Shown here: positions 1-64,000 of the stretch, in pieces | Layout of the letters: every line of letters begins with the position of its first letter | How positions within the stretch are numbered: position 1 is the stretch's first letter | Source: an uncultured Clostridia bacterium | GTDB lineage: Bacteria > Bacillota > Clostridia > TANB77 > CAG-508 | Direction: 5' to 3' | NCBI GenBank assembly: GCA_944387555.1 | Contig: CALXFH010000001.1 | Coordinates: forward strand, 82,849 to 146,848 | Length of the DNA stretch: 64,000 nt | Program-made: the position numbers and the translations under genes | The notes under the pieces: generated by a model | The model's database searches: none | Seen by the model: only the letters and a program-made list of their open reading frames with translations | What the model was told of the DNA's origin: nothing

Positions 1-178
1 ACATCTCCCATTACTTGCCCTTCAGCTGCAGCTTCTTGAACTTCTGGCATTTCTGAAATCTCAGTCAATATACTTGCTGCATATGTTGGTATATAAGGAT
101 ATATAAAATTAAACATTATAAGAAAAACTAATGTAATGATAATCTTATGTACAATTCCTTTTTTCGTAAAATTATTCA
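1..178 (-). CDS. 5'-partial CDS; the N-terminal hydrophobic segment (MNNFTKKGIVHKIIITLVFLIMF...) continues past the window start
   Basis: ATG at 176-178 on the minus strand, 3 nt downstream of the VirB4-like stop (181-183); translationally coupled as the last visible gene of the T4SS-like operon. Confidence 0.4.
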
Positions 179-180
179 TA

Positions 181-2205
181 TTAAACTCCTTGTTTTCTTT
201 TTCTCATTTCTACCAATTTATTTATATTTGTTTCAACAAACTCAAATTCTTTTTGTGTTGGAGTAATTTGTATAATTGCTGATTCAGAACCAACTTTTAA
301 CAAACCTTCTCCTTTAAAACATGTTACTAGGAAATTAGCTTCTCCTTCACTCAATTTAAAAACTTCTTTTAAGTATTCTATTTCAGATTTATCTTGTGCT
401 AAAAATAATTTTGTATCTGATGATGTTAAAACTGCTTGAGCCTCTGGTTTTTCATAAAAGTCTTGAAATCTTTGAGAAATAATTGCTAAGGAAACATTTC
501 TCTTTCTAGCACGTCTTGCCATAGTATTTAAGAAATCTACAGCTTCTGGATATGGTAATAACATCCATGCTTCATCAACAATAACTCTTTTCTTATTAGC
601 TTTTTTCCTATCTTCACTATTCTTTTTAACATACTTTTCCCAAATCCAAGAAAGCAATATCTGTTGTGCAAGTGGTCTTGCGAATCTTTCCTCAAGTTGA
701 GAAATATCAAGATTTATAAATGGCGCTCCTTCTAGCAACTCAAAAGTTGATTGTCCATCAAAGTATGCCATTTGGCCATCATATTCCCTAATATATTGTT
801 TCATAACTTTTAATAAATAACTATAATGGAAGCTATAATCACTATTCTTATTTTCTTGAGCTTTTCTTTCAATTCTTTTATACCAACTTCCAATTGTAGG
901 CATATCCTTTTTCTGTCTATAAAGCCTATCACCATTATTAATATTGCTACTTTCTCTATACAAGCTATCAGGATTACTTGTTATTCCTAACGCTGCATAT
1001 TCTTCTGCAACAGACTCTGCTATAATTTGCTTTGTCAATTCATTAACATCTGTGCTTCTTGTACTTCCTCTTGCCATTGTAAGTAAAGCCTGAGTAACGT
1101 CTTCTACCTTGTTTTCTATATTAACTACTGTTCTTTCTCTTCCTGTTATTTCATCTTTTACTTTTTCTGTTTCTACATCAAATAAATTTATAATTGTTTT
1201 TGAGTTAGGACTTAAAACCACATTTATTCCACCCAAACTTTCAGCAACAATTGAATATTCACCTTCTGCATCTAATGCTAAACTTTCAATTCCCATTAGT
1301 ACTGATGATCTAGAAATTAAAGTCTTCATTGTTACTGACTTTCCAGCTCCAGACTTAGCAAATATAACCATGTTATAATTTGTTAAAGATGGATGAAAGT
1401 TATCAAAAAGAATTGGTGTTCCTGTTTGTCTATTAAATCCTATTGGTACTCCAGTTGAATGTCCTACCTCAGATGTTGTAAAAGGAAATGTTGTAGCCAT
1501 TGATCTTCTATCAAAAGTATGGACTTTTCCTATCTTATTTTCCATAAGAGGTAAATTACTCTGGAAAGCTTCTTCTTGCATTGCCCAAGCACTTTTTATT
1601 TCTACTAAACTTTTTGACATCTCTGTTGCTAATAATTTTGTATTTTTCTCTAACTCGTCTAAATTATAAGAAAAAAGTGTTGCTACTACTGAAGCTTCAA
1701 ATAATTTATTATATCCAGCTGCTATTTCGTCTCTTAATTGTTCGGCTTCAAATCTTTTTTGCGTTAGATTACTTTGTCTATTTATATTTCCTTTATCAGC
1801 AGCTACAATTCTTTCCGTCTCCAATTCATTTATAACTCTGTTTAATTCATTTTGTGACCTTGACTCTGGTATCGGATTTATATAGACAGATGTGTTTATA
1901 TCCCCAAATAAATACATATCTCTGAATAATTCTGGAAATGTACACATTCTAGGTAATGTCGATACAAAGAAACTCCTTGTATATCTTTTGATATTTGATA
2001 TTATCTCTAACCTATCAACATTTGAAACATCTATTCCTGATGGAGCAATTATTTCTTTTATCGTAGTTCTTTTAAACAAATTACTCTGTTGTTCTTTGTG
2101 TTGATTTTCTTGTCTTTCTAGTTCTTGTCTTTTTTTGCTTTTCCTCATCTTTTGCCTCTCCTCCTTCTTTTGAATTTTCATTAAGAATACCATCAACGAC
2201 GTCAT
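181..2205 (-). CDS. VirB4/TcpF/TraE-family type IV secretion ATPase
   Basis: Walker A IFAKSGAGKSVT and Walker B VIVDEAWMLL (the DEAW signature of VirB4 ATPases). The true start is probably internal (M9 or M20), since the longest ORF overlaps the upstream gene by 125 nt. Confidence 0.8.
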   Translation of the reverse strand: MTSLMVFLMKIQKKEERQKMRKSKKRQELERQENQHKEQQSNLFKRTTIKEIIAPSGIDVSNVDRLEIISNIKRYTRSFFVSTLPRMCTFPELFRDMYLFGDINTSVYINPIPESRSQNELNRVINELETERIVAADKGNINRQSNLTQKRFEAEQLRDEIAAGYNKLFEASVVATLFSYNLDELEKNTKLLATEMSKSLVEIKSAWAMQEEAFQSNLPLMENKIGKVHTFDRRSMATTFPFTTSEVGHSTGVPIGFNRQTGTPILFDNFHPSLTNYNMVIFAKSGAGKSVTMKTLISRSSVLMGIESLALDAEGEYSIVAESLGGINVVLSPNSKTIINLFDVETEKVKDEITGRERTVVNIENKVEDVTQALLTMARGSTRSTDVNELTKQIIAESVAEEYAALGITSNPDSLYRESSNINNGDRLYRQKKDMPTIGSWYKRIERKAQENKNSDYSFHYSYLLKVMKQYIREYDGQMAYFDGQSTFELLEGAPFINLDISQLEERFARPLAQQILLSWIWEKYVKKNSEDRKKANKKRVIVDEAWMLLPYPEAVDFLNTMARRARKRNVSLAIISQRFQDFYEKPEAQAVLTSSDTKLFLAQDKSEIEYLKEVFKLSEGEANFLVTCFKGEGLLKVGSESAIIQITPTQKEFEFVETNINKLVEMRKRKQGV

Positions 2206-3352
2206 CCCCTAAGTATTCTCTATTTTCATTTAATATTAAATTTGCCATTTCGTCTGCTAATTCTTTTATAGAATTTTCTTTTTCTTCTACATTTTCTCTA
2301 TGTTTACTCCTGTATTTTTCAACTTTTTCAGTTACAATATCCATAGCTCTTTTTTGAATTTCTTTGTCAATTTCTTTTGTTCTCTTTTCTAACACGTCTG
2401 GAGCTGTACTATATAAAGCATCCACATTACCTTTCATAGCCTTTTTCAAATCAAATGTTTCTGATTCGTCCCTATTATAAGCCACATACAATAATTCTGC
2501 TAATTCTAAAGAATTTAAAATTTTTCCATTAACATTACAAGCAGATAAAGTTCTTATTATAGATTGAGCTCTAGTGTATAATTCTGAAAAAGCCATAGAT
2601 TGTATTTCATCTTTAGCAAAATCTTCTGTTCCGCTTTCATTTGGAGAATAAGCAATAATTATGTAATATTTTTTATTTAATATGTTTCTGTTTAAACTCA
2701 TCTTTTCCGTATCAGCTATAATATCCTTACCATACTCATATAAGTTTCTTGTTTTCGTAAGTTCATAAAAAGCTTTATCTCGTTGTTGTTTAGTATATTC
2801 TCCGCTTTCATTCATTTCCTGATATTGTTGTGTTTTCATATATAATTCTGATTCTATTTGATTAATTCTTTTTTTGTATCCATCTATACTTTTCTCTAGA
2901 TTAACGGTTCTTGTTTGTACATATATTTGTATAGGAAATCTTAATGTATTTAAGAATTGTACAAATCCTTCTTCAACACCAGTCTTTTCTACTCCAGACA
3001 TTAAATCATAGTTTATTCCTGCACATTCAATTGCCATTACATATCTTCTACCATTATGCTGAATTACCATATTATCTTCAATTTTATCAAAATCCATAAA
3101 ATCAAATATTGATTTTCTTTCTAACTGACTATGTTGAATTCTTTTATTGTTTTTACTTTTTATACCTTCATTTTTTTCATTTTGTGTATTATTTGTTTCT
3201 CTTCTATTATCTTTTCTTCTCAAAATAAAGTAAATAAGAACAAGTACAAACAATACTACAAAAGCTCCTATTAAAAGAAAGATTAACATTTGGGTTGTTT
3301 GATCCACATTACTCATCATCTTTTTCCTCCTTTGTACAATCATCATATACAT
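2081..3352 (-). CDS. Membrane-anchored protein with a VirB4 N-terminal-like domain (ConE/PrgJ N-domain-like), encoded as a separate ORF
   Basis: One N-terminal TM helix, then ...GRRYVMAIECAGINYDLMSGVEKTGVEEGFVQFLNTLRFPIQIYVQTR..., which matches the pattern of the N-terminal region of Gram-positive VirB4 proteins. A paralogous arrangement occurs at 28.0-32.0 kb. Confidence 0.45.
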   Translation of the reverse strand: MYMMIVQRRKKMMSNVDQTTQMLIFLLIGAFVVLFVLVLIYFILRRKDNRRETNNTQNEKNEGIKSKNNKRIQHSQLERKSIFDFMDFDKIEDNMVIQHNGRRYVMAIECAGINYDLMSGVEKTGVEEGFVQFLNTLRFPIQIYVQTRTVNLEKSIDGYKKRINQIESELYMKTQQYQEMNESGEYTKQQRDKAFYELTKTRNLYEYGKDIIADTEKMSLNRNILNKKYYIIIAYSPNESGTEDFAKDEIQSMAFSELYTRAQSIIRTLSACNVNGKILNSLELAELLYVAYNRDESETFDLKKAMKGNVDALYSTAPDVLEKRTKEIDKEIQKRAMDIVTEKVEKYRSKHRENVEEKENSIKELADEMANLILNENREYLGDDVVDGILNENSKEGGEAKDEEKQKKTRTRKTRKSTQRTTE

Positions 3353-3683
3353 AATATTTATATTTTTTTGACTTAAACTTTAATATTCTTTTTATTACAT
3401 CATCTATATTTTGCCCAGCATTTTTTCTTGTTATTTCGAATCTATTTAAATTTGGTACCTTAAAAGTTCCTATAATAAATCCAATTAAAGCAAAGAGCAC
3501 AACAAATAATATTCCTATTAAAGTCATTCCTAATAAATTAAACAAAATATAAAATAACCCTCCTGCCAAGGCTCCTACTCCTGAATATATCAAAGCCTTT
3601 GTAGAAAATATAAACAAAATTCTTCCTTCACCTTTAACATTTCTTGGTATATTATAAGTTCCCATTTTTTCACTCCTATCCAT
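3309..3683 (-). CDS. PrgI/VirB3-like small two-TM conjugation protein
   Basis: 124 aa with two adjacent hydrophobic helices and a basic C-terminal tail; lies immediately upstream of the VirB4-like module. Confidence 0.5.
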   Translation of the reverse strand: MDRSEKMGTYNIPRNVKGEGRILFIFSTKALIYSGVGALAGGLFYILFNLLGMTLIGILFVVLFALIGFIIGTFKVPNLNRFEITRKNAGQNIDDVIKRILKFKSKKYKYYVYDDCTKEEKDDE

Positions 3684-3874
3684 CTAATTATCCTTATTTA
3701 ATATTATAACAAAAAAAAAGACATTTTCCTATATTTTTATGCATTTTTTTTAATTTTAATAATAATGTAATATAATTGTAATCTTTTTGTTAAATTGTTT
3801 TGAATCAAAAAAAGAAAAACTTTGGAATAAATCCAAAGTTTTCCTTTTTATTAATTTTAGTTTTTCTATACTCC

Positions 3875-4243
3875 TTATGCTGTTACATTGCTTAAGAAAC
3901 TGTATAGTATTCCTGCAATTGCTGATGCTGCAAATACTAATGCTGCACCAATTATATATGGCATCATTGTCTTCTTGTATTCCGCTTTTTCTTCTGCACT
4001 TCCCATCATGTATTTTAAACCTAAAACAATTAAAACAATAACAGATGCAACTGTACCAACTATTGTTAATATTGTAATAAGTTGGTTACCTATATTTGTT
4101 ATTTTATCTGTTCCTTGAACAGTTTGTCCTGTTAATGTTGATGGATTAGTAACACCTGAAACAGCTGCAAAAACATTAGTTCCTATTGCTACTAAAATCA
4201 TAACTATTAGAAGTACAGATATTACTTTAGACATTTTTTTCAT
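3875..4243 (-). CDS. VirB2/TrbC-like pilin-like protein, paralog 1 of 4
   Basis: Signal peptide, variable region, then conserved helix-loop-helix LIVLGLKYMMGSAEEKAEYKKTMMPYIIGAALVFAASAIAG. Confidence 0.55.
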   Translation of the reverse strand: MKKMSKVISVLLIVMILVAIGTNVFAAVSGVTNPSTLTGQTVQGTDKITNIGNQLITILTIVGTVASVIVLIVLGLKYMMGSAEEKAEYKKTMMPYIIGAALVFAASAIAGILYSFLSNVTA

Positions 4244-4380
4244 ATTTTTTTCCTCCTTTTTTATAAAAATATATATTCAAAATTCTTATATATTTTTATA
4301 TTTATATAAGAAATTTTAAAAACTTTGTAAAACTCTACTTACTATATTATAACAAATTTTTTAATATAAAGCAACTTTTA

Positions 4381-4734
4381 CTATCCCAAATTAATTGAAA
4401 CGTTATAAATTATTCCTGCAATTGCTGATGCTGCAAATACTAATAATGCACCAATTACATATGGAAACAATGTTTTTTTGTATTCTGCTTTTTCTTCTAC
4501 ACTTCCCATCATATACTTTAATCCTAATAAAATCAAAACTACAACTGAAACAACTGAACCCACAGTTGTTAATATTGTTATAACACTATTTCCTATTCCT
4601 TGTAAATTTGAATTTGTAACTTGTGTTCCTGTAAGATCTGTAACTGAAAAAGCATAAATATTTTCTACATTTAAAATAATCATAAAAATCAAAATTGTCA
4701 ATACTATTAATAATCTTTTTTGATTTTTTTTCAT
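4381..4734 (-). CDS. VirB2/TrbC-like pilin-like protein, paralog 2
   Basis: Conserved C-terminal module LILLGLKYMMGSVEEKAEYKKTLFPYVIGALLVFAASAIAG; the N-terminal half is divergent. Confidence 0.55.
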   Translation of the reverse strand: MKKNQKRLLIVLTILIFMIILNVENIYAFSVTDLTGTQVTNSNLQGIGNSVITILTTVGSVVSVVVLILLGLKYMMGSVEEKAEYKKTLFPYVIGALLVFAASAIAGIIYNVSINLG

Positions 4735-4749
4735 TATATCACCTCAACT

Positions 4750-5148
4750 TTATACTAAACCATTTGTTATGCTATTAATAATTCCTAATATGTTTGTAAT
4801 AGCAAATACAAGAACTGCTCCTATTATATAGGGAACCATTGTCTTCTTATATTCAGCTCTTTCTTCTAGACTTCCTGTCATATATTTTATACCTAGGACA
4901 ATTAAAACAATAACAGATGCAAAACTACCAACAAATTGAACAATACCTATTATTCTATTTCCAATTTCACTTACTTTATCCGCTTGACTCATTGTTCCTG
5001 GTTCATATACACTTGGATTATCTCTAGGGTCTGTTACCATTGTCTTATTAGTTGTTGTACTTGACCTTCCAGCAATAACATTATTAGATAACAGCATAAC
5101 TAATACTAAAAAAATTAAAAAAGCAAAAACTATCTTTCTTTTTTTCAT
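4750..5148 (-). CDS. VirB2/TrbC-like pilin-like protein, paralog 3
   Basis: LIVLGIKYMTGSLEERAEYKKTMVPYIIGAVLVFA; signal peptide plus a divergent ectodomain. Confidence 0.55.
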   Translation of the reverse strand: MKKRKIVFAFLIFLVLVMLLSNNVIAGRSSTTTNKTMVTDPRDNPSVYEPGTMSQADKVSEIGNRIIGIVQFVGSFASVIVLIVLGIKYMTGSLEERAEYKKTMVPYIIGAVLVFAITNILGIINSITNGLV

Positions 5149-5165
5149 TGTATCACCTACTCAAA

Positions 5166-5681
5166 TTAAAATCCTTGTAATAACACCATAACTAGTTTCC
5201 AAATTCCAAAAGCTCCAAATATAATAACACAACCAACCACGTATGGTATTAACTTTTCTTTTACTTGTGCCTGTCCATCTGCAGAAGACACCATAAACTC
5301 TATTCCCAATACAACACCAGCAGTAACTGCTACTACCAAACCAATTGCTAAGAGTATATTATAAATCAAATCAATTGTTTTTTGTAAGTTATCTTGTGAT
5401 ATTGTATTATTTGTATCTGCATTGTCTATAAAGTTATCAGCACCAGATATTACTTCATCTATACTTTGTTCCTTAAAATTATTGCCTGAACCTCCACTAA
5501 AACTTCCACTTGTTCTTCCATTATCACTTTCACTTGAAGCCGCAATAGTTATTAAATGAACTGGACCTTCATTTTCTTGTTCGTCATTATCCAAGACATT
5601 ACTATTTGCATAACTACAATTAACCAATATAGAAAATAAAATCATAAAAGTTGTAATTATCTTTAAATATATTTTTTTCAT
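5166..5681 (-). CDS. VirB2/TrbC-like pilin-like protein, paralog 4, with a long Ser/Gly/Asn-rich ectodomain
   Basis: Signal peptide ending ..SYA; low-complexity stretch SESDNGRTSGSFSGGSGNNF; C-terminal helix-loop-helix GVVLGIEFMVSSADGQAQVKEKLIPYVVGCVIIFGAF, which is more divergent than in paralogs 1-3. Confidence 0.45.
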   Translation of the reverse strand: MKKIYLKIITTFMILFSILVNCSYANSNVLDNDEQENEGPVHLITIAASSESDNGRTSGSFSGGSGNNFKEQSIDEVISGADNFIDNADTNNTISQDNLQKTIDLIYNILLAIGLVVAVTAGVVLGIEFMVSSADGQAQVKEKLIPYVVGCVIIFGAFGIWKLVMVLLQGF

Positions 5682-5903
5682 ATCTTTTCTCCATTTATAA
5701 AAATAATTATTCTATTTAATTATACACTATTTTAAGTTTTTTTTCAATTTTTTGCATATTTTTATCAATAATTTAATAAAAATGTAATATTTTCGTAATA
5801 TTTATTTTCCTATTTTTCAAAAATTAAAAGATTAGAAATCAAAAAATCCAATCATTGAAAATTGGATTTTTTGACAAGATATCTTACAAGATGTCTTTTT
5901 CTT

Positions 5904-6173
5904 TCACAATATTCCATTTACAAATACCACAATTGCTAAAATAATACAAAATATACCAGGTCCCTTGTACTCTTTAATAGTACAAATTCCCAATATGAGA
6001 AATACTATTGTAGAAATCCAGTAATTTGTAAATATTGCAACTATGATATTAAAAATGAACATTAGTAGATTAATCAAGAGATACATAATTATATTCCTCT
6101 CATTCAACAAAACTCTACTACTTACAATTATAACATAAAAAAGACTTTTATTCAAATTCATAGCGTCTTTCAT
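5904..6173 (-). CDS. Small hydrophobic membrane protein; the true start is probably internal (MYLLINLL...)
   Basis: ORF track only; two predicted TM helices; first gene downstream of the tRNA-Ser pair. Confidence 0.3.
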   Translation of the reverse strand: MKDAMNLNKSLFYVIIVSSRVLLNERNIIMYLLINLLMFIFNIIVAIFTNYWISTIVFLILGICTIKEYKGPGIFCIILAIVVFVNGIL

Positions 6174-6279
6174 TTAAATTAGCCTTCAAATTTTATAAAC
6201 ATACACTTATATTTTACTTAATTTTCTAAATCACAAATCAACAAAAAAATAATATAAAGTAAAGCACTTTATATTATCT

Positions 6280-6366
6280 TGGCGTAGGTGAGAGGGTTCG
6301 AACCTCCGCGCCGATTGCTCGACCTAGCAGTTTAGCAAACTGCCCCCTTCACCACTTGGGTACACC
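6280..6366 (-). tRNA. tRNA-Ser (anticodon GCT) with a long variable arm
   Basis: Reverse complement reads GGTGTACCCAAGTGGTGAAGG...CAGTTTGCTAAACTG...GGTTCGAACCC...CGCCA; cloverleaf drawn by hand. Confidence 0.85.
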
Positions 6367-6427
6367 TACATATTATTTATTTTAATAAAAGTTAGATACA
6401 CTTTATATATCTAACTCTTAAATTATA

Positions 6428-6519
<92 letters not shown>

Positions 6520-6585
6520 ATTTGTCTTGCGACAATTAATATATTAACATATTAAGCTGTTCGTTGTCAAGTCTTTTTTTATTTT

Positions 6586-8091
6586 TTATGGCTCATAAAT
6601 ATCAAACTCATTAATATGTCCAACACATTTAAATTCATCCTTTATTTTCTGTATAATAAATTTGTTTTCTTGCCACCTTATATCCTCTTCATCATTTTCA
6701 TCAACTAAAATTAATGTATGTTTCTTTTGTTCCAAATCATTTAGTATTTCTTCTTCACTAAGATTTCCAAAATTTCCATTAAAAGGTAAATCATAAAATC
6801 CATTATTTTTTTTCAAAGGCACCATATATAAAGCTGCCTTAGAAGAAAAAACGATAACATTATTTCCCTTTTTATCTTCCTCTTCTATATAATTAGTAAT
6901 TGTATTTATTTCTTCTTTTGTTTTTTCATCAACTATTATTGTACCAAAAAAAGGATCTTCATAATTATATATATATTCAGAATTAAATACCTCTTTTTTC
7001 CAACAAATAAATCTAGAAATATTAATAGCCACATTTAGTAGAAGCAAAATTATTAAAACTGATGTTAATATTTTGTCTAACTTATTCATTTTTATTTCAC
7101 TTTTTTCTATTATCATATTTAAGATATATACTAAAAGAACTACGGCAACATTAATTGCAAATAAAAAATGTGCTTCATTTACAATTGGAAAGATAACTAT
7201 AGAAAGCATAATAGAAAAACAATTTAAAATAATTATATTGTTTTTGTCTTCATCTTTTAATAGTTCTTTTCCTCTTTTTATAATACTTACTGATGAAATT
7301 AAATTAATTAACAAAACAGCTATAGTAATAAAAATATAAATCCAATCAATTGAAATATTCTTGTATGCAAATTGACTCATTCCTAATATTGTATAATTAA
7401 CAAATCCTTCTAAAATACCATTCATTTTTAGAAAAACTATAAAAATTATTCCCAAAATTGTTAAAACACCAAACTCCTGTAAGATACCTATAATTTTTCC
7501 ATTTTGTTTTCTTATCAATATTATAACTGATAAAGCTATAAAATAAAATAATCCAATATTTTGTTTTGTTAAAATAATTAAGAAACAAATTATACTTTGT
7601 TCTAATATGCTTTTATTATTTATTATGCACTTATTTTTTAAAAGTAAATATATTCCTAATAAACATATTCCTATTGCTAAAGAGTTATAATTTGCCATTA
7701 CCCTAGGAAGTACATAATTTCCAAACATAATTAATATTAGTGTGCATAACATTGATACTTTTACATTAATACCTAAAATTCTTAAAATTTTATATGTCAT
7801 GAAATAATAAAAAGTAAAAATGACTATACTATAAATTCTAAAAATAAAGAAGTTAGCTCCTAAAATTTGGAATATTAGTTTTCCTATATAAAAGAATAAC
7901 GGTGTACAAATAACATTTGCATCTTTATATATTTCAAAACCATTATACATTTTATAAACATTTTGGAAATTCCATAATTCATCATTATCAGACAAAAATA
8001 CACATAATGTTACTCCTATTAATGAAATAATTATTAATAAGAGAATAAAAATGTTTTCCTTTTTTCTTAATATTTCTTTTACTTTCTTCAT
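6586..8091 (-). CDS. Polytopic membrane protein, GT-C-fold glycosyltransferase-like (PMT/ArnT-like), with a C-terminal soluble domain
   Basis: About 11 hydrophobic helices; DE motif (SDNDELW) in the first extracytoplasmic loop; acidic C-terminal domain. Confidence 0.4.
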   Translation of the reverse strand: MKKVKEILRKKENIFILLLIIISLIGVTLCVFLSDNDELWNFQNVYKMYNGFEIYKDANVICTPLFFYIGKLIFQILGANFFIFRIYSIVIFTFYYFMTYKILRILGINVKVSMLCTLILIMFGNYVLPRVMANYNSLAIGICLLGIYLLLKNKCIINNKSILEQSIICFLIILTKQNIGLFYFIALSVIILIRKQNGKIIGILQEFGVLTILGIIFIVFLKMNGILEGFVNYTILGMSQFAYKNISIDWIYIFITIAVLLINLISSVSIIKRGKELLKDEDKNNIIILNCFSIMLSIVIFPIVNEAHFLFAINVAVVLLVYILNMIIEKSEIKMNKLDKILTSVLIILLLLNVAINISRFICWKKEVFNSEYIYNYEDPFFGTIIVDEKTKEEINTITNYIEEEDKKGNNVIVFSSKAALYMVPLKKNNGFYDLPFNGNFGNLSEEEILNDLEQKKHTLILVDENDEEDIRWQENKFIIQKIKDEFKCVGHINEFDIYEP

Positions 8092-8523
8092 ATATTTTCT
8101 CCATAAAATAAATACTAATACTTAATTATCATAAATTTGCAAAAAAATCAATGTAGACATTTTATTTTGCCTACATTAATTTACCCTTGTTTTAAAAATA
8201 TTTTATATAGAAGCATATATTCAAATAATACTTAACGTTAAAAACCAATTATTATTAAAGTTATTACTTGATTTGAATAAGATTTTGTTGCTAACTCGCT
8301 ATCTCCATTATTAGAATTAATTAGATTTTCTTGGCTATATTAATTGTATTTACTTTAATATTTTTCAGTTTTATCATCTGCCAAATTTTCGATTTCTATT
8401 GTTTTATTTTTTCATTTGTTTTCTTTCTTCATACTTCTCAATGAAATTTTTATAAAATTATTCTCCAAAAAAGTATTTTATAATATTGATTTTGTAAAAA
8501 TAAAAGCTAAACTATCTTAACAA

Positions 8524-8568
8524 AAAAGGTTGAAGCAGAAAACTTTAAAAGTTTTTTGCTCAACCTTT
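8524..8568. terminator. Hairpin terminator between the GT-C gene region and the DUF4446 gene
   Basis: aaaggttgaagc-agaaaactttaaaagtttttt-gctcaaccttt: a perfect 10-bp stem with T/A runs on both sides. Confidence 0.6.
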
Positions 8569-8604
8569 AACGTATAATTATAATATTTAGAAATTTTATC
8601 TACC

Positions 8605-9114
8605 TTACTTTTTTTGTTTATCTCCTTCTATTGCTCTTTTTATTGCTTCTTGTTCTTCTTCAGAAAGAGTATACTTAGATTTACCATTTTCAATTGGCTT
8701 TGCGTAAATATTAGACATTTCTCTAGAATATATACCATTAAATACAACACCATTATCATGCTCGTCAAGAAGAGCAAGTGTAAAACTTAAATCACTTCCT
8801 GTATCTTGAAAAGCACTATATCTAAGTATTCCAACCTTTTGAATACATCCTTCTAAATCTTTATCTAAACCATTTATTTGATTTAAAATATCAGCATTTT
8901 GTTTTTCTACTCTTTCTACTCTATACATATAATTTTCTAAATCTTCTTGTAAGTCTTTTCCATCTCCAAGTTTTACCATAAATTTTTTATATCTTTTATT
9001 TAATGCTATAACTTTTCCAAGTAAAATTAGAAAAGCAAGTAATAAAACAATTATTATTCCACCTAATATATATATAACATTATTCATTCCTATTGTTTCT
9101 ATTAAATTTTCCAT
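8605..9114 (-). CDS. DUF4446-family membrane-anchored protein, typically found downstream of parB in Firmicutes
   Basis: N-terminal TM helix plus coiled-coil; conserved position next to spo0J/parB. Confidence 0.55.
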   Translation of the reverse strand: MENLIETIGMNNVIYILGGIIIVLLLAFLILLGKVIALNKRYKKFMVKLGDGKDLQEDLENYMYRVERVEKQNADILNQINGLDKDLEGCIQKVGILRYSAFQDTGSDLSFTLALLDEHDNGVVFNGIYSREMSNIYAKPIENGKSKYTLSEEEQEAIKRAIEGDKQKK

Positions 9115-9126
9115 ATTATCACCTTT

Positions 9127-9975
9127 TTACTCATTATTGCTAATTAATCCTAAGATTCTTTCTAAGTCGTCATTTGAAGTATATTCAATAATTATCTTTC
9201 CACGTCTTTTTCCTGGATCTAATTTTACTTTTGATCCAAAAAATCCTTGGAAAGTATCTTCTATATTTTTATATAAAATATGTCTTCTGTTTTCTTCTTC
9301 TTTAGACATCTTAACTTTTGCTTTATTTTCCATTTGTCTTACAGTTGTTCCTCTTTCTAACATATGTACTGCTGCTATATATTGTTTTTCTGGATCTGTT
9401 ATTGCAAGCAATGCTTTACAATGTCCTTCTGTTATTTTTCCATCTCTTACCATTTCTAATACTCTAGGATCTAGATTTAAAACTCTTGTCCAGTTTGCAA
9501 TAGTACTTCTAGCTTTACCTAACTTTTTGGCAACTTCTTCTTGTGACATACCATAATTATCCATTAAAGTCTTTATTCCTGTTGCTTTTTCAATTGGATT
9601 TAAGTCCTCTCTTTGCATATTTTCTATTAATGATATTTCAGCATTTACTTTTTCGTCATCATCTCTTATAATTGCTGGAATTTCTGTTAACCCTGCAATT
9701 TTAGATGCTCTCCATCTTCTTTCGCCTGCTACTATGCTATAGTAATCATCTTTTTTAGTTACAACTATTGGTTGTATTAATCCATACTCTTTAATAGAAC
9801 TTGCAAGCTCTTCTAATGCTTCTTGATCAAATCTTTTTCTTGCTTGGTCTCTATTTGGTTCAACTTCTGTTATTTTCAAATTTCTTAATGTATCATTTTC
9901 TTGCATTTGTTCTTCTTCTGGAACTGGTCCAAATAATGCATCTAATCCTTTTCCTAACCCTGTCTTCTTTGTCAT
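9127..9975 (-). CDS. parB: Chromosome partitioning protein ParB/Spo0J
   Basis: ParB N-terminal box (GLIQPIVV, IVAGERRWRA); HTH; synteny with parA. Confidence 0.9.
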   Translation of the reverse strand: MTKKTGLGKGLDALFGPVPEEEQMQENDTLRNLKITEVEPNRDQARKRFDQEALEELASSIKEYGLIQPIVVTKKDDYYSIVAGERRWRASKIAGLTEIPAIIRDDDEKVNAEISLIENMQREDLNPIEKATGIKTLMDNYGMSQEEVAKKLGKARSTIANWTRVLNLDPRVLEMVRDGKITEGHCKALLAITDPEKQYIAAVHMLERGTTVRQMENKAKVKMSKEEENRRHILYKNIEDTFQGFFGSKVKLDPGKRRGKIIIEYTSNDDLERILGLISNNE

Positions 9976-10001
9976 TTTATTTATTCCCCCTTAAAATAAT
10001 T

Positions 10002-10808
10002 TTATTCTTGCATATGTTTTGCCTTCTTTTCTTCTTCATTCATCTTTAAAAATTCCTTTGCAAATTTCATATAGCTTTTTGCCCCTTTAGAACGAGGGTC
10101 ATATTCAGTAATAGGCATACCATAACTTGGAGCCTCACTTAATCTTACGTTTCTTGGTATTACTGTTTTATAAACCTTGTTCTCAAAATATTTTTTAACT
10201 TCTTTTACTACTTGATTAGAAAGGTTTGTTCTAATGTCATACATTGTAAGCAATGCACCTTCTATTCTAATTTCTTTATTTAAATGTTTCTTTACTAAAT
10301 TTATAGTGTTTAATAATTGTCCTAACCCCTCTAATGCAAAATATTCACATTGCACCGGTATTAAAACACTATTTGAGGCTGTAAAAGCATTTAATGTAAC
10401 CAAACCTAAAGAAGGAGGACAGTCAATTAAAATGTAATCGAACTTATTTTTAATTATGTCAACCTTTTCTTTTAATCTTTGTTCTCTTGACATCATAGAT
10501 ACTAGCTCTACCTCAGCTCCTGCTAAGTCCATATTTGCTGGACATACTTTTAGATTTTTAATCATAGTTTTTTGCATTACGTCATCAAATTCTGTATCAT
10601 TTACTAAAATATCATAAGTAGAAGGTGTAAGATCTTTATCTAAACCTAATCCACTTGTTGCATTACCTTGTGGGTCTGCATCTATTAATAAAACTTTTTT
10701 CCCTTTTTTAGCTAATATAGTTGCTAAATTTACTGTGGTTGTAGTCTTTCCTACACCACCTTTTTGATTTGCTACTGATATAATTTTTCCCAATTTTAAA
10801 GCCCCCAT
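10002..10808 (-). CDS. parA: Chromosome partitioning ATPase ParA/Soj
   Basis: Deviant Walker A KGGVGKTTT; the ParA/MinD fold is recognisable throughout. Confidence 0.9.
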   Translation of the reverse strand: MGALKLGKIISVANQKGGVGKTTTTVNLATILAKKGKKVLLIDADPQGNATSGLGLDKDLTPSTYDILVNDTEFDDVMQKTMIKNLKVCPANMDLAGAEVELVSMMSREQRLKEKVDIIKNKFDYILIDCPPSLGLVTLNAFTASNSVLIPVQCEYFALEGLGQLLNTINLVKKHLNKEIRIEGALLTMYDIRTNLSNQVVKEVKKYFENKVYKTVIPRNVRLSEAPSYGMPITEYDPRSKGAKSYMKFAKEFLKMNEEEKKAKHMQE

Positions 10809-10964
10809 TTTTAGTTAATATTTATAATTAAGTTCTAAGTTTTTTACAATACAATTGTATATAAAGAATAAAAAAAAGTCAATAAAATTTTGATAATTTT
10901 ATGACTTTTTTTATTATTTTTTCTTCTATTTTTATATTAGTTTTTACATACTTAATTTTATACT

Positions 10965-11687
10965 TTATGCAATAGGCTCTTTAGCTGGAGTTCCTGGTTT
11001 TCTTGGAAATTTTCCAGGTGTACTTTTTATTTTTTCTAATACGATTATGCTTCTTCCTAAGTCACTTTGTGGTAATGTAAATATATCCTTATTCTTAAGC
11101 TTTCCTCCTAATATTTCAATTGCCTTACTTGCTGTTTTTAATTCATCATCTACTTCTGCGCCTTTCATACATATACATTTACCACCTACTTTAATAAAAG
11201 GTAATAAATATTCAGATAAAGTAGAAAGGTTTGCAACTGCTCTTGAAGTAGCTATATCAAATTGCTCACGATATTTTTTATTCTTTCCTAATTCTTCTGC
11301 TCTTGCATGTATTGTTTCTATATTTTCTAATTTTAAATCTTTAATCACTTCATTTAAGAAGTTTATTCTCTTATTTAAAGAATCCATTAAAGTTATTTTT
11401 AAATCACTTCTATATATTTTTAAAGGTATTCCTGGAAAACCTGCTCCTGTCCCTACATCTATTAAAGTAGAATTTTTTCCTATGTATTTAGATATGGTTA
11501 AACAATCTACAAAATGTTTAAGAATTATCTCTTCTGGTTTAGTTATTGCTGTTAAATTTATTTTTTCATTCCACTCTATTAATAAATTCATATATGTATA
11601 AAATTTTTGTATTTGTTCTTCATTCAACTCTAATTTTAAATCTTTTAAATAGCTTTTAAATATTTGGCTAAATTCTTCTATATTCAT
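10965..11687 (-). CDS. rsmG: 16S rRNA (guanine527-N7)-methyltransferase RsmG (GidB)
   Basis: SAM-binding motif DVGTGAGFPGIPLKI; synteny downstream of mnmG. Confidence 0.9.
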   Translation of the reverse strand: MNIEEFSQIFKSYLKDLKLELNEEQIQKFYTYMNLLIEWNEKINLTAITKPEEIILKHFVDCLTISKYIGKNSTLIDVGTGAGFPGIPLKIYRSDLKITLMDSLNKRINFLNEVIKDLKLENIETIHARAEELGKNKKYREQFDIATSRAVANLSTLSEYLLPFIKVGGKCICMKGAEVDDELKTASKAIEILGGKLKNKDIFTLPQSDLGRSIIVLEKIKSTPGKFPRKPGTPAKEPIA

Positions 11688-11708
11688 TATAAATTTTCCT
11701 TTCCTAAT

Positions 11709-13613
11709 TTAGCTTTTACTATTTGCTTCTCCTTTTCTTTGTTGTAAATAAACAAGTAAAACAGATACATCTGCTGGTGAAACACCTGATATTCTTGATG
11801 CTTGACCAATAGAACGAGGTCTAAATTTATTTAATTTTTGCCTTCCTTCTAAACTAATTCCTTTTAATGTCTCATAATCTATGTCTTCTGGAAGTAATTT
11901 GGTTTCTAATTTTTTAAATTTTTCTACTTGTGCTTCTTGTAATTTAATATATCCTTCATATTTTATTTGTATTTCTACTTCTTCTTTTTCTTGTCTTGAA
12001 AGTTCTGGTCTTTCTGGATCTATTTCTTTTAAGGCATCGTATGTAAGCTCTGTACGCTTTAGCAATTCACTCATCTTTGTACCATTTGTAAGTATAGATG
12101 TTCCTGCATTTTCCAATAGTTTATTTACCTTTTCTTCTGGTTTTACTACTAATTTTTGTAATCTTTTAATTTCTTTTTCAATATTTTCTTTTTTCTTTAA
12201 AAACTTATCATATCTTTCATTAGAAATTAATCCTATTTCATGTCCTATTGGTGTTAATCTCAAATCTGCATTGTCTTGTCTTAGAAGAAGCCTATATTCA
12301 GCTCTAGATGTCATCATTCTATATGGCTCATTTGTTCCTTTCGTTACAATATCATCTATCAAAACACCAATATAAGCCTGGCTTCTATCTAAAATTACAG
12401 GTTCTTTATTATCTATTTTTCTTGAGGAATTTATTCCGGCAATTAGTCCTTGGCAAGCTGCTTCTTCATATCCAGACGTTCCATTTATTTGCCCTGCCAT
12501 AAATAGCCCTTCTATTCCTTTATATTCTAGTGAAAGCTTTAAATTAGAAGGATCTATACAGTCATATTCTATAGCATATGCAGGTCTTGTAAACTCTGCG
12601 TGCTCTAATCCTGGTATTGTATGATATAAAGCAATTTGCACATCTTCTGGAAGAGATGAACTCATTCCTTGTATATACATTTCTTCAGTATCTAGACCTA
12701 CTGGTTCAACAAAAGCTTGATGACGTGGTTTATCACTAAATCTAACTACTTTATCTTCTATTGATGGGCAATATCTAGGTCCTGTTCCTTCTATCATCCC
12801 TGAAAATAATGGAGATCTATTCAAATTTTTTCTAATTATTTCATGTGTTTTTTCATTTGTATATGTTAAATAACAATCTACTTGCTTAAAATCTTTCGGT
12901 TCATCTTCAAAAGAAAATGCTTCTATTCCTTCATCTCCCTTTTGAACTTCCATTTTGCTAAAATCTATGCTTCTTCTATTTATTCTTGCTGGAGTTCCTG
13001 TTTTAAATCTTATTAAATTTATTCCTAAATCTTTTAAGCAATCAGATAACTTATTTGCAGCAGCAACCCCATCTGGTCCACTCTCTTTAGAATATTCACC
13101 TATAAAGATTTTTCCTTTTAAATAAGTTCCTGTTGCAACAATAACTGTTTTTACTGAATAAATTGTTCCTAAATCTGTTTCTATTCCCGTTACTTTTCCA
13201 TCTTCTACAAATATTTTTGTAATTTCAGATTGTTTTACTTCTAAATTTTTTTGTTTTTCTAAAGTATGTTTCATTTCTGCTTGGTATTTCTTTCTATCTG
13301 CTTGTGCTCTTAGTGAATGTACTGCTGGCCCTTTAGAAGTATTTAACATTTTTATTTGTATCATAGTTTTATCTATATTTTTTCCCATCTCTCCACCTAG
13401 AGCATCTATTTCTCTTACTAAATGTCCCTTAGAACTTCCTCCAATATGAGGATTACATGGCATATTAGCTATAGCTTCTAAGCTAATAGAAAAAATCAGT
13501 GTCTTTTTTCCAAGCCTTGCTGAAGCAAGTGCAGCTTCACAACCAGCATGTCCTGCTCCTATTACTGCAGTATCATATTCTCCTGCAAAATATTCTCCTT
13601 TTTTTAGTTTCAT
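11709..13613 (-). CDS. mnmG: tRNA uridine 5-carboxymethylaminomethyl modification enzyme MnmG (GidA)
   Basis: FAD-binding [10 protein letters not shown]; full-length GidA-like sequence. Confidence 0.95.
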
Positions 13614-14076
13614 TTATATTCTTCCTTTCTTAGTTTCAACAAATGTTCCACAGGCTTATATCTCTTGTATCCGTTATGGCTGTAATGTTCCCAAAATTTT
13701 TAATTCCGTGTGAAACAGAAATCATATTTCTATATGTTAATTATTATATTGTTTACCTATAAGTTCTACGTTATAATTTTTATGTATATTTCTGTTATTG
13801 CTTAAATCTTCCTTTTTTCATATAATTGATAAAATAGGACAAACTCTAATGTTTATATAAACTTATGTTGTTTTTGATTATGTTACTAGTGTTCGCTTTT
13901 TGTATAATTATTTTATAAATCTATTTATTCTTTTTTAAGTTCTAAAAACACAACTTGTCCTTATATATCTTTATGCCTTATTTCTTTTCAAAATCGTTCT
14001 TGCTTAATTTTTGTTCTTTTATTGTGAAATTAGTCGTCTAAAATATAAAAGCGTCTTATTTTTGATTTTCGTGTGT

Positions 14077-15448
14077 TTATTTTCCTAAACAAAATTTAGA
14101 AAAAATTTCATCAATAATATCATCAGTTACAACTTCACCTGTAATATTTCCTAAATCCTCTAAAATATCTTTAATAAATATTGCAATAATATCTAAGGGC
14201 ATCTTTTGTTCTAAAGTTTCTCTTGCTTTTTTTACACTCTCTATTGCTTTATCTATTAAATTTTTATGTCTTATATTCGTAATTACAACTTCTTGGTCTA
14301 AATTAATCTCATTTAAATTAAATAATCTGCTAATTTCATCATAAATATCTTCAATTCCTGTTTTGTTTAATGCAGAAATTTTTATTATAGAATTGCTTAC
14401 TTTTCTTAGTCTTTCATCATTTTCATCTATTTTTTGGTCTAAATCATTTTTATTTAGTATAATTATTGTTTTCTTATCTTTTATTAAATCTAATATTTCT
14501 AAATCTTCTTTTGTTAGTTCTTCAGATGCATCAAATATAGCAATTACAAGATCTGCTTCTTTTGTCATTTCTCTAGATTTTTCAATTCCTATCTTTTCTA
14601 CTTCATCTTTTGCATCTCTTATACCTGCTGTATCTACTAGTTTTAAAGGAATTCCATTTACTGTTACAAATTCTTCTATTGTATCTCTTGTTGTTCCTTC
14701 ATACTGTGTTACTATTGCCCTATCTTCTTTTAAAATTGCATTTAAAAGAGAGGATTTGCCAGCATTAGGTCTTCCTACTATTACTGTTTTTATACCTTCT
14801 TTTATTATTTTCCCATTATCAAAGCTTTTCTCTAGCTTTTCTAATTTACTTTGTACACTATCAAACATGTCTAAAATTTGTTTATTAGTTACATCAGGAG
14901 TATCATATTCTGGGTAATCTATTGTAACTTCTATATTTACCATTACATCCATTATTTCTTGTTTTATCTCTGCTATTTTTTTAGATAAGAAACCTTCTAA
15001 CTGCTTTATTCCTGTTTTTGCTTCTCTTTCTGACTTAGCATTAATAACATCTATTACAGACTCTGCTTGTAATAAATCTATTCTTCCATTTAAGAAAGCT
15101 CTTTTTGTGAATTCACCCGGTTCCGCAAGGTCTGCACCATTTTTTAAGCATAATTCTAGTATTTTTTTAACAACAATATTTCCTCCATGTGAATTTATTT
15201 CACACATATTCTCTGTTGTATAACTTTTAGGCGCTTTAAAATATGATACTAATACCTCATCTACAATATTACCATTTTCAACAATATTTCCGTATTTCAT
15301 TGTATAACCTTTTATTTCTTCTATTGGCTTTTTGTTCTTTGGAACAAATATTTTATCTAAAACATTAAAGCAATTTTCTCCACTCATTCTTATTATTCCA
15401 ATTCCCCCAATTCCGAGGAGCCGTAGAGATTGATGCTATTGTACTCAT
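14077..15448 (-). CDS. mnmE: tRNA modification GTPase MnmE (TrmE). The ORF-track CDS spans 14077..15387; the conserved N-terminus (MSTIASISTAP...) is encoded upstream in another frame, which implies a +1 frameshift near 15413
   Basis: G-domain GRPNAGKSS; C-terminal CLGK. The upstream 27-codon ORF with a strong SD (GGAGG) encodes MSTIASISTAP, which resembles the canonical MnmE start. A shifted frame gives GIGGIGIIRMSGENC, joining to the annotated start. Confidence 0.85.
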
Positions 15449-15709
15449 TCTATTTTCCTCCATTTTTTATAAAGTATTCAAATGTTATATTTACGTATAT
15501 GTCAAGATTGGTTTTAATGTTTAATCACTGTTAACATTTTTATTTATAACACATATTTGTAAATATTGCAAGTGTCAAATTAAACTTTTTACTAAAATTT
15601 TATTTTTTTCTATAAAAAAAGTCAAAGATAGAATTTACATTTTTCTTGTAAAATCTGACCTTTGACCTCCGATTTTATATATAAAATTATTTTTATTCTT
15701 TATTTTTTC

Positions 15710-16405
15710 TTACTTTTTTAAAGAAATTACTATTCTTCTATATGGCTCTTCACCAATACTATTTGTTTCTACTTTGTCATTTCCCTGTAATTCAGTATGA
15801 ATTATTTTTCTTTCATATGCTTGCATTGGCTCTAATTTAACAGGTTTTCTTGTTCTTATTACTGTTTTTGCAACTTTCTCTGCTAATTCTTCTAATGTTT
15901 TTTCTCTTTTGGCTTTATAACCTTCTATATCTAAAATAACTCTTACCTTATTGTCTATTCCTTTACCTGCTACAGCTGTTAATATATTTTGCAAAGCATA
16001 TAATGTCTCTCCCCTATATCCTATCAAAAATCCTAAACTTGGGCTATTTAAGTAGACATATATAGCATTTTTTTCTGTTTTTATACTGTAAGTTGTATCT
16101 TCTGGTAGTTCTGCTTTCAATTCTGTTAAGAATTTATCTATATTTTCCTTTGCTTTTTCTTGTTCTTCTTCTGATAAAACTATTTCTTTTTTAGGTCTTA
16201 TTTCATGATGTTTCTCCATAGTGTTTTCTTTTAAAGTCATCTCTACTTTAACAACTCTTGGTGCTAAAATACTGAAGAAACTTCTTTTATCTTCACTTTC
16301 CAAAACCTTTATATCTACCATTTTTCTACTTACATTTAACTCTTTTAACCCTTTTTCAATAGCTTCATTCGTTGTTTTTCCTTCAGAAATGATTGTTTTT
16401 GCCAT
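15710..16405 (-). CDS. jag: Jag/SpoIIIJ-associated RNA-binding protein (KH + R3H domains)
   Basis: Conserved position downstream of yidC; R3H motif region ...ERKIIHTEL... Confidence 0.8.
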   Translation of the reverse strand: MAKTIISEGKTTNEAIEKGLKELNVSRKMVDIKVLESEDKRSFFSILAPRVVKVEMTLKENTMEKHHEIRPKKEIVLSEEEQEKAKENIDKFLTELKAELPEDTTYSIKTEKNAIYVYLNSPSLGFLIGYRGETLYALQNILTAVAGKGIDNKVRVILDIEGYKAKREKTLEELAEKVAKTVIRTRKPVKLEPMQAYERKIIHTELQGNDKVETNSIGEEPYRRIVISLKK

Positions 16406-16422
16406 ATTTTAAGTTCCTCCCT

Positions 16423-17328
16423 TTATTTTATTACTTTATCTAAAATTAATCTTTCTGCAATCATTAGTATATTGCTAATTAACCAATATAAAGCAAGTCC
16501 TAAAGGTGCTATAAATGCAATTGAAATAGACATGATTGGCATCATCCAAGACATCATTTTATTAGTTTGCATTACAGCATCCATTTCGTTGTTTTCTTCC
16601 TCCTGAGGCACTAGTTCTTTTCCTGTAGTTCCATCAATTTTAATATCTTTTGCTTCTTTTTCTTCTTTTTGTTGTTTATTTTTCTTAGCTTGCATTGCTG
16701 TAGTCATCTTTATAGAAACAAAAGAAGATAGAATGTATAGAACAGGAATAATGTATACTGTATAATCTGTCATATTCTGTTGTGGTACTTTACTTAAATC
16801 TAGTCCTAAGAAGTTCATTTGAAGATTTAACTTCTCAACATTTGGATCATCTGGGTTTTGTTCTTTTAACCAATTTGATTCTCTTATTAAATCTATTTCA
16901 GGATAAACTTGGCTTACGGCTTTACCGTTTTCCTGTAATTGTGTAACATAGTTACTTATACTATCTTGTGGTATTTTTTCCATATATGTTAACGGACTTC
17001 TTACCAAATAGAATATTGATAATAATAAAAGTAATTGTATTATTGCTGTTAAACAACCACTAAAAGGACTCATATTTTCTGATTTGTATAAATTCATCAT
17101 TTCTTGATTCATTTTTTCTGGGTCGCTTTTATATTTAAATTGAATTACTTTCATCTTTTCCTGTAATTCTGTACTTTTCTTCATTGTTCTTTGTTGCTTT
17201 ATTGAAAGTGGTAGCAAAAGTAATTTTATTATTACAGTAAATAAAATAATTGCTACACCATAGTTATTTACTACCTGATATAAAAACTGGAGTAAATAAC
17301 CAAAAATATTAGCAAAGAAATCAAACAT
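16423..17328 (-). CDS. yidC: Membrane protein insertase YidC/SpoIIIJ (Oxa1 family)
   Basis: Polytopic membrane protein with basic C-terminal region; synteny rnpA-yidD-yidC. Confidence 0.85.
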   Translation of the reverse strand: MFDFFANIFGYLLQFLYQVVNNYGVAIILFTVIIKLLLLPLSIKQQRTMKKSTELQEKMKVIQFKYKSDPEKMNQEMMNLYKSENMSPFSGCLTAIIQLLLLLSIFYLVRSPLTYMEKIPQDSISNYVTQLQENGKAVSQVYPEIDLIRESNWLKEQNPDDPNVEKLNLQMNFLGLDLSKVPQQNMTDYTVYIIPVLYILSSFVSIKMTTAMQAKKNKQQKEEKEAKDIKIDGTTGKELVPQEEENNEMDAVMQTNKMMSWMMPIMSISIAFIAPLGLALYWLISNILMIAERLILDKVIK

Positions 17329-17351
17329 TTATTATTTTCCCCCTAATTAAT

Positions 17352-17570
17352 TTATTTTAATGGGTCATATCCACCTTTTGAAAAAGGATTACATCTTAAA
17401 ATTCTCCAAATTCCAAGACATATCCCTTTCCCTGCTCCATACTTTTCAATTGCTTGTTTAGTATATTCTGAGCAAGTTGGATAAAATTTACAATTTATAT
17501 TTTTTGATTTTAACCATGTTGAAATATGTTTTTGATATTGCTCAATTAGCCATATCAGTAATTTTTTCAT
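17352..17570 (-). CDS. yidD: Membrane protein insertion efficiency factor YidD
   Basis: 72 aa with conserved Cys pattern ([10 protein letters not shown]...[12 protein letters not shown]). Confidence 0.85.
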
Positions 17571-17572
17571 TG

Positions 17573-17923
17573 TTATTCCTCGCCTAAAATCCCTGATTTA
17601 TCAAATATTTTATTCATATCTTTTTTTATGTTTTTATAGTTTGCATTTTTAATATCTACTTTCTTTTTCCATAAAAAAACTATAGAATAACCTTTTTTTA
17701 TACTATCTTCTGAATTTTTGTAACTCTCTCTTATTAACCTTTTAATATAATTTCTTTTAGTTGCTTTAGCAACTTTTGTTCCAATTGCTATTCCTAAAAG
17801 ATTTTTATTTTTTATATTATTTTTTCTTATAAAAGCTTCTATACAAAAACCTGAATAATATTTTCCCTTTGATAAAACATTTTTAAATTCATAATTTTTT
17901 TTAAGCATTTTTGTTTTTTTCAT
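17573..17923 (-). CDS. rnpA: RNase P protein component RnpA
   Basis: 116 aa basic protein between rpmH and yidD; matches the RnpA pattern. Confidence 0.8.
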
Positions 17924-18039
17924 TATTTGTTCTCCCCTTCTAAAGCCAAGGTAGAAATAATGAAAAAAGATTTTCTTAATTAACTATTTGTAAAAGGCTC
18001 GCAAAGTTTGCGGCCTTAAACATAATAATAATTAAGCAC

Positions 18040-18167
18040 TTAATTTTTTTCTACCTTTTTGTCTTCTTGCTTTAAGTACGTTTCTTCCAGATCTTGTTTT
18101 CATTCTTTTCATAAAACCATGCTCTTTCTTTTCTTGTCTATTTTTTGGTTGATATGTTCTTTTCATT
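18040..18167 (-). CDS. rpmH: 50S ribosomal protein L34 (coordinates approximate)
   Basis: Minus-strand translation reads [39 protein letters not shown]; not in the ORF track because it is short. Confidence 0.8.
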
Positions 18168-18329
18168 TACTTAGCACCTCCTACTGTATTTTTTTATAAA
18201 ATCCATTTTAAAAATGGAATATTTTCAAATTTGCAAAATAACAAGTATATCAATTATACTTTACAAAAACCATAAATGTCAAGAATTTTTTGGAATTTTT
18301 TTATATTTTTTTGTAATCACTTTGTAATA

Positions 18330-18560
18330 AAGATAAAGTTTTCCACAGTTTTTTAGACACTTATCCACAATTTTAAAATTTTTTCCACAATCTTATTGAC
18401 TTCTTATACTTAAATTTGTTATTATGTGTAAAGTAAAAAAATAAGTGAGTTTTTTATTGATATTACTTGAATTTTTGTTCGTACAAATTCCTAGATTTTT
18501 TACAAAAACATTACAAAGTTATCAACAGTTGTGGATAACTTTGTGGATAACTTTTTAGAA
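18330..18560. promoter_or_regulatory. oriC DnaA-box cluster upstream of dnaA
   Basis: TTATCCACA at 18361; TTTTCCACA at ~18339 and ~18381; TTATCAACA at ~18519; TGTGGATAA at 18531 and 18542. Confidence 0.8.
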
Positions 18561-18573
18561 AGGATGATTTTAA

Positions 18574-19931
18574 TGGCGGAGATCAATAAAGAAGAATTAA
18601 TTGCAAAAATAAAAGAACTTTTAAAACCTGAAGTCACAAAAATATCTTATGATACCTGGATTATGCCATTAGATATTAGAAGTATAGAAGGAAATCATAT
18701 TGTTTTTACAGCTAATTCTGAATTTCAACAAGATTTTATTGAAAACAAATACAAAAGTCTAATTTTTAACACATTAAAATACATAACAAATAAAGAATGG
18801 ACTTTTTCAGTTGTTGATTTATCTAAAGAAGAAGATGCCAATGAGTCAAAAGAAATTATTTCTGAGGATTCTGATACACCTTCTGCTGAAGTGGAGATAA
18901 ATAGATCAACATTAAATCCTAAATATACATTTGAGACTTTTGTTGTTGGAAATAACAACAGATTTGCACATGCTGCAGCTTTAGCAGTAGCAAGTGAGCC
19001 AGCTAAATCTTACAATCCATTATTTTTATATGGTGGAGTAGGTTTAGGAAAAACTCACTTAATGCATGCTATAGGAAATAGGATTTTAGAAAATAATTCA
19101 AATGCAAATGTTTTATATGTTACTTCTGAGAAATTCACAAATCAGCTTATTAATGCAATTAAGGACAACAAAAATGAATTTTTTAGAAATAAGTATAGGA
19201 ATATTGATGTTTTACTTATTGATGATATTCAATTTATAGCAGGAAAGGAAAGAGTTCAAGAAGAATTTTTCCATACTTTTAATTCTTTATATGAAGATGG
19301 AAAACAAATAATTATTTCTAGTGATAAACCTCCTAGAGATATTCAATTCTTAGAAGATAGGCTAAAATCTAGATTTGAATGGGGACTACTTGCAGATATT
19401 TCTTGTCCAGATTATGAAACTCGTTTAGCAATACTAAGAAAGAAAGCTCAAGATGAAAATGTTGTTATAGAAGATTTTATTCTTTCTGATATTGCAAATA
19501 AAATTGATTCTAACATAAGAGAGTTAGAAGGAGTATTTAATAAAATAGTGGCAAGAGCATCACTTACACATAGTCCAATTACTATTGAACTTGCTGAAAA
19601 TATTATAAACGAATTCAAATACGAAAGTGAAAAAGTAATATCATCTGATTTTATCAAAGAAACTGTTGCAAAATATTTTAGTATTAATAAAGATGATTTA
19701 GCAGGAAATAAAAGATCTAATGATATAGCTTTTCCCAGACAAATTGCAATGTACTTATGTAGAGAGGTTGCAAGTATGTCATATCCTCAAATTGGTACGG
19801 ATTTTGGGGGAAGAGACCACTCTACAGTAATGCATGCTTGTAAGAAAATAGAAAAGGAAGTAAAAGAAAAAAGTAATACTAAATTAATTGTGGATAGTGT
19901 GAAAAACATAATCATAAATGGTAAAGAATAG
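18574..19931 (+). CDS. dnaA: Chromosomal replication initiator DnaA. The ORF track starts at 18531, but the likely start is ATG 18574 (MAEINKEEL...), 8 nt after AGGA
   Basis: AAA+ motif GGVGLGKTHL; C-terminal DNA-binding domain; the longer N-terminal extension overlaps DnaA boxes. Confidence 0.95.
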
Positions 19932-20019
19932 ATGTCGAAAAAGAAAGAAAGATTTTTTAAAATTTATGTTTGTAAAAATTATGTTTTGAAAGATAACATT
20001 CTTTCTGTTCTTACGGAAT

Positions 20020-20200
20020 GAATACATTCGTTATCCACATGGTACTGTTGAAAACCTGTGTATAAACTGTGTATATCTCAGTTTTACACAATTGAAATTT
20101 TAAACTGTGGATAATTAATTAAGTTATCCACCAAGTTATCAACATCGATTTTGTTAGGGATATCAGTTATCAACATAGTTTTCCACAGTTTCCACAGGAC
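20020..20200. promoter_or_regulatory. DnaA-box cluster and AT-rich region between dnaA and dnaN (second half of a bipartite oriC)
   Basis: TTATCCACA at ~20025; TGTGGATAA at ~20105; TTATCCACC at ~20123; TTATCAACA at ~20134 and ~20166; TTTTCCACA at ~20179. Confidence 0.75.
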
Positions 20201-20263
20201 CTAATACTATTACTACTAATAATTATTAAATTATTTATAAAATATATAAAGGAGGAAGTTAAA

Positions 20264-21379
20264 ATGAAAATTGTATGTTACAAAGACAAACTTATTAAAG
20301 CATTAAATTCCGTAGTAAAAGGTGTAGCTTCTAAAACTACAATGCCTATACTAGAAGGAATACTTATTCAAACTAATGATAATGAAATAAAATTAACTAC
20401 TTATGATTTAGAAATTGGAATAGAGTATGTAATGGATTGTGAAGTACAAGAACAAGGAAGTACAGTTGTAAATGCTATAATGTTTAGTGAAATTATTAGA
20501 AAATTGCCAGATACAGAAATTTATATTTCTGTAAATGAAAATAATTTATTAGAAATAGAATGTGAAGGTTCTTTATATAAATTAGCAACTATGAATCCAG
20601 ATGAATTTCCAGAACTTCCAAAAATAGAAGTTGAAAATTCAATTGAAGTAGAACAAAATACTTTAAAAAATATGATTAGAAGAACAATCTTTGCAGTAAG
20701 TACTGAAGAAAGTAGACCAATTTTTACAGGATGCTTATTTGAAATTGAAAATAATAAATTAAATGTTGTTGCAGTTGACGGTTTTAGATTAGCTTTAAGA
20801 AGTATTTATTTAAATAAACAAACTAATGATTTTAAAGCAGTTATACCAGGAAAAACTTTAAATGAAGTTAACAAAATAATTTCAGATTCTTTTGAACCAG
20901 TTAAAATAGGTGTTGCTAAAAACCAAGCATTATTTGAAATGGATAATTGTAAAGTTGTTACAAGAATTCTTGATGGAGAGTTCTTAAATTATAAAAATGT
21001 TATTCCAAGTAATTGGGAAACAAGAATGAAAGTTAATAAAAATAGTTTACAAAATAGTTTTGAAAGAATTAGTTTAATTTCAGCATCAAGTGTTGAAAAA
21101 GAGAAGAAATATCCAGTTAAAGTTCAAGTTGATATAGGAAAAGTTGTTATTTCTTGTACTAACCAAACAGGAGATGCTAAAGAAGAATTATATGTTTCAA
21201 CAGAAGGTAAGAATTTAGAAGCAGGTTTTAATCCAAAATATTTCTTAGATAGTTTAAAAGCAATTGATGATGAGGAAGTATATGTTGAATTTGGTAGCAG
21301 CATTTCACCTTGCTTAATAAAACCTATTGATAATAACGATTATACATATATGATTTTACCAATTAGATTAAAAGAATAA
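20264..21379 (+). CDS. dnaN: DNA polymerase III beta sliding clamp
   Basis: 371 aa with a three-domain beta-clamp pattern; strong RBS AAGGAGGAAG. Confidence 0.95.
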   Translation: MKIVCYKDKLIKALNSVVKGVASKTTMPILEGILIQTNDNEIKLTTYDLEIGIEYVMDCEVQEQGSTVVNAIMFSEIIRKLPDTEIYISVNENNLLEIECEGSLYKLATMNPDEFPELPKIEVENSIEVEQNTLKNMIRRTIFAVSTEESRPIFTGCLFEIENNKLNVVAVDGFRLALRSIYLNKQTNDFKAVIPGKTLNEVNKIISDSFEPVKIGVAKNQALFEMDNCKVVTRILDGEFLNYKNVIPSNWETRMKVNKNSLQNSFERISLISASSVEKEKKYPVKVQVDIGKVVISCTNQTGDAKEELYVSTEGKNLEAGFNPKYFLDSLKAIDDEEVYVEFGSSISPCLIKPIDNNDYTYMILPIRLKE

Positions 21380-21429
21380 AATTAATAGATGATAAAAGAC
21401 TAGGGAAGAGGTAGTTTTAACAAACTATC

Positions 21430-21890
21430 TCTTTTTAGTTATCCACAATTAACTAACAAACTGTGGATAACTTCTGTTTATAAAATGCATAGAAAAAACG
21501 AGTAAAAAATAGGAAAAAATAGATAAAAAAAGATAATCATATATTTTTGAAAGAATATCAAAATCTTGGATACCTGTGGATAACTTCGCTTAAAAATAAT
21601 TCAAAAAAAATAGAATAAATTAGAAAAAAATTAAAAAAAATAGAAAACGAGAGAAAAAACGAGATAATGATATATGTTGATAACTATAAAAATGAAAAAA
21701 TTAGAAAAAAATAGAAAAAAAAAGGATAAATTAGAAAACAAGAGATAATCATATGAAAATGAGTATGTGGAAAAGCTGTGGAAAATGAAAAACGAAGAAA
21801 ACAAGAGAATAAATTAGTAAAAAATCGAAAAAAATAGAAAATGAGAGATAATGACATAAAAATAAACTGTGGATAACTAAATAATGTTAG
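21430..21890. promoter_or_regulatory. Third DnaA-box cluster, organised as four tandem repeat units (GAGATAATSATAT ... DnaA box), immediately downstream of dnaN
   Basis: Inverted pair TTATCCACA (~21441) / TGTGGATAA (~21465); then units ending in tgtggataacttcgc (~21576), tgttgataactat (~21676), tgtggaaaagctgtggaaaa (~21766) and ctgtggataactaa (~21872). Each unit is preceded by aaaaatagaaaa-gagagataatSAtat. Confidence 0.7.
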
Positions 21891-21899
21891 CACTTAAAA

Positions 21900-24400
21900 A
21901 ATTATTTTTATATTTTTAGGAAACAGAAGAATAAAAAAGAATAAAAAAGAAAAAAATAGAATAAATTAGAAAATAAGAGAAAAACATAGGAAAATAAGAA
22001 TATTTAAAAATTAGGTTAAATAATAAATAAAATTAATTATAAAAAAATTAGAAAAAAATAGATAAAAAAAGAATAAGCTAGAAAATAAGAGAAAAACATA
22101 TGAAAATAGGAATATTAAAAAAATGGGTAAGATAATAAATTAAATTAATTATGAAAAAATTAGAAAAAAATAGATAAAAAAAGAATAAGCTAGAAAATAA
22201 GAGAAAAAAATATGAAAACAAGAATATTTAAAAAATAATAAATGAAATTAATCACAAAAAAATTAACGAAAATCAAAAATAAGCCGATTTATTTTTTAAA
22301 TAATATAAATATTAATTCTAAAATAATAAAAAAATTAGAAAAAAATAGAATAAATTAGAAAAAAGGAGGAAAGTATATAAAAATAGGGATATTTAAAAAC
22401 TATAAAAAATAATAAATAAATTTAATTATAAAAAATTATTAATGAAAATCAAAAATAAGCTGATTTATTTTTTTATAAATTAAAAAATAATGAAAAAAAT
22501 AGATAAAAAAAGAATAAATTAGAAAATAAAAGAAAACTATATAAAAATAAAGATATTTAAACAAATAAAAATAAAAAAATAATTGACTAACGAAAATCTA
22601 GTAGAAGCCTTTTTAGTATTTTTATTAATATAATTTTATAGAAAAATAAAAAATATTAATGTTTTTTAGAATAGAAAAATCAATAAAAGACAGTATTTTA
22701 AATGGATTAGGGGATTTTTGCAAATAAAAAAATAAAAATAACAAAACGCGAAAATCAAAAATAAGGCTTTTTATTAATATTATTTTTAAAAATATAGTAA
22801 AAAATAAATAAATAAAAATTATTTAATTAATTAAAAATATTTTTTATTTAAAAAGATAACTAAAAGTAAAAAATACAATTAATTATAAAAAATAAAATAA
22901 ATTAAAACAATTATAAAAAAATTAATAAAAAATATTTAATAAATAAATTAATAAAATTTTATAAAAATAAAATATTAATAATAAATAATAAATAATAAAT
23001 AGATAAAGAATAAATTATTTAATTAGAAAAAATATATTAAATAAAAAATAATTAATTAAATAATAAATAAAATAAATATATATATAATTAAATTAATTTA
23101 ATTTTTTTATAAAATAATTCTAAAAAAATAATTAATTAAAATAAATATTTAATTGTTTAATTAATTATAAAACAAAAAATTCATATATATACAAAAAGTT
23201 TTAGAAGTTATTATTATTTTAAATTAAAATAATATTTAAGAAAAAAAGACAATAGATTAAAAGAAAAATAAAAAATGTTAATAAATTTGATAAAAAATAA
23301 TTGGTATAATACTAGGGATTTAAAGTGTTAGTCAATTTTAATAAACTAAAGAAAAAAGTTTACATATAACGTGTTATAAATATTATTTTCATATAATTGA
23401 TCTTGTTTTAAGGAATCTTTTTAAAGGTAAAAATAAAAGTTACTTTATTTTTTATAATAAAAAATAATATAAAAAAATTAAAAATTAATTTGAAAATATT
23501 TTTTTAAAATAAAATAAATAAATAAAAAATTATTTATTAAATAAAAACTAAATAAACAAATAAAAAAATTATAAAAAGAAAATAAAAATAAATAAATTTA
23601 AATAAATAAAAAATAATATAAAAAAATATTTAAATAATTAAAGTAAAAAATAGTTATTTAAATAATAAATACTTTATTTTAAAATTAAATTAATGAAATA
23701 AAAAAATTAAAATAAGTATAAATTTTTTTTGCATATATTATTATATTTTTTAAAATTTAAATAAAAACTTATAAAGATTAAATAAACTAAAATAATAATA
23801 AAAAATAGGTATAAAATTTATAAAAACAATATAAAGATTACTAGGCATTAAAAGGTTTGCTTGATTAATTATGATTTATAAAAAACAATAAAAATAGTTT
23901 ACATATAACTAGAAATTTGAATTATTCTATTTAATTAATAATGCTGTTTGTTAGTATATTGTTAAAAGAAAAATTAAAATGAATATTATTTTTTTATTAA
24001 GAAATTTTAAAATATAAAAAAGAAATTGTAAAAAAAATTTTTAAATATTTTAATTTTAAATAAATAAAAAAATAATAATAAATTGAATTAATTATTTTAA
24101 TAAATAAAAATAATAATTAATTATAAAAAAATAATGATAAAAATAATTATTAATTAAAAAATAAAAAGAATTAAAAAATATAAAAAATTAATTATAAAAA
24201 AATAATAAAATAAATTAATTAAAATAATGATTTAGTAAAAACAAATAAATAAAATTAAATTAATAAAACAATAGAAACGACTTATGAAAATCGAAAATAA
24301 GCCGTTTTATTTTTTTCGATATATAAATTATAGAAAAAATGAAAAAACGATTGATTAATTTTAAAAAATAAAATATAATAAGTAATAAAGTTGTGCACAA
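21900..24400. repeat. Extremely AT-rich non-coding desert. It contains a degenerate 120-180-bp tandem repeat family (21.9-22.8 kb), five copies of GAAAATCAAAAATAAGCYG(A)TTTATTTTTT, and two copies of the TAGGCATTAAAAGG...GTTTACATATAA core
   Basis: Direct repeats at 22038-22110 and 22156-22230; the GAAAATC... motif at ~22262, ~22438, ~22589, ~22745 and ~24281; no ORF over 70 aa and none with normal composition. Confidence 0.75.
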
Positions 24401-24412
24401 GTGGAGATTAAT

Positions 24413-25489
24413 ATGTGGATAAGTAAAGTAAAAATAAAGAATTTTAGGAATTATGAAGAACAAGAAATTGAATTAAAACCAAATGTAAATGTTTTTTATG
24501 GAGAAAATGCTCAAGGAAAAACTAATATAATAGAAGCAATTTTTTTATGTAGTATGGGAAAATCATTTAGAGCAAAAAAAGATAAAGAAATGATTAAATT
24601 AGATTCTCAAAATGCTATTGTAGAAATTGAATATCAAAAGACAGATAGAGATGGAAAAATAAAGATACAATTAGGTAATAAAAAAATTGTATTTGTAAAT
24701 GGTATAAAAATAAAAAAGTTAAGTGAACTTTTAGGTAATCTTAATGTAGTAATGTTTAATCCAGATGATATAAATATTTTAAAAGGTGGACCTCAAAATA
24801 GAAGAAGATTTTTAGATATTATGATAAGCCAATTGAAACCAAATTACATGCACACATTAAGTTTATATTCAAAAACAATAGAACAGAGAAATAATTATTT
24901 AAGACAGATAAAAGAAGAACAAAAATCAGAAAGTATGTTAGACATTTGGGATGAAGAATTATCTAGTTATGCAGTTATTATTAGTAAATATAGAAAAGAA
25001 TTTATGGAAAAGATAAAAAATAAAATTAAAAAGATTCATTCTGAAATTACTGATGATAAAGAAGATATAGAAATAGAATATATAACAGAATGCGATGATA
25101 AAGAAAAGTACTTAAGTTTATTAAAGCAAAGAAGAAAACTAGATATTATAAAGGGATATACAACAAAGGGTATACATAGAGATGATTTTATGATATATAT
25201 AAATAAGAAACAATTAAATGTTTATGGCTCACAGGGACAACATAGAACAGCAATGTTATCTTTAAAATTAGCTGAGGTAAAGATTGTAGAAGATGAAATA
25301 GGAGAGAAACCAATATTATTATTAGATGATTTTATGTCAGAGCTAGACCAAAAAAGAAGAAATCATTTTTTAGAAAAAATAAATGATACACAAGTAATAA
25401 TTACTTGTACTGATAAAATAGATATTGAAAATAAAAATATTTTAATATATAATGTAAAAGACGGAAAAGTCTATAGAGGAGGAATATAA
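24413..25489 (+). CDS. recF: DNA replication and repair protein RecF. The likely start is ATG 24413 (MWISKVKIKNF); the ORF track begins at 24401
   Basis: Walker A GENAQGKTN; the RecF/SMC-like signature is visible; GGAG lies 6 nt upstream of ATG 24413. Confidence 0.9.
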   Translation: MWISKVKIKNFRNYEEQEIELKPNVNVFYGENAQGKTNIIEAIFLCSMGKSFRAKKDKEMIKLDSQNAIVEIEYQKTDRDGKIKIQLGNKKIVFVNGIKIKKLSELLGNLNVVMFNPDDINILKGGPQNRRRFLDIMISQLKPNYMHTLSLYSKTIEQRNNYLRQIKEEQKSESMLDIWDEELSSYAVIISKYRKEFMEKIKNKIKKIHSEITDDKEDIEIEYITECDDKEKYLSLLKQRRKLDIIKGYTTKGIHRDDFMIYINKKQLNVYGSQGQHRTAMLSLKLAEVKIVEDEIGEKPILLLDDFMSELDQKRRNHFLEKINDTQVIITCTDKIDIENKNILIYNVKDGKVYRGGI

Positions 25490-27418
<1,929 letters not shown>

Positions 27419-27443
27419 TTTGAAAAATAAAATAAAAAATATT

Positions 27444-27474
27444 AAACGGTAGATAAAACAAATATCTACCGTTT
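27444..27474. terminator. gyrB intrinsic terminator
   Basis: aaacggtagat-aaaacaaa-tatctaccgttt, a perfect 11-bp stem followed by a T-rich tract. Confidence 0.7.
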
Positions 27475-27574
27475 ATCTATAAAGCCAATAATAATCTCTA
27501 CTAAAACTAATATATCTAATATTAAAACCTAATATATATTACTATATAAATAAGCCTTGATACCACATATATTA

Positions 27575-27910
27575 ATCATTCGCTCGACTATTAATACACC
27601 ATAAGTAACTATATTCGTCCTAAAGCTTAGGACTACTAATAACTACTAAAAAATATTAGATATAAGAATAATCTTAGCTCGAATTTATTACCTATCATTT
27701 GACCATATATTTTAAATAATAAAAAATATATTATAGATATAAAATATTAAATATAAATTAATAATAAATATAGCCTACAAACAAATAATAAATTCTTATC
27801 GCCGACATATTATAATCCATAAAAATGAACCATAATACATCTTTGCTCGAATATTAATAAACGAAATATCATCTATTAATACTCTTCGCTCAACCATTAT
27901 TGACCTTATA
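27575..27910. repeat. Iteron-like array of five direct repeats, TCTT(N)GCTCGA(N2)ATTA(W)TA
   Basis: Copies at ~27578 (cattcgctcgactattaataca), ~27672 (tcttagctcgaatttattacct), ~27794 (tcttatcgccgacatattataatcc), ~27838 (tctttgctcgaatattaataaacg) and ~27884 (tcttcgctcaaccattattgacc). Confidence 0.6.
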
Positions 27911-27967
27911 ATAGTATTATGTTCAAAATTAAAAATTTTATTCAAAAGAATAAAAAATTATAAAAAA

Positions 27968-28029
27968 AATCATTTGTCGAATTTTGTCGATGAAAAGTTC
28001 TTGACAAAAGTGAAAAAAGATTGTAAAAT
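27968..28029 (+). promoter_or_regulatory. Two Spo0A-box-like TGTCGAA/TGTCGAT motifs followed by a consensus sigma-A-type promoter (TTGACA-17-TAAAAT)
   Basis: catttgtcgaattttgtcgatg; TTGACA 28001-28006, 17-nt spacer, TAAAAT 28024-28029. Confidence 0.5.
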
Positions 28030-28039
28030 GCTTTTTAAA

Positions 28040-28643
28040 TCGGAGGTGATAAAAATAAAACAATTAACAGTTCAAGAATGGTTACCTATAGAAAAAATTT
28101 ATAATGATCGGATTTGTTAAATTAAAAAATAATAAAATAATTAAAATTTTAAAAGTTAATCCAATTAATTATAATCTAAAGTCAGATTTAGAAAAAGAGT
28201 CTATTTTAAATTCTTATAAGATTTTTTTAAAAACTTGTAATTTTAATATCCAAATTTTAATTCAAAGTAGTAAAGAAGATTTAACTCATCATATTAAAAA
28301 TATCCAAAAAAATATTTCTAAAAAAGAAAATAAATATTTAGAGAAAATTGCAGAAAATTATATTAATTATATTCAACAAATTAATTTAACAAGAAAATCA
28401 TCATCTAAAGATTTTTATATTATTATATCAGATACAATTAATAAAAAAATGAATATTTTTGAATCAGAAGAAATAATTAAAAATGATTTAAAAGATAAAT
28501 ATTTTAAAGTCAAAGAATGTTTAGCTCGTTCCGGAAATTTAGTTTCTGAATTATCTAATTCAAAAGAAGTTGAAGATTTATTTTTCTCTTTATTAAATAC
28601 CAGAAAAAGTTTAAATAATAAATTAATTAAAATAAATAAATAA
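28040..28643 (+). pseudogene. Frameshifted, TM-less paralog of the VirB4 N-terminal-like domain protein
   Basis: The upstream frame encodes ..KQLTVQEWLPIEKIYNDRIC*. ORF 28104..28643 continues in another frame with MIGFVKLKNNKIIKILKVNPINYNLKS..NIQILIQS, matching 2081..3352 (..RRYVMAIECAGINYDL..PIQIYVQT). Confidence 0.5.
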
Positions 28644-28644
28644 A

Positions 28645-28860
28645 AATAATTAATTAAAAAATAATTAATAAAAAAATAATTAATTAAAAAATAATTAATT
28701 AAAAAATAATTAATTAAAAAATAATTAATTAAAAAATAATTAATTTAAAATAAATTAATTTAAAATTAATTAATTAAAAATAAATTAATAAAAAAATAAT
28801 TAATTAAAAATAATTAATAAAAAAATAAATTAATTTAAAATAATTAATAAAAAATTAATG
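28645..28860. repeat. Microsatellite, ~13 units of a 16-bp repeat, AAAATAATTAATTAAA
   Basis: Read directly from the sequence. Confidence 0.9.
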
Positions 28861-29214
28861 ATTAAAAAAATAAAAAAATAAAAATATTCATTAAGAAAAT
28901 TAAAAGATTTTAAAATAGAAATGAGTTACAAAATAAAATAAAAATTATAAGTAGTTGGTTAAAATGAAAAGATAAAATACAAAGATAAAAAATCCAAATA
29001 AAAGTAAAAAAATATTATAAAGAAATAGGTTAAAAATGTTAGGCGTTTAAAAGAAAGCGGTAATGAATAAAATTAATTACCATTCAAGCAGAATTAGAAA
29101 AATAAGTTTACATATAAGAAAATAATAAATAGAAAAATGTTGTTATATTTTTAGGTTTTATTAAAATAAAGTTTAAAGAATTTAAAATATATTTATATTT
29201 AATTTATATAAATA

Positions 29215-29530
29215 TTAAATAAAAAATAAATTAATTTAAAAAATAATTAATTTAAAAAACAATTAATTAAAAAATAATTAATTTAAAAAACAATTAATTA
29301 AAAAATAATTAATTAAAAAATAATTAATTAAAAAATAATTAATTTAAAAAACAATTAATTAAAAAATAATTAATTAAAAATAAATCAATTTAAAAAATAA
29401 TTAATTAAAAAGTAATTAATTAAAAAATAATTAATTAAAAATAAATTAATTTAAAAAATAATTAATTAAAAAGTAATTAATTAAAAAATAATTGATTAAA
29501 AATAAATTAATTAAAAAATAATTAATAAAA
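29215..29530. repeat. Microsatellite, ~19 units of a 16-17-bp repeat, AAAA(A/C)AATTAATT(A/T)AA; a shorter related block lies at 29985-30120
   Basis: Read directly from the sequence. Confidence 0.9.
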
Positions 29531-30165
29531 TAAATAATTAATTACAAAATAATTATTTAAATAAAAATAATTTTTTTATAAAAATAAAAAAAATCTAATT
29601 AAAGAAAAATAATCAATTAAATAATTGTATATAAAGAAAAAATTAAAAATAAAAAGGAGGTTGCATAAATTTTGAAAAGTTTAAAAGAAATTATAAAAGA
29701 AACTTTAAAAAATATAAAAAAGGAATTAAAAGAATTACTAAAAAGGCTTAGGCATTAAAAGAAAAAGAAGAATTGATAAAATGAAAGACAAATTTAAAGT
29801 GAGTAGCTACAAAGGTTTACATATATAAAAATAAAATTCTTAATGCTATTTAAATAAATAAGTTTGTTGTTTCGATTTAGTATTTCAAAAAAATAAAATT
29901 TCATAAAATTAAAAAGAAAAAATAAAATATTTAATTTTAAATATTAATAAAAAATAATCAATTAGAAATAAATTAATTAAAGATAATTAACAAAAAAATA
30001 ATAAAATAAAAAATAAAATAAATTAAAAAATAAATTAATTAAAAAACAAATTAATTAAAAAATAAATTAATTAAAAAAATTAATTAAATAAAAATAATAA
30101 AATAAAAAAAATTAATTAACAAAAATGAATAATTAATTTTATTAAATAGAAAAAGGAGGAGAAAA

Positions 30166-32034
30166 TTGTTAAAAGAAAAAATAGAAAATATATTTAATAA
30201 AAATAAAAAAGAAATTAATGATAATTTTTTTGAAGGGACTATATATAAAAAAGATGAAATATCACCAGCATATATAGATATGCAAAATCCTAAATATTTA
30301 GAAATAGATAATTTATATTATGGAGGATTAATAGTAGTAGATTATTATAGAGAACAGACAGATATCATTTTAAAAACATTAATAGAAACTAATATTAATA
30401 TGAATATTTCTGTTTTTTATGAAAAACAAGATCCGTTTAAAACTATAAAAGATTTAACATATCATATAGGTAATGTAGGAGTAGAATTAAAAGAAAGTAA
30501 TCAAAACAGAGAGGATATAGATATAGCAGCTTTTACATACAATGATGCTAAATATATAAGAAAAGAAATACAAGTAAATAATGAAGATATTTATTATTTA
30601 TATATTTATATTAGTATATATGCAGAGAATGTAAAAGAATTAGAATACTATTTAAATAAAATAGAAGGTATTGCACAAAGCAAAGGCATGCAAACAAGAA
30701 GAGCAAATTTTAGACAAGAAGAATTATTTTTATCTTGCTTACCTATAATGGAAAATAATAATACAATAAAAGATGCAGCGAGAAGAAACGTCTTAACTTC
30801 TGGTTTACTTGCAACATACCCATTTATATCTTCTACTATATTTGACCAAGATGGAATCTTTATTGGTACTAATATATATAATAATTCTTTAGTTTTTATA
30901 GACAGATATAATAATCAAAAATATAAAAATGCTAATATATGTATATTTGGAACTAGTGGAGCTGGTAAATCATTTTATACTAAATTATTAATATTAAGAT
31001 ATAAACTATTAGGGATTAGTCAATATATAATAGACCCAGAAAGAGAGTATGACCATTTATGTGAAAGTTTAAAAGGAACACAAATTAAAATAGGACCTAA
31101 TTCAGATACATATATTAATGTTTTGGAAATAAGAAAGGAAAGTTTGGAAGAAGGAGAAAGCGGATATTTAGCTACTAAAATAGGAAAGCTTATAGGTTTC
31201 TTTAATCTAATATTTGGGGAATTAAATGAAGAAGAGAAGGCTTTAATAGAAGAGAAACTAATAGATACATATAAAATGAAGAATATTAATTTTGATGATA
31301 AAAGCTTATATAAAGAAATAAGAACAAATAAAAAGATAAAAAAGGTATTTAAAGATCCACAAGATATGCCAATACTAGAAGATATATATAATATATTAGG
31401 AAAAGATGAGAGAACTAAAAAATTTCAAATAAAACTTATTCCTTTTGTTAAGGGGTCTATGAAATTCTTTAATAATATATCGAATATAAAATTAGATAAT
31501 GAATTAATAGTTGCAGATATATATGATTTAGGAGAAGAGAATTTAAAATATGGTATGTATTTATTTACAGAAATATTTTGGGACAAGATTAAAGAAAACA
31601 GAAATGAAAAGAAAGCAATATACTTAGATGAAATATGGAGATTAATAGGTGTAACATCTAATAAAGAAGTTGCAAGCTTTATATATAAAATATTTAAGAC
31701 TATTAGAAAATATGGTGGTAGTGGAGTAGCAATAACACAAGATATATCAGATATATTTAGTTTGGATAATGGTACATATGGAAAAAGTATTTTAAATAAT
31801 TCTAGTATTAAAACATTTTTTGCATTAGAAGAGGAAAATATAAAAATACTTTCAGATTTTACTAATTTATCAGAAAAAGAAAAAGTAGAAATTAAATCTT
31901 TAAAAAGGGGAGAGTGTTTAATGTTTGTTGGTGATGAACATATATTAACTAAAATAGAATGTTCTGAATTAGAACAAGAAATATTAGAGGGAGGAAAGAA
32001 TAAGAATAATGAAAAAAATAATATTAGCAATTGA
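30166..32034 (+). CDS. VirB4-like ATPase paralog with an N/K-rich biased composition
   Basis: Walker A CIFGTSGAGKSFYT; Walker B KKAIYLDEIWRLIG (DE-x-W); the N-terminal region parallels 181..2205; RBS AAAGGAGGAG. Confidence 0.65.
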   Translation: MLKEKIENIFNKNKKEINDNFFEGTIYKKDEISPAYIDMQNPKYLEIDNLYYGGLIVVDYYREQTDIILKTLIETNINMNISVFYEKQDPFKTIKDLTYHIGNVGVELKESNQNREDIDIAAFTYNDAKYIRKEIQVNNEDIYYLYIYISIYAENVKELEYYLNKIEGIAQSKGMQTRRANFRQEELFLSCLPIMENNNTIKDAARRNVLTSGLLATYPFISSTIFDQDGIFIGTNIYNNSLVFIDRYNNQKYKNANICIFGTSGAGKSFYTKLLILRYKLLGISQYIIDPEREYDHLCESLKGTQIKIGPNSDTYINVLEIRKESLEEGESGYLATKIGKLIGFFNLIFGELNEEEKALIEEKLIDTYKMKNINFDDKSLYKEIRTNKKIKKVFKDPQDMPILEDIYNILGKDERTKKFQIKLIPFVKGSMKFFNNISNIKLDNELIVADIYDLGEENLKYGMYLFTEIFWDKIKENRNEKKAIYLDEIWRLIGVTSNKEVASFIYKIFKTIRKYGGSGVAITQDISDIFSLDNGTYGKSILNNSSIKTFFALEEENIKILSDFTNLSEKEKVEIKSLKRGECLMFVGDEHILTKIECSELEQEILEGGKNKNNEKNNISN

Positions 32035-33289
32035 AAATAAAAAGTTAGAAGATAAATTAAAAGAAAATAATAATATAAAAATAATATGTAACAATTTACA
32101 ATATAGAGAAGCTATTTTAGAAATATTAGATAAAAATAAAAATATAGATTTTATTTTAATTAATGAAAATTTACCAGGAATAATTAGTATAGAAGAATTA
32201 GTAAAAAAAATAAAAATAATTAATAATAAAATTAATATAATTATTTTTTTAGAAAAAGATGATATTAATAAAATAAATAGATTAAAAAAATTAAATATAA
32301 ATAATATTTATTTAAATAAAAAAATAAATATAAATAAAATAATTAATTTAATTCTTAAAAATAATAAATTTAATAATAATTATAATAAAAATAATTTATT
32401 AAATTATAAAATAAAAAAAGAAAAAATAAATAATAATAAATTAATTAAAATAAATAATTTTAAAAATAATAAATTTAATAAATTAAAAATTATTTTAAAT
32501 AAAATTAAATTAAATAAAAATAAATTAAACAATAATATTCATTTAAATAATAAAAATAAAAAAGAAAATAAATTAATTACTATAATGGGAAAAAGAAAAA
32601 CAGGAAAAAGTACAATAATAAATTTATTATTAATTTATTTATTACAAAAAAATAAAAAAATATTATTAATTAATTTAAATAAACAATTAGAAAATAATTA
32701 TTTAATTTTATTCGGAAAAAAATATTATAAAATTAAAAATAATTATTTTAATAAATATAATTTAATTAATAATAAATTAAATAAAAAAAATATTTTTTTA
32801 AAATCTGAAATTAAAATAAATAATAATTTATTCTTTTTAAATAATTTCCAAAAAATAATTCAACAAAATAATTATAATAATATTTTAGAATATTTTACTA
32901 AATATTATATTAAGAAATATGATTATGTTTTAGTAGACATCGGAGATAGTGCAAATAGAAGAATAAAACAAAAAATAGTAAAAATAAGTGATAAAAACAT
33001 AATGGTTATGACCAATGATTTACTAGGCATTAAAGAGGTAGAGAGATTAAGTCTGGAGTCAAACTTAAAAGAAGATAACAAAGAAAATAGTTTACATATA
33101 ATACTTAATAAATATTATTTTAATTCAATTAGCAACAGCATTTTTAAAAATTTGGTTAAAAGAAAAATAAAATTTAGTACAATTTTTTATAATAAAAAAT
33201 TTATAAATCTTTCAAATAAAATTTTAAAAAATAGAAAATTTAATTTTAATTTATTTTTTAAAAATAAATTAAAAAATATTTTAAAATAA
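32009..33289 (+). CDS. Pseudo-receiver domain fused to a ParA/MinD-family ATPase (TadZ/CpaE-like architecture); extreme N/K/I low complexity
   Basis: N-terminal receiver-like fold in which the phospho-acceptor position is N (FILINENLPG). P-loop ITIMGKRKTGKSTIINLL; Walker B-like DYVLVDIGD. The 3' end overlaps a satellite core copy (33033-33102). Confidence 0.45.
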   Translation: MKKIILAIENKKLEDKLKENNNIKIICNNLQYREAILEILDKNKNIDFILINENLPGIISIEELVKKIKIINNKINIIIFLEKDDINKINRLKKLNINNIYLNKKININKIINLILKNNKFNNNYNKNNLLNYKIKKEKINNNKLIKINNFKNNKFNKLKIILNKIKLNKNKLNNNIHLNNKNKKENKLITIMGKRKTGKSTIINLLLIYLLQKNKKILLINLNKQLENNYLILFGKKYYKIKNNYFNKYNLINNKLNKKNIFLKSEIKINNNLFFLNNFQKIIQQNNYNNILEYFTKYYIKKYDYVLVDIGDSANRRIKQKIVKISDKNIMVMTNDLLGIKEVERLSLESNLKEDNKENSLHIILNKYYFNSISNSIFKNLVKRKIKFSTIFYNKKFINLSNKILKNRKFNFNLFFKNKLKNILK

Positions 33290-36200
33290 AATTGATTAAA
33301 TAAAAAAATAAATAAAATTAATTAAATTAATTAATAAAAATAAAATAATTATTTTTAATAAAATAAAAAATTAATTAAAAAATAATTATTAATTAAAAAT
33401 AAAAAATAATTAATTTAATAAAATATTAAAATAAATATAAAAAATATTTTTTAAATATTTAAATAATTTAATTAATTAAATATTTAATAAAAATAAAAAT
33501 AATTTTTTATAATAAATATTAATTTTTATTTTTTAATAATTTAGGAATAAATTATTTTAAAAATTTTAAATTATAAAATTATATTTTTAAAAATAAAAAA
33601 ATTATATAAAAATATTTTAAAAAACTTATAAGAATAAAAATAGTTAATAAAATTATAGAAAAAATAATCAATAAAATGTTAGGCATTAAAAGGATTAGAG
33701 AGTTATTAATAAAATATAGAAAAACAAGAAAAAGGTTTACATATAATAATTAATAAAAACAAATCAGATATGGAGATTAGATATATTTTTAATAATTTTA
33801 CTGGTAAAAAATTAAAATTTACTATGATTTAATATTATTAAAAAATAATATTAAATAAAAAATAATTAAACAAATTAAAATATTAATTTAAAAATATTTA
33901 TAGAATAAATTAAAAAAATATTTTAATAAAAAATAAATAAAATTAATTAATAAAAATTATTCAATAAAATAAAAAATAAAATTAATCATTACTAATTAAT
34001 AAAAAATAATTAATTAATAATAAAAAAATAAATAATTAAATAAATAAAATAATGAAATAAATGAAAATAATTTAATTAAATAAAAAATAAATATTAAAAT
34101 AATTAAATAATTAATTTATTTAAAATAATTATTAAAAATAAAAAATTAAATTATAAAAAAATAAAATAAATTTTTTCTAATAATTTTATTAATAAAATAG
34201 AAATTTAAAATATAAAAAAATGTTTTACCAGATATAAATGTTTTTAATTAAAATAAAAGTTCACAAAAAAGACAATAGCATAAAAGAATAATAAAAAATA
34301 TTTATGAAATTGGTAAAAAATAATTAATAAAAAACTAGGCATTAAAAGAATTGAACGATTATTAATAAGCCACTGAATAATAAACAAAAAAGTTTACATA
34401 TAACATATTATAAATATTATTTTTCTTGGATTATTAATCAGTGTTTTCAAGAATTTTCTTAAATACTAAAATTAAATTCATTTTATTTTTATAAAAATAA
34501 ATTAAAATAAATAATATAAAAAATTAATTTTATAAAATTAATAAAAAATATTTAATTTAAAAATAAATAAAATTAATTAATAAAAAAATTATTTAATTAA
34601 ATTAAATAATAATAAAAAATAATAATTTAAAAATAAATAAATTAATTAAATAAATAAAAAAATATTTTAATAATTAAAATATTAATTAATTTAAATTAAT
34701 AAAAAACAATTATTAATTAAAAAATAAAAATAGTTAATTAAATAAAAAATTAAAAAATAAATATAAAAAATATTTAAATAATTAATTAATATAAAATAAT
34801 AAAAATTAATTTTAAAAAATATATTTTAAATTATAAACTAAAGAACCAAAAATTATAGAGGAAAAATTATAGTTACTTTTCTGTTAATCTTAAAAAGCAT
34901 ACATAAGGATAAAAAATATAAAATAGAAAGCAAAATATAGTAAAAATAATTAATGAATTACTAGGCATAAAAGGGATAGACAAGCTAGATTTTAAATAAA
35001 TAAAATAGAAGAAAATAGTTTACATATTTTTGTTAAATTAAATTTGATTTTATCTAATTATTTAAAATAATTTAAAAAATTGTTGTTATAAAAAAGAAGT
35101 TTATTATAATTTTTTATCAAATATTAAAATAGAAAATAGAAATTATAAAAAATTAATTTAAAATATTTTTTAAAAATAAAAAATATTTAATAAATAAAAT
35201 TAATTAATAAAAAGTTATTTAATAAAATAAAAAATAAATAAAAATAATAAAATAATTATTTAAAAACAAATAATTTAAAATTTAATTAAATATAAAATAA
35301 TTATTAATTAAAAATAAAATTAATTTAAAAAATATTAAAATAAATATAAAAAAGATTTTTTTAAATATTTATATAATTTAATTAATTATTTATAAAAATA
35401 AAAATAATTTTTTATAACAAATATAATTTTTGATTTTGAATAATAAGAAGAAATTATATTAAAAAAAATAATATAAAAGGATTTTATAATGACTATCATA
35501 ATAAAATAGTTAATAAAAGCATAAAAAATAATTAATAAAATGTTAGGCATTAAAAGGATTGCACGATTAATAACAGAGAAAGAAAAAACAACAAAAATAG
35601 TTTACATATAACGAATGATTTAAATTATTTTTATTTAATAAAAGAGTCTGATTTAAAAAAATTATTAAAACAAAGATTAAGTTTATTATTATTTTTTATA
35701 ATAAAAAATTTAAAAATATAAAAAAGAAAATATTAAAAATTAATTTTAAAACATTTTTTAAAATTAAATAAAAAATATGTTAATAAAAAAATAAATAAAA
35801 TTAGTTAATAAAAAATTTATTTAATTAAATTAAAAAAATAATAAAAAATAATTAAATAATTAAAAATATAAATAATAAAAAAATAATAATTAAAAAATAA
35901 TTTTAATTAAATAAAAAAATATTTAATTAATTAAAATAAAAAATAAATATTTAAAATATTAATTTAAAATAATTTTATTATAAAAAATAAAATAAAATTA
36001 AAAAAATTATTTTTATAGCAATAATATTTTTGATAATAAAAAATAAAAAAGGTAGTATTGAAATTTTTCTAATTTAAAGAATAGTTTAAATTAATAAAAA
36101 AATATAATAAAAACAAAATAATTTGTGAAAATGTTAAAAAAATAAATTTTAAAAAGTTAGGCATTAAAGGGATTGCAAGATTAATAATAGATTAGAAGAA

Positions 36201-36850
36201 GACAAGAAAAATAGTTTACATATAATGAATAATTGAAATTACTTTTATTTAATCTAGAGAACTTATTTTAAAAATATTATTAAAATAAAAATAAAATTTG
36301 TATAGTTTTCATTCTAATAATTTAGAAAAAAGAATATTAAAAAATAAAAAATTAATTTAAATTTATTAAAAAAATAGAATAATAAAAAATAAAATTAATT
36401 ATTTAAATAAATAAAAAATATTTAATAAAAAATAAATTAATTATTTAAATAAATAAAAAATAATTAATAAAAAAATAAATTAATTATTTAAATAAATAAA
36501 AATAATAAAATTAATTATTTAATAAATAAAAAGAATTAATAAAAATAAATTAGTTGTTTTTAATAAATAAAAAATAAAATTTTTTAAAATTTGTTTTTAA
36601 ATCTAAATTTGATTTTTAAGTAAAGCATAAAGATTTAAAATCTGAAATTAAAATCTAAAAAATATTCCAGAGAATTAATTAAATATTAAATAGAAAGATA
36701 ATATTTTTTAAAAAATTGTTATTTATATTTAATTTAAATATACGCAAATAAGCATTTTTAAAAATATGAACGAGTAAAAAGAATAAAAGAAAACAGTTAA
36801 CATATAAAAGAAAACGTTAACTATATTAAAGAAGTATTTTTAAAAGATTC
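33033..36850. repeat. Satellite-like tandem array of ~7 units with a 580-660-bp period. Each unit has a conserved ~70-bp core, (T)TAGGCATTAAAAGG-N45-AGTTTACATATAA
   Basis: Core copies at 33033-33102, 33679-33746, 34336-34403, 34962-35027, 35543-35611, 36157-36225, and a degenerate copy at ~36770-36830. The spacings are 646, 657, 626, 581, 614 and ~610 bp. Confidence 0.8.
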
Positions 36851-37066
36851 TACAAAAATTATAAACTAAAAAGAATATAAAAAATTATTTATTATTTTAT
36901 AAAAAGAAAATTATAAAATTAATTTATTTAATTTTATAAATAAATAATTATTTTAATTAATAATTAGAAAAATAAATTATTTTATTTTAAATAAAATAAT
37001 TAAAATTAAAATAATTAAAAATAAAAAATAATTAAATAAAAATAGAAAAAGAAAGGATGAAAAAAT

Positions 37067-37792
37067 ATGGAAATGGAAAATTTAGAAAAAAATAATAATT
37101 TAGAAATAGAAAACAATTTAGAGGTGGAAAATGAACAAAAAGGATTCTTAGAATCTACTTTAGGAAAAACAATTAATGCAGCAGTGGATATTGGTATTAG
37201 AGCTTTATTACCTGACTTTATAGATGAACAAGTAATTAATATAAAGGATAATTTATTAGAGTATGGACTAAAAGATGGAATAACAAAAACTATTGATGAT
37301 GCTATCGATTTAGGAAAAAGTGCTATAGGTATTTTTAAAGGAGACTTTGAAAATGTATCTCAAATGCAAAGTGCAGTTCAAAATGGAGGTTTAATTGATG
37401 GAGTTTCTGATTTATTAGATGTAGTAGTAGATAAAGTAAATGATGCTGGTTTAATTAGTAATAATGTAGCAAAAACAATTAAACAAGGAAAAGACGTTAT
37501 TTTAAGTAATGTAGAAAGTAATATAGAAAATACATTTAGTAAACAATATGAAGCTATAGAAAATGTAGATAATTATATTAGTAGCTGGAAAGAAAGTTTT
37601 GAAAAACAAGATTTTGATGCTATGGAAAAAGAATACCAAAAACTAGAAGAACAAATGCAAGATATTGCACCTATTACTAAAACAATAGAAGAAGCTAAAA
37701 CTATAGAAGTATTACATAACTTAATTAAAAATAATGGACAAGACTTTAATTTAAGTAATGAACAATTAGAATTAGTGGAAAAATTAAAATAA
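37067..37792 (+). CDS. Hypothetical acidic protein
   Basis: ORF with normal composition and an RBS (AAAGGATGA) 7 nt upstream; no family recognised. Confidence 0.4.
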   Translation: MEMENLEKNNNLEIENNLEVENEQKGFLESTLGKTINAAVDIGIRALLPDFIDEQVINIKDNLLEYGLKDGITKTIDDAIDLGKSAIGIFKGDFENVSQMQSAVQNGGLIDGVSDLLDVVVDKVNDAGLISNNVAKTIKQGKDVILSNVESNIENTFSKQYEAIENVDNYISSWKESFEKQDFDAMEKEYQKLEEQMQDIAPITKTIEEAKTIEVLHNLIKNNGQDFNLSNEQLELVEKLK

Positions 37793-37814
37793 AAAAGAAA
37801 GGATATTATAAATT

Positions 37815-38783
37815 ATGGAGAAAAAAATAAATACTAATATTGAAAATAATAAACGAAATGAAAAAGAAATAAATAATAAAAATAATACATATAAAGAGGA
37901 TAATAAAAAGAAATTTAAATTATTAGATCCAAAAAATGATGTTGTATTTCAAATGTTATTTCTTAAAAATAATTTAGCAAAAGGATTATTAGATAATATT
38001 TTAATAGATAAAATAATTTCTGTAAATGTTGATGTAAATAAACAGTTATTAGGAGATAGACCAGAAGATAAAATAGGAATAGTAGATTTAAGAGCAATAA
38101 TAAATAATGAAATAGAATGTGAAGTAGAAATGCAAATGTTTTATTTTAATAATTTTGTTCCGAGATTTTTAGATTATTGGTCTAAAATGTATTCAAGACA
38201 ACTAAAAAAAGGAGATAATTATGACTTATTACATAGAGTTATTTCTATTGCTATTATTAATCAAAATATTCCAGACTTAAAAGGATTACCAGCACATACT
38301 ATATGGAATATAAGAGAATCTAGGAATCATAGAAAAATATTGACAAATAACTTAGAGTTACATATAATAGAAATACAAAAGGCTAAAGAGGAATATAAAC
38401 ATAACAAGGATGATAAATTATTACAATGGATAAAGTTTCTAGAAAACCCAGAAAGCAAGGAGGTAGATAGAATAATGGTAAGTAATAAAGAAATAAAAGA
38501 AGCTAAAAAAGAATTATTTAGCTTAAGCCAAGATGAAGAAAACCAAAGAATAGCAGATTTTAGAGAAAGAGAAATTATGGATAGAAAGGATATCTACGAA
38601 ACAGGAAAGGATGAAGGTAAGGCAGAAGGAATAAAAGAAGGAAGAAAAGAAGGAATAAAAGAAGCAAGAGAAACTTTTATAATAAATTTACTTAAGATTA
38701 AAATGCCAATTGATAAAATAATAGAATTTACAAGTGCAACTAAAGAAGAAATTGAAAAAATAAAGGAAAGTAAAAATCTATAA
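37815..38783 (+). CDS. Rpn-family (YhgA-like) PD-(D/E)XK recombination-promoting nuclease / putative transposase
   Basis: N-terminal DPKNDVVFQMLF...EVEMQ pattern; C-terminal repeat-helix domain ...KEGRKEGIKEARETFIINLLKIKMPIDKIIEFT..EEIEKIKE. Confidence 0.6.
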   Translation: MEKKINTNIENNKRNEKEINNKNNTYKEDNKKKFKLLDPKNDVVFQMLFLKNNLAKGLLDNILIDKIISVNVDVNKQLLGDRPEDKIGIVDLRAIINNEIECEVEMQMFYFNNFVPRFLDYWSKMYSRQLKKGDNYDLLHRVISIAIINQNIPDLKGLPAHTIWNIRESRNHRKILTNNLELHIIEIQKAKEEYKHNKDDKLLQWIKFLENPESKEVDRIMVSNKEIKEAKKELFSLSQDEENQRIADFREREIMDRKDIYETGKDEGKAEGIKEGRKEGIKEARETFIINLLKIKMPIDKIIEFTSATKEEIEKIKESKNL

Positions 38784-38828
38784 AAATATAATGTCTATTA
38801 AAAATAAAAAGCAAGGGGTTATATAATT

Positions 38829-39134
38829 ATGGTAAAAAATCAAAGAATAGAAGAAATTAAAAGAGAATTAATGAATTTAAATCAAAATGAAGAAAATCAA
38901 AGGCTTATAGATTTTAGAGAAAGAGAATTAAGGGATATGATAGATCTTTACGAAACTGGAAAAGATGAAGGAAGGAAAATAGGAATAGCAGAAGCAAGAA
39001 AAGAAGCAAGAAAAACTATAATAACAAATTTACTTAAGATGAAAATACCAATTGATAAAATAATAGAAGTTACAAATGCAAGTAAGGAAGAAATTGAGAA
39101 AATAAAGAAAAGAAATTATAATAAAGAAGTTTAA
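38829..39134 (+). CDS. Tandem partial paralog of the Rpn nuclease, C-terminal domain only
   Basis: LNQNEENQRLIDFRERELRDMIDLYETGKDEGRKIGIAEARKEARKTIITNLLKMKIPIDKIIEVT.ASKEEIEKIKK aligns to the last ~90 aa of 37815..38783. Confidence 0.55.
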   Translation: MVKNQRIEEIKRELMNLNQNEENQRLIDFRERELRDMIDLYETGKDEGRKIGIAEARKEARKTIITNLLKMKIPIDKIIEVTNASKEEIEKIKKRNYNKEV

Positions 39135-39273
39135 TTTTGTTAATATTTAAAACAATTATACATATATTTATATTATCATAAATTATTAATTAATTTAAAA
39201 AAATTTAAGTTATATGAAAAACCAGAGTCCGTTAGGATTCTGGTTTTTATAATAATATATATTTTATATAGAT

Positions 39274-39314
39274 GTGTCCCCAAATGCACATTTTTGAGCA
39301 AAAGGAAACGTCCC
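39274..39314 (-). repeat. GGGAC-element copy A (reverse orientation), immediately 3' of the XRE gene stop
   Basis: Reverse complement reads gggacgtttccttttgctcaaaaatgtgcatttggggacac; compare copies at 44684 and 47707. Confidence 0.7.
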
Positions 39315-39685
39315 TATTTTTTATTTTTTTCATATTCTTTGAAAAATGAATATGATGTAGTTAATATTTTATAATAATAGTCCTTCATTTCTTCAGAACT
39401 TCTATTTAATATTCTATCTATTTTTTGTGAGGTTGAATTTGTTTCTTCATTACCAAATAAAATATAGTCTGTAGATACTCCAGTAAATGCTACTATACGG
39501 CATAATGTTTTTATACTTAATGAACGTTCGCCTCTTTCTATTTGCCCTAAGAATATATCAGATATATCAACTGCTTCTGAAAATACTTCTCTACTCATTT
39601 TCATGTTTTCTCTTGCTTTTCTTATTCTTTCTCCTACTTCTAAATTATTTGGTATCTTTGTATCCATATTATTCCTCCCAAACAT
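39314..39685 (-). CDS. XRE-family helix-turn-helix transcriptional regulator, divergent from the DGR target gene
   Basis: HTH LSREVFSEAVDISDIFLGQIERGERSLSIKTLCRIVAFTGVSTDYIL. Confidence 0.75.
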   Translation of the reverse strand: MFGRNNMDTKIPNNLEVGERIRKARENMKMSREVFSEAVDISDIFLGQIERGERSLSIKTLCRIVAFTGVSTDYILFGNEETNSTSQKIDRILNRSSEEMKDYYYKILTTSYSFFKEYEKNKK

Positions 39686-39780
39686 ATATTTTTATTATAT
39701 ACTAACAGATTTTTAAAACTAATATGCTATTAGTAAATATATAAATTAAGATAAAAGCATAAAAATATTTTAAAAAACTG

Positions 39781-39809
39781 TTGCAAAATAAATATGCTTA
39801 AAGTATAAT
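39781..39809 (+). promoter_or_regulatory. Promoter for the DGR target gene (TTGCAA-17-TATAAT)
   Basis: TTGCAA 39781-39786, 17-nt spacer, TATAAT 39804-39809. Confidence 0.5.
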
Positions 39810-39995
39810 TCTAATATAAGTTATTAGCTATTTTAAAAAATAGTAGCACCTTGAAAAAAACTATATTTTCTTTATTAGATTTTTTGTATATTAAATAATA
39901 TTTTTATTAAAAGGTATACTATTTTTTAGATAGTAAATAATAACAAAAGAATAACAAAAAATATAATTTAGACAAACTAAAGAAGGAGGTTATAT

Positions 39996-41375
39996 ATGTA
40001 TAATTATTCTAAAAATTATAATTTTAATTCTAATAAAGATAAAATAAAAGACAAAATAAAAAAGATAAAAACAAATAATTCTGGTATTACTATTGTTGCT
40101 TTAGTTGTAACTATTATTGTTTTATTAATTTTAGCAGGAATAACAATAGGAGCAATTACTGGAGATAATGGTATTATTAATAAAGCGCAAGAAGCTAAAA
40201 ATGATACCAATTATGCTCAATGGGAAGAAAAGATTGACCAAGCTATCATAGATGCAGAAAGTAAATACAGAAATCCAACTATGATTAATGTAAAAGAAGA
40301 GTTAAGAGATAAAGGCATAATTGAAGATTATGACAAAGTAGATGACAAAACAGGAGCTATAACAACAGTAGATGGTACCATAATAGAAGGTAAGCTTGAT
40401 GATTATATAGAGTTTGGACCAGGTATGGTAGCGGATAAGAATGAAACTTATACAGATGCAAATGGAGACACAGCAACGATACCAAAAGGTTTTGAGATAT
40501 TAGAAGATGCAAGTACAGTAGATGATGGTTTAGTTATTCAAGATGAAAGTGGTAACCAATTTGTATGGATACCAGTAGAAACACCAGTAGCAAGTGCAGA
40601 AGCAGATGGAACAACAAATAAAGCAATGGCAATAAAGAATGGAAATAATTATAGAGGTTTACTTTATGACTTTACTAGTACAGGCTCAACAGTAAAAAGT
40701 GGATGTACAACGACTACAAGTAGTTATAGAGAGCCAGCTTATTTAACAGATTCAAGTTATGCGGATGGGTCTTCATATAATCAAGATGGAGATGGAAATA
40801 AAATAGTAACAGAAGATAGTCTACAACAAGAATATAATAAAATGATGGCAAGCGTTGAACAATATCATGGCTTTTATGTAGGAAGATATGAACTTGGTTT
40901 AGAAGGAACAACGCCAGTAGTAAAAAACGCAAGTACGAATTCAGGTGTTACAACAGCAGATGCAAGTAATTCAAATACTAAGATGTGGTATGGCTTATAT
41001 AGTAAGTGCAAAGAATTTGCACCAGAAGATAGTAATAAATCAGTGGTAAGTAGTATGATATGGGGAAGTCAATATGATGAAATGCTTAATTGGATGCAGG
41101 CAAATGGAGAAGATGTGTCAGCATCAGCTGATAACACTGAAACAATAAGAAATAATTCTACAAAAACAGGAAGTCAAGAAAAAGATTTTATGAAAAATGT
41201 ATATGACCTTTATGGATGTCATTATGAGTGGAAATTAGAGGCCAACATCACGAAAGAACGTGTTTATCGTGGAGGTAATTCTAGCAGTAGCAGCGCTCCT
41301 AGCAGCCGTCGCAGCACCTATTCGAGCAATGCCAGCAGTACCTATTCAGCCCGTCTCACTTTATATATAAAGTAG
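39996..41375 (+). CDS. DGR target (variable) protein. N-terminal pilin-like hydrophobic anchor, beta-rich central region, and a C-terminal FGE-sulfatase/C-type-lectin-fold-like domain ending in the VR
   Basis: N-terminus ..NNSGITIVALVVTIIVLLILAGITIGAITG; C-terminus ..DLYGCHYEWK..ERVYRGGNSSSSSAPSSRRSTYSSNASSTYSARLTLYIK; strong RBS AGAAGGAGG. Confidence 0.8.
   Translation: MYNYSKNYNFNSNKDKIKDKIKKIKTNNSGITIVALVVTIIVLLILAGITIGAITGDNGIINKAQEAKNDTNYAQWEEKIDQAIIDAESKYRNPTMINVKEELRDKGIIEDYDKVDDKTGAITTVDGTIIEGKLDDYIEFGPGMVADKNETYTDANGDTATIPKGFEILEDASTVDDGLVIQDESGNQFVWIPVETPVASAEADGTTNKAMAIKNGNNYRGLLYDFTSTGSTVKSGCTTTTSSYREPAYLTDSSYADGSSYNQDGDGNKIVTEDSLQQEYNKMMASVEQYHGFYVGRYELGLEGTTPVVKNASTNSGVTTADASNSNTKMWYGLYSKCKEFAPEDSNKSVVSSMIWGSQYDEMLNWMQANGEDVSASADNTETIRNNSTKTGSQEKDFMKNVYDLYGCHYEWKLEANITKERVYRGGNSSSSSAPSSRRSTYSSNASSTYSARLTLYIK
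41240..41360 (+). repeat. DGR variable repeat (VR) at the 3' end of the target gene
   Basis: Matches the TR at 43522..43632; over a 93-nt core, 14 of 16 mismatches correspond to adenines in the TR. Confidence 0.8.
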
Positions 41376-41489
41376 TACTGAGACCTGAGTTGTGAGTATT
41401 GGAAATAGTAGAAAATTAAAACATTAAGAGAATTTAATTTTTTAGGTTGTAAAAGAATAAAAACTGTAGTAAAATTTAAGTTAATAGAA

Positions 41490-41580
41490 AGGTAGGTAGG
41501 AAATTCCCTTGCAGGGCGAAGACGCCAAAAGGGGATTTCCTACCGGACTAGTCCGGTAAGACTAGTCCTATTTTTTTGCG
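41490..41580 (+). other. GC-rich nested palindromes downstream of the VR (candidate DGR target-recognition hairpin / terminator)
   Basis: ggtaggaaattccc-[ttgcagggcgaagacgccaaaa]-ggggatttcctacc; ggactagtcc-ggtaa-gactagtcc-tattttttt; gcgaaaaaataggact. Confidence 0.5.
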
Positions 41581-41648
41581 AAAAAATAGGACTAAGAACA
41601 ACGAAAGGTTACATAAAACCTTATAAAAATAGAAAGGTGGGATTTTTT

Positions 41649-42080
41649 ATGAAATTTTTAAAAAGAATAGAAAAAATAAAGTCAGAAAATGAAGATAAAA
41701 TAGTATTAGCAAGATGTGGATTATTTGTAGTGGCAGTAGGAAATGATGCAAGAATATTAAGTAAAGAATTTGGATTAAAGAAAACTTGTATGAAAAGAGG
41801 GGTATGTAAAGTAGGAATACCTGCTAGCTATGCATTAAAATATTTAAAATTAATAGAAGATAAAGGTTATAGTTATTTATTATATGACTATGATAAAAAT
41901 ACAAAAGAAATGATAGAAAAATATAGATATATTGGTACTAATAAAGTAGAAGAAATTAGCATAGATTGTCCTTCTTGTGAAAATTATAAAGAACAAGATG
42001 TTATAGATATCTTTGAATTATTAAGAAGAAAAAAAGAAAAAAATAAAAAAGAAGTAAATGGGGAAAAAGAAAATGAATGA
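41649..42080 (+). CDS. Small protein with a MutS domain I (mismatch-binding domain)-like sequence, located between the DGR target and Avd. The ORF track uses a GTG start at 41637
   Basis: KIVLARCGLFVVAVGNDARILSKEFGL...VCKVGIPASYALKYLKLIEDKGYSYLLYD parallels MutS [25 protein letters not shown]...[29 protein letters not shown]. The Phe is conserved and the Glu is not. AAAGGTGGG lies 8 nt upstream of ATG 41649. Confidence 0.45.
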   Translation: MKFLKRIEKIKSENEDKIVLARCGLFVVAVGNDARILSKEFGLKKTCMKRGVCKVGIPASYALKYLKLIEDKGYSYLLYDYDKNTKEMIEKYRYIGTNKVEEISIDCPSCENYKEQDVIDIFELLRRKKEKNKKEVNGEKENE

Positions 42081-42468
42081 AAAAAGTAGAGAAAATAACA
42101 TAAGAGAAAATGGAAAAAATGAACTAATATTAATACCAAAATATGAAAGATATATGCAGTATATGATAGAAATAATTTTAAAAATGCCAAGAACAGAAAA
42201 ATTTAATATAGGAAATGAATTTAAAACAGTTATGTATAAATGCTTAGAAAATATACTGTATTTAAATAAAATAGAAATATCAAAAAGAATGTATTATTTA
42301 AATTTAATAGATGCAGGTTTAAATATTCAAAGAATAATGCTTAGGATAATGTTAAAAAATAAGTGGATAGATAAAAAGAAATATTTAGTATCAATGGAGT
42401 TGTTATATGAAATAGGAAAAATATTAGGAGGATTAATAAAGTTTTATGCCAAAAACAATAAGAAATAA
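42058..42468 (+). CDS. avd: Avd-like DGR accessory protein (small basic helical protein); the likely start is ATG 42073
   Basis: ~130 aa, basic, predicted all-helical; sits immediately upstream of the RT and overlaps its start. Confidence 0.55.
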   Translation: MGKKKMNEKSRENNIRENGKNELILIPKYERYMQYMIEIILKMPRTEKFNIGNEFKTVMYKCLENILYLNKIEISKRMYYLNLIDAGLNIQRIMLRIMLKNKWIDKKKYLVSMELLYEIGKILGGLIKFYAKNNKK

Positions 42469-43462
42469 GTATTATAAATATTTAACATTTAATAGGCTTA
42501 TGGAAGCACATAAGAAAGCAAGAAGGGGAAAAGGATATAGAGAAGAAATAATAAAATTTAATCTAAAACAAGAAGAATATATAATGTATCTATTAGAAAG
42601 GTTGAGGAATAAGAGTTATAAACATGGAGGCTATAAAGTATTTTATATAACAGAGCCAAAACCTAGAAAAATAGAACGTTCAAGATATATAGATAGAATA
42701 GTACATACATTTTATGTAGAAAACTTTTTAAAACCATATTTTATGCCTTGTTTTATAAATACAAGTTATGCATGTATTCCATGTCGTGGTATGCATAAGG
42801 CATGTTTAGATGTGCAAAAAGCTATGAAACATTGTAAAAATATTTGGGGAGAATATTACATTCTAAAGATGGATGTAACAAAATATTTCCAAAATATAGA
42901 TAAGGACATATTGTTAGAAATATTAAAGAAGAAAATAAAGGATAAAGATTTATTGTGGTTAACAAAAGAAATAATATATTCAAATAAAGGAAAAAAGAGT
43001 TTACCAATTGGAAATTATACATCACAAATGTTTGCAAATATTTATTTAAATGAATTAGACCAATATGTGAAAAAAGAATTGGGAATAAAATATTACTTTC
43101 GTTATATGGATGACTCAGTTTTATTTGTACGTGGCAAAGAAGAAGCTAAATGCTATTTAGAAAAAATAAAAGAATTTATTTATTCTAAATTAGAACTAAC
43201 ATTAAATAAAAAAACACAAATATTTAAATCTAAACAAGGAGTAAATTTTTGTGGTTATAAAATAAATGAATATAGACTAAAGATTAGGGATAAAGGAAAA
43301 AGAAAATTAAAGAAAAAAATCGTAAAGTTAAAAAAGTTAATAAAAGAGGGAGAGCTTACAAGTGATGATGCTAAAAAATATTTAGTAGGTCATCTAGGAT
43401 ATATAAAAATAGCAGATACATATAAGTTAGAAAATAAACTATTTTATAGAGAAAATAAGTAA
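42446..43462 (+). CDS. DGR-type reverse transcriptase
   Basis: Motif 4 LPIGNYTSQMFANIYL (the [ILV]GxxxSQ DGR signature); motif 5 FRYMDDSVLF (YMDD); motif A region ILKMDVTKYFQNI; 338 aa with no maturase or endonuclease domains. Confidence 0.85.
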   Translation: MPKTIRNKYYKYLTFNRLMEAHKKARRGKGYREEIIKFNLKQEEYIMYLLERLRNKSYKHGGYKVFYITEPKPRKIERSRYIDRIVHTFYVENFLKPYFMPCFINTSYACIPCRGMHKACLDVQKAMKHCKNIWGEYYILKMDVTKYFQNIDKDILLEILKKKIKDKDLLWLTKEIIYSNKGKKSLPIGNYTSQMFANIYLNELDQYVKKELGIKYYFRYMDDSVLFVRGKEEAKCYLEKIKEFIYSKLELTLNKKTQIFKSKQGVNFCGYKINEYRLKIRDKGKRKLKKKIVKLKKLIKEGELTSDDAKKYLVGHLGYIKIADTYKLENKLFYRENK

Positions 43463-43521
43463 ATTTAGAAAATATAAAAAATTATTAAGTAAAAATAATT
43501 TTAATTAGGGATAAATCAAAA

Positions 43522-43632
43522 GGCCAACAACACAATAATCGTGGAGGTAATTCTAACAATAGCAACGCTCCTAGCAATCGTAACAACAACAATCCGAACA
43601 ATACCAACAGTAACAATTCAGCCCGTCTCACT
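43522..43632 (+). repeat. DGR template repeat (TR), rich in AAC/AAT codons
   Basis: ggccaacaacacaataatcgtggaggtaattctaacaatagcaacgctcctagcaatcgtaacaacaacaatccgaacaataccaacagtaacaattcagcccgtctcact. Confidence 0.85.
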
Positions 43633-43877
43633 CTAATACGATTCTAGATTATATATTTTAAGGAATATATACAATGAAAGTATTAGTATTAAAGAGATTT
43701 ATTCCTTCCTAATATAGGTAAAAAAGTATCAGTAAAATAGGTATTAGTAAAAATACCAAGAAGTATTTTGAATATACTTATTTTACAATTAATTATTTAA
43801 TTTAAGTTGATATATTTTTATTTAATTTAATTTATTTTATTTTTTAAATACTTAAAATTAATTTAAAGAGGTAAAAA

Positions 43878-44144
43878 ATGAATATATGTTTTGTAATAGG
43901 AAAAATAATAAGTGATATACAATTTGATTTTATAATAGACGGAAAAAGTATTGGGAAAAAATTTTCAATTGTAAGATTTGAAATAGAATTGCTAGATAAA
44001 GAAAAAACAAAAGTAAGTGTAATAGCTTATGGAAAAATAGCAGAAAAATGCTTTCAAAAGTTAGTAAAAAGTGATATTGTAAGTATATATGGCGACCTGA
44101 ATTCTAATGGAAAGTTAGAAATAGAAGAAATAGATTTATTATAA
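43878..44144 (+). CDS. Mini SSB-like OB-fold protein (88 aa) lacking the acidic tail
   Basis: MNICFVIGKIISDIQF..GKKFSIVRFEIEL..VIAYGKIAEKCFQKLVKSDIVSIYGDL follows the SSB N-terminal OB-fold pattern; RBS AAAGAGG. Confidence 0.4.
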   Translation: MNICFVIGKIISDIQFDFIIDGKSIGKKFSIVRFEIELLDKEKTKVSVIAYGKIAEKCFQKLVKSDIVSIYGDLNSNGKLEIEEIDLL

Positions 44145-44363
44145 AATAAAAAAATACATGTATATTATAAATAAAAAATAAAATAATAAATTATAATATA
44201 AAGAAAAAATAAGAAATAAGAAAACAGAAGAAAAAATAAAAGAATAAATAAAAACAAAAGAAAAAGGAAAAAATAATAAAATCTAAAAAAGGAATAATTA
44301 AAAATAAGGAAACAAAATAAATAAAAAAATAAAACAAAGTAGAAATAATTTTAAAATATAAAA

Positions 44364-44666
44364 ATGGAGGTTTATAAAATGGAAGAAAATATAAATAAAA
44401 AAGATATGATAAAATTAATATATAAAGCACAAGAGGAGAAAATAGATAATATTATTAAAAAAGTAAATAGAGAAGTAAAGGATGAATTAAAAACAATAAA
44501 TACAGAAAAAGTAATAGCTTCATCTAATGAGCCAAATGAAACACGAGAAGTTTTTAGAAAAATAGAAGATAACTATAATATAAAAATAACAAGATATAAT
44601 GAAGAAATGTATAAAAAAGGGTTTATAGATGGTGTAAACTTTATGATGAATTGTTTAGACAAATAA
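44364..44666 (+). CDS. Hypothetical protein
   Basis: RBS AATGGAGG; normal composition; no family recognised. Confidence 0.4.
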   Translation: MEVYKMEENINKKDMIKLIYKAQEEKIDNIIKKVNREVKDELKTINTEKVIASSNEPNETREVFRKIEDNYNIKITRYNEEMYKKGFIDGVNFMMNCLDK

Positions 44667-44683
44667 AATAATTGGGGACGTTT

Positions 44684-44719
44684 CCTTTTGCGCATTTTTG
44701 CGCAATCTGGGACACATTT
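44684..44719 (+). repeat. GGGAC-element copy B, immediately 3' of the 44364..44666 stop
   Basis: ggggacgtttccttttgcgcatttttgcgcaatctgggacacattt. Confidence 0.7.
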
Positions 44720-44739
44720 ATTAAACAATAAAAATATAA

Positions 44740-44789
44740 ATCATAAAAAACGTGATAATATCACGAAATTGTTAGCTAAAAACGTGATT
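44740..44789. promoter_or_regulatory. Two similar 15-bp palindromes, ACGTGATAATATCACG and ACGTGATTAAATCACG, ~17 bp apart (operator-like)
   Basis: Read directly; ~440 bp upstream of gyrA. Confidence 0.45.
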
Positions 44790-45163
44790 AAATCACGTTT
44801 TCCTTTCTAAATAATTATAAAAAGATATATTAAAAATAGAATCTATTACAACGGCACACAAAATAAAGAATATTTGTGCACCATTGTAGTGTTATAAAAT
44901 ATTAAAAAAATAAATTATATGAAATATGTGTAATATGTATGATATATGTTTGGATTAAATGCTTGCAAAATAATGTAAATATAAGGGATTTTCAGTTGTT
45001 TGGATTTTCCGAACAACTGAAATTAAAAAGTATTAATAAAAATAAATAAGTAATATATAATAATTTTTTTTATTCAAAAATTTATTATAAAATAACATTA
45101 AAAAAATTAATAGAAAAAAGCAAAAAATACCTTACTGAATAAGGAATTTCTTGTTAAAATTAC

Positions 45164-45192
45164 TTGCAAAATTTATCTAGTTTTAGTATAAT
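45164..45192 (+). promoter_or_regulatory. gyrA promoter (TTGCAA-17-TATAAT)
   Basis: TTGCAA 45164-45169, TATAAT 45187-45192, ~40 nt upstream of the gyrA ATG. Confidence 0.55.
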
Positions 45193-45231
45193 ACAAATGT
45201 AGAAAAATACGAAGAAAAGAGGGAAAACAAT

Positions 45232-47694
45232 ATGGAAGAAACACCAAAAAGAAATGACGGAAAAATAATAGAAAGAGACATCGAAAAAGAAATGAGAACA
45301 GCCTACATAGACTATGCAATGAGTGTTATTGTATCACGTGCACTTCCAGACGCAAGAGATGGTTTAAAACCAGTACATAGAAGAATATTATATGCTATGT
45401 ATGAAGATGGAATAACATCAGATAAACCATACAGAAAGAGTGCTAATACAGTAGGTTCAGTTCTAGGAAGATACCATCCACATGGAGATAGCTCTGTTTA
45501 TGATGCAATGGTAAGAATGGCACAAGACTTCTCAATGAGATACCAATTAATAGATGGACATGGAAACTTTGGTTCTGTAGACGGTGATGGAGCAGCAGCT
45601 ATGAGGTACACAGAAGCTAGAATGTCAAAAATAGCATCATATATGCTTACAGATATTGAAAAAAATACTGTAGACTTTATGCCAAACTATGATGATAGAT
45701 TACAAGAACCAACAGTATTACCAGCAAGAATACCATTGTTATTAGTAAATGGATCATCAGGTATAGCCGTAGGTATGGCGACAAACATACCACCACATAA
45801 CTTAACAGAAGTTATAAATGGAATAATAAAAGTAATAGATGAAGACAATGTGTCAGATGAAGACTTAATGAAAATAATAAAAGGACCAGATTTCCCAACA
45901 GAAGGACTAATATTAGGACGTGAAGGAATTAAAAAAGCATATACAACAGGAAGAGGAAAAATAACATTAAGAGCAGAAACAAACATTGAGGAAATGAGTG
46001 GAAATAGACAAAGAATAATAGTTTCATCATTACCATATCAAGTAAATAAAGCAAACTTAATAAAAACAATATCAGAATTATCTAAAGAAAAGAAAATAGA
46101 AGGAATCTCAGAATGTAGAGATGAATCAGATAGAAAAGAAAAAGTAAGAGTAGTAATAGAACTAAAAAGAGATACAAATGCACAAGTTGTATTAAACCAA
46201 TTATTTAAACATACACAAATGCAAACAACATTTGGTGTTATAATGCTTGCATTAGTTAATGGAGAACCAAAAATATTAACATTAAGACAAGCAATAGATG
46301 TTTATATTCAGCATAGAAAAGAAGTTATAACAAGAAGAACACAATTTGATTTAGATAAAGCATTAGCAAGAGCTCATATATTAGAAGGATTAAGAATAGC
46401 AATAGACAACATCGATGAAGTAATTCAAATAATACGTTCATCATATGATGATGCAAAAGAAAGATTAATGGAAAGATTTGGATTATCAGATGTACAAGCT
46501 CAAGCAATTCTAGATATGAGATTAAAAACACTATCAGGTTTGCAACGTGAAAAAATAGAAGAAGAATATAAACAATTAATGGAATTAATAGACCATTTAA
46601 GAGCAATACTTTCAAGTGAAAAACTACTATTTGATGTAATGAAAGAAGAATTAATCGAAGTAAGAGATAAATTTGGAGATGAAAGAAAAACAAAAATAGT
46701 AGCATCAGAAGCAGAAATAGAATTAGAAGACTTAATAAAAGAAGAAGAATGTGTAGTAGCTCTAACACATTATGGTTATATTAAGAGAATGCCAATAGAT
46801 ACATATAGAAGCCAAAGAAGAGGCGGGAAAGGTATAACAGGAATGGTAACTCGTGAAAATGATTTTGTAAAAGAAATCTTTATAGCGTCAACACATGATA
46901 CGATTCTATTCTTCTCAAATAAAGGAAAACTATATAAATTAAGAGGATATGAAATACCAGAAGCAGGAAGAACTGCAAAAGGAACAGCAATAGTTAATTT
47001 ATTAAGTTTAGACCCAGGAGAAAAAGTATCAGCAGTAATACCATTACAAAACTTTGCAGAAGGAAAATACCTACTTATGGCAACAAAGAATGGATTAATT
47101 AAGAAAACAGCATTAAAAGAATATGATACAACAAGAAGAACAGGATTACAAGGAATAACACTAAAAGATGACGATGAATTAATAGCAGTTAGATTAACAG
47201 ACGGAGAAGATAATGTTGTATTAGTTACAAGAAAAGGATTATGTATAACATTTGATGAAAAAGAAGTAAGACCAATAGGTAGAGTAGCACAAGGTGTTAT
47301 AGGAATAAGACTAGATGACGATGATGAAGTAATTGGTATGGAATCTGTAATAAATGGAGGAAAAGCAACATTACTAGCAATAACTGAAAATGGATTTGGT
47401 AAGAGAACAGAACTTGATGAATATAGAGTACAAAAAAGAGGCGGAAGAGGAGTAATCACATATAAGATTACACCAAAGACAGGAGAACTAATAGGAGTAA
47501 GAATTGCAACTGAAGATGATGAAGTAATGTTAGTTACAGATACAGGAACAATTATAAGATTAAAAGTAAAAGATATAAGCATCTTAGGAAGATCAACACA
47601 AGGAGTTACTCTAATGAGAACAAGCGATGGTGGAAAAGTAGTAGGAATGGAAATACTAACACCAGAAAAAGAAGAAATAGGAAAAATGTTATAA
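45232..47694 (+). CDS. gyrA: DNA gyrase subunit A
   Basis: Active-site region AAMRYTEARM; GyrA box; C-terminal beta-pinwheel repeats. Confidence 0.97.
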   Translation: MEETPKRNDGKIIERDIEKEMRTAYIDYAMSVIVSRALPDARDGLKPVHRRILYAMYEDGITSDKPYRKSANTVGSVLGRYHPHGDSSVYDAMVRMAQDFSMRYQLIDGHGNFGSVDGDGAAAMRYTEARMSKIASYMLTDIEKNTVDFMPNYDDRLQEPTVLPARIPLLLVNGSSGIAVGMATNIPPHNLTEVINGIIKVIDEDNVSDEDLMKIIKGPDFPTEGLILGREGIKKAYTTGRGKITLRAETNIEEMSGNRQRIIVSSLPYQVNKANLIKTISELSKEKKIEGISECRDESDRKEKVRVVIELKRDTNAQVVLNQLFKHTQMQTTFGVIMLALVNGEPKILTLRQAIDVYIQHRKEVITRRTQFDLDKALARAHILEGLRIAIDNIDEVIQIIRSSYDDAKERLMERFGLSDVQAQAILDMRLKTLSGLQREKIEEEYKQLMELIDHLRAILSSEKLLFDVMKEELIEVRDKFGDERKTKIVASEAEIELEDLIKEEECVVALTHYGYIKRMPIDTYRSQRRGGKGITGMVTRENDFVKEIFIASTHDTILFFSNKGKLYKLRGYEIPEAGRTAKGTAIVNLLSLDPGEKVSAVIPLQNFAEGKYLLMATKNGLIKKTALKEYDTTRRTGLQGITLKDDDELIAVRLTDGEDNVVLVTRKGLCITFDEKEVRPIGRVAQGVIGIRLDDDDEVIGMESVINGGKATLLAITENGFGKRTELDEYRVQKRGGRGVITYKITPKTGELIGVRIATEDDEVMLVTDTGTIIRLKVKDISILGRSTQGVTLMRTSDGGKVVGMEILTPEKEEIGKML

Positions 47695-47706
47695 AATAAA
47701 GGAAAT

Positions 47707-47759
47707 GTCCCATTTGGGACGTTTCCTTTTGTCGGTTTTTCGACAATTTGGGACACATT
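47707..47759 (+). repeat. GGGAC-element copy C, immediately 3' of the gyrA stop
   Basis: gtcccatttgggacgtttccttttgtcggtttttcgacaatttgggacacattt. Confidence 0.7.
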
Positions 47760-47997
47760 TAATTGATAAAAAGATATACAAATTTTAATTTGTTTCTTAA
47801 AAGTCAATTTTATTTTCTTTTAACTAAAATTATTTTACATAATTTTAATATGTAAACTTCACTTAACACTTTTCACAAATTTATTCCTGTTTTAGTAACT
47901 TTTCTTGTATTATAGTATATATTTTTTAAAAAAATAAATAATTAATAAAAAATATAAAAATAAATATGAATATAAATATAAATATAAATATAAAAAC

Positions 47998-48030
47998 CCC
48001 ATTAATGTAAATGGATAAAACATTAATGGG
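47998..48030. terminator. Bidirectional hairpin terminator between the convergent gyrA and dnaI-like genes
   Basis: cccattaatg-taaatggataaaa-cattaatggg, a perfect 10-bp stem. Confidence 0.6.
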
Positions 48031-48048
48031 ATTTAAATTGTTTTCTAA

Positions 48049-49069
48049 TTATTTTCTAAATCTTAAATCATCACCAAAGAAACAATAAATATCATAGTAG
48101 CCTGCAATTCTTGAACCAATTCTTTCCTCGTAATTATTAAAGATTTCATTAATATTTAAATTAGTAGAAATAATAGTTTTAGTAATTTTATTATTTTGGT
48201 TTAAAATTCTAGTGTTTATAATATTAAATAATTCACTAAGTTTCATACTGTTTAAACTTTCTGTTCCTAAGTCATCAATAATTAAAAGGTCAGCCTCTAA
48301 AACAGATTTATAAATATTATCATTAGAATTGTTATTATAATTTTTATTTTTATTAAATTTATAATCTATAATGCTTTCTAAAAGAACAGGAGCTGTTTGG
48401 TAAAGAACAGTTTTACCTTTTTTCAACAACTCATAGGCTACACAGTTTGACATAAAAGTCTTACCGTAAACCTGCATATCCTGTAAAAAGTAAATTCTTG
48501 TAATTTGGATTATCAAAATTTTCTATAAATTCTATACATTTATCCTTAATATTTAAAATGTTTTTTCTAGGTGAAATATTAAATCTGTATTTTGCAACAT
48601 CAACTTCATCAGAAAAAATATTAGGGTTAAAAGTAGAAAAATTTTCTTTATCTAAATTAGACATATTAGATTTATTAAAAGAATAATCAAGTAATTTTTG
48701 CTTTAAACAACTGCACATGGTTGTTTTGTAATTACTATCAGTAATATATCCAGTGTCATTACAAATAGAACATTCATAATGAGGTTTTAGATAATTTGAA
48801 GGTATATTAAATTCTCTAAAAATATCTTCTTTTTGTTGTTTTAAAGTATTAACTTTACGTTTTAATTCTTCTTGTTCTTCTAAAGAGTTGCCACTATTTA
48901 AAATATTCTTAGCTGTCCTAATTGCAAAACTATTTAATTCATCTTCAATTTCCCTTAACCTAGGAACTTTTTTATATAAGTCATCTTTTCTTCTTTCAGC
49001 CTCAAGTTCTGCATTTAACTTCTTTTGTTCATATTCTTTTAATAAAGAATTTAAAAGCTCGTTTGCCAT
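48049..49069 (-). pseudogene. DnaI/DnaC-like helicase loader (N-terminal Zn-binding domain + AAA+), split by a +1 frameshift inside the Walker A codons
   Basis: ORF 48461..49069 ends ..NLLFTGYAGLR*, and ORF 48049..48516 has ..VYGKTFMSNCVAYELLKKG and Walker B DLLIIDDLGTE. Skipping one G near 48478 restores LLFTGYAVYGKTF, i.e. GxxxxGKT. Cys cluster YECSICNDTGY..CSC. Confidence 0.75.
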
Positions 49070-50065
49070 TTAAGCCTCCTTGTTATCGGTATTTACATTA
49101 CTATTTGTATTTGCATAAAGAAAATCTAAATTATTGTATTTACGTTGCTCATAATTTGTTTTCTTTACGTTTGCTTTTAATGCTTTAGTATCTTTTTCTT
49201 GTTTCTTTCTTTGTTCTAAAAATGCATTAACTTGGTCAGGAGTTTTTAAACCTCTTTCATGCCAATCTGTTATAATCTTATTTATATAATCAAAAGTAGG
49301 ATTTTGTTTAAAAACAGTTCTTTTTAACGCAAGTTCAATAACATTCATATCATAACCAAAATTGCAAACCCAATTTTCTATGTAAGCTTTTTCATATTGA
49401 GTTAAACCATTATATTTACCAAGCTTTTTAGCGATAGTTTTATTAATTTTGTTTAAAGCTTCTTGTTGTTGATAGTATATATCTAAGTCGTTCCAAGTTT
49501 TAACTTTGTTAGAAGCCCAAGCTTCAGCTACTGTTTGAACATAGTTCCTATGTAATGCACTACGTTTATAACAATAGTCAAATAAAGCAATCATGACTTG
49601 CTCATCAAAGCCGTATTTTCTAAACCATAAATCAATATCATTATACCAAGAAGGACCCATAATTCCTTGGAAATACATGTTATTAATATGTTCAATAGCT
49701 TTTGTTCTTGATTTATTTTTAGCATTTTGCTCGATTTTTTCTTTAGAAAGACTAAGATTAGGAGTATATAAATTATGAAGAGTTGTTTCTTGTAAATCTA
49801 CAATAATATATCCAGTAGTTTTTTTAGTAATAAGACCATGCTCTTCTAAAAATTTAGTTCCTTCATTAATCTCTTTTAAAGGAATATTTAATTTTTTAGA
49901 TAAATCATTTAATTTAACATCTTTACCATATTTAGATAAAAAGATTAAATATAAATATATTTTTAAATAATTACCAGGAATTTCAGATAAATGTTCTGAA
50001 AAAAATATATCTGGAATTGCTGTTTCTGAGAATAAAAGTGGTTTTTCATTTTGTTCTAATTTCAT
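49070..50065 (-). CDS. DnaD-domain replication initiation / helicase-loading protein (DnaB/DnaD-like)
   Basis: C-terminal DnaD-like domain (..NWVCNFGYDMNVIELALKRT..ITDWHERGLKTPDQV); operon with the dnaI-like gene. Confidence 0.65.
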   Translation of the reverse strand: MKLEQNEKPLLFSETAIPDIFFSEHLSEIPGNYLKIYLYLIFLSKYGKDVKLNDLSKKLNIPLKEINEGTKFLEEHGLITKKTTGYIIVDLQETTLHNLYTPNLSLSKEKIEQNAKNKSRTKAIEHINNMYFQGIMGPSWYNDIDLWFRKYGFDEQVMIALFDYCYKRSALHRNYVQTVAEAWASNKVKTWNDLDIYYQQQEALNKINKTIAKKLGKYNGLTQYEKAYIENWVCNFGYDMNVIELALKRTVFKQNPTFDYINKIITDWHERGLKTPDQVNAFLEQRKKQEKDTKALKANVKKTNYEQRKYNNLDFLYANTNSNVNTDNKEA

Positions 50066-50162
50066 TAAAATCTCCCCTAATCTATTTTAAAGTTTGTACA
50101 TCAAATTATAACTTTTTTAGACAAAAAATTCAAGTTTAATTTTCATATATTTTATATATTTA

Positions 50163-50465
50163 TTATCTTATTTTTTTCTTCCATTTTTTACTGTAAAAAT
50201 AAATCTTTTGCCTAAATATAAACTTAAATAGATATCTAATTACAACAACAATATTTTCACCATGAAAGCCTGAAAAACTAAGTAATAATAAAGGAAAACA
50301 AAGTGTAATAAAAACAAAAACTTTAATATCAATTGAATTAAAAATTAAATTAACTAAAATAAGAACAATTACATACCAAACGACATTAACAAAAGCAGTG
50401 GTATAGTCAATAATACCTAAAATTTTATTTTTAAAGTGATAATTTTGTGGAAAAATAAATTTCAA
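50163..50465 (-). CDS. Small two-TM membrane protein (possibly VirB3/PrgI-like)
   Basis: 100 aa, two hydrophobic helices, basic tail. Confidence 0.3.
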   Translation of the reverse strand: MKFIFPQNYHFKNKILGIIDYTTAFVNVVWYVIVLILVNLIFNSIDIKVFVFITLCFPLLLLSFSGFHGENIVVVIRYLFKFIFRQKIYFYSKKWKKKIR

Positions 50466-50512
50466 GATAAAGCCTCCTTGTAATAATAATATTTAGTTTA
50501 AATTTTCATGTT

Positions 50513-51391
50513 TTAAGATCTAAAACTAGTTAAAGATTTCACAGATTGTGAAACTTCTGTGGAAATTCCACCTATAAATTGCCTTACAAATGTATTTGCT
50601 CTAATTAATGCATAAACACCACCTACGTATACAAATTTATTAAATAAATTAGTCTCTGAATAATCTAAAGAAAATAAAATTAATAAAACTAAAGATACAA
50701 TAATTTGTATAAATAACAATGAAAATAAATTCTTAAGCCATGATTTAAAGAACCAAGATGTAGAATCCAGATTAAGAGAAATAAATGCAAAAGGAGCAAG
50801 AAGGACAAAAACTTTAATCATAATATATCTAAGTGAATAAGAAAATACTAAACTTAAAAGTGAAAGACTAAGAGTACTTTTAATTAAGCCATCAACAGAG
50901 AATATATTTAAAGAATTAGTATCAACAGCTACATTTGTATTTATTGTATTAATTAATTCAGAAAAAGAAATTTCTTTACCAAAGAGATTTTCACCAAGGC
51001 TTCTTATAGCTAAAGATATATTAGAATTTAAATCTAAAATCATTTGCACAATAAAGAAAGAGAAATTCATACAAATACCAAATAAAACAATTTTTATAAT
51101 AAAACTAAAAGGAGAATCAACTTTATGGTATGTAATATGTGACATTAAATATTTAAATGCATAATAAATAATAAAACCTAAAAGAAGTGAGTTTGCAATA
51201 AGAAGAATACCATTAGAAGTTGATGTTCCGAATAGTTTTTCAAAATTTTGGTCATTTAGAATATCTGAATTAACAAAAGTTATTTGGTCTAAAACAGAAT
51301 ATAAATTATTATCAATAGATGCAAATAGTGTTTCAAAAATACTATTAATTGTATCTATAATTGTTTGTGTAATATTAGTTGAACTTTCCAA
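50513..51391 (-). CDS. Polytopic membrane protein (possibly VirB6/TrbL-like)
   Basis: 292 aa with ~6 TM helices; lies between the pilin-like and T4CP-like genes. Confidence 0.35.
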   Translation of the reverse strand: MESSTNITQTIIDTINSIFETLFASIDNNLYSVLDQITFVNSDILNDQNFEKLFGTSTSNGILLIANSLLLGFIIYYAFKYLMSHITYHKVDSPFSFIIKIVLFGICMNFSFFIVQMILDLNSNISLAIRSLGENLFGKEISFSELINTINTNVAVDTNSLNIFSVDGLIKSTLSLSLLSLVFSYSLRYIMIKVFVLLAPFAFISLNLDSTSWFFKSWLKNLFSLLFIQIIVSLVLLILFSLDYSETNLFNKFVYVGGVYALIRANTFVRQFIGGISTEVSQSVKSLTSFRS

Positions 51392-51401
51392 AACAATCCT
51401 C

Positions 51402-51743
51402 CTATCCTACTAATGATTTTATAGCAGAAAGAATTAAATCAATTGCAAGTATAAAAGCATAAGAAAAAAGTGAACCTTTTATAATTTTTTTACCAGTTCT
51501 TATTTTTTCTTCATCACCAAAGCTAAATTTTTTCATAAAGATACCACTACCAACAGCAACTGCAGCTGCAGGTGTTGCAATTTTTAAAAGCCAGCTTTCA
51601 ATTGATTCGAAAGCAGATGTAATTTTAGAAACTATTTCTGGGTCACCCCAAGCAAAGCAAGAACTTCCAATTGTAAATACAAAAATTCCTGCAAATATAG
51701 TTATAAAAAACATATAAAATATTTTCTTTTTCAAATAAATCAT
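51402..51743 (-). CDS. Fifth VirB2/TrbC-like pilin-like protein
   Basis: Signal/TM ..GSSCFAWG, then helix AAAVAVGSGIFMKKFSFGDEEKIRTGKKIIKGSLFSYAFILAI; same hydrophobic / charged-loop (xEEK..KK) / hydrophobic pattern as 3875..5148. Confidence 0.45.
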   Translation of the reverse strand: MIYLKKKIFYMFFITIFAGIFVFTIGSSCFAWGDPEIVSKITSAFESIESWLLKIATPAAAVAVGSGIFMKKFSFGDEEKIRTGKKIIKGSLFSYAFILAIDLILSAIKSLVG

Positions 51744-51775
51744 TCCTTTACATAATATTTAGGTTTTAAGAAAAC

Positions 51776-53494
51776 CTATAAACTGTTATTCTTAAAATGA
51801 GGAAACATTTTTAATTTTTTTGGAGGATAAATTATATTTCCATCAGATAAAAATGTAAGGGCAGTGAATGTTTCTAGGTTTTGAGTGAAAAATTTAGACT
51901 CATAAATATAATCATTTTGTACATATGTACTGTAACTTTCTGAAATATTGGAATTTTGGGAATTTAAAGTATTTGTTATATAACTAAAATTAGTTTCTTT
52001 TGCACTTTCTGAAATACTCTTTGAAATCTTTTCTTTATCTTCTTTACCAAGTTGTTTTTGAGCTTCTTCGATTGTAAAAATATCATCTGTTCTAAACCAA
52101 ATCTTATTAATTGAATTTTGGATAATAACTTTAACTGTAGCTTCATCTTTTAAAGTGGTTTTTAAAGAAGAATAACTTTGTGTGCTTAAAATATTAATGC
52201 ATTTTGCTTCTCTACTTAAAGAGAAAAATTCTCCATCTGTTTTGCTTGCAAATTTATCATACTCATCACAAATAAATGCAGATGTTCTTGACATGTTTTT
52301 AGCTAAATGGCTCATTACTTCTGTTTGAAAGTCTAATTTTAAATATGTTGCAATAATTTTAGAAAGAGTATCATATTCAAAAATATTCATATTTAAAACA
52401 ACAATTTTTCCTTTAGATAAAACTTCATCAAAACCTGTAAAAGTTAATTTGTTTTTAGGAGAACAGAATGTATTTTTAACATCATAATCTGAAACAAAAG
52501 TACCAGTAATTCTGGTTATTTCTGAAATTAAAATTCCTTTGGTTCTACTATCTAAGTTATTAAATTCTTTTTCAAAGAAATCTAGACTTGCATTTAATTC
52601 ATAAATTTGTCTATTGTTAAATTTAGAAGAAATAAATAAATTTTTAAGAACAGAAATTTTTTCTTTATAATAATTAGGAATAGTAACTAATTTATGAAGC
52701 TCTGTAAAAGTAACATATCCATTATTATATAACCTACATAATTTGATACATTCTGTCAGAACTTCTTCTGCCTTGTCTAGCCAGTAAGACTCTGTATTGT
52801 TTTCTGAAAATAATAGTAAAATGGTTTTAAGCCTACTAGCTAGTACCTGTGCTTTTAAAATTGGTTTATGTAATGGATTATAAAAAACATTAGAACCTAG
52901 TTCAAGAACAATTAAATCATTTTCAAGATTATAATTTTTACAATATTCTTTAACTTGATTATAGTAATTTCCTTTTACATCTAATATTAACATACCTATT
53001 TTTTTATCAGGATTTAAAGAGTTAAATTCTAGTAATTGTCTAGTAAAAGGATACATAGCACTTGATGTTTTACCAGAGCCTATTGTCCCAGTAATTAGAA
53101 AGTTTTGGTATAAACCACTTTCTGGAATAGAAATAATATTATCTTTTTCATCTTTTCCAATTAATAAAGATAAAATTTTTTTAGAATTTTTAGATTTTAG
53201 TTTTGTATTTTTATTAATAATGTTAATTTTATCATTATTTTCTTTAATTTTAGATTTTATATTTTTAAATTCTTGAATGATTTTTAAAATTATTCTTGTA
53301 TAAATAAAATGACCTATTAGAAAAAAAGATATTGATGATATAAAAATATATGTAATTTTAATAGTTTTCCATAACTCTGGATTTTTAGAACAAATATCAA
53401 ATGGATGTATGCCATAAGGAATTATAACTTCAGTTGCTGTATAAATAGGATTAAAGATTTTAAAACTTAAAAAACTAAAGACAAGTAAAAACAC
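51776..53494 (-). CDS. Type IV coupling protein-like ATPase (VirD4/TraG/TcpA family)
   Basis: Two N-terminal TM helices; Walker A ITGTIGSGKTSS; acidic box AFICDEYDKF; 572 aa. Confidence 0.5.
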   Translation of the reverse strand: MFLLVFSFLSFKIFNPIYTATEVIIPYGIHPFDICSKNPELWKTIKITYIFISSISFFLIGHFIYTRIILKIIQEFKNIKSKIKENNDKINIINKNTKLKSKNSKKILSLLIGKDEKDNIISIPESGLYQNFLITGTIGSGKTSSAMYPFTRQLLEFNSLNPDKKIGMLILDVKGNYYNQVKEYCKNYNLENDLIVLELGSNVFYNPLHKPILKAQVLASRLKTILLLFSENNTESYWLDKAEEVLTECIKLCRLYNNGYVTFTELHKLVTIPNYYKEKISVLKNLFISSKFNNRQIYELNASLDFFEKEFNNLDSRTKGILISEITRITGTFVSDYDVKNTFCSPKNKLTFTGFDEVLSKGKIVVLNMNIFEYDTLSKIIATYLKLDFQTEVMSHLAKNMSRTSAFICDEYDKFASKTDGEFFSLSREAKCINILSTQSYSSLKTTLKDEATVKVIIQNSINKIWFRTDDIFTIEEAQKQLGKEDKEKISKSISESAKETNFSYITNTLNSQNSNISESYSTYVQNDYIYESKFFTQNLETFTALTFLSDGNIIYPPKKLKMFPHFKNNSL

Positions 53495-53815
53495 AAAAGA
53501 AAATAATATACTCTTTTTAGAAACTAAAATAAAATTACCTCCTTTTAAAAATATTTCTTTTTGATTTCTAATTTTGCACCTTGTTTGTTATGAAATAAAA
53601 AGATATCAAATAAAGTATAAATTGAATATAAAGTGATAAAAAGATAAATAATAAATGTAATGAAATAAAAATTAATTAAACTAGAAATAATATCACCGCC
53701 TTACAATTTTTAACATAATACAACATTTTTTAAATTTTGTCTATACTTTTTTGAAAAATTGTGGTAAAATTATTTATAGGTTACAAAAAAATAACTAAAA
53801 ATGAGGAGGATAAAA

Positions 53816-54004
53816 ATGACTTTTAATAAAGATACAAGAATTGGTGAATTATTAGAACAAGCACCAGAAAAAGCAGAAATATTATTAAATATGGGAATGC
53901 ATTGTATAGGATGCCCAGCTTCTCAAATGGAAACTCTAGAAGAAGCATGTGCAGTACATGGAATTGACGTTGAAGAAGTAGTAGAAAAGCTAAATGAACA
54001 ATAA
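53816..54004 (+). CDS. DUF1858-like small redox/disulfide protein (CxxC)
   Basis: MTFNKDTRIGELLEQAPEKAEILLNMGMHCIGCPASQMETLEEACAVHGIDVEEVVEKLNEQ; RBS GAGGAGG. Confidence 0.5.
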   Translation: MTFNKDTRIGELLEQAPEKAEILLNMGMHCIGCPASQMETLEEACAVHGIDVEEVVEKLNEQ

Positions 54005-54109
54005 TTTTTCATAAAAATCACAAAAATTACAAATTTTTTTCACAAATGTCTTGACATTTGTGAAAAAATATTGTAAGATATAAAAGCGTTATGAATGTCA
54101 GACAGATAT

Positions 54110-54185
54110 GGGCCATTAGCTCAGGTGGTAGAGCACTTGACTTTTAATCAAGTTGTCCCGCGTTCGAGTCGCGGATGGCTCACCA
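54110..54185 (+). tRNA. tRNA-Lys (anticodon TTT)
   Basis: GGGCCATTAGCTCAGGTGGTAGAGCACTTGACTTTTAATCAAG...TTCGAGTCGCGGATGGCTCACCA. Confidence 0.85.
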
Positions 54186-54226
54186 AAAAGAACTAAATAC
54201 CAATCTATTTAGTTCTTTATATATAA

Positions 54227-54301
54227 GGCCCCGTGGTCAAGCGGTTAAGACATCGCCCTTTCACGGCGGAGACATGGGTTCGATTCCCGTCGGGGTCACC
54301 A
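54227..54301 (+). tRNA. tRNA-Glu (anticodon TTC)
   Basis: GGCCCCGTGGTCAAGCGGTTAAGACATCGCCCTTTCACGGCGG...GGTTCGATTCCCGTCGGGGTCACCA. Confidence 0.85.
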
Positions 54302-54304
54302 AAT

Positions 54305-54380
54305 GCCACTTTAGCTCAGCTGGCCAGAGCATCGCACTTGTAATGCGAGGGTCCCCAGTTCGAATCTGGGAAGTGGCTCC
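54305..54380 (+). tRNA. tRNA-Thr (anticodon TGT)
   Basis: GCCACTTTAGCTCAGCTGGCCAGAGCATCGCACTTGTAATGCGAGGG..GTTCGAATCTGGGAAGTGGCTCCA. Confidence 0.85.
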
Positions 54381-54478
54381 AATAAAGGTCATTAGTTTTG
54401 AGATATCTCTTAATTATTGGCTTTTTTATTTTGTCAAAAATATTCTAATTTCATCGAAAAAAGATGGCTTTTGCCACC

Positions 54479-54826
54479 TTACTTATCATTTTCTAACATA
54501 AATTCAATCATTTTATCTATTATTTTTTTATTATCATCAGATAAAAAATCATATTTATCTATCGTATTATTAACATTTACAATATCTTTGAAAAGTCTAT
54601 TTGGAGAGCTTTTTGCTATATTACATATATTTATTGCAGTATTTATACTAATACCTGCAGTTCCTCTTTCTACACAACTTAAAAATTGTGGTGTAATACC
54701 TAACTTTTCTGAAAATTGTTCTTGTGTCAAGTTTGCCTTTTTTCTAATACTTTTTACATTGTCACCTAAACTCTTACTTTTAAATTCTTTTGCTTTTTCA
54801 ATCTTTAACATATAATCACCCAACAA
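54479..54826 (-). CDS. XRE-family HTH transcriptional regulator
   Basis: LTQEQFSEKLGITPQFLSCVERGTAGISINTAINICNIA. Confidence 0.7.
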   Translation of the reverse strand: MLGDYMLKIEKAKEFKSKSLGDNVKSIRKKANLTQEQFSEKLGITPQFLSCVERGTAGISINTAINICNIAKSSPNRLFKDIVNVNNTIDKYDFLSDDNKKIIDKMIEFMLENDK

Positions 54827-54978
54827 AAGTATATTTTACTTTATAGTATTTTAGAACAATATTTTATATTTAATTTTTGAATAAAAATAAATATTGTATA
54901 TTTATTTAACCAAAAAATGTGTTATAATTTATTAAGTATAATTTTGAGTTAGAAAATTAAAAAATAAGGAGATAGATT

Positions 54979-55452
54979 ATGGACTTTAAATCTACAAAAA
55001 CAGATAAAAAAATGGCAGAAATAATGACTAAACTTTATTTAAGACATTATACTTTTGCGGATATTTTTAATTATATTAATGGTAAAGATATATTAGAAAT
55101 ATTTTGTGAAAGGTTAGATGAGCATATTCAAATAGTACCTAAAAATATTATAAATACTTATAATGTAACTAAAGAAGAATTAATTAGGATTATAAAGAAT
55201 AAGGATAAGAAAGGGGTAGCAATACTTAAATTTAAATTAAATGATATAATTAAAAGATATAAAACAAAGAAAGATTTTTCTAAAAATACTATAAAAGATT
55301 TAGAAAATGATATAAAAGAATTAGAAGAATTTTTATTAAATAATAAAAAAAGAGTGAAATTTTCAGAAGAAGAAAAGAATAGTTGTATGCTATATCAGAT
55401 ATTAAAAAATGAAGATTATGAAAATTTGAAAAAAATAAAATTGCATATTTGA
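54979..55452 (+). CDS. Hypothetical protein
   Basis: RBS AAGGAGAT; no family recognised. Confidence 0.4.
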   Translation: MDFKSTKTDKKMAEIMTKLYLRHYTFADIFNYINGKDILEIFCERLDEHIQIVPKNIINTYNVTKEELIRIIKNKDKKGVAILKFKLNDIIKRYKTKKDFSKNTIKDLENDIKELEEFLLNNKKRVKFSEEEKNSCMLYQILKNEDYENLKKIKLHI

Positions 55453-55509
55453 TAAATCTTGTTATATTAAAAATAAAAATAAGCTCTAGAATTAACTAGG
55501 GCTTTATTA

Positions 55510-55869
55510 TTATTCAAAACTAACATCATTGTTATCAAAATTATTAGTTGTCATTTCTGGTGTTGGATCTTGTTCAACATCTGAATTATTATTAGAAACT
55601 TCTTCAGAAACTATATCAGATGAAAAAGAGAATACTTTCTTTTCAGCTCTTGCTTTCTCATCAAACTTTTTATTAAATTCTTCTTTAGCTTCATTTAATG
55701 TCTCTTGCATAGCATTAAACATGTCATCTACATCTTTTCTTGTAAAATCGTAAGAATTACTTCTAGCCATTGGCTCTAAAATTTGAATGTCATGTAATAC
55801 ATTATTTACTCTTTTTCCTGCAAATTCTACAAATTTTTTTCTTTTTTCTTCATTAACTACTCTTTCCAT
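55510..55869 (-). CDS. Hypothetical acidic protein
   Basis: ORF track; no family recognised. Confidence 0.35.
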   Translation of the reverse strand: MERVVNEEKRKKFVEFAGKRVNNVLHDIQILEPMARSNSYDFTRKDVDDMFNAMQETLNEAKEEFNKKFDEKARAEKKVFSFSSDIVSEEVSNNNSDVEQDPTPEMTTNNFDNNDVSFE

Positions 55870-56083
55870 ACTACAATCCTTTCTTTCTATATAATGTTTT
55901 AAAATTTCCTAATAAACAATATCACAATTTAGAAAAATTTTCAAATATAAATTGTAAAAAATAAAAAATTAATTTATTATGTGAGACAAAAAAAACCGTC
56001 CCCAAAATTCTCATTTCTTGCTAAACTTCGTGTTTTATGGTATGATAGTATTTAGAAATCAAGGAAAGGAAATAATAAATATA

Positions 56084-56815
56084 ATGGAAAAAGTAGTAAT
56101 AATAACAGGTGCTTCAAGAGGAATAGGTAGAGAAATTGCAAAAAGATTAGCAAGAAAAGGTTTAAAAGTAATTGCAAATTATAATAAATCAGAAGAAGCA
56201 GCAAAAGAATTAAAAAATGAATTAGAACAAGAAGGAATAGAAATAGATGTTGTAAAAGCAGATGTATCAAAAAGAGAAGAGGCTAAAAAACTTGCAAAAT
56301 ACACATTAGATAAATATGGAAAAATAGATATCTTAATAAATAATGCAGGAATTTCAGAATATAAATTATTTACAGATGAAACAGATGAAGATTGGAATAA
56401 AATCATAAATACTAATTTATATTCAGCATTTGCGATGTCCCAAGAAGTTATTCCTAATATGGTACATAATAAAAATGGATTAATAATAAATATGTCTTCT
56501 GCTTGGGGTGTTGTTGGAGGCTCTTTAGAAGTTATCTACTCAGTATCAAAAGCAGGAATGGATGGTTTAACAAAAGCTTTAGCAAAAGAGCTTGGACCAT
56601 CAAATATTAGAGTAAATTCAATAGCACCTGGAATGATATACACAAAAATGAATGCTAAATTTACAGATGAAGAAATAGAAGAAATAAAAGAAGAAATACC
56701 ACTTGGAACAATTGGAGAGCCAGAAGATATTTCAAAATGTGTAGAATGGTTAATAGAAGATAAATATACAACAGGTCAAGTGATTTCAATAAATGGAGGA
56801 TGGATAATAACATAA
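56084..56815 (+). CDS. SDR-family oxidoreductase (FabG-like 3-oxoacyl-ACP reductase). The likely start is ATG 56084; the track's 56018 start overlaps the promoter
   Basis: TGASRGIGREIA (Rossmann motif); NNAG; catalytic S..YSVSK triad; TTGCTA-17-TATGAT promoter at 56018-56046. Confidence 0.8.
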   Translation: MEKVVIITGASRGIGREIAKRLARKGLKVIANYNKSEEAAKELKNELEQEGIEIDVVKADVSKREEAKKLAKYTLDKYGKIDILINNAGISEYKLFTDETDEDWNKIINTNLYSAFAMSQEVIPNMVHNKNGLIINMSSAWGVVGGSLEVIYSVSKAGMDGLTKALAKELGPSNIRVNSIAPGMIYTKMNAKFTDEEIEEIKEEIPLGTIGEPEDISKCVEWLIEDKYTTGQVISINGGWIIT

Positions 56816-56851
56816 AAAGCAATACATTTTAGTATTGCTTCCTTTTTTATT

Positions 56852-57322
56852 TTATTGGTTTTCTTTTAATTTTCTTTTATAATTTCCTGAAATTAATTTA
56901 GGCAAATATGTAATTATTTTATAAACTGCTAAACGAACTTTTTTGCTCCATAAATAAGATCTTCTTAATTTTCTAGCAGAACCTAAAGCAACAGGTTCAT
57001 CATCTAGAACAACTAATTCATTTTGTACTTTTTCTAATGGAAATACATAGTTTTGTCCATCATTATTATCCCATACATTATTTTCGTTTCTAAAACAGAA
57101 ATTAAAAGTATCACCTTCTAATAGTTGAATTTCTGCTTGAAATCCTAAATCTGTTTTTTCCATTTTTATATCATTAACATTGTCCCAATTTAGACCAAAT
57201 CCATAATGAATAGATACTTCTTTTGAAGCATCTTGATATAAATTACCTAAATATGAGATCTTAACTTTACTATTTTCAACTAATTTGTCTGTATTAAAGA
57301 ATATGTTTTTTGATAATTCCAT
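56852..57322 (-). CDS. Small protein with a starch/carbohydrate-binding-module-like pattern (CBM20/25/26-like)
   Basis: ..VSIHYGFGLNWDNVNDIKM..FCFRNENNVWDNNDGQNYVF resembles starch-binding beta-sandwich modules; weak. Confidence 0.3.
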   Translation of the reverse strand: MELSKNIFFNTDKLVENSKVKISYLGNLYQDASKEVSIHYGFGLNWDNVNDIKMEKTDLGFQAEIQLLEGDTFNFCFRNENNVWDNNDGQNYVFPLEKVQNELVVLDDEPVALGSARKLRRSYLWSKKVRLAVYKIITYLPKLISGNYKRKLKENQ

Positions 57323-57575
57323 TTAATTTCTCTCCCTTTTTTGTCTTTTGCTGTAAACATTATAATATTAATTTCTACAATGTTCAAGTATTTTTTATAA
57401 AATTTTCTTTACGTTTTTGTTACAATTGTGTAACAAAAACAAATATATCTTTGTAATATAAGAGAATAAGGCTTTTTTAATAATTAGTATAATTTAGAAA
57501 AAGCGAAAATATATTGTAAAAAATATTGCTTTATGATAAGATAAAGTAGAAATAAAAAGTAAAAGGGGAATTCTT

Positions 57576-59483
57576 ATGGGAGAAAAAATTATGGATAAGG
57601 AAAAGGAAGAAACAAAGGAAGTAGAGAAGGAAGAGAAGGCTAAAAAAGAAGAAACAAAAAAACAAGAGGAAAATAAGACAGAAGAGAAAAAGAAAACTAA
57701 AAAAGAAAAAAAGGAAAAAGAACCTAAATTTAAAAAGTCAGAAGAAAAACCTAAAGAACAAGAAAAAGAAATGGACAAAATGGAAAACAATAAAAAGAAG
57801 AAAAATAAAAGAAAACTTCTAATACTTGGTGTAGTAATAGGTGTTCTTTTGTTAATAGGGCTTTTTATCTCAACAATATTTGCGTTAATAAATATAGGTA
57901 ATGAAAATATTATAAATGGTGTGTCAATTAGCGGAATAGATGTATCAGGTTTATCGAAAGAAGAAGCAAAACAAAAAATAGAATCTGCATATAATGAAAA
58001 GAAAGAAAAAGATATTCAATTAAAACATGGAGAATATGAAACTACATTAAACCCTGTTTTAATGGAAGTGGATTATAAAATAGATGAAGCGGTGGAAAAC
58101 GCAGATGAAATAGGAAAAAGTTCTAATATTTTTGTAAATAACTATAATATTTTATTTGCTTTAATTAGTAAAAAGGATGTTCCACTAGAAATGACATTAA
58201 ATGAAGATGTAACAAGACAAACAATAGAAGATATGAATATTAATTTACCAGATGCTGTAATTGAGTCTAGTTATTCAGTTGAAGATGATGAGTTAATAAT
58301 AAGTAAAGGAAAAGCAGGTGTAAAAATAGATACGGACAATTTACTTTCACAAATAAAGGATAGATTAAATAATCCAAATGCAAGTGATGATGTAATAGAT
58401 ATGCCAGTTGTTAATAAAGACCCAGATCCAATAGACATTGATAAAATTCATGAAGAAGTATATAAAGAAGCACAAGATGCTTATATAGTAGAAGAACCAT
58501 TTGAAGTACATCCAGAAGTCGAAGGTATAGATTTTGATGTAGAAGCTGCAAAAGAAATATTAAAAGAAGATAAAGAAGAATATGTAATACCATTAATAAT
58601 TACAAAACCAAAAGTAACAATAGACGAATTAGGAGAAAAAGCATTTCCAGATGTATTAGGAACTTTTACAACAAGATATGATGTAAGTGATGTAGATAGA
58701 AGTACTAATTTGAGACTTGCTTGTCAAAAGATTAATGGAACAATACTTTTAGCAGGAGAAACATTTTCTTATAATAAGGTTGTAGGAGAGAGAACTATTG
58801 CTGCAGGATATAAGAATGCTAAAATTTATGAAGCAGGTCAAGTAGTAGATGGTTTAGGAGGAGGTATTTGCCAAATATCTTCAACATTATATAATGCTGC
58901 ATTATATGCAAACTTAGAAATTGTAGAAAGAAGAAATCATCAATTTGTAACTTCATATGTACCAGCAGGAAGAGATGCAACAGTAGTTTATGGTTCAACA
59001 GATTTTAAATTTAAAAACACAAGAAAATATCCTGTAAGAATAGTTGCAACAGCGAATGCAGGAATTGCTACTATAACAATTTATGGAATAAAAGAAGAAA
59101 ATGAATATGATTTTAAATTTAATACAAAGACAATATCTACAATTCCTTATTCAACTCAATATATAGATGATAGTACATTACCACAAGGATCAGAAGTTGT
59201 AAAACAAAAAGGAACAAATGGATTAATAACTGAAACATATATTTCTAAGTACTTAAATGGAAAACTTATTTCAACAGAATTACTTTCAAGAGATACATAT
59301 AATGCTATGACAAGAATAGTAAGAAGAGGAACAGGAGCAGTAAGTACAACTACACAAGAGCAACCACAACAGACACAAGCAACAACACCTACAGAACCTG
59401 TACAAACAGAAACCCCAGCTGTTGAAGAGCCAGCAACAGAAACGGAACAAACAACAGAAGGAACAGAAGTTCCAGCAGCTTAA
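57576..59483 (+). CDS. VanW-domain protein with N-terminal TM and C-terminal G5 domain plus Thr/Pro/Glu-rich tail
   Basis: VanW core YKNAKIYEAGQVVDGLGGGICQISSTLYNAAL; G5-like region TETYISKYLNGKLISTELLSRDTYNAMTRIVRRGT. Confidence 0.75.
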   Translation: MGEKIMDKEKEETKEVEKEEKAKKEETKKQEENKTEEKKKTKKEKKEKEPKFKKSEEKPKEQEKEMDKMENNKKKKNKRKLLILGVVIGVLLLIGLFISTIFALINIGNENIINGVSISGIDVSGLSKEEAKQKIESAYNEKKEKDIQLKHGEYETTLNPVLMEVDYKIDEAVENADEIGKSSNIFVNNYNILFALISKKDVPLEMTLNEDVTRQTIEDMNINLPDAVIESSYSVEDDELIISKGKAGVKIDTDNLLSQIKDRLNNPNASDDVIDMPVVNKDPDPIDIDKIHEEVYKEAQDAYIVEEPFEVHPEVEGIDFDVEAAKEILKEDKEEYVIPLIITKPKVTIDELGEKAFPDVLGTFTTRYDVSDVDRSTNLRLACQKINGTILLAGETFSYNKVVGERTIAAGYKNAKIYEAGQVVDGLGGGICQISSTLYNAALYANLEIVERRNHQFVTSYVPAGRDATVVYGSTDFKFKNTRKYPVRIVATANAGIATITIYGIKEENEYDFKFNTKTISTIPYSTQYIDDSTLPQGSEVVKQKGTNGLITETYISKYLNGKLISTELLSRDTYNAMTRIVRRGTGAVSTTTQEQPQQTQATTPTEPVQTETPAVEEPATETEQTTEGTEVPAA

Positions 59484-59495
59484 AATAGAAAAATA

Positions 59496-59519
59496 GGCCA
59501 ATACAAAAAGTATTGGCCT
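59496..59519. terminator. Terminator hairpin after the VanW gene
   Basis: ggccaatac-aaaaag-tattggcc. Confidence 0.55.
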
Positions 59520-59525
59520 TAACTA

Positions 59526-59554
59526 TTGACATTTTTCAAAAAAAAGATTATAAT
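59526..59554 (+). promoter_or_regulatory. Consensus promoter (TTGACA-17-TATAAT) for tRNA-Lys(CTT)
   Basis: TTGACA 59526-59531, TATAAT 59549-59554. Confidence 0.65.
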
Positions 59555-59617
59555 TTTAAAGTACGAAATATTACAAGCCATCGCACTTGTAATGCGATGA
59601 CTACTTAAAATAAAAAT

Positions 59618-59693
59618 GGCTCTTTAGCTCAGTTGGTAGAGCAACAGACTCTTAATCTGGAGGTCCTCGGTTCGAAGCCGAGAAGAGTCACCA
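59618..59693 (+). tRNA. tRNA-Lys (anticodon CTT)
   Basis: GGCTCTTTAGCTCAGTTGGTAGAGCAACAGACTCTTAATCTGG..GGTTCGAAGCCGAGAAGAGTCACCA. Confidence 0.85.
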
Positions 59694-59815
59694 TATATAA
59701 ATGATTTCCTATATTATATATAGGAAATTTTTTTCTTAAAAAATTCCTTTATCTATTGAAAAATTTGTAATAAAAATATAAAATATATGCAAGGAAGAAA
59801 GAGAAGGGATTACAA

Positions 59816-60187
59816 ATGAGAATTGTATTAAGTGGAAGTAGTAAAGTAAAAGAAAGTGTAATTGAAGTAGCAAAGAAACTAGAAAGTAGAGGTTATGAAG
59901 TAGTAGTACCAAGAGAATTTATAGTTCATATGGAAAAAAGAGAACACTCAATGAGACATTTTGACGAAATATGTAAGGATGAAACTGATGTACTACTTGC
60001 TGTTAATGAGACTAAAAACGGTATTGAAAACTACATAGGCCCTAATACATTTGCTGAAATTGCAATGGCATTTTATAAGCAAAAGAAAGTATATGTATTA
60101 AATGACTTATATGAGCCATATTTAGATGAGTTAGAAGGATGGGGAGTAATTCCGTTGAAAGGTGACTTGGAAGGAATTGGAAAATAA
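59816..60187 (+). CDS. Nucleoside 2-deoxyribosyltransferase-like / YtoQ-like protein
   Basis: MRIVLSGS..ESRGYEVVVP.. pattern; weak. Confidence 0.35.
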   Translation: MRIVLSGSSKVKESVIEVAKKLESRGYEVVVPREFIVHMEKREHSMRHFDEICKDETDVLLAVNETKNGIENYIGPNTFAEIAMAFYKQKKVYVLNDLYEPYLDELEGWGVIPLKGDLEGIGK

Positions 60188-60252
60188 AAAATAATATTGA
60201 CAAAACGCCCGAAACATACTAAAATAATAGTGTTGGAAAAAAATAAAAAGGG

Positions 60253-61212
60253 GTGATGGATTTGCTAAAAATATATAATACAGATTTGGAAACTAATGAG
60301 TTCCAAGAAATAAAAGAATTTAAGAAAGGCTCATGGATTAATTTAGTAAATCCGTCGGAGAATGAAATAAAAAAAGTTTGTGAAAACATCAATATACAAG
60401 AAGATTTTATAAGGGATGCATTAGATTATGAGGAAAAAGCTAGAATTGACCAAGAAGATGACGATGATACAACTCTTTTTGTAGTAGATGTTCCAATTAT
60501 AGAAAAAGGTGAAGAAAACGAAATATATACAACAATGCCTTTAGGAATGATTGTAGTAAGAGATGACTTTTTTATAACAGTATCACTTAGAAAAAATAAA
60601 ATTATTGAAAGTTTTGAAAAAAGAAAGATAAAGAATTTCCAAACATATAAGAAAACAAGATTTATTTTTCAAATATTATATTTAAACTCATCTTTTTACT
60701 TAAATTACCTAAAACAAATAAATAAAGAAACAGAAATCGCAGAATACATATTAAAAAATTCTATGAGAAATCAAGAACTTTTAAAAATGTTAAACTTAGA
60801 AAAAGGTTTAGTATATTTTACAACATCATTAAAATCAAATGAGCTAGTAATGGAGAAAACTTTAAGAGGAAAAATAGTAAAATTATATGAAGAAGATAGC
60901 GAAATACTAGAAGATGCAATCACAGAAAATAAACAGGCAATAGAAATGGCACAAATATATACAAATATCTTAAATGGAACAATGGATGCATATGCATCAA
61001 TAATATCAAATAATCTAAATGGTGTTATGAAAACATTAACATCTATTACAATTATTTTAGCTATACCTACAATGATTTCTAGTTTCTGGGGAATGAATGT
61101 TAATTTGCCACTACAAAATAGTCCGTTTGGATTTATTATAATGATTACAATTTCAGTAGTACTTACATTATTAGTATCTTGGTGGTTAAAAAGAAGAAAT
61201 ATGTTAGATTAA
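60253..61212 (+). CDS. corA: CorA-family magnesium/cobalt transporter
   Basis: GMN motif (FWGMNVNLP) followed by two C-terminal TM helices. Confidence 0.85.
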   Translation: MMDLLKIYNTDLETNEFQEIKEFKKGSWINLVNPSENEIKKVCENINIQEDFIRDALDYEEKARIDQEDDDDTTLFVVDVPIIEKGEENEIYTTMPLGMIVVRDDFFITVSLRKNKIIESFEKRKIKNFQTYKKTRFIFQILYLNSSFYLNYLKQINKETEIAEYILKNSMRNQELLKMLNLEKGLVYFTTSLKSNELVMEKTLRGKIVKLYEEDSEILEDAITENKQAIEMAQIYTNILNGTMDAYASIISNNLNGVMKTLTSITIILAIPTMISSFWGMNVNLPLQNSPFGFIIMITISVVLTLLVSWWLKRRNMLD

Positions 61213-61244
61213 AAAAAGAAAATGGAGTAATTTCCATTTTCTTT

Positions 61245-62528
61245 TTAGTTTCCTAAAATATTTTGAATTTTTGATAATTCACTTTTTAATGTGTTGTAAA
61301 GACTTGTACTAATAGAAGTACCAGCTGAAGCTTCATAACTTGCAATATTTTTATTAATATCTAATAATTTCATTTTTTGCTTAGACTTAGTAGTATCAGT
61401 ATACATATAAATCGGTATGTAATCATAGTTATCAATAGTTATAGTTCCATCTACATGTTTTGTAATATCTAAATTTAAAATAATTGAATCTCTAGTATTC
61501 TCAGCATTTTGTCCAGATATGAAATTACCTAAAGAATAAATTACAAAACCATCTTTAGTTGTTCCATCTTCTAAAGTAACAGTCCTTTTTTCCATAGGTT
61601 CTAAAACATGAGGATGTGTTCCTAAAATAATATCTACACCATTTTGGAATAAAAAGTCTGCTAGTTCTTGTTGAGTAGAATTTGGAGTTGTTTTATATTC
61701 GTTTCCCCAATGCATACAAGCAATTATTATATCTGGATTTTCTTCTTTTGCCCTATCTATTTGCTCTTTTATTAAATTTTCATCAATTAAGTTAACACAA
61801 AAAGGTTTATCAGAAGGGATAGGAATTCCATTAGTTCCGTAAGTATAATTAACAAAAGCAATTTTAATTCCTTTAACATATTTAATTAAAGTTTTATTTT
61901 GCTCTTCTTCAGTTTTATATGTTCCAAGATGAGAAATATCTGCATCATTTAAAACATCAATTGTTCTAGATAAACCATCAAAACCTTTATCTAATGCATG
62001 ATTACCCGCAGTAGAAAGAACATCTAATCCAATATCTTTTAATTCATAAGCTAAACTATCAGGAGTATTAAACGTTGGATAGCCACTATATCCTCTATCT
62101 TCACCTGCAAAAGTTGTTTCAAGATTTCCAACGCAAATATCTGCTGTTTTTGTATAAAGACTAATATTATCAAAAACATAAGAAAAATCATAAGTACCAG
62201 TTTCACTATTATATGCATCATTGTATTGGGTATTATGACACATAATATCTCCAATAGCAGATAAAGTAAAAGTTACATCTACGGGCTCTTCTTCATCCTC
62301 CTTAGAATTTTCCTCATTTGCTTGTCTTTCTTGTTCAATTTCTTGTGCAGAGGTTTCAATTAAATTTTGATAATCATTTCTATTTTTAAAATAATAAAAA
62401 ATTGCAATTACTATAAATAAAACAAGTAAGATAGCGACAGTTGAAATTAAAACTTTGCGTACTTTAGTATAATCAATATCATTGTTTTTTCTTCTTTTTC
62501 TATTACGTGTACGGGCATCTCTCCTCAA
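61245..62528 (-). CDS. CapA/PgsA-family metallophosphatase-like protein, membrane anchored
   Basis: N-terminal TM; AGNHALDKGFDGL; MHWGNEY; GTHPHVLEP motifs. Confidence 0.75.
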   Translation of the reverse strand: MRRDARTRNRKRRKNNDIDYTKVRKVLISTVAILLVLFIVIAIFYYFKNRNDYQNLIETSAQEIEQERQANEENSKEDEEEPVDVTFTLSAIGDIMCHNTQYNDAYNSETGTYDFSYVFDNISLYTKTADICVGNLETTFAGEDRGYSGYPTFNTPDSLAYELKDIGLDVLSTAGNHALDKGFDGLSRTIDVLNDADISHLGTYKTEEEQNKTLIKYVKGIKIAFVNYTYGTNGIPIPSDKPFCVNLIDENLIKEQIDRAKEENPDIIIACMHWGNEYKTTPNSTQQELADFLFQNGVDIILGTHPHVLEPMEKRTVTLEDGTTKDGFVIYSLGNFISGQNAENTRDSIILNLDITKHVDGTITIDNYDYIPIYMYTDTTKSKQKMKLLDINKNIASYEASAGTSISTSLYNTLKSELSKIQNILGN

Positions 62529-62657
62529 AAATAATCACCCCTTATATACTTTTCTACAAAATATCACAAAAAACAAAAAAATTCAACAACATGAATAATT
62601 TTAAAAAATTTTCACATAATAGAAATAGTGAAAATTTAAGCTAAAGGAGGAAGAATA

Positions 62658-62846
62658 ATGAAAGTTGTTGACAAAATTGCATTAGTACTAATTATAATTG
62701 GTGCACTAAACTGGGGCTTAATAGGATTATTCAATTTTGACTTAGTTGCAACGATATTTGGTGATATGACAATAATCTCTAGAATAGTATATGGATTAGT
62801 TGGATTATCAGGATTATGGGGAATAAAATTATTATTTGATGATTAA
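62658..62846 (+). CDS. DUF378-family small membrane protein
   Basis: VDKIALVLIIIGALNWGLIGLF pattern; RBS AAAGGAGG. Confidence 0.6.
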   Translation: MKVVDKIALVLIIIGALNWGLIGLFNFDLVATIFGDMTIISRIVYGLVGLSGLWGIKLLFDD

Positions 62847-62935
62847 TATATAAGAAAATGAGAAAATTGGGGACGGGTCTTTTTTGTTTCACTTTGGTGA
62901 AATGTAAGAGTGATACAAAAAAAGCCTGTCCCTAA

Positions 62936-64000
<1,065 letters not shown>

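Follow-up and report, generated by a model that had tools for sequence, protein, structure and literature searches.

Three copies of a hairpin repeat in the window

The window, as the whole 64-kb stretch of DNA analysed here is called, contains three copies of a repeat of about 45-55 nt that is composed of GGGACGTTTCCTTTTG, a variable hairpin and TGGGACACAT. Copy A lies at the XRE gene, copy B at ORF 44364-44666 and copy C past gyrA. The features are:

39270-39314, minus strand: copy A, with GGGAC at 39314 and running to CATCT at 39270; GGGACGTTTCCTTTTG, hairpin GCTCA-AAAA-TGTGC (6 bp, one mismatch), ATTTGGGGACACATCT; HMM E=2e-14
44665-44719, plus strand: copy B, core 44675-44719; GGGACGTTTCCTTTTG, 7-bp hairpin TTGCGCA-TTTT-TGCGCAA, TCTGGGACACATTT; HMM E=1e-13
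47696-47711, minus strand: inverted partial 5' arm GGGACATTTCCTTTAT, preceding copy C
47716-47760, plus strand: copy C, 22 nt past the gyrA stop codon; GGGACGTTTCCTTTTG, 6-bp hairpin TTGTCG-GTTTTT-CGACAA, TTTGGGACACATTT; HMM E=1e-10

These three GGGAC copies had been reported in a first-pass annotation of the sequence and all of them are present, but two of the starts given there were displaced: copy B had been started at 44684, 9 nt too far right, and the start proposed for copy C (47707) is the GTCCC of the inverted half-arm. GTCCCYAAA motifs at 55998 and 62925, which had been listed as relatives, have no family HMM match and belong to a separate three-copy motif. The 16-mer GGGACGTTTCCTTTTG has 3 exact occurrences in the window. 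When up to 3 mismatches were allowed, 5 matches were found against 0.25 expected, a number that 0/100 shuffles reached. The family HMM detected exactly copies A, B, and C (E 1e-10 to 2e-14). The first G of copy A is shared with the XRE stop codon TAG, and the position of the 10-nt 5' module of copy B (44665-44674) overlaps the stop of ORF 44364-44666 (TAA, 44664-44666). Except for the half-arm before copy C, no decayed inverted partners were found beside the three copies, and comparison of their 3'-side DNA with other places returned low-complexity AT-rich noise only.

The central hairpins are variable and lack a following U-tract, as had been described, with 7 bp in copy B, 6 bp in copy C, and 6 bp with one mismatch in copy A. 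None of the three was called as an intrinsic terminator. Copies B and C fold better than shuffles (the DNA fold of copy B is -8.9 kcal/mol, z -4.5), and the RNA folds also beat shuffles; the fold of copy A is weak (DNA z -0.6; RNA z -3.2). The inverted half-arm and the 5' arm of copy C form a 14-bp stem at 47698-47729, directly 3' of the gyrA stop (DNA -15.6, RNA -27.8 kcal/mol, z about -4.3 to -4.9). This stem is the sole terminator-like call among the three loci.

Spread and anatomy of the repeat family

A pattern scan of species-representative genomes returned at least 111 stretches, with at least 134 pattern matches in about 110 loci of at least 30 uncultured Clostridia MAGs. Nearly all of the listed stretches come from uncultured Clostridia/Clostridium MAGs, several of which have at least 9-10 loci. 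The family HMM gave 166 matches in 109 loci (824 kb in total). None of the 80 related gyrA loci (806 kb) has a copy, so the family is patchy among relatives. Viral contigs contained no copies in the pattern scan and 38800-45300 had no megablast match to phage records; a phage origin was rejected.

A boundary profile was prepared from the 122 of 134 pattern matches that had full flanks. The boundaries are sharp: conservation extends from -10 to +5 and the flanks are random. The search pattern fixed a 14-nt arm, and positions -3 to -1 and +1 to +5, which were not part of the search, are nevertheless conserved across at least 30 species and sites. The element begins with a variable 10-nt 5' module, usually repeating the 3' half of the hairpin followed by ATTG. 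Then come an invariant GGGACGTTTCCTTT arm, a stem of 5-9 bp whose sequence is species-specific yet complementary, and a 3' arm (T/G)GGGACA-CATCT; the conserved arms of the consensus are GGGACGTTTCCTTT and GGGACACATCT. The core is 39, 40 or 41 nt long, about equally often. A small peptide (reverse strand ATG-TGT-CCC, MCPK) was therefore discarded, as no frame is kept. Promoters (sigma-70 and sigma-54 boxes) were also discarded: there is no -10 at a fixed distance, the flanks are random beyond +5 and the scan was not above shuffles.

The stem is maintained by covariation. A perfect stem of at least 5 bp is found in 55/81 distinct centres, compared to 4% of shuffles, and these stems comprise at least 15 sequences. 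Paired cells make up 81.7% of alignment A2 vs 56.5% in shuffles, and 6/7 stem pairs have double changes. The covariation score is 0.611 vs 0.185 in shuffles (0/500 reach it), and slid controls scored 0.07-0.15.

The arms also resemble a box known from transposase-associated repeats, GGGGWSAS (GGGG[AT][CG]A[CG]). The 3' arm fits it as GGGGACAC in copy A and many other members, as TGGGACAC in copies B and C, and as GGGGACAG in L117, while the 5' arm GGGGACGT matches at 6/8 positions. GTAG, the classical 5' mark of REP sequences, is absent from the consensus, and the element sequence was not found in the literature searched. Rfam returned no match at gathering thresholds or at E<=1, on which ground a known RNA family was rejected; this includes TwoAYGGAY, to which a resemblance had been considered.

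Genomic placement, gain and loss

The copies are intergenic. Among 105 copies that could be assigned, 60 are co-oriented with the upstream gene and 45 are opposite (43% antisense). The uniform gene-relative orientation after stops that the first-pass annotation reported is thus correct for the window (3/3) but does not extend to the family. Co-oriented copies begin within 10 nt of the stop codon in 41/60 cases, and antisense copies are often located just upstream of a ribosome-binding site. The asymmetry is strong, with the 5' edge of the element tight against genes and the 3' edge not, and the known RAYT mechanism gives no account of it. Copies that appear to lie inside an ORF are nearly all explained by an open frame that continues out of the element to where the next gene truly starts, and not by insertion into a gene. 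All six frames of the element lack a stop and it is read through by several gene callers, because of which it could be mistaken for small ORFs. Neighbouring copies have a preferred geometry: at distances up to 1.5 kb (16-1500 nt), 30 pairs are convergent and 1 is divergent.

Comparison of orthologous sites uncovered insertion and absence of the repeat. It is present in L071, L072, and L051, and the orthologous site is empty in L042. The radA-disA spacer is filled in L045 and empty in L107 and L053. In L043 the site 3' of gyrB is filled, and the corresponding site of the window (27419) is empty. In these comparisons single 55-nt units were gained alone. No target-site duplication was found in four filled/empty comparisons, and no conserved target was seen in the flanks or at the filled and empty sites.

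Placement next to genes would also be expected if the copies were host RNA signals at gene 3' ends (a terminator, an mRNA-stabilising hairpin or a protein-binding 3' UTR module), selected per gene and immobile. All three window copies follow stops, like the co-oriented copies close to stop codons, the stem covaries, the RNA folds better than shuffles, and copy C with its inverted half-arm is terminator-like. However, the antisense copies, often just 5' of a ribosome-binding site, do not agree with such a role; the central hairpin has no U-tract and copies A and B were not scored as terminators. Terminators also do not need the conservation at unsearched positions beside the arm that is shared by so many species and sites. 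The filled and empty orthologous sites, the absence of an Rfam match, and the transposase homolog flanked by the repeat (described below) speak against it as well. A family of immobile 3' signals is distinctly improbable, and an RNA role may be a secondary function of some copies.

A single-copy transposase homolog flanked by the repeat

In L045 an ORF at 4333-5133 matches Pfam Y1_Tnp (E=2e-15) and lies between convergent repeats at 4169-4224(+) and 5141-5189(-). Convergent flanking repeats were also found in L025, L053, L093, L107, L117, L201, L211, L217, and L219. The repeat-flanked transposase gene is present in at least 10 loci, and no lineage in which the locus was seen lacks the flanking pair; the GGGACGTTTC arms lie outermost in it. 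The A/B pair of the window points outward, the reverse of the pair around the transposase gene. Gene order is fixed (MiaB-like radical SAM, small ORF, RAYT, radA, disA), the homologs are 58% to 100% identical, and the gene is single-copy, with no further copies in the 109 loci. One MAG, MGBC161913 (CAOPES01), contains the RAYT locus and at least 9 further copies with the same hairpin on 4 contigs.

Across 21-34 homologs neither the N-H-x-H motif nor the Tyr of RYIHQNP varies. No PDB match was obtained with the single protein sequence, and profile and fold searches were needed. The sole sequence match of the PDB profile search was 4ER8 (E. coli TnpA-REP, a RAYT bound to a REP hairpin). The AlphaFold model (pLDDT 87) has 4ER8_A as its best fold match (E=3e-7, TMt 0.71), followed by the IS608, ISDra2, and IS200 TnpA proteins. 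The homologs are longer than 4ER8 (255-266 aa, about 260, vs 165 aa), and the model places a helical domain at the C-terminus (184-259). This domain is probably an HTH; its Pfam matches are weak (HTH_23 in 2/21, Sigma70_r4_2 in 2/21).

No RAYT homolog is encoded within the 64-kb window. Samples of the same series (BRZ_*, ONAT22-1) do contain homologs. The gene has a conserved frame break in the sub-clade that seems nearest to the window genome, and for this reason RAYT may be inactive there. An inactive RAYT would fit the three different hairpins among the window copies.

The sharp ends, the TIR-like convergent doublets, and the gain and loss at orthologous sites would also suit a MITE, or solo ends of a DDE-type insertion sequence, moved in trans by a conventional transposase. 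Target-site duplication in 0/4 filled/empty comparisons does not fit such an element, nor does the gain of single 55-nt units alone, and no gene except the Y1 transposase homolog is repeatedly found between the repeats. A DDE-type origin is very unlikely.

In another reading a regulator or nucleoid protein would bind the repeats as double-stranded DNA, in arrays whose GGGAC boxes are spaced by about 10 and about 33 bp, and the RAYT flanks would be two more of its sites. GGGAC boxes do recur as direct repeats at helical-repeat spacing, tandem TGTCCATTG units are found upstream of some copies, and the C-terminal helical domain of the RAYT homolog could bind double-stranded DNA (PMC6006769). But the stem covaries as its sequence changes, which indicates a folded single strand and not a fixed duplex site; the copies are gained and lost as units and their position relative to promoters is inconsistent. 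This reading is scarcely credible.

The repeat is dispersed, it flanks a Y1/HUH transposase and its arm fits GGGGWSAS, which places it in a REP/"TIR" repeat family of the RAYT/TIRYT type. The three elements of the window are thus very probably lineage-specific extragenic hairpin repeats, gained and lost as units without target-site duplication, with a single-copy, repeat-flanked RAYT/TIRYT-type Y1/HUH transposase as their partner. The preference of the first-pass annotation for a REP-like element over a terminator was well placed, as this is a dispersed extragenic hairpin repeat tied to a homolog of the REP-associated tyrosine transposase.

Recombination sites around the DGR and gyrA: an unsupported reading

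The first-pass annotation had also likened the elements to attC cassette sites. In this reading they would be site-specific recombination sites, with copies A and B around the DGR and B and C around gyrA. In favour of it are the variable palindromic centre between conserved arms, the position of the window copies between functional units, and the occurrence of the DGR in only part of the relatives. The rest of the evidence points the other way. The DGR-less L122 and L129 keep the XRE gene, and this puts one of the boundaries of the difference between XRE and the DGR, at a position higher than about 39773. It therefore falls inside the A-B interval and not at copy A. Copy A is located past the opposite end of XRE, and the 1.5-kb segment that contains it (37800-39323) is a separate piece also missing from L122 and L129. 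Copies A and B had been said to bracket the DGR module, and this boundary contradicts it.

No rearrangement breakpoints were seen in the elements, and 19/19 contigs with identical gyrA have the same arrangement. The inverted attC core sites R''/L'' and L'/R' have the consensus RYYYAAC and GTTRRRY. Neither was seen at the ends of copies A-C when the sequence was read by eye; the arms are direct GGGAC repeats. In addition, the family pairs at 16-1500 nt are convergent and not direct repeats bounding cassettes, and the associated enzyme is an HUH Y1 transposase and not an integrase-type tyrosine recombinase. The attC-like reading can be given almost no credence: the elements are not recombination sites around the DGR or gyrA. 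A DGR-related signal was likewise rejected, as copies are found genome-wide at loci without a DGR.

Proposed mechanism

The link between enzyme and repeat is one of association and homology. By analogy with E. coli TnpA-REP (PMC3479197) and IS608, the RAYT homolog would bind and cleave the repeat. On the model of TnpA-REP and the IS608/ISDra2 TnpA, its substrate would be single-stranded DNA, recognised through the folded hairpin and the conserved arms with GGGAC. Its HUH/Tyr site would cut and rejoin, so that the repeat is copied or moved into intergenic DNA without target-site duplication. That the homolog moves the repeats, the strand and cleavage sites it would use, and any RNA-level role are all proposed on these grounds.

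The host genomes are very compact (24% GC), and copies would survive at gene boundaries because the genomes are tightly packed. There a co-oriented copy would have its 5' edge against a stop codon and an opposite copy against a ribosome-binding site, and the copies would be co-transcribed with their neighbours. Some of them probably also serve as terminator or mRNA-end hairpins, copy C with its additional inverted half-arm being an example.

The 5' half of the hairpin has two potential partners in many species, its own 3' half and the 10-nt 5' module, which can compete for it. A bolder version of the model would make the element a translation-sensitive RNA switch that punctuates operons, domesticated for a host function. 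The vertically inherited RAYT by radA/disA would maintain the elements precisely at stops and ribosome-binding sites, RAYT itself perhaps being produced through a conserved +1 frameshift (UUU-CGG, in one sub-clade). Such a domesticated switch is unlikely, with a small chance of being correct.

Comparison with known systems

Selfish or domesticated repeats of this kind are known in bacteria, and the family adds one that the literature searched does not describe. To our knowledge REP/RAYT systems have been studied almost entirely in Proteobacteria, and a clear pair of repeat and enzyme is now documented in uncultured low-GC gut Clostridia. For genome annotation the 55-nt units call for caution, since they should not be taken for terminators, recombination sites or small ORFs.

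Integron attC sites share with the repeat an imperfect palindrome, conserved outer parts, a variable centre, and a position after genes. Here, however, there are no core-site motifs, no cassette behaviour was seen, and the enzyme is of another class.

The IS200/IS605 elements (IS608, ISDra2; 'peel and paste') have the same HUH/Tyr Y1 fold, hairpin-based ends, and no target-site duplication. The short hairpin-adjacent sequence repeated at both sides of the element recalls their left and right cleavage sites. In contrast to them, the gene is neither multi-copy nor mobile as a unit (it has the same neighbours in all lineages seen) and there is no TnpB; the 55-nt repeat was multiplied and not the gene.

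The REP/REPIN-RAYT systems of Enterobacteria and Pseudomonas (4ER8) are also composed of short, imperfectly palindromic extragenic repeats, mostly at gene ends and often in inverted doublets, with species-specific stems. They too have a single-copy, vertically inherited, repeat-flanked transposase, and 4ER8 is the best structural match. The Clostridia repeats differ from them in several ways. They have no GTAG, what is conserved in them is a pair of GGGAC-containing arms on either side of a short variable stem, and their doublets are tail-to-tail with the GGGACG arms outward. The protein has an added C-terminal domain, and the host lineage is Gram-positive with a low GC (24%).

RAYT-like genes between long TIRs that share GGGGWSAS, with dispersed TIR families, were described as TIRYT/TIRtrons (Di Nocera 2013, PMC3733652). 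TIRYT were later equated with the TnpA-REP-like subclass 2.1, which has C-terminal HTH (Bac_DnaA_C / HTH_23 / HTH_28-like) domains (Quentin 2018, PMC6006769). The present system resembles TIRYT in its RAYT-like Y1/HUH gene, its long inverted repeats that are not GTAG REPs, and its GGGGWSAS-type box. Its repeats also occur elsewhere in the genome, singly, as dimers, and in clusters, and the protein is long with an extra C-terminal helical, putatively HTH, region. The C-terminal HTH of the known class is matched here by weak Pfam hits only. Group 1 RAYTs were reported in Clostridia (Bertels 2017, PMC5581495), and the system probably matches this group as well. Copy numbers appear to be higher, with roughly 70 per Mb in the sampled loci (a rough value, as these loci were chosen for holding a copy), compared to roughly 12 flanking 16-mer occurrences reported for Group 1. 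For the subclass 2.1 genes Quentin et al. reported no REP-like neighbours (PMC6006769), whereas here the flanking repeat contains a covarying hairpin. As earlier surveys found no hairpin repeats by this subclass, the family is well suited to comparative work on target recognition by a TIRYT-type enzyme. Its anatomy is unusually clean, with two invariant arms and a freely covarying stem, and it comes with dozens of species variants and with naturally filled and empty sites.

Element copies in the window

All three GGGAC copies reported in the first-pass annotation are present as described, with two start coordinates slightly corrected: copy B begins at 44675 instead of 44684, and 47707 marks where an inverted partial arm starts, copy C itself beginning at 47716.

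Element copies in the window
39314 down to 39270, minus strand: copy A, GGGACGTTTCCTTTTG-CTCAAAAATGTGC-ATTTGGGGACACATCT; its first G is overlapped by the TAG stop of an XRE-type gene (39314-39685, minus strand)
44675-44719: copy B, 8 nt past the stop of ORF 44364-44666
47716-47760: copy C, downstream of gyrA (45232-47694)

The 16-mer arm occurs exactly three times in the window. At up to 3 mismatches it has five matches against 0.25 expected, a number reached in none of 100 shuffles. Copy B folds as DNA at -8.9 kcal/mol (z -4.5); copy C, taken together with the half-arm before it, reaches -15.6 kcal/mol (z -4.3), and the fold of copy A is weak, as DNA and as RNA. Spurious 50-aa ORFs lie over copies B and C (44573-44728 and 47606-47758, both minus strand). 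At 44748-44800, within the lineage-specific stretch that separates copy B from gyrA, are two palindromes of nearly identical sequence, AACGTGATAATATCACG and AACGTGATTAAATCACGTT, spaced about 30 nt; they could be an operator-like pair.

The GTCCCYAAA motifs at 55998 and 62925, initially taken as related, belong to a separate three-copy motif that the family HMM does not match. Its form is AAGAAATGAGAAwwTTGGGGACGGnnYTTTTTTGTnTCAC (0 chance matches expected), and near 62.9 kb two of the copies make up an inverted pair of 23 nt with a 17-nt spacer. A strict pattern search for it over 216 loci returned none.

Copies of the second motif
55981-56006, minus strand
62867-62892, plus strand
62910-62935, minus strand

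Extent and anatomy of the family

The element belongs to a large, lineage-specific family. Scanning one genome per species with the pattern GGGACGTTTCCTTT-N12-26-GGGACA gave at least 111 stretches; nearly all lie in gut-sample MAGs of uncultured Clostridia/Clostridium, and among the matches listed several MAGs had 9-10 or more separate element loci. No copies were found in viral contigs scanned with the same pattern. The loci sampled (L-numbers) contained 134 pattern matches, and the family HMM gave 166 hits in 109 loci (824 kb in total). About 57 of these copies are additional to those by which loci were selected, which corresponds to roughly 70 per Mb, a value that is only rough because the loci were picked for carrying a copy; copy numbers per genome are likewise rough estimates.

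Conservation begins 10 nt upstream of the first GGGAC (consensus kGkyCMATTG) and ends 5 nt past GGGACA (CATCT), with random flanks outside. In the 10-nt 5' module the 3' half of the stem usually recurs together with ATTG, and "X-GGGAC" is thus present twice in direct orientation. Core lengths of 39, 40 and 41 nt are about equally frequent, which excludes a conserved reading frame. Since none of the element's six frames contains a stop codon, gene callers run ORFs through it. Many next-gene ORFs look N-terminally extended through the element, and in several homologs of the transposase described below (P0012, P0014, P0016) the C-terminal "...DVSQIGQNVQKETSP..." tail is translated downstream repeat.

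Covariation of the hairpin stem

The central stem, usually common to the copies of one genome, varies in sequence between species while its complementarity is kept.

Examples of stem halves
TGGACA/TGTCCA, TGCACA/TGTGCA, TTTCACA/TGTGAAA, TTGCTCC/GGAGCAA
TGAGTCA/TGACTCA, TGAAGCA/TGCTTCA, TTGCGCA/TGCGCAA, TTGTCG/CGACAA

A perfect stem of at least 5 bp is found in 55 of 81 distinct centres, against 4% of shuffles. In a 26-sequence alignment of the 7-bp helix, 81.7% of cells are paired (56.5% in shuffles) and six of the seven pairs changed on both sides. The covariation score of this helix is 0.611, compared with 0.185 in shuffles (0/500 as high) and 0.07-0.15 in slid controls. RNAalifold adds a pairing between the two invariant arms, which proves nothing because the arm columns never vary.

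Placement, gain and loss

The uniform gene-relative orientation first noted in the window is a small-sample effect: family-wide, 60 copies share the orientation of their upstream gene and 45 have the opposite one, out of 105 for which that gene could be assigned. The stop codon lies -1 to 10 nt from GGGAC in 41 of the 60 co-oriented copies, and many opposite-oriented ones sit directly 5' of a ribosome-binding site. The distance from the 3' edge to the next gene is typically tens to hundreds of nt. This is a consistent asymmetry, in which the 5' edge is tight to a gene boundary and the 3' edge is not. Neighbouring pairs (up to 1.5 kb apart) are convergent in 30 cases and divergent in 1, and tandem arrays occur in L054, L058 and L084.

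Orthologous filled and empty sites differ by just the element, sometimes with a few additional nt, and show no target duplication.

Filled and empty orthologous sites
L071, L072, L051 filled; L042 empty, with the two genes 3 nt apart
L045 filled in the radA/disA spacer; L107, L053 empty, with a 12-nt spacer
L043 filled directly after gyrB; the window empty at 27419

Since empty-site spacers are very short (3-12 nt), they partly explain the position of the 5' edge at stops and ribosome-binding sites, but not the 5'/3' asymmetry.

An associated transposase gene

In L045 a convergent pair of elements, 4169-4224 (plus strand) and 5141-5189 (minus strand), surrounds a 266-aa ORF matching Pfam Y1_Tnp ("Transposase IS200 like", E=2e-15). 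The HUH-motif HxH (NHVHL) and the Tyr of RYIHQNP are invariant in alignments of 21 and 34 homologs. In a profile search of all PDB sequences the sole match was 4ER8, the E. coli REP-associated tyrosine transposase (RAYT). The AlphaFold model (pLDDT 87) also has as its top fold match 4ER8_A (E=3e-7, TMt 0.71), the E. coli enzyme with bound REP hairpin, followed by IS608, ISDra2 and IS200 TnpA. One homolog is publicly annotated as "REP element-mobilizing transposase RayT".

In every lineage examined the gene order is fixed: MiaB-like radical SAM, a small ORF, the RAYT homolog, radA, disA. These orthologs span 100% down to 58% identity, and each lies between inverted element copies whose GGGACGTTTC arms are on the outside. 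Of the flanking repeat, the lineages furthest away retain nothing recognisable beyond the arm (T)GTCC-WTTT-GGGGACGTTTC, and L117 has a variant form, GGGGACAGTCCCC... Searches of the remaining loci and of the window turned up no second gene copy, and the 64 kb of the window contain no RAYT homolog.

In one sub-clade the RAYT homolog carries the same 1-nt frame break, ...UCA UUA UUU CGG AAA UAC UAA, at a site conserved in 5/5 loci. When the C is skipped, the conserved ...SLFGNTKQ(D/E)AI... is read again, and the downstream HTH part is open, with hardly any variation among the three species whose sequence was translated (L053, L093, L107). N-terminal ORFs of 160-197 aa form at least 12 protein clusters. 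Either these genes are old pseudogenes, or a programmed +1 frameshift takes place on the rare CGG codon.

Split RAYT homologs
L053: 3304-4135
L093: ~7100-7884
L107: 5711-4937 (reverse)
L201: ~3472
L211: ~3472

The stem of copy B resembles that of the repeats around the split genes in L053, L093 and L107, and the stem of copy C resembles a dispersed copy (L012) from the L053 MAG. Because the RAYT of this sub-clade carries the frame break, the three differing hairpins of the window may reflect an old or inactive element population.

The gyrA region and the DGR

The window (GC 23.6%) covers the chromosomal origin region, with ORFs in the order expected for dnaA, dnaN, recF, gyrB, gyrA; gyrA and its neighbours were named by Pfam, the other origin genes by order and similarity to relatives. 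About 18 kb of other genes separate gyrB from gyrA here (27419-45231), against ~5 kb in every relative showing both genes (loci L121-L200). Three long stretches without an ORF of at least 90 aa (21380-24400, between the ORFs read as dnaN and recF; ~28600-30150; 33290-37060) are unusual for this otherwise compact genome; they are AT-rich and match one another at 70-85% over 60-110 nt.

No element copies were found in 80 gyrA loci of relatives (GyrA 80-90% identical; 806 kb). From gyrA to the dnaC-like gene there are 24 nt in L122, compared with 350 nt including copy C in the window, and L125 has 37 nt in place of 44675-45160 with copy B. The closest relatives, L122 and L129, lack the 1.5 kb at 37800-39323, which holds a PDDEXK_2-domain gene (37815-38783), a 101-aa ORF (38829-39134) and copy A. 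The 101-aa ORF looks paralogous, with a C-terminus like that of the 322-aa protein. These comparisons mark copies A, B and C as lineage-specific intergenic additions.

The DGR was identified by bAvd and RT Pfam domains and an RT-14 RNA.

Parts of the DGR
39996-41375: target
41637: MutS_I-like
42058: bAvd
42446-43462: RT
43631-43786: RT-14 RNA

It is present in relatives L125, L127, L175, L176, L178 and L187 and absent from others. The proposal that copies A and B bracket it did not hold. In most relatives an XRE-type gene lies 5' of gyrA; L122 and L129 keep it and lack the DGR, which places one boundary of the difference on the DGR side of XRE, right of ~39773, with copy A on the opposite side of XRE. 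The A/B pair also points outward, the reverse of how copies are arranged at the transposase gene. There is no sign of recombination between copies. All 19 contigs with identical GyrA share the arrangement of the window.

Proposed mechanism and relation to known systems

By analogy with E. coli TnpA-REP (PMC3479197) and IS608/ISDra2, the RAYT would bind the hairpin in its folded state and recognise the conserved arms in single-stranded form. Its Tyr would cut and rejoin the strand, spreading the repeat without target duplication, and the direct "X-GGGAC" on both sides of the hairpin resembles a pair of cleavage sites, left and right. The primary mobile form may be the doublet, because its convergent, GGGACG-outward geometry matches that around the RAYT gene, although single-unit gains are also seen.

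Group 1 RAYTs occur in Clostridia, with flanking 16-mers of only ~12 occurrences (Bertels et al. 2017, PMC5581495). For RAYT-like genes that have long inverted repeats on either side in place of GTAG REPs, the name "TIRtrons" was introduced, with "TIRYT" for the enzymes (Di Nocera et al. 2013, PMC3733652); many of these TIRs carry GGGGWSAS, and some are moderately abundant dispersed families of singles, dimers and clusters. TIRYTs were equated with subclass 2.1, long proteins with C-terminal HTH-like domains and flanking GGGG[AT][CG]A[CG] repeats, whose genes were reported without neighbouring REP-like hairpins (Quentin et al. 2018, PMC6006769).

Unlike classical REPs, the present element lacks the GTAG tag. 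Its 3' arm GGGGACAC (GGGGACAG in L117) fits GGGGWSAS and the length of the RAYT homolog fits subclass 2.1; its C-terminal region is helical in the model, with weak Pfam HTH hits. A full-text literature search with the arm sequence returned no paper on bacteria. The element is therefore filed with the RAYT/TIRYT-associated repeats, as a previously undescribed sequence, in which a covarying hairpin within a TIR-type repeat is the noteworthy feature.

Follow-up and report, generated by a model that had tools for sequence, protein, structure and literature searches.

Two similar repeats, one on either side of a reverse transcriptase (RT) gene, raise the question of whether the surrounding genes form a diversity-generating retroelement (DGR), and whether such an element could still rewrite its target gene. 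We addressed this in a 64-kb window, the whole stretch of DNA analysed, from a gut Clostridia MAG lineage with roughly 24% G+C. Positions 39996-44144 of the window very likely represent a chromosomal DGR of the Msl + Avd type that is now most likely quiescent or restricted to its 3' part. The element is composed of the target gene with its variable repeat (VR), msl, avd, the RT gene, the template repeat (TR), a 'spacer' RNA (Rfam RT-14) and an SSB-like ORF, and the order from target through small ORF, avd and RT to TR is that described in the first-pass annotation. Its interpretation as a DGR was borne out for every defining feature open to testing, namely RT, Avd, TR/VR bias, a VR in a C-type-lectin (CLec) fold, the 3' RNA and about 50 relatives. 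The DGR itself is real, ordinary and of a known type (Msl + Avd architecture; Wu et al. 2018, PMC5758913), with a 3' RNA that is already an Rfam family. What distinguishes it is a partly damaged TR and a possibly undescribed fifth gene of its clade.

Related loci with the same layout were found in gut Clostridia MAGs (80 loci). TR/VR pairs from about 50 of them showed mismatches nearly all at A (e.g. 24/24 and 26/26), and closely related targets differed massively inside the VR. Upstream of the target lies a divergent gene for an XRE-type HTH regulator (39314-39685, minus strand; Pfam HTH_3, E=1.9e-11), which is kept in the closest relatives. We regard it as genomic context with a possible role in regulating the target.

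Adenine-specific differences between TR and VR

The TR (43519-43632, 114 nt) and the VR (41237-41360) both lie on the forward strand. In a computed alignment, TR 43538-43632 and VR 41266-41360 form a gap-free core of 95 nt with 16 mismatches, of which 14 occur where the TR has an adenine (9 A>G, 3 A>C, 2 A>T); the other two are transitions (TR>VR: T>C at 43578 and C>T at 43594). The hypergeometric probability of at least 14/16 mismatches at A is 1.2e-5, given the composition of the TR core (36 A in 95 nt). The adenine bias noted in the first-pass annotation was thus upheld, and its hand counts were reproduced exactly. Upstream of the core, VR 41237-41253 still matches TR 43519-43535 with three mismatches, all at TR adenines, and the whole gapped alignment (TR 43519-43635) places 18/21 mismatches at TR-A. 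The third non-A mismatch of this longer alignment, C/T at 43633/41361, sits immediately beyond the 3' boundary of the repeats, where TR/VR identity stops (43632/41360).

Each of the 14 codon changes is nonsynonymous. In the TR, adenines avoid the third codon position (19/14/2 at positions 1/2/3), and none of the TR codons is able to mutate to a stop. The TR is indeed rich in Asn codons, with AAY making up 14 of 31, but it does not consist almost entirely of AAC and AAT, as had been stated. A G+C-rich, IMH-like block at 41347-41360 (CAGCCCGTCTCACT) is common to VR and TR. In the VR it is followed by VR-specific sequence (TTATAT...) within a predicted DNA hairpin, so that, after the IMH and hairpin of Bordetella (PMC3240598), the VR 3' end at 41346-41388 (forward strand) is a candidate target-recognition element. 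A search of both strands of the window revealed no further VR-like copies.

A structured RNA and a helix bracketing the TR

Directly 3' of the TR, on the same strand, positions 43631-43786 match the Rfam family RT-14 (RF02921), the 'spacer' RNA of this DGR clade, over its full length with 106.2 bits (gathering score 48.1). The RNA was present in all 12 relatives tested, where it begins 1-2 nt ahead of the end of the TR. Its outer stem (43633-43639/43680-43686, CUAAUAC/GUAUUAG) resembles the template:primer duplex and its inner stem (43649-43671, 9 bp plus tetraloop) resembles the Avd-binding stem-loop, which points to corresponding roles for both. RT-14 further holds a terminal hairpin and the 3' strand (43696-43706) of an 11-bp helix whose 5' strand (AGGGAUAAAUC, 43507-43517) lies upstream of the TR, on the forward strand, so that the TR is bracketed. 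Across 28 distinct sequences, 99.4% of cells were paired and 8 of the 11 pairs showed compensatory changes, a covariation equalled by none of 500 shuffles; the helix is also present in the MFE fold. By analogy, it would be a counterpart of the avd:Sp 'cPRT Stop' duplex of Bordetella, which was reported for 207 DGRs in a study combining the Bordetella structure with a survey (bioRxiv 10.1101/2023.10.23.563531).

In Rfam, RF02921 is a stand-alone sRNA with an unpaired central conserved stretch, whereas here this stretch pairs with the segment 5' of the TR. The family therefore represents the 3' portion of the template RNA of a DGR and not an independent sRNA. The RT-14 RNA and the bracketing helix had no place in the first-pass annotation, nor did the TR deletion, the invariant target and the SSB-like ORF treated below.

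TR deletion and present activity

Compared with its own VR and with the TRs of sister lineages, the TR has lost 10 nt between 43535 and 43536, leaving VR 41254-41263 (AAGAACGTGT) with no TR counterpart; the 111-bp TR proposed earlier is thus not colinear with the VR. The deletion is specific to this lineage and is lacking in the sister lineages L085 and L086. Copying of the whole TR would therefore frameshift the target. Positions 43536-43632 remain usable in frame, and in-frame conversion would require a 5' junction within or after an 18-nt perfect TR/VR block at 43538-43555 (ATCGTGGAGGTAATTCTA).

About 44 assemblies (42 + 2) from at least two projects encode the same target protein without any difference, even in the VR, and four loci read at the DNA level differed by 0-10 SNPs over 6.2 kb, none of them in VR or TR. 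This copy therefore looks quiescent. The VR heterogeneity that the first-pass annotation had proposed to look for in related strains did not appear, the VR being invariant among these assemblies. The word 'complete' in its description of the DGR is too strong in view of the frame-breaking 10-nt TR deletion and the invariant VR.

Past activity of the element is clear, but the TR deletion, the non-A substitutions and the frozen VR suggest that this copy may since have lost its function. In the most severe reading it is a dead relic, in which full-length retrohoming always frameshifts, the cassette is drifting to loss and the VR has become fixed as ordinary coding sequence; we consider this plausible, if somewhat short of probable. 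It would fit the restriction of the deletion to the lineage of the window, the one non-A substitution each in TR (43578, by comparison with the L086 TR) and VR (41322) since the last homing, and a target that stays identical while flanking DNA differs by up to 10 SNPs. Sister lineages carry 8-9 non-A mismatches as well, and the near-identical contig L082 has an RT split into two ORFs (at 3.9x coverage, a possible assembly error). However, neither the window nor L081, L083 or L084 shows a disrupted RT, Avd, Msl or SSB-like ORF. The RT-14 RNA scores 106 bits, and the bracketing helix is intact. Moreover, the sampled strains are near-clonal (99.8-100% identity) and therefore represent little time. 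In Bordetella BPP-1, homology determines where the integrated cDNA has its 5' junction, which may fall inside the TR; by this analogy, in-frame 3' conversions could still occur here. We favour the view that the element is now, most likely, either quiescent or confined to the 95 nt at the 3' end.

A candidate fifth cassette gene

Downstream of the RNA, an ORF of 88 aa (43878-44144, forward strand) with a strong AAGAGG ribosome-binding site belongs to a family of small SSB-like OB-fold proteins. Pfam SSB matches 26/40 family members (best E=5e-6), the top PDB profile matches of the family are SSBs (E=0.04), and hhalign against B. subtilis SsbA gave E=0.0018; the protein has no C-terminal SSB tail. 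Of 76 related loci, 65 have a match to the family HMM no more than about 1.5 kb from the RT, whereas 80 viral DGR loci yielded none. Each of three distant homologues, 29-38% identical, directly follows Avd-RT, in differing genomic contexts, and homologues sampled from the protein side had an Avd-RT neighbour in 9/9 places. Placement varies, as the ORF may be inverted or located between RT and msl. The main texts of PMC5758913 and bioRxiv 10.1101/2024.11.15.621889 make no mention of such a gene. These patterns suggest a candidate fifth cassette gene, conserved in the clade and possibly undescribed as a DGR component.

The ORF could instead lie outside the DGR, as a mere neighbour that related genomes share through synteny. 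The 11/76 loci with no detectable copy, the weak similarity to SSB, the putative nature of a role in the DGR and the position outside the TR-RNA unit would agree with this. Nevertheless, we regard it as unlikely, as the flanking genes vary (gyrA in only 8 loci; elsewhere radA/disA, a SpaA/MucBP adhesin or mazEF) while the SSB-like ORF stays by the RT/TR.

RT, Avd and Msl

The RT (42446-43462, forward strand, 338 aa; Pfam RVT_1) carries the motifs LPIGNYTSQMFAN and YFRYMDD and no maturase or endonuclease domain. Its earlier assignment to the DGR type, based on IGNYTSQ and FRYMDD, stands: both motifs are present, in agreement with [ILV]GxxxSQ, and the best solved relative by far was Bordetella bRT (8ub7_A, E=2.7e-37, residues 3-328), compared with 1e-17 for group II RTs and 4e-15 or weaker for retron RTs.

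The avd gene (42058-42468, forward strand, 136 aa; 131 aa from the start at 42073 set by gene callers), proposed earlier for an HMM check, matched Pfam bAvd with E=3.5e-16 and 60 bits (cutoff 40) and PDB Bbp7/Avd 4dwl with E=0.002; NCBIfam DivGenRetAVD scored 70.6 bits, under its cutoff of 80. The small ORF after the target is, judging from its match to Pfam MutS_I (E=7.8e-8, 33 bits, cutoff 20.6), Msl, a known MutS-domain-I DGR accessory of a described class (PMC5758913; for Bacteroides Msl, bioRxiv 10.1101/2024.11.15.621889). We place msl at 41649-42080 on the forward strand (143 aa from the ATG at 41649), in line with the genes called on contigs of identical sequence; for the mechanical ORF, the start is a GTG at 41637.

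That the RT stems from some other prokaryotic retroelement, be it the remnant of a group II intron, a retron or a defence RT, with an unrelated duplication behind the resemblance of TR and VR, is effectively refuted, since the sub-threshold NCBIfam group II, retron and Drt matches are expected of any RT and lie far under their cutoffs (e.g. 125.7 vs 300 and 72 vs 235), and 'retron-type' labels on homologous RTs in some phage records stand against a full-length bRT match leading by 20 orders of magnitude, the adjoining Avd and Msl, and an adenine bias with a like pattern in about 50 relatives. Rfam searches found no intron RNA domains and no msr/msd, but RT-14.

A lectin-fold target with a pilin-like N-terminus

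The target gene (39996-41375, forward strand) encodes 459 aa with the VR near the C-terminus. Neither Pfam nor NCBIfam gave a match at E<=0.01, so that a claim on its fold required structure prediction. The AF2 model of residues 270-459 reached a pLDDT of 92.4, and its top Foldseek matches, every one of them a protein with an FGE or CLec fold, were CarF, PvdO, TvpA (2y3c, TMq 0.57), PorK, FGE, EgtB and Mtd; TvpA and Mtd are DGR variable proteins. We therefore confidently assign the modelled C-terminal domain (about residues 288-459), which carries the VR, to the FGE-type C-type-lectin fold, in support of the lectin-like domain suggested from motifs in the first-pass annotation. Pfam FGE-sulfatase matched weakly in 7/121 target homologues and in none of 34 close ones.

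The N-terminus shows a type-IV-pilin-like signal (NNSG, then ITIVALVVTIIVLLILAG) and a hydrophobic helix. Pfam N_methyl was found in 30/34 target homologues, with the window's own copy under the threshold, and a PDB profile search gave weak N-terminal matches to geopilin/MshA; the pilin assignment concerns this N-terminal segment only. Between the two ends lies a middle region with no assigned fold, and the full-length model was of poor quality with no structural match. None of the more than 5000 target homologues found is named. The pilin-like N-terminus suggests that the target is probably a surface or pilus-associated adhesin. Between target gene and msl, a terminator-like hairpin with a T-run (41545-41578, forward strand; consensus match only) also folds strongly in DNA fold prediction.

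Proposed mechanism

Drawing on homology with the BPP-1 DGR, we propose that an RNA spanning at least 43507-43786 folds such that the TR is enclosed by the 11-bp helix, with the 3' RNA wrapped around the RT-Avd complex, as in Bordetella. The RT would self-prime from the 3' RNA, copy the TR and misincorporate opposite adenines, and the cDNA would replace the VR at the target 3' end, guided by the G+C-rich end common to both repeats. Such replacement could recode as many as 14 AAY (Asn) codons, together with 5 further codons that contain A, on the ligand-binding face of the lectin domain, a potential of about 10^19 proteins. Msl and the SSB-like protein presumably have the cDNA:VR heteroduplex or single-stranded intermediates as their substrates; these two roles, like the priming site and the homing pathway, are inferred.

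Comparison with known systems

The DGR of Bordetella phage BPP-1 (mtd-avd-TR-brt) shares with this element a homologous RT (IGxxTSQ, YMDD) and Avd, adenine-specific TR-to-VR differences, a VR at the C-terminal end of a protein with a CLec fold, pairing of a segment upstream of the TR with the downstream spacer RNA, and a 9-bp stem with tetraloop just 3' of the TR. However, the order here is avd-RT-TR instead of avd-TR-RT, msl and SSB-like genes are additional, and the element is chromosomal and not phage-borne; its RT shares at most 42% identity with RTs of phages or of IMG/VR. Instead of a tail fibre with an Mtd-type lectin domain, the target here is a pilin-like cell protein whose lectin domain has a compact FGE-type fold.

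MSL DGRs ('Architecture D', Wu et al. 2018; Legionella, Bacteroides Bfr/Bth/Bun) likewise combine an msl-type gene with avd, in hosts unlike the ~24% G+C Clostridia MAG lineage studied here. The Bacteroides DGRs are also gut-bacterial chromosomal elements with pilus-type surface targets (bioRxiv 10.1101/2024.11.15.621889), but these are type V pili, whereas the target N-terminus here is type-IV-pilin-like (N_methyl).

Among structural matches, the best DGR variable protein was Treponema denticola TvpA (2y3c; rank 5, E=4.7e-3, TMq 0.57), behind CarF and PvdO at ranks 1-4, which are FGE-fold proteins outside DGRs. Both TvpA and the target have the motifs '..YDL.G...EW' and 'R(V)xRGG' and a VR at the extreme C-terminus. 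The domain spans about 170 aa here compared with about 270 in TvpA-type FGE CLec proteins and, unlike those, escapes detection by Pfam FGE-sulfatase. Treponema DGRs have HRDC instead of Msl (PMC5758913).

Reverse transcriptase and accessory proteins

The reverse transcriptase (RT) is encoded on the plus strand at 42446-43462, and its best solved relative is bRT of the Bordetella BPP-1 retroelement (8ub7_A), which it matches at full length (residues 3-328 against 3-315, E=2.7e-37). The motif LPIGNYTSQMFAN (LPIGNYTSQ) aligns to IPIGSLTSQLFAN (IPIGSLTSQ) of bRT, and YMDD is conserved. Judged by its [ILV]GxxxSQ motif 4, its YxDD and its lack of maturase and endonuclease domains, the protein would belong to the clade of diversity-generating retroelements (DGRs), as the first-pass annotation had proposed. 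Group II RTs (1e-17) and retron RTs (4e-15 or less good) also gave matches, but the lead of bRT over both, together with NCBIfam group II, retron and Drt models that all scored far under their cutoffs, led us to reject a group II intron or retron reading. In L082, a near-identical contig at 3.9x coverage, four C>T and one A>T change (window 42779-42815) split the RT into two ORFs (8451-8822 and 8829-9467), which could be an assembly error or a genuine RT inactivation in that strain.

The adjacent ORF at 42058-42468 (+), previously suggested to be avd, was confirmed as such by the Pfam bAvd model (60.1 bits, cutoff 40); the PDB match to Avd/Bbp7 reached E=0.002, and the NCBIfam Avd model stayed under its cutoff. 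The small ORF at 41637/41649-42080 (+) matches Pfam MutS_I over residues 8-92 (E=7.8e-8, 33 bits, cutoff 20.6) and was found by tblastn in about 50 of 80 relatives; its product gave nothing informative in the PDB search and no match in PHROGs. Read by eye, residues about 20-35 contain CGLFVVAV, with the Phe kept and the Glu lost, at what we take to be the site of the MutS mismatch-binding Phe-X-Glu motif (GDFYE). The product belongs to the MutS-domain-I-like (MSL) accessory class of DGRs that also have avd. This class was defined by Wu et al. 2018 as 'Architecture D' in 16 DGRs (PMC5758913), and the accessory also occurs in Bacteroides DGRs (bioRxiv 10.1101/2024.11.15.621889).

Template and variable repeats

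The template repeat (TR, 43519-43632, +) pairs with the variable repeat (VR, 41237-41360, +) at the 3' end of the target ORF 39996-41375. Based on local alignment and ungapped comparison, TR 43538-43632 and VR 41266-41360 differ at 16/95 positions. Fourteen of these differences fall on TR adenines (nine A>G, three A>C and two A>T), and transitions at non-adenine positions, 43578 (T>C) and 43594 (C>T), make up the remaining two. These figures agree exactly with a count previously made by hand. When the mismatches are tabulated by TR base, with 36 adenines among the 95 core bases, at least 14 of 16 on A has a hypergeometric P of 1.2e-5, and on this bias a chance repeat was rejected. The whole gapped alignment gives 18/21 mismatches at TR adenines. 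When both strands of the window were scanned with adenines as wildcards, no second VR came up, and the two repeats are the sole such pair within the window.

Read in the VR frame, 14 of the 31 codons of the TR core are AAY, its adenines are distributed as 19, 14 and 2 over codon positions 1, 2 and 3, and no core codon can reach a stop codon by mutation. All 14 differing codons are nonsynonymous. This make-up is the classic DGR template design, with a coding capacity of about 10^21 DNA and 10^19.5 protein variants. The repeats share a G+C-rich 14-mer, CAGCCCGTCTCACT, and diverge after it (CTAATA in the TR, TTATAT in the VR) within a predicted DNA hairpin; 14-mer and hairpin are consistent with a candidate IMH-type element, a class with no consensus to score against.

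Template RNA and intergenic structures

An RT-14 RNA (Rfam RF02921) was detected at 43631-43786 (+) with 106 bits against a gathering score of 48. The match begins on the last two bases of the TR, as it does in 12/12 relatives tested. Just 5' of the TR lies the motif AGGGAUAAAUC (43507-43517), common to all relatives and complementary to GAUUUAUUCCU (43696-43706), a conserved stretch that Rfam draws as unpaired. The resulting 11-bp helix is 99.4% paired across 28 distinct sequences, and eight of its 11 pairs have changes on both sides. None of 500 shuffles reached the helix values, pairing collapsed to 46-69% when the register was slid, and the minimum free energy fold of 43500-43790 recovered the helix unprompted. 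Because of this covarying helix, we re-read the Rfam 'RT-14 sRNA': it is the 3' half of a DGR template RNA. The scaffold of such an RNA, a duplex flanking the TR and a 3' stem-loop, is present here. We found nothing specific in the literature linking 'RT-14' with DGRs.

A terminator-like hairpin (41545-41568) lies between the target gene and msl. The promoter scan returned fewer sites than shuffled controls, and hence no promoter is claimed. Between the target gene and the terminator-like hairpin there is also a strong hairpin at 41495-41545 (GGUAGGUAGGAAAUUCCC...GGGGAUUUCCUACC); the 261-nt stretch holding it has a folding z-score of -6.6 and no Rfam match at E<=1.

The target protein

The target (39996-41375, +) had no match at E<=0.01 in Pfam, NCBIfam or PHROGs, and none of its >5000 homologues is named. 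For the last 190 residues, an AF2 model built on a 121-sequence alignment reached a pLDDT of 92.4, and its top Foldseek neighbours all have the FGE/CLec fold: CarF, PvdO, the Treponema denticola DGR variable protein TvpA (TMq 0.57), PorK, FGE, EgtB and the Bordetella protein Mtd. The model thus bears out the FGE/C-type-lectin-like C-terminal domain suggested by the first-pass annotation, with a weak signal at the sequence level (Pfam FGE-sulfatase, weak matches in 7/121 relatives). The C-terminal domain is accordingly predicted to adopt a CLec/FGE fold, in which the VR would form the C-terminal ligand-binding face. At the family level, this compact lectin domain escapes Pfam.

The N-terminus, which reads ..SG followed by ITIVALVVTIIVLLILAG, appears to be type-IV-pilin-like. 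Pfam N_methyl was detected in 30/34 target homologues (best E=1e-4), the copy of the window not being among them. The top PDB profile matches of the N-terminus were weak (geopilin and MshA, E about 0.1); apart from these pilin matches and one pFGE motif match, the PDB sequence-profile searches with the target returned nothing. Position +5 reads as Ala, not the usual Glu, and the window yielded neither a prepilin peptidase nor pilus machinery. The full-length model, built on a 34-sequence alignment, was poor (pLDDT 55, C-terminus <45), and a fold search with it gave no meaningful match, no assignment for the middle domain (about residues 60-270) and no evidence of a pilin fold for the globular part. 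For type IV pilin DGR targets, the literature search yielded nothing specific except PMC11661182, which briefly names GspG-type pilin domains among rare targets that bear a VR. In low-G+C gut Clostridia, the target family represents a large group without annotation, whose members are probably hypervariable adhesins.

The RT, the adenine-biased TR/VR pair, Avd, the RNA scaffold and the CLec-fold VR domain together support the initial interpretation as a DGR. The element is a member of the known Msl + Avd class. It works, or worked, by mutagenic retrohoming.

Relatives and genomic setting

RT relatives with 57-80% identity were found in 80 loci, nearly all from gut metagenome-assembled genomes labelled 'uncultured Clostridia' or 'Clostridium sp.'; two loci carry other labels, Staphylococcaceae and Tenericutes. 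The samples behind them are of human, chicken, rabbit, sheep and roe deer origin, among others. RTs of phages and IMG/VR entries are at most 40-42% identical to the RT of the window, so the clade is a cellular one. Most related loci are ordered target-msl-avd-RT-TR, and a sub-group carries msl downstream of the RT, at a distance of about 1 kb. Using an ungapped, adenine-tolerant diagonal scan, we detected TR/VR pairs in about 50 loci, the TR just 3' of the RT and the VR upstream; nearly all their mismatches fall on adenines (e.g. 24/24, 22/22 and 26/26). In the relatives, the TR is 107-147 nt long and directly follows the AGGGAUAAAUC motif. In some relatives a second target with a VR is present across the cassette from the first (L017, 12907-13040; L018, 12941-13041; L021, 892-961 and 6174-6316). 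The mismatches of these second VRs are mostly at adenines (e.g. 21/22 in L018), so one TR can supply two targets in this clade.

In the window, the cassette falls within the interval from gyrB (25490-27418) to gyrA (45232-47694), with dnaA and the GC-skew switch about 25 kb away; gyrA follows the cassette in eight relatives as well. The gyrB-gyrA interval (~18 kb) looks like an inserted island. It contains a VirB4/TraG-like P-loop ATPase at 30166-32034 (Pfam P-loop_TraG, E=8e-20) and, at 32009-33289, a 426-aa ORF in DNA of mostly ~8% G+C, a composition that makes a chance origin unlikely; its product has weak receiver-domain and ParA/MinD-type matches and presumably resembles TadZ/CpaE. Closer to the cassette, 37815-38783 encodes an Rpn-like PD-(D/E)XK_2 'transposase' (Pfam E=2e-33). 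By eye, the 101-aa ORF at 38829-39134 repeats the C-terminal ~95 residues of that product (..ETGKDEG..LLK.K.PIDKIIE.T..(S/T)KEEIEKIK..), apparently a partial tandem duplication a short way upstream of the DGR.

Three A+T-rich blocks of 6-10% G+C, with A in large excess over T on the plus strand, lie between dnaN and recF (21500-24400), after gyrB (28650-30160) and upstream of the DGR island (33300-37000). They hold no ORF of at least 70 aa and consist of degenerate low-complexity repeats; in the last block, more complex segments of ~215 nt recur every ~600-1200 nt (e.g. at 34315, 35523 and 36137). The ORF list, a tandem-repeat search of all three blocks and a direct-repeat search of 33200-37100 gave no clue to their function.

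A deletion in the template repeat and a static variable repeat

Ten nucleotides of the VR (41254-41263) are absent from the TR, where the gap falls between 43535 and 43536: the TR reads AAAGGCCAACAACACAA then TAATCGTGG, its own VR AGAGGCCAACATCACGA, AAGAACGTGT and TTATCGTGG in succession. Colinearity is broken over the full repeat but kept over the 3' 95-97 nt. An insertion in the VR would produce the same gap. The TRs of two sister lineages, L085 and L086 (target proteins 83-85% and RTs 91-96% identical to those of the window), are 10 nt longer than that of the window and equal in length to their own VRs; an insertion was therefore rejected, and the event is a deletion in the TR of this lineage. 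The loss has damaged a single copy and is no trait of the family, as the relatives are colinear over 107-147 nt. Since the TR lacks the 10 nt, copying of the full TR into the VR would shift the frame, and the frame would survive only in conversions whose 5' junction is located in the 18-nt perfect block 43538-43555 or beyond it. Set against the sister TRs, 43578 seems to have changed in the TR, and 41322 in the VR, since the last homing.

The two sister TRs (L085, 5736-5865; L086, 4350-4476), although of intact length, differ from their VRs at 8-9 non-adenine positions and, in L085, additionally by a 3-nt indel. Their drift exceeds that of most other relatives and suggests that retrohoming is infrequent throughout the gyrA-linked sub-clade.

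The target protein of the window, VR included (P0121), is identical in about 42 assemblies, and a one-residue variant changed outside the VR (P0001) occurs in two more; the 90%-identity cluster of both holds no other sequence. Read as DNA over 6.2 kb, four loci drawn from two projects match the window at 99.84-100% identity, and their VR and TR are unchanged. VR diversification was thus not seen among ~44 assemblies, in whose consensus sequences low-level heterogeneity would not show. The sister clusters P0002/P0122 and P0004/P0123 display massive differences within the VR. The family is active, but the copy in the window looks quiescent or crippled. Of the 'complete' DGR first annotated here, the presence of the components stands and functional completeness does not, given the internal TR deletion and a VR static in all sampled assemblies. 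Whether a 5' cDNA junction can arise within the TR could be read directly from this natural 10-nt deletion: the VR would either stay frozen or change only in its 3' 95 nt.

An SSB-like gene linked to the cassette

Downstream of the RT-14 RNA, an ORF of 88 aa (43878-44144, +) is preceded by a strong AAGAGG ribosome-binding site and weakly matches Pfam SSB (PF00436, E=0.006, 17.1 bits, under the cutoff of 26). By tblastn, such an ORF was found 300-720 nt downstream of the RT in 48/76 loci with enough flank, and an HMM of 40 members located a copy near the RT in 65/76. Its orientation and place vary, as it is sometimes inverted and sometimes located between RT and msl, and the flanking genes differ widely, with gyrA in only eight loci. 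Searching from the protein side, we recovered three distant homologues (29-38% identical), each directly after Avd-RT, with radA/disA, a SpaA/MucBP adhesin and mazEF as the respective neighbours. None of 80 viral DGR loci has the ORF, and PHROGs gave no match for it or for the flanking ORFs. In L053, L057, L059, L060 and L073, the RT match runs 12-28 nt past the start of the SSB-like ORF; no TR was detected downstream of the RT by the diagonal scan in these five relatives, so their TR would lie elsewhere, in a variant cassette layout.

Among the 40 family members, 26 match Pfam SSB at E<=1, with 5e-6 as the best value. SSBs lead the PDB profile matches of the family (E=0.04), and hhalign against Bacillus subtilis SsbA gave E=0.0018, colinear from residue 1. 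The proteins measure about 80-90 aa and have no C-terminal tail. Being tail-less and under the Pfam threshold, the 88-aa product is best described as 'SSB-like' and is not a canonical SSB. We found no description of an SSB or OB-fold DGR accessory gene in the literature; the gene may equal one of the unnamed PAG1-4 of Wu et al.

We propose tentatively, with slightly less than even confidence, that the DGRs of this clade have a previously undescribed fifth dedicated component, a tail-less SSB-like OB-fold protein of ~85 aa, whose gene directly follows the TR/spacer RNA and which binds single-stranded cDNA or the displaced VR strand in mutagenic retrohoming beside Msl, and that their targets are type-IV-pilin-like proteins with a compact lectin domain unrecognised by Pfam at the family level. 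Handling of either strand by the SSB-like protein is a plausible but purely inferred role. How cDNA enters the VR is the main open mechanistic question of DGRs, and proteins with a MutS mismatch domain and an SSB-like fold hard-wired into one cassette point at heteroduplex and single-strand intermediates. If the proposal is true, the SSB-like protein is a handle on the still-unknown integration step, and together with Msl it offers two small proteins for testing it.

Comparison with known systems

The DGR itself is ordinary: it belongs to a large, much-studied class whose abundance in the gut microbiome is already established. Its value lies in the clade-wide SSB-like gene, the re-reading of RT-14, the large unannotated family of pilin-like lectin targets and the natural TR deletion. 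In Bordetella, the avd:Sp 'cPRT Stop' duplex is present in the bRT-Avd-RNA cryo-EM structure; this duplex has been predicted in 207 DGRs (bioRxiv 10.1101/2023.10.23.563531). By analogy, the 11-bp helix would correspond to this duplex, and the inner 9-bp stem with its tetraloop (43649-43671) may, by position, correspond to the Avd-binding stem-loop. The covariation-backed helix extends the Bordetella cPRT-Stop architecture to this clade.

Follow-up and report, generated by a model that had tools for sequence, protein, structure and literature searches.

A conserved structured RNA between a pilin-like target gene and the msl-avd-RT module of a gut Clostridia DGR

The DNA analysed here, a stretch of 64,000 nucleotides referred to as the window, belongs to a very AT-rich uncultured gut Clostridia bacterium and holds an intact chromosomal architecture-D DGR with the order target - msl - avd - RT - TR - RT-14 RNA. 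The presence of a DGR, already proposed in the initial annotation of this DNA, is borne out by a VR/TR repeat pair with A-biased differences and by the MSL, bAvd and RVT_1 genes that follow the target. The target gene (39996..41375, + strand, like all features below unless stated otherwise) is an ORF of 459 amino acids with a pilin-like N-terminus, a conserved middle domain and a C-terminal VR. The VR (41266..41363) was recognised as the repeat partner of the TR (43538..43635): the 98-nt repeats are 83% identical and their differences, which give the pair its A bias, are concentrated at TR adenines (18/45 A sites versus 5/65 non-A sites). Within the VR lies the IMH-like 16-mer TTCAGCCCGTCTCACT (41345-41360), whose only occurrences in the window are those of VR and TR. 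Downstream of the target, msl (41649..42080; Pfam MutS_I, E = 7.7e-8) is a MutS domain I-like accessory gene of the MSL class of Wu et al. 2018 (PMC5758913), a small family of 25 clusters. Its end is overlapped by avd (42058..42468; Pfam bAvd, E = 3.5e-16), which scores 70.6 bits (E = 1e-19) with NCBIfam DivGenRetAVD, under the 80-bit cut-off, and the end of avd is overlapped in turn by the DGR RT gene (42446..43462; RVT_1, E = 3.4e-18), in whose translation the motifs IGNYTSQ and YMDD can be read directly. The RT-14 RNA (Rfam RF02921; 43631..43786), one of the DGR-associated RT motifs of Weinberg et al. 2017 (PMC5737381), abuts the 3' end of TR and scores 106 bits (gathering score 48); it is also detected in the relatives L102, L176 and L158, and is likely the spacer/priming RNA of this DGR lineage. 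The gene set and order from target to TR, the co-occurrence of msl and avd, and a C-terminal VR that differs from TR at adenines are all shared with the architecture-D DGRs that carry MSL (PMC5758913). Unlike the present lineage, those covered by that survey were described with neither a structured element between target and msl nor pilin-like targets.

The lineage to which this cassette belongs is a narrow gut Clostridia clade, mostly metagenomic. A blastn search of the phage database with the whole cassette gave no match, and viral contigs yielded RT relatives of 30-40% identity at most, no MSL relatives and no instance of the element pattern described below; this is therefore a cellular DGR lineage. 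Scanning of genome contigs with the target returned two MAG loci only, both of them remote targets without a cassette. Two homologues of the target, P0012 and P0014, proved to be non-cassette paralogues whose VRs lack A bias. The remote VR of locus L001 carries an identical IMH-like 16-mer and shows A-biased differences (16/36 A sites versus 9/61 non-A); it is apparently diversified, at present or in the past. On the other side of the target, an XRE-family HTH regulator gene (39314..39685, - strand; Pfam HTH_3, E = 2e-11) is transcribed divergently, and an HTH gene occupies the same position in the close relatives L003, L004, L005, L007 and L009. This gene and a promoter-like TTGCAA-17-TATAAT (39781..39809; 10/12 consensus matches, about 185 nt of leader to the target), which had been taken as signs of a regulated unit, are indeed present. 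Promoter-like matches in this AT-rich region show no excess (46 found versus 51 expected from shuffles), and the string is invariant in four relatives, but the whole XRE-target spacer is 94% identical there, and nothing stands out from this uniform conservation among the four.

The VR spans the last ~35 codons of the target and includes an RGG...ARL motif; nearly all intact cassette-linked targets end in a VR of the form RGG...(F/A)R(L/V/A). The target has more than 5,000 homologues and no Pfam domain, and fold searches gave neither a lectin nor a pilin match. A homologue from type A, the most abundant type, reaches 23.2 bits with FGE-sulfatase (cut-off 23.3), and the variable region is probably of the C-type-lectin/FGE kind. 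The structure model has a pLDDT of 72 and is poor over residues 1-56. Directly at the end of the gene lies a conserved motif, G-TAG-N-CTGAGNCCTG (GTAGTACTGAGACCTGAG; 41372..41389), which is found in all 24 distinct cassette-linked versions and is followed in some types by a short hairpin. A conserved hairpin joining the VR end and this motif was rejected by eye, being present in the window and type A and absent from L094 and type B.

The N-terminus of the target had been likened to that of a type IV pilin, with the Glu at +5 missing. It reads M1...K25 T N N S G30 / I T I V A35 L V V T I I V L L I L A G I T I G A I T G D N G I I N K A Q E A K, so that the class-III-signal-like module (coding region 40083..40199) consists of G30 followed by ITIVALVVTIIVLLILAGITIGAITGDNGIINKAQEAK, with Ala at +5. 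The layout of class III signals, a basic leader, a Gly at -1 and a hydrophobic helix, is found here: residues 1-29 contain 8 Lys versus 2 Asp/Glu, and the single hydrophobic segment of the protein (residues 31-55, about 25 residues) starts directly after G30. The Glu expected at +5 is replaced by Ala35 in the window target, and almost every family member with a GITLIAL-type N-terminus has Ala or Ser there. The family keeps Gly at -1, Thr at +2 and Leu at +6 with few or no exceptions, T32 and L36 being invariant among 42 homologues. When a profile of these 42 was compared with all PDB sequences, 8 matches were obtained and every one is a type IV pilin, although these are weak matches (E = 0.015-1.2) that cover the N-terminal helix alone, where they align on G-(I/F)TL(I/V)(A/E)L. 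The Pfam family N_methyl (PF07963) is the sole recurrent Pfam family among the 42; the window target scores 12.6 bits, under the cut-off of 21.2, which the relative P0240 exceeds with 24.5 bits, and 17/42 members match at E <= 0.01. The Glu-less module is common to 3,270 proteins and heads most intact cassette-linked targets. In another genome (locus L202), two small genes starting with KG followed by ITLIALVVTIIVLLILAGVSIAMLTG immediately precede a gene for an A24 prepilin peptidase (A24_N_bact); further downstream come more pilin-like genes, three T2SSE ATPases and one T2SSF, with PilM_2 in the neighbourhood. These putative pilins have Ala at +5 and the same module as the target, and the association with a pilus operon derives from this one type IV pilus operon. 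A second locus inspected for such a context, L204, was a fragmented contig that gave no information.

Absence of Glu5 had led to the proposal that the target may be an unprocessed membrane anchor. The absence is real, but the conclusion is weakened by the Ala-at-+5 module of putative pilins beside an operon for prepilin peptidase, PilB and PilC. An uncleaved signal anchor of a type II membrane protein, its pilin likeness reflecting convergent hydrophobicity, is the alternative, which we regard as rather unlikely. It would fit the missing Glu5, the N_methyl score of the window protein below the Pfam threshold and the lack of any visible type IV pilus gene within the 64-kb window. Some family members have a different N-terminus (GSITVFVL...) without N_methyl match, and large surveys (Roux et al.) call most cellular DGR targets simply membrane-anchored. 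Against it stand the (near-)invariance of Gly -1, Thr +2 and Leu +6, the conservation of the next 30 residues far beyond the needs of an anchor, the restriction of the PDB matches to type IV pilins, and the use of the same module at the head of small pilins in a type IV pilus operon. Since the module occurs in more than 3,000 proteins, in the L202 pilins and in most cassette targets, the target is no less likely to be a processed minor or tip pilin than a plain membrane anchor. This clade appears to use the Glu-less module as its ordinary pilin N-terminus. The protein would then most likely be exported with its N-terminus inside and its C-terminus outside, and after cleavage by a prepilin peptidase be presented as a pilin-like adhesin, minor or at the tip, in which the DGR diversifies the binding tip. 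Pilin-like homology emerges from the sequence comparisons themselves, while processing and assembly are what we infer from it.

Modular type IV pilins such as PilB and PilC of Streptococcus sanguinis join a pilin N-terminal helix to a large C-terminal adhesin or lectin module, and GspK of the T2SS is a tip pseudopilin without Glu5 that caps the filament. The target differs from both in that its C-terminal module is hypervariable through the DGR, and since putative major pilins of the clade have the Glu-less N-terminus too, this N-terminus does not single out tip subunits. Gut chromosomal DGRs likewise diversify an adhesive pilus part in the type V pilus adhesins of Bacteroides, as reported in a preprint (bioRxiv 10.1101/2024.11.15.621889), where the pilus is of type V with lipoprotein-type export and the host belongs to a phylum other than that of Clostridia. 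A full-text literature search for the N-terminal peptide string found no paper.

The GC-rich nested palindromes reported downstream of the VR are present in the spacer between target and msl, where 41495-41594 constitutes one copy of an element of ~115 nt that starts 132 nt past the VR and 120 nt past the stop codon. GC content is 38-45% in the element versus 21-31% in its flanks. The first helix, P1 (41495..41544), has a 16-bp outer stem, in which GGTAGGAAATTCCC (41495-41508) pairs with 41531-41544 through pairs including one G.U, and an inner hairpin GGCG-AAGA-CGCC (41515-41526); its dG is -32.4 kcal/mol (z = -7.9). P2 with its U-tract (41545..41577) is formed by GGACTAGTCC-GGTAA-GACTAGTCC (41545-41568) followed by TATTTTTTT, and resembles an intrinsic terminator. 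A fourth palindrome, which had escaped the first reading, arises because the T-run can pair with a downstream A-run (41563-41594): in this P3 (41563..41594), the 3' arm of P2 and the U-run pair with the A-run and GGACTA over 14 bp, and the fold closes them with a UGCG loop. Because P3 overlaps P2, the two exclude each other; their dG values are similar, -13.6 for P2 and -15.4 for P3. For the 141-nt region the folding z-score is -6.2 when treated as RNA and -7.0 when treated as DNA, and 0/200 shuffles fold as well. The window copy is unusual in that the apical 12 nt of P2 are inverted relative to all relatives, so that the terminator is kept and the second of two CCUACC strings is lost. Two direct repeats flank the element, ATAGAAAGGTAGG (41484..41496), which is SD-like and overlaps the 5' base of P1, and its counterpart ATAGAAAGGTGGG (41629..41641), which lies in the Shine-Dalgarno (SD) region of msl; further conserved motifs and hairpins are also found in the spacer.

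The conserved core of the element, CCTACCGGACTAGTCC-N5-GACTAGTC, occurs in 101 metagenome contigs and in 0 viral contigs. More than 80 human-gut contigs were fetched, and the element is present once per cassette on the sense strand; in every contig with enough flank, the core follows the stop codon of a target homologue at 122-175 nt and precedes msl by 80-135 nt. This distribution does not fit a generic terminator common to unrelated genes, as all fetched occurrences with enough flank sit between a target homologue and msl. Likewise, the covariance model R1 recovered a single sense-strand copy from each cassette and none from the remainder of 541 kb of loci, the rest of the window or the remote-target loci. 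In an alignment fitted to the structure of the covariance model, which was used because MAFFT misaligned the P1 interior and P3, pairing is kept in 97% of cells and 23/40 pairs change on both sides. The covariation score of 0.256 compares with 0.087 for shuffles (0/500 reach it) and 0.03-0.04 for slid controls. Across 45 distinct sequences, 18/22 P1 pairs change on both sides, and 5/11 P3 pairs covary; the P2 stem is invariant in the 45, so that covariation says nothing about P2. Hairpins of 19-24 bp (z -5 to -11) are formed by each of at least 8 sequence types whose P1 interiors defy alignment. GNRA predominates among the apical loops, and several pairs are of the G.U kind when read on the + strand but not otherwise, features that together with the strong covariation point to RNA. 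A search of Rfam 15 with the spacer returned no match at E <= 10 for the window and at E <= 1 for 8 diverse relatives, RT-14 at the TR being the sole family detected. The element is a conserved structured RNA that matches no described Rfam family. Some variation is seen: the GGACTAGTCC unit is present in 2, 3, or 8 or more copies; locus L099 lacks the element, with a gap exactly between GAAAGGTAGG repeats, and is a decayed locus from which target, avd and RT have been lost too; and in L095/L097 an IS110 element is inserted 20 nt upstream.

Two properties bear on what this RNA may do. First, the P2 hairpin (9 pairs, 5 of them GC) followed by TATTTTTTT is the sole + strand terminator-like site between 38.5 and 45.5 kb of the window, and in L102 a 10-bp version of P2 is again the only terminator-like site of the cassette. 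In L102, the stretch from target to msl holds no consensus promoter. The idea of a promoter preceding P1 was rejected by eye, the -10-like strings being at chance level and the GC-richer types showing no -35. The string TTGNNA-16..19-CATAAA, which may be an internal promoter, occurs in six types, fails the consensus scan in L102 and is mis-spaced in the window. Second, the second CCUACC sits in the P2 loop of most relatives and is complementary to the msl SD, GGUAGG. In the minimum-free-energy fold it pairs part or all of this SD in 10/14 representative leaders, and the SD has a P(unpaired) of 0.00-0.19 in 7 of the representative relatives. Masking is predicted neither in type A, with its SD GGAGG, nor in the window, where the SD has a P(unpaired) of 0.75 because the second CCUACC is lost. 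Support for SD masking comes from one-sided changes only.

On these grounds, the best reading of the element is that it may serve as a cis-regulatory insulator or attenuator for msl-avd-RT. P1 is a long hairpin that varies in sequence but retains its pairing, and P2 with its U-tract would act as an intrinsic terminator, so that most transcripts coming from the target would end at P2-U7. In the RNA that reads through, refolding into P3 would free the second CCUACC to pair with the msl SD, masking the ribosome site in most relatives. The overlaps of msl, avd and RT suggest that their translation is probably coupled. Given a terminator in P2, SD masking linked to P3 and this coupling, the element most likely insulates the mutagenic module from target transcription, and mutagenesis would stay low or conditional. 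GC-rich hairpins with a U-tract, mutually exclusive alternative helices and a predicted anti-SD are shared with intrinsic terminators and SD-sequestering attenuators. In contrast to classical attenuators, the competing helix P3 is encoded beyond the U-tract and thus comes too late to act during transcription like a classical antiterminator. The element showed no ligand-binding core, leader peptide or known protein-binding motif. The RT-14 and RT-10 families of Rfam (PMC5737381) are likewise DGR-associated structured RNAs that came from comparative analysis; they flank TR and RT, whereas the P1-P3 element is located two genes further upstream, in front of msl, and has no Rfam match.

The same RNA could instead be a platform bound by MSL, Avd or RT for autoregulation or RNP assembly, or a site for RNase III or other processing with a 5'/3' stabiliser, in which case it would separate the target mRNA from the msl-avd-RT-TR RNA. 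This we consider unlikely, yet several observations are in its favour: strict co-occurrence with msl-type cassettes, the imperfect 19-24-bp duplex of P1 with conserved internal mismatches and a size typical of sites for double-strand-specific RNases or proteins, invariant self-complementary GGACTAGTCC units varying in copy number as a protein-binding array might, and the additional motifs and hairpins of the spacer. The P1 interior, on the other side, is conserved in pairing only and not in sequence, so that specific recognition would rest on the invariant base and P2. Such a platform is compatible with the terminator reading rather than exclusive of it.

It had also been suggested that the palindromes are an enlarged and more distal version of the hairpins that promote target recognition in DGRs. 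Acting as DNA hairpins or cruciforms, they would mark the target or hold it open for cDNA integration. The element is strictly DGR-linked at a near-constant 160-175 nt from the target stop, and a role in regulation alone would not account for its nearly constant distance from the VR (about 160-175 nt). It folds well as single-stranded DNA (z = -7.0), and DNA hairpins tolerate G.T pairs. Moreover, the target is co-oriented with replication from a nearby origin (strand switch ~18 kb), so that the hairpin-forming sense strand is the lagging-strand template, to which the cDNA has been proposed to anneal in a 2026 study where stem-loops would prolong the open state (PMC12875486). Despite these points, a DNA-level role is improbable. 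Characterised stem-loops lie immediately 3' of the IMH, as in the Bordetella phage BPP-1, in which one short GC-rich stem-loop directly after the IMH acts in retrohoming. What is shared with BPP-1 is an inverted repeat downstream of the VR and absent from TR; the present element is ~115 nt long with three helices, begins 132 nt away, and combines a U-tract and features typical of RNA with a connection to the ribosome site of msl. GNRA-type loops, a U-tract after P2 and a competing helix reaching the SD have no rationale in DNA, and the remote VR of L001, with its identical 16-mer and A-biased differences, has no copy of the element. Sense-strand RNA signs, distance from the VR and absence at L001 thus speak against the recognition-hairpin proposal. 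The position right after the VR is taken by the post-stop motif (and its short hairpin in some types), which is a better positional candidate than the palindromes for a VR-proximal cis element. Finally, a selfish or accidental insertion (a MITE/REP-like unit with target-site duplication), for which the flanking direct repeats, the exact gap in L099, the variable number of 14-nt units and the nearby IS110 could be cited, is highly improbable, as the element is single-copy at the same place and orientation in at least 8 diverged types with compensatory changes, the reverse of a drifting mobile repeat, has no further copies in the window or the 541 kb of loci, and is missing from L099 through what can be explained as a deletion between short repeats flanking the palindrome.

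Taken together, the reading of the locus as a DGR-diversified pilin-like tip adhesin accompanied by a leader RNA that would insulate msl-avd-RT has, in our estimate, a probability of about 0.5. A bolder version, to be held only tentatively and in our view doubtful, is that the element is a DGR-specific riboregulator, an on/off hypermutation switch gating the diversification of a type IV pilus tip adhesin without Glu5. Possibly read by MSL, Avd, RT or a cellular signal, it would alternate between a terminator state and a P3/anti-SD state, and this switching would determine when msl-avd-RT-TR is made. If this were true, the element would be the first DGR regulator known to act in cis, and the target the first DGR-diversified type IV pilin. 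Little is known about the control of the mutagenic RT in DGRs, and no comparable element was found in the surveys and literature searched. A covarying RNA placed between the diversified gene and the mutagenic operon, and found in a hundred or more human-gut cassettes, offers a concrete candidate for this control that can be put to the test, and its compact size could make it a useful marker of this DGR lineage in metagenomes. Should the Glu-less 'GITLIALV' module work as a pilin signal, thousands of unannotated proteins of gut Firmicutes would be pilus subunits or pilus-displayed adhesins, and this DGR lineage would diversify pilus-borne tips as a Firmicutes counterpart to the type V targets of Bacteroides.

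The palindromes that follow the target gene of the DGR in the window constitute a conserved, DGR-specific element. The DGR that carries them is intact: the target gene (39996-41375), with its variable repeat (VR, 41266-41363), is followed by msl, a MutS-domain-I-like gene (41649-42080), avd (42058-42468), the reverse transcriptase (RT) gene (42446-43462) and the template repeat (TR, 43538-43635), and the VR differs from the TR at 18 of 45 TR adenines as opposed to 5 of the 65 other positions. An RT-14 RNA (Rfam, 106 bits) extends over 43631-43786, starting within the last TR bases, and is also found 3' of the TR in three related loci (L102, L176 and L158). RT-14, which probably constitutes the spacer or priming RNA of this DGR lineage, was already known as an RT-associated motif (Weinberg et al. 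2017, PMC5737381). As an MSL-type DGR the cassette is ordinary; it displays 'architecture D' of Wu et al. 2018 (PMC5758913), who also defined the MSL accessory class. Upstream of the VR and TR, a second patch of VR/TR similarity (GGCCAAC..CAC; 41241-41265 versus 43515-43537) precedes the clean repeat with an offset of about 10 nt, which puts it out of frame between VR and TR.

At the genome level, the window covers the surroundings of the replication origin in a genome very rich in AT (23.6% GC), whose nearest public relatives are metagenome contigs and two MAGs described as 'uncultured Clostridia bacterium'. Gene strand flips from - to + at approximately 18 kb, the origin; ORFs of the size and order expected for dnaA, dnaN, recF and gyrB, assigned from their translations, occupy 18.5-27.4 kb, and gyrA, the only one of these calls with Pfam support (DNA_topoisoIV, via a relative), starts at 45.2 kb, so that the gyrB-gyrA gap holds about 18 kb of inserted DNA. 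This insert contains a TraG/VirB4-like P-loop ATPase gene and a receiver-plus-ParA/CpaE-like gene (30166-33289); these and a PD-(D/E)XK transposase-family gene (37815-38783) may be remnants of a mobile element that brought the DGR. Kilobase-scale stretches devoid of ORFs of at least 60 aa on either strand occur inside the insert (33300-37000, 7.5% GC; 28650-30160, 8.2%) and between the ORFs read as dnaN and recF (21400-24400, 11.9%), and an Rfam search of the three gave no match. At the same locus upstream of gyrA, the close relatives L004 and L005 have lost avd and RT and carry an msl truncated to 98 aa, with the target and the structured element still intact. In L094, a more distant msl-bearing locus, the RT gene is truncated at its 3' end, where a weak match to the 5' end of a group II intron is seen (5485-5525; D1-D4, E = 0.003, below the gathering score).

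The three palindromes reported in the initial annotation are exact in sequence, and their count is right except for a fourth that had been overlooked. The outer arms of the long hairpin P1 (41495-41508 with 41531-41544, including one G.U pair) enclose GGCG-AAGA-CGCC; P2 (41545-41568) reads GGACTAGTCC-GGTAA-GACTAGTCC and is followed by TATTTTTTT; the fourth palindrome, P3 (41563-41594), pairs this T-run and the 3' half of P2 with a downstream A-run and GGACTA. The element forms a GC island (38-45%) and folds far better than its shuffles, both as RNA (z = -6.2) and as DNA (z = -7.0). No other copy, that of the sister locus L003 included, shares the P2 apex of the window (41551-41562), in which 12 nt are inverted by comparison (GTCCTACCGGAC to GTCCGGTAAGAC) and one base is substituted; the change looks like a palindrome-mediated inversion.

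Conservation of this element has been followed from close to distant relatives. In L003 and L004-L006 it is almost unchanged, with a single C to T change in P1 that turns a G-C into a G.U pair, and in the more distant, msl-bearing L094 and L100 the helix is kept with its sequence rewritten (AAATTCCC/GGGGATTT to AGAATTTGTTT/AAGCAAATTCT or GAATTCG/CGAATTC). The core CCTACCGGACTAGTCC-N5-GACTAGTC is invariant and appears in 101 metagenome contigs, mostly from the human gut, with no occurrence in viral contigs. Every contig with enough flank among the 80 fetched carries the stop codon of a target homologue 122-175 nt 5' of the core (162-164 nt in most) and the msl start 80-135 nt 3' of it, followed by avd and RT. 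A covariance model built from 25 sequences detects one and only one copy in each cassette, on the sense strand, with 90 matches over 541 kb, and nothing elsewhere in the window, in four loci with remote targets or in the decayed locus L099. When 45 distinct sequences were fitted to the structure of the model, 97% of the cells paired and 23 of the 40 pairs were changed on both sides, 18 of 22 in P1 and 5 of 11 in P3, with P2 invariant. The covariation score reached 0.256 versus 0.087 in shuffles (none of 500 attained 0.256) and 0.03-0.04 when partners were slid by 1-3 columns as a control. These values carry the caveat of an alignment fitted to the model, but a crude MAFFT/RNAalifold run already gave six doubly changed P1 pairs. 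Furthermore, at least eight sequence types with unalignable P1 interiors each form a 19-24-bp hairpin (z = -5 to -11). An Rfam search of the spacer between target and msl in the window and eight diverse relatives matched no family and found RT-14 at their TRs. Since there is one DGR-linked copy per cassette, between target and msl, and none elsewhere in the sequences scanned, the element is not a generic terminator shared by unrelated genes, the alternative contemplated in the initial annotation.

The whole spacer of about 270 nt may be structured. By eye, a hairpin AGGG...CCCT can be seen 5' of P1 in L101 and L103, whose loop (GCTTC and GCTCCT, respectively) is complementary to GAAGC or AGGAGC farther downstream, in a pseudoknot-like arrangement with a compensatory change. 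A 14-nt unit, TACCGGACTAGTCC, is usually present in two copies; the number rises to three in L165 and L178, and to eight or more at the contig end of L144 (1-170). An IS110-family transposase element interrupts the spacer between target and msl in L095 (2280-3850) and L097, about 20 nt 5' of the structured element.

Several features suggest that the element is a sense-strand RNA. Its G.U pairs would become C.A mismatches on the other strand, the apical loops of P1 and P3 are mostly of the GNRA type (GUAA, GAAA, GUGA, GCAA and GGAA), and a U-tract lies directly 3' of P2. Around the window cassette, P2 with its U-tract is the sole terminator-like site over 7 kb, and the same holds across the cassette of the GC-richer relative L102, where no consensus promoter was found between target and msl. 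In L102 (3208-3250) and other types, six of eight in all, a TTGNNA seen by eye in the P3 loop lies 16-19 nt 5' of a conserved CATAAA/CATAAT block that precedes the msl ribosome site; this possible weak internal promoter fails a consensus scan. Farther upstream, the XRE gene and the TTGCAA-17-TATAAT string noted earlier as signs of a regulated unit are both present ahead of the target; in DNA this rich in AT, promoter-like strings are as frequent as expected by chance, and the XRE-target spacer is uniformly 94% conserved in four close relatives.

P3 extends into the P2 3' arm in all types, where GACU(A) pairs with GGUU, GGUC or AGUC, so that P2 and P3 are mutually exclusive, with similar predicted energies (-13.6 to -17.1 and -15.4 to -16.4 kcal/mol, respectively). 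When whole leaders are folded up to the msl start, 10 of 14 representative cassettes are predicted to pair a second CCUACC (the P2 loop and its flanks) around P3 with the whole or a portion of the msl Shine-Dalgarno (GGUAGG, GGUGG or GGUUGG), which in seven of them has a predicted probability of being unpaired of 0.00-0.19. This pairing is predicted neither in type A, the most abundant version of the cassette (Shine-Dalgarno GGAGG), nor in the window, where the inversion of the P2 apex destroys the second CCUACC and the msl Shine-Dalgarno has a probability of being unpaired of 0.75. The overlap of msl, avd and RT with one another suggests that the three genes are probably translationally coupled. 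The model favoured here, which starts from the observed anatomy and conservation and whose functional steps we infer, is that of an insulator or attenuator. Transcription from the target promoter would mostly stop at P2-U7; read-through RNA would adopt P1 and P3, masking the msl ribosome site in most lineages; and termination and masking together would keep the mutagenic module low or conditional. A weak point of this model is that P3, lying 3' of the U-tract, cannot block termination by the classical route; nor does the model account for the near-constant distance between element and VR.

A role at the DNA level in target recognition or retrohoming, as in the earlier proposal of an enlarged and distal recognition hairpin, is unlikely. 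The stem-loops of characterised DGRs that act in retrohoming lie immediately 3' of the IMH (PMC5758913, PMC12875486), whereas the element begins 132 nt from the VR; moreover, the remote target L001, located in another MAG, lacks the element yet carries the same IMH-like 16-mer, TTCAGCCCGTCTCACT, and its differences from the window TR are A-biased (16 of 36 A sites versus 9 of 61 non-A sites). What would speak for such a role is that the element folds well as single-stranded DNA and that the target, about 22 kb from the origin, is co-oriented with replication, an orientation reported as favourable for cDNA integration (PMC12875486); its sense strand is therefore the lagging-strand template, which the same 2026 study proposes as the cDNA landing site. 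Against it stands also a different conserved motif, G-TAG-N-CCTGAGNCCTG, directly at the target stop codon (41372-41389 in the window), present in 24 of 24 distinct cassette-linked versions, with TAG as the stop codon in all but one, and weak or absent after remote targets. In some types it is followed by a short hairpin with compensatory changes, of 9-10 bp in L142/L158. By position, this post-stop motif is a better candidate than P1-P3 for a VR-proximal cis element. Finally, a mobile-repeat origin, for which the direct repeats flanking the element (41484-41496 and 41629-41641) and its exact loss between such repeats in L099 could be invoked, is highly improbable, given that each locus has one copy at a fixed position and that its evolution is compensatory. 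L099 (1-230, compared with L094 3780-4010) retains an msl remnant without target, avd or RT, the element being gone between two GAAAGGTAGG direct repeats.

Regarding the product that is diversified, the pilin-like N-terminus without Glu5 recognised in the initial annotation is borne out, and the target protein is pilin-like by sequence homology. Its leader is rich in Lys (8, against 2 acidic residues) and is followed by Gly30, one hydrophobic stretch of about 25 residues and then GDNGIINKAQEAK; Ala35 occupies the pilin Glu5 position. More than 5,000 homologues, without Pfam domains among them, share a near-constant N-terminus, K/N-G | (I/V)T(L/I)(I/V)(A/S)LV(V/I)TI(V/I)(V/I)LLILAG(I/V)SI..LTG(D/E/N)NGI(I/L)..A, and the N-terminal module alone as query retrieves 3,270 proteins. 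A 42-member profile searched against all PDB sequences gives eight matches, every one a type IV pilin (PilE1, geopilin, PilA5, MshA, PilA) and on the N-terminal segment, with the family Ala facing the pilin Glu5; their E-values are weak (0.015-1.2) because this segment is short. The N-terminal methylation motif is the sole recurrent Pfam match (17 of 42 members at E <= 0.01), although the score of the window protein itself, 12.6 bits, falls short of the cut-off of 21.2; one module-bearing protein reaches 24.5 bits. Residues 1-56 of the target structure model are poor, and fold searches returned neither pilin nor lectin matches. At the other end, nearly all intact cassette-linked targets finish in a hypervariable RGG...(F/A)R(L/V/A) segment, and the C-terminus of the target in the GC-richer relative reaches FGE-sulfatase at 23.2 bits (cut-off 23.3).

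The absence of Glu5 had been taken as a possible sign of an unprocessed anchor; it appears instead to be a clade trait and not evidence against processing. In the type IV pilus operon of L202 (7000-17000), a PilM-like gene lies upstream, and two small genes starting with MLKNNKG|ITLIALVVTIIVLLILAGVSIAMLTG, with Ala at +5, are placed directly 5' of an A24_N_bact prepilin-peptidase gene, after which come two more pilin-like genes, with Asp and Ser at +5, and the genes for three ATPases (T2SSE) and one platform protein (T2SSF). Thus, putative pilins of this clade themselves bear the Ala-at-+5 module with which most intact targets of related cassettes start, and the operon suggests a Glu5-less pilus lineage in gut Clostridia. 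A cleaved, filament-associated pilin, minor or at the tip, is somewhat more likely for the target than a plain signal anchor, and cleavage as a Sec signal is unlikely, given a hydrophobic run of about 25 residues after which, on reading the sequence rather than by a predictor, no Ala-X-Ala-type site is seen.

The P1-P2-P3 element of about 115 nt between target and msl is apparently undescribed in Rfam 15 and in the literature consulted; its mechanistic type, a terminator with an alternative helix and an anti-Shine-Dalgarno, is familiar, but as a structured RNA motif it appears to be new. Pilin-like targets of this DGR lineage, and a Glu5-less pilin N-terminus widespread in gut Firmicutes, are apparently undescribed in the same literature as well. 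A 'GspG-type pilin' domain figures in one survey as a rare kind of VR-bearing protein, cellular DGR targets are characterised in general terms as membrane-anchored by Roux et al., and type V pilus DGR targets are reported in Bacteroides (bioRxiv 10.1101/2024.11.15.621889). With function inferred, these solid observations provide directly testable hypotheses on how the DGR may be held in check and on what it may diversify.

Follow-up and report, generated by a model that had tools for sequence, protein, structure and literature searches.

Organisation of the cassette

The window, which is the whole stretch of 64,000 nucleotides analysed here from an uncultured Clostridia bacterium (contig CALXFH010000001.1), contains a DGR cassette in which the target gene with its VR is followed by a structured leader, an accessory gene of the MSL (MutS-like) class, avd, the reverse transcriptase (RT) gene, TR, an RT-14 RNA and a short SSB-like ORF (Table 1). 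The element sits in an island between gyrB and gyrA, in a window of 23.6% G+C. It is recognisable as a DGR from its TR and VR, which show 17 differences, 14 of them at TR adenines, and from its RT, which has the [ILV]GxxxSQ and YMDD motifs. Among the target homologues at related loci, FGE-sulfatase (C-type-lectin-fold) matches are weak or faint. No match to HRDC was obtained for the six cassette ORFs (E <= 1) or for the neighbouring genes (E <= 0.001).

Table 1. Genes, repeats and RNA features of the DGR cassette, in window coordinates.
Feature	Coordinates	Strand	Description
DGR target (variable protein) gene	39996..41375	+	459 aa; N-terminal hydrophobic pilin-like segment
VR	41266..41363	+	3' end of target gene; 98-nt direct repeat, 83% identical to TR
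Structured leader	41491..41593	+	Between target stop and MSL start; fold z-score -5.96
MSL (MutS-like) accessory gene	41649..42080	+	143 aa; MutS domain I fold, residues ~1-95
avd (bAvd-like)	42058..42468, in-frame ATG at 42073	+	PF22296 E 3.5e-16; NF033474 (NCBIfam DivGenRetAVD) E 1.1e-19
DGR reverse transcriptase	42446..43462	+	338 aa; RVT_1 E 3.4e-18; motifs IGNYTSQ, YMDD
TR	43538..43635	+	83% identity to VR
RT-14 RNA (Rfam RF02921)	43631..43786	+	Directly 3' of TR; 106 bits (gathering score 48.1)
SSB-like / OB-fold ORF	43878..44144	+	88 aa; last gene of the cassette type

The first-pass annotation, which was made from the sequence alone, had placed an ORF of 143-147 aa between the VR-bearing target and avd, and the coordinates bear this out. 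The ORF opens with ATG at 41649 and closes with TGA at 42078-42080. The 147-aa alternative would begin with GTG at 41637, but this codon lies inside the Shine-Dalgarno-like AAAGGTGG and the homologues all have N-termini of the form MKF or MRF, so that ATG 41649 is the likely start. At the other end of the gene, the in-frame ATG of avd at 42073 overlaps the MSL stop codon (ATGAATGA, read from the sequence), and the first 23 nt of the RT gene in turn lie within the end of avd.

A stand-alone MutS domain I

The window MSL is matched by the Pfam profile MutS_I (PF01624) with an E-value of 7.7e-8 and a score of 33 bits (gathering score 20.6), in an alignment of residues 4-88 with profile positions 4-92 of 113. 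Positions 8-80 of the NCBIfam full-length MutS model also align to it, weakly (E 0.006). Searches of PDB sequences with the single sequence and with a profile of the close family returned noise only (kinase, CXCR4, E > 0.1) and no MutS; a broad family profile of 52 sequences found Taq MutS with an E-value of 6.8e-5. A Pfam match to RRM_7 was dismissed as weak (E 0.16).

In the alignment of the family profile with Taq MutS, 'vkcGiFyiaigkdA' is paired with 'FQVGDFYECFGEDA', which sets GiFyia opposite GDFYEC. F26 of MSL therefore corresponds to F39 of Taq and F36 of E. coli MutS, and position 28 to the site of Glu41 and Glu38, respectively, which is occupied by V28 in the window protein. The earlier reading that the Phe of the F-x-E motif is kept and its Glu replaced by Val is thus correct. 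The motifs G24-x-F26, D33-A34 and G56-I57-P58 are held in common with domain I of MutS and MSH6 (PF01624; Taq 1ewq and 1fw6; E. coli 1e3m; human MSH6 2o8b_B).

Structure prediction gave the same assignment. The AlphaFold model made first, from 20 close homologues, had a pLDDT of 72.8 with residues 102-121 below 50, and the 50 best Foldseek matches of this model in the PDB were without exception domain I of MutS, MSH2, MSH3 or MSH6. It was replaced by a second model, built from 52 diverse family members, with a pLDDT of 93.4 and a pTM of 0.78; in the structure comparison of this model, the score falls to 5.9 at tRNA-splicing endonuclease, whose fold we take to be a distant relative of MutS domain I. 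The likeness to MutS domain I that had been noticed by eye is therefore far beyond chance, and profile, PDB sequence and predicted structure, the checks that had been proposed for it, all point the same way.

MutS_I is the sole domain detected in the 143 aa of the protein. The product of the window ORF is a MutS domain I that stands alone, lacking connector, core, clamp and ATPase domains: unlike MutS, it has none of domains II-V, which comprise the ABC ATPase, the clamp, the dimerisation helix-turn-helix and the MutL-binding surfaces. It also differs from MutS in its additional cysteines, described below, and in a charged C-terminal helix (residues 121-141) that is rich in Lys and Glu. The pI is 8.9 for the whole window protein and 9.6 for its core (residues 1-100), and averages 8.3 +/- 1.2 over the collected short proteins, nearly all of which belong to the MSL family.

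Conservation of the family

When 1.84 billion representatives were searched exhaustively with HMMER, 401 clusters (50% identity) were recovered at E <= 1e-3, 128 of them at E <= 1e-10. The best 150 of the 401 family representatives are all 47-269 aa long, which identifies MSL as a family of stand-alone proteins. In a family alignment of 104 sequences, F26 is kept in all 101 ungapped sequences and G24 in 98 of 100. Position 28, by comparison with the Phe-X-Glu motif of MutS, is held by Ile (38), Val (30), Thr (13) or Asn (8) in 89 of the 102 ungapped sequences, and Glu falls outside these four commonest residues; a cruder motif count over 198 proteins found Glu there at most twice.

Ten positions (G24, F26, G31, A34, C47, C53, K54, P58, C107 and C110) are invariant or nearly so in the alignment of 52 sequences, whose members have 26-65% identity to the window MSL. 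Four of the ten are cysteines, arranged as a Cx5C pair (C47, C53) that flanks the beta-hairpin preceding G-I-P and a CxxC pair (C107, C110) some 53 residues further on. The CxxC is present in 90 of the 116 proteins with a long enough tail, the exceptions being mostly obvious chimeras, and in the Taq alignment the cysteines are absent from the corresponding positions of MutS. The CxxC region, modelled with a confidence below 50 from the 20 homologues, reached 75-91 with the 52 sequences. These four cysteines likely form a structural Cys4 zinc site, which probably fastens the C-terminal tail to the domain I hairpin.

This conservation bears on whether the ORF has a function at all. A captured 5' fragment of mutS, or a chance ORF in AT-rich DNA, could be imagined in a window of 23.6% G+C, in which long spurious ORFs are possible, and host mutS lies near the cassette at two related loci (L026 and L064), while several family members are truncated or chimeric. 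Such an origin is at odds with a family of about 400 clusters (50% identity) in which G24, F26, C47 and C53 are invariant down to a pairwise identity of ~26%, with dN/dS values of 0.26-0.47 between intact cassettes, with a gene order that is fixed across many genomic sites and with the gain of a Cys4 motif that is absent from MutS. It also fits poorly with the sequence of the adjacent host gene: the L026 contig encodes a host MutS of 889 aa that has domains I-V and keeps GDFYE, and the MSL there, which has GAFFA, shares just 27% identity with it over 78 residues. The conservation of MSL thus effectively refutes the view that it is a functionless remnant, which has a very small probability. Duplication of the neighbouring host mutS as the source of MSL at L026 and L064 was likewise rejected, in view of the identity of only 27% and because such adjacency is not general.

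Synteny, decay and distribution

The loci reached via MSL number 95, in 16 clusters at >=80% identity, and derive mostly from human-gut metagenomes. A survey of related loci for the same ORF between target and avd had been suggested from the window alone, and in this set avd lies directly downstream of MSL in 72 of 84 evaluable loci, with RT next in 52 of 60. The order target, MSL, avd, RT is kept at identities of 31-36% and at differing chromosomal sites, where the neighbours of related cassettes are cmk, gyrA, rpsL or uvrC. In 8 of 10 gene-called loci the stop of MSL and the start of avd overlap, and avd overlaps RT. MSL is thus a conserved component of this clostridial cassette type, in which it is co-transcribed, and probably also co-translated, with Avd and RT.

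Searches of INPHARED phages, PLSDB plasmids and IMG/VR gave no matches to the cassette type, and a scan of reference-genome contigs gave a single match, in an uncultured Clostridia MAG. The cassette type appears to be chromosomal.

Several loci are decaying. In the orphan loci L001 and L052, avd and RT have been lost and the target, leader and MSL remain, and the MSL of L001 is shortened internally by a deletion and has a changed C-terminus. Elsewhere, internal deletions gave MSL::Avd, MSL::RT and MSL::OB chimeras, and in one case (P0023) an MSL::Avd fusion stands in a cassette with an intact RT.

The close coupling of MSL with avd and RT could reflect a role within the RT-Avd-RNA particle, as its subunit or cofactor, during cDNA synthesis. 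MSL would then act on the hybrid of TR RNA and cDNA, or on a mispaired primer terminus opposite template adenines, stabilising mismatched ends for extension by RT or helping priming, and not on the later DNA:DNA heteroduplex. The overlapping reading frames of MSL, avd and RT are in keeping with such a role, as are the MSL::Avd fusion beside an intact RT, the possession by this cassette type of its own RNA, RT-14, next to TR, the association of MSL with avd (always in the published survey, PMC5758913; 72 of 84 loci here) and the chimeric MSL::RT products, together with published RTs that carry C-terminal MutS_I extensions (PMC5758913). MutS domain I, however, is known for binding mismatches in duplex DNA and not RNA:DNA hybrids, and the chimeric ORFs mostly resemble deletion debris of decaying cassettes rather than selected fusions. 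In addition, the RT-Avd of Bordetella reportedly carries out adenine mutagenesis without any MSL-like factor. Participation in cDNA synthesis is accordingly a serious but somewhat improbable explanation of the gene.

Leader, RT-14 RNA and SSB-like ORF

A long hairpin and tandem GC-rich palindromes separated by 4-nt spacers make up the leader between the target and MSL, together with a T-run and an A-run able to pair back with the T-run. This plan is common to 17 of 19 representative loci, which use at least 5 different stem sequences, and the leader has no match in Rfam. Its appearance is that of a terminator/antiterminator. There is a likeness to the DGR hairpin/cruciform as well, but at the wrong distance from VR, and the assignment of the upstream palindromes as a canonical DGR cruciform was rejected because this distance does not fit.

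Junctions and loops are among the structures to which proteins of the MutS family can bind, and MSL could in principle recognise a DNA structure at the target, namely the tandem palindromes between VR and the MSL gene, which may form a hairpin or cruciform. In this way it might mark the 3' limit for integration of the cDNA or, as an autoregulator, control read-through into the MSL-avd-RT operon. The gene that comes first behind VR and the conserved structured leader is always MSL, the palindromes are tandem 10-bp units with 4-nt spacers whose stems co-vary between loci, and the orphan loci L001 and L052 retain target, leader and MSL without avd and RT; homing of BPP-1, moreover, needs a GC-rich hairpin/cruciform with a 4-nt loop downstream of VR, according to the literature. 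The palindromes, however, lie ~180-200 nt from the end of VR, compared with 4-34 bp for described DGR hairpins, and, being followed by a T-run, are explained equally well as an intrinsic terminator of the target gene. Adjacency is the sole link of MSL to them, and the MSL of orphan L001 is itself decaying. Recognition of a structure in the target DNA is therefore an unlikely function for this protein.

Among related loci, 13 of 14 carry the RT-14 RNA in the interval from RT to the small ORF. The 88-aa product of this ORF gives weak but consistent SSB/OB-fold signals, comprising PF00436 (E 0.006, below the cut-off), NF005579 (E 0.009) and PDB 3koj (ycf41; E 0.09), which is presumably an SSB-like OB-fold protein. 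The family to which it belongs has 474 clusters of 80-97 aa, and about a quarter of the 120 listed have a precomputed PF00436 match. Linkage to the cassette holds in both directions: the ORF follows RT in 25 of 33 evaluable loci found via MSL, and MSL, avd and RT lie upstream in 7 of 7 evaluable loci found via the SSB-like ORF, among which the four with the longest contigs all have it in cassettes of target, MutS_I, bAvd, RVT_1 and SSB-like ORF. No mention of an SSB-like DGR accessory gene was found in the literature searched; the ORF may correspond to one of the PAG1-4 genes, which Wu et al. left unnamed.

Proposed shielding of the retrohoming intermediate

The main open step of mutagenic retrohoming is how cDNA replaces VR and how its dense mismatches escape repair. 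The explanation that we prefer, at a probability of roughly 40%, is that MSL binds the mismatched heteroduplex of cDNA and VR without being competent for repair and keeps host MutS off it. It builds on the suggestion of the first-pass annotation that a mismatch-binding module without the ATPase could shelter or channel this intermediate, which is reasonable. In this scheme the RT-Avd complex would make adenine-mutagenised cDNA, which would pair with VR to give a mismatch-dense heteroduplex of the kind through which retrohoming is expected to run (literature). MSL would bind this distorted duplex via the retained Phe wedge (G-x-F) and the basic surface of domain I. It has neither the Glu that licenses repair in MutS nor any of the domains required to form an ATP-driven clamp and to recruit MutL, and binding would for these reasons be a dead end. 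The mismatches would be occluded from host MutS and, as a consequence, the mutagenised strand would last to the next replication and not be corrected to the parental VR. The tight packing of MSL with avd and RT and the rare MSL::Avd and MSL::RT fusions suggest that it is delivered in, or beside, the RT-Avd particle.

Several published observations are relevant to this scheme. Deletion of host mutS raises VR mutagenesis 5- to 10-fold in the Bacteroides DGR Bov, which is not among the three Bacteroides DGRs that encode Msl, and in an E. coli reconstitution of a DGR mutS was deleted so that substitutions persist. Loss of the Glu is compatible with mismatch binding in MutS itself, where E38A, E38Q and E38T proteins are still found on a G.T mismatch (entry titles of PDB 1wbb, 1wbd and 1wb9). 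The SSB-like gene in the same cassette fits a module for handling single-stranded DNA and heteroduplex.

High-affinity mismatch binding by MutS needs a dimer and the clamp domains, and a lone domain I may bind weakly, which counts against a shield. So do the independence of the Bordetella DGR from mutS (PMC5758913) and the lack of MSL in ~96% of surveyed DGRs (PMC5758913). The fusions and the coupling to avd, for their part, suit a role in the ribonucleoprotein during cDNA synthesis equally well.

The shielding explanation can be extended, as a tentative proposal that we hold with less confidence, to a module of two proteins that protects the retrohoming intermediate. The SSB-like mini-protein would coat the single-stranded cDNA, and MSL, as a zinc-held decoy that has kept the Phe and lost the Glu and the ATPase, would occupy the heteroduplex of cDNA and VR, with its many mismatches, and so shut out host MutS. 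An anti-mismatch-repair device would in this way have been made from the sensor domain of repair itself.

No functional test of any MSL was found in the literature searched, and the Cys4 motif, the lost Glu, the overlapping or abutting frames of MSL and avd and the leader were not found described there either; the SSB-like partner gene and the leader appear to be undescribed. Host MutS limits DGR output in a Bacteroides element for which no Msl is listed. MSL is a natural candidate for a counter-measure. The question is directly testable and its answer could improve DGR-based tools for directed evolution. The conserved Phe without Glu and the Cys4 features yield sharp predictions, and the compact five-gene cassette and its family of ~400 clusters make these clear for F26, for the four cysteines, for epistasis with mutS and for the SSB-like partner.

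Relation to published MSL genes and other small domain I proteins

The first-pass annotation knew of no DGR accessory gene of this kind, which does not hold, as MSL was defined by Wu et al. 2018 (Nucleic Acids Res, PMC5758913) as one of two new DGR accessory genes. In that survey, MSL was found in 16 of 372 DGRs, encoding proteins of 112-283 aa with a pI of 7.2 +/- 1.7, always with avd and never with HRDC, and it defines Architecture D, which includes a Legionella DGR (PMC5758913). Msl of Bacteroides DGRs is also mentioned in a 2024 preprint (bioRxiv 10.1101/2024.11.15.621889). The window gene is thus a new clostridial member of a gene class that is already known, matched to it by the published description of size, MutS homology, linkage to avd and absence of HRDC. 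Both are small stand-alone MutS homologues in a DGR cassette with avd and without HRDC; at 143 aa the window protein falls within the published size range, and its pI, at 8.9, lies at the top of the published spread, barely inside one standard deviation. Its source is the genome of an uncultured member of the Clostridia with low G+C content.

Three DGR RTs bear a C-terminal MutS_I motif (Wu et al. 2018, PMC5758913), so that the module which is fused to RT in those proteins is encoded here by a separate gene upstream of avd. Avd and HRDC are, like MSL, small nucleic-acid-binding accessory proteins encoded beside RT, but their folds are unrelated to it; of these two, Avd is also present in the window cassette and HRDC is absent.

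Proteins that consist, like MSL, of MutS domain I only are also found among gut-phage-metagenome entries in BFVD, with Foldseek E-values of 1e-4 to 5e-3. They include A0A8S5PPT8 of Siphoviridae sp. ctZro7 (153 aa) and proteins of Myoviridae sp. ctPuP5 (84 aa) and ctsK93 (74 aa). These domain I proteins are viral, whereas the window cassette appears to be chromosomal.

A single-stranded DNA-binding-like gene closes the cassette

The last gene of diversity-generating retroelement (DGR) cassettes encoding the MutS-like accessory protein MSL, a stand-alone MutS domain I, is a conserved ORF with weak similarity to single-stranded DNA-binding protein (SSB), located 3' of the template repeat (TR) and the RT-14 RNA. 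This SSB-like family comprises 474 clusters, and the association was recovered from both directions: the ORF lies downstream in 25 of 33 evaluable MSL loci, and reverse transcriptase (RT), avd and MSL lie upstream of it in all seven evaluable loci that were found through the SSB-like ORF itself. The RT-14 RNA is present between RT and the SSB-like ORF in 13/14 related loci. No description of an SSB-like DGR accessory gene was found in the literature searched. The ORF of 100 amino acids past the SSB-like gene is 96% identical to an ORF in the related locus L002; L102 and L103 carry ORFs of comparable size (97 aa) behind the SSB-like gene.

Upstream of the 98-nt core shared by the variable repeat (VR) and TR, the likeness may extend further 5' (GGCCAACA..CAC), with an indel of approximately 10 nt (window 41240-41265 versus 43512-43537).

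Coordinates of features in the window and in related loci (L numbers)
Feature	Location	Coordinates	Strand	Remarks
DGR-bearing island and flanks	window	24401-47694
Further stretches of this region	window	37815-38783; 39314-39685 (-)
gyrB	window	25490-27418		after recF
Structured leader	window	41491-41593	+	between target stop and MSL start; conserved
MSL C47, C53, C107, C110	window	41787-41789, 41805-41807, 41967-41969, 41976-41978
RT-14 RNA (Rfam RF02921)	window	43631-43786	+	106 bits; abuts TR 3' end
SSB-like ORF	window	43878-44144	+	MNICFVIGKIIS...; 80-97 aa across the family; weak SSB/OB-fold signals
SSB-like ORF, related loci	L015; L013; L008; L010; L096-L103	2733-3011; 7130-7372; 7804-8064; 8369-8641
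100-aa ORF past SSB-like ORF	window	44364-44666	+	
gyrA	window	45232-47694
Full-length host mutS adjoining MSL-type cassette	L026; L064	1112-3778; 7013-7567
Decayed cassettes	L001; L052	4438-4884; 4956-5462

MSL and its structured leader

Members of the MSL family share, with few or no exceptions at each position, four cysteines (Cx5C ... CxxC) that MutS domain I lacks. These residues probably form a structural zinc site, which would link the C-terminal tail with the hairpin that precedes the G-I-P motif.

The leader preceding MSL occupies the equivalent position in many related loci (L002, L005, L008, L010, L013, L015, L020, L021, L024, L027, L040, L046, L098, L100, L102, L001 and L052). It consists of a long hairpin, a 14-nt tandem repeat in which 10-bp palindromes are separated by 4-nt spacers, a T-run, and an A-run that can base-pair with this T-run. 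The stems vary by locus, including GGACTAGTCC, GTGGCG/CGCCAC, GGGGTACCCC, GTGGTACCAC and GTACCAAAT/ATTTGGTAC, with the plan retained. The leader had no match in Rfam; it may act as a terminator/antiterminator, or it may be a DGR cruciform in a displaced position.

Cassette decay and neighbouring mutS

Some decayed loci have lost avd, RT and TR while retaining target, leader and MSL, which leaves the housekeeping gene typA or metG next in line. Many database 'proteins' are internal-deletion chimeras joining MSL to Avd, RT or the SSB-like protein; the MSL-family entries recorded under decay and chimerism are P0023, P0079, P0093, P0102, P0109, P0118, P0129 and P0161.

Host mutS neighbours an MSL-type cassette in two unrelated clusters (L026 and L064), an adjacency that is probably coincidental. 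In L026, mutS lies directly 3' of MSL-avd and RT is missing; within the same contig, the Phe-X-Glu region reads GDFYE in host MutS, whereas the same site in MSL reads GAFFA.

Genomic island and target protein

The DGR resides in an island of approximately 17 kb inserted between gyrB and gyrA, which further encodes TraG/HerA-like and ParA/CpaE-like ATPases. Genes for a PD-(D/E)XK 'transposase' (Rpn-like) and an XRE-family HTH protein recur beside the cassette in L002, L096, L100 and L102. The N-terminus of the target protein (window 39996-40170) comprises a Lys-rich stretch followed by GITIVALVVTIIVLLILAGITIG, which resembles the N-terminal hydrophobic helix of pilins and pseudopilins but lacks the usual Glu at +5; this resemblance suggests that the variable protein is anchored to a surface fibre.
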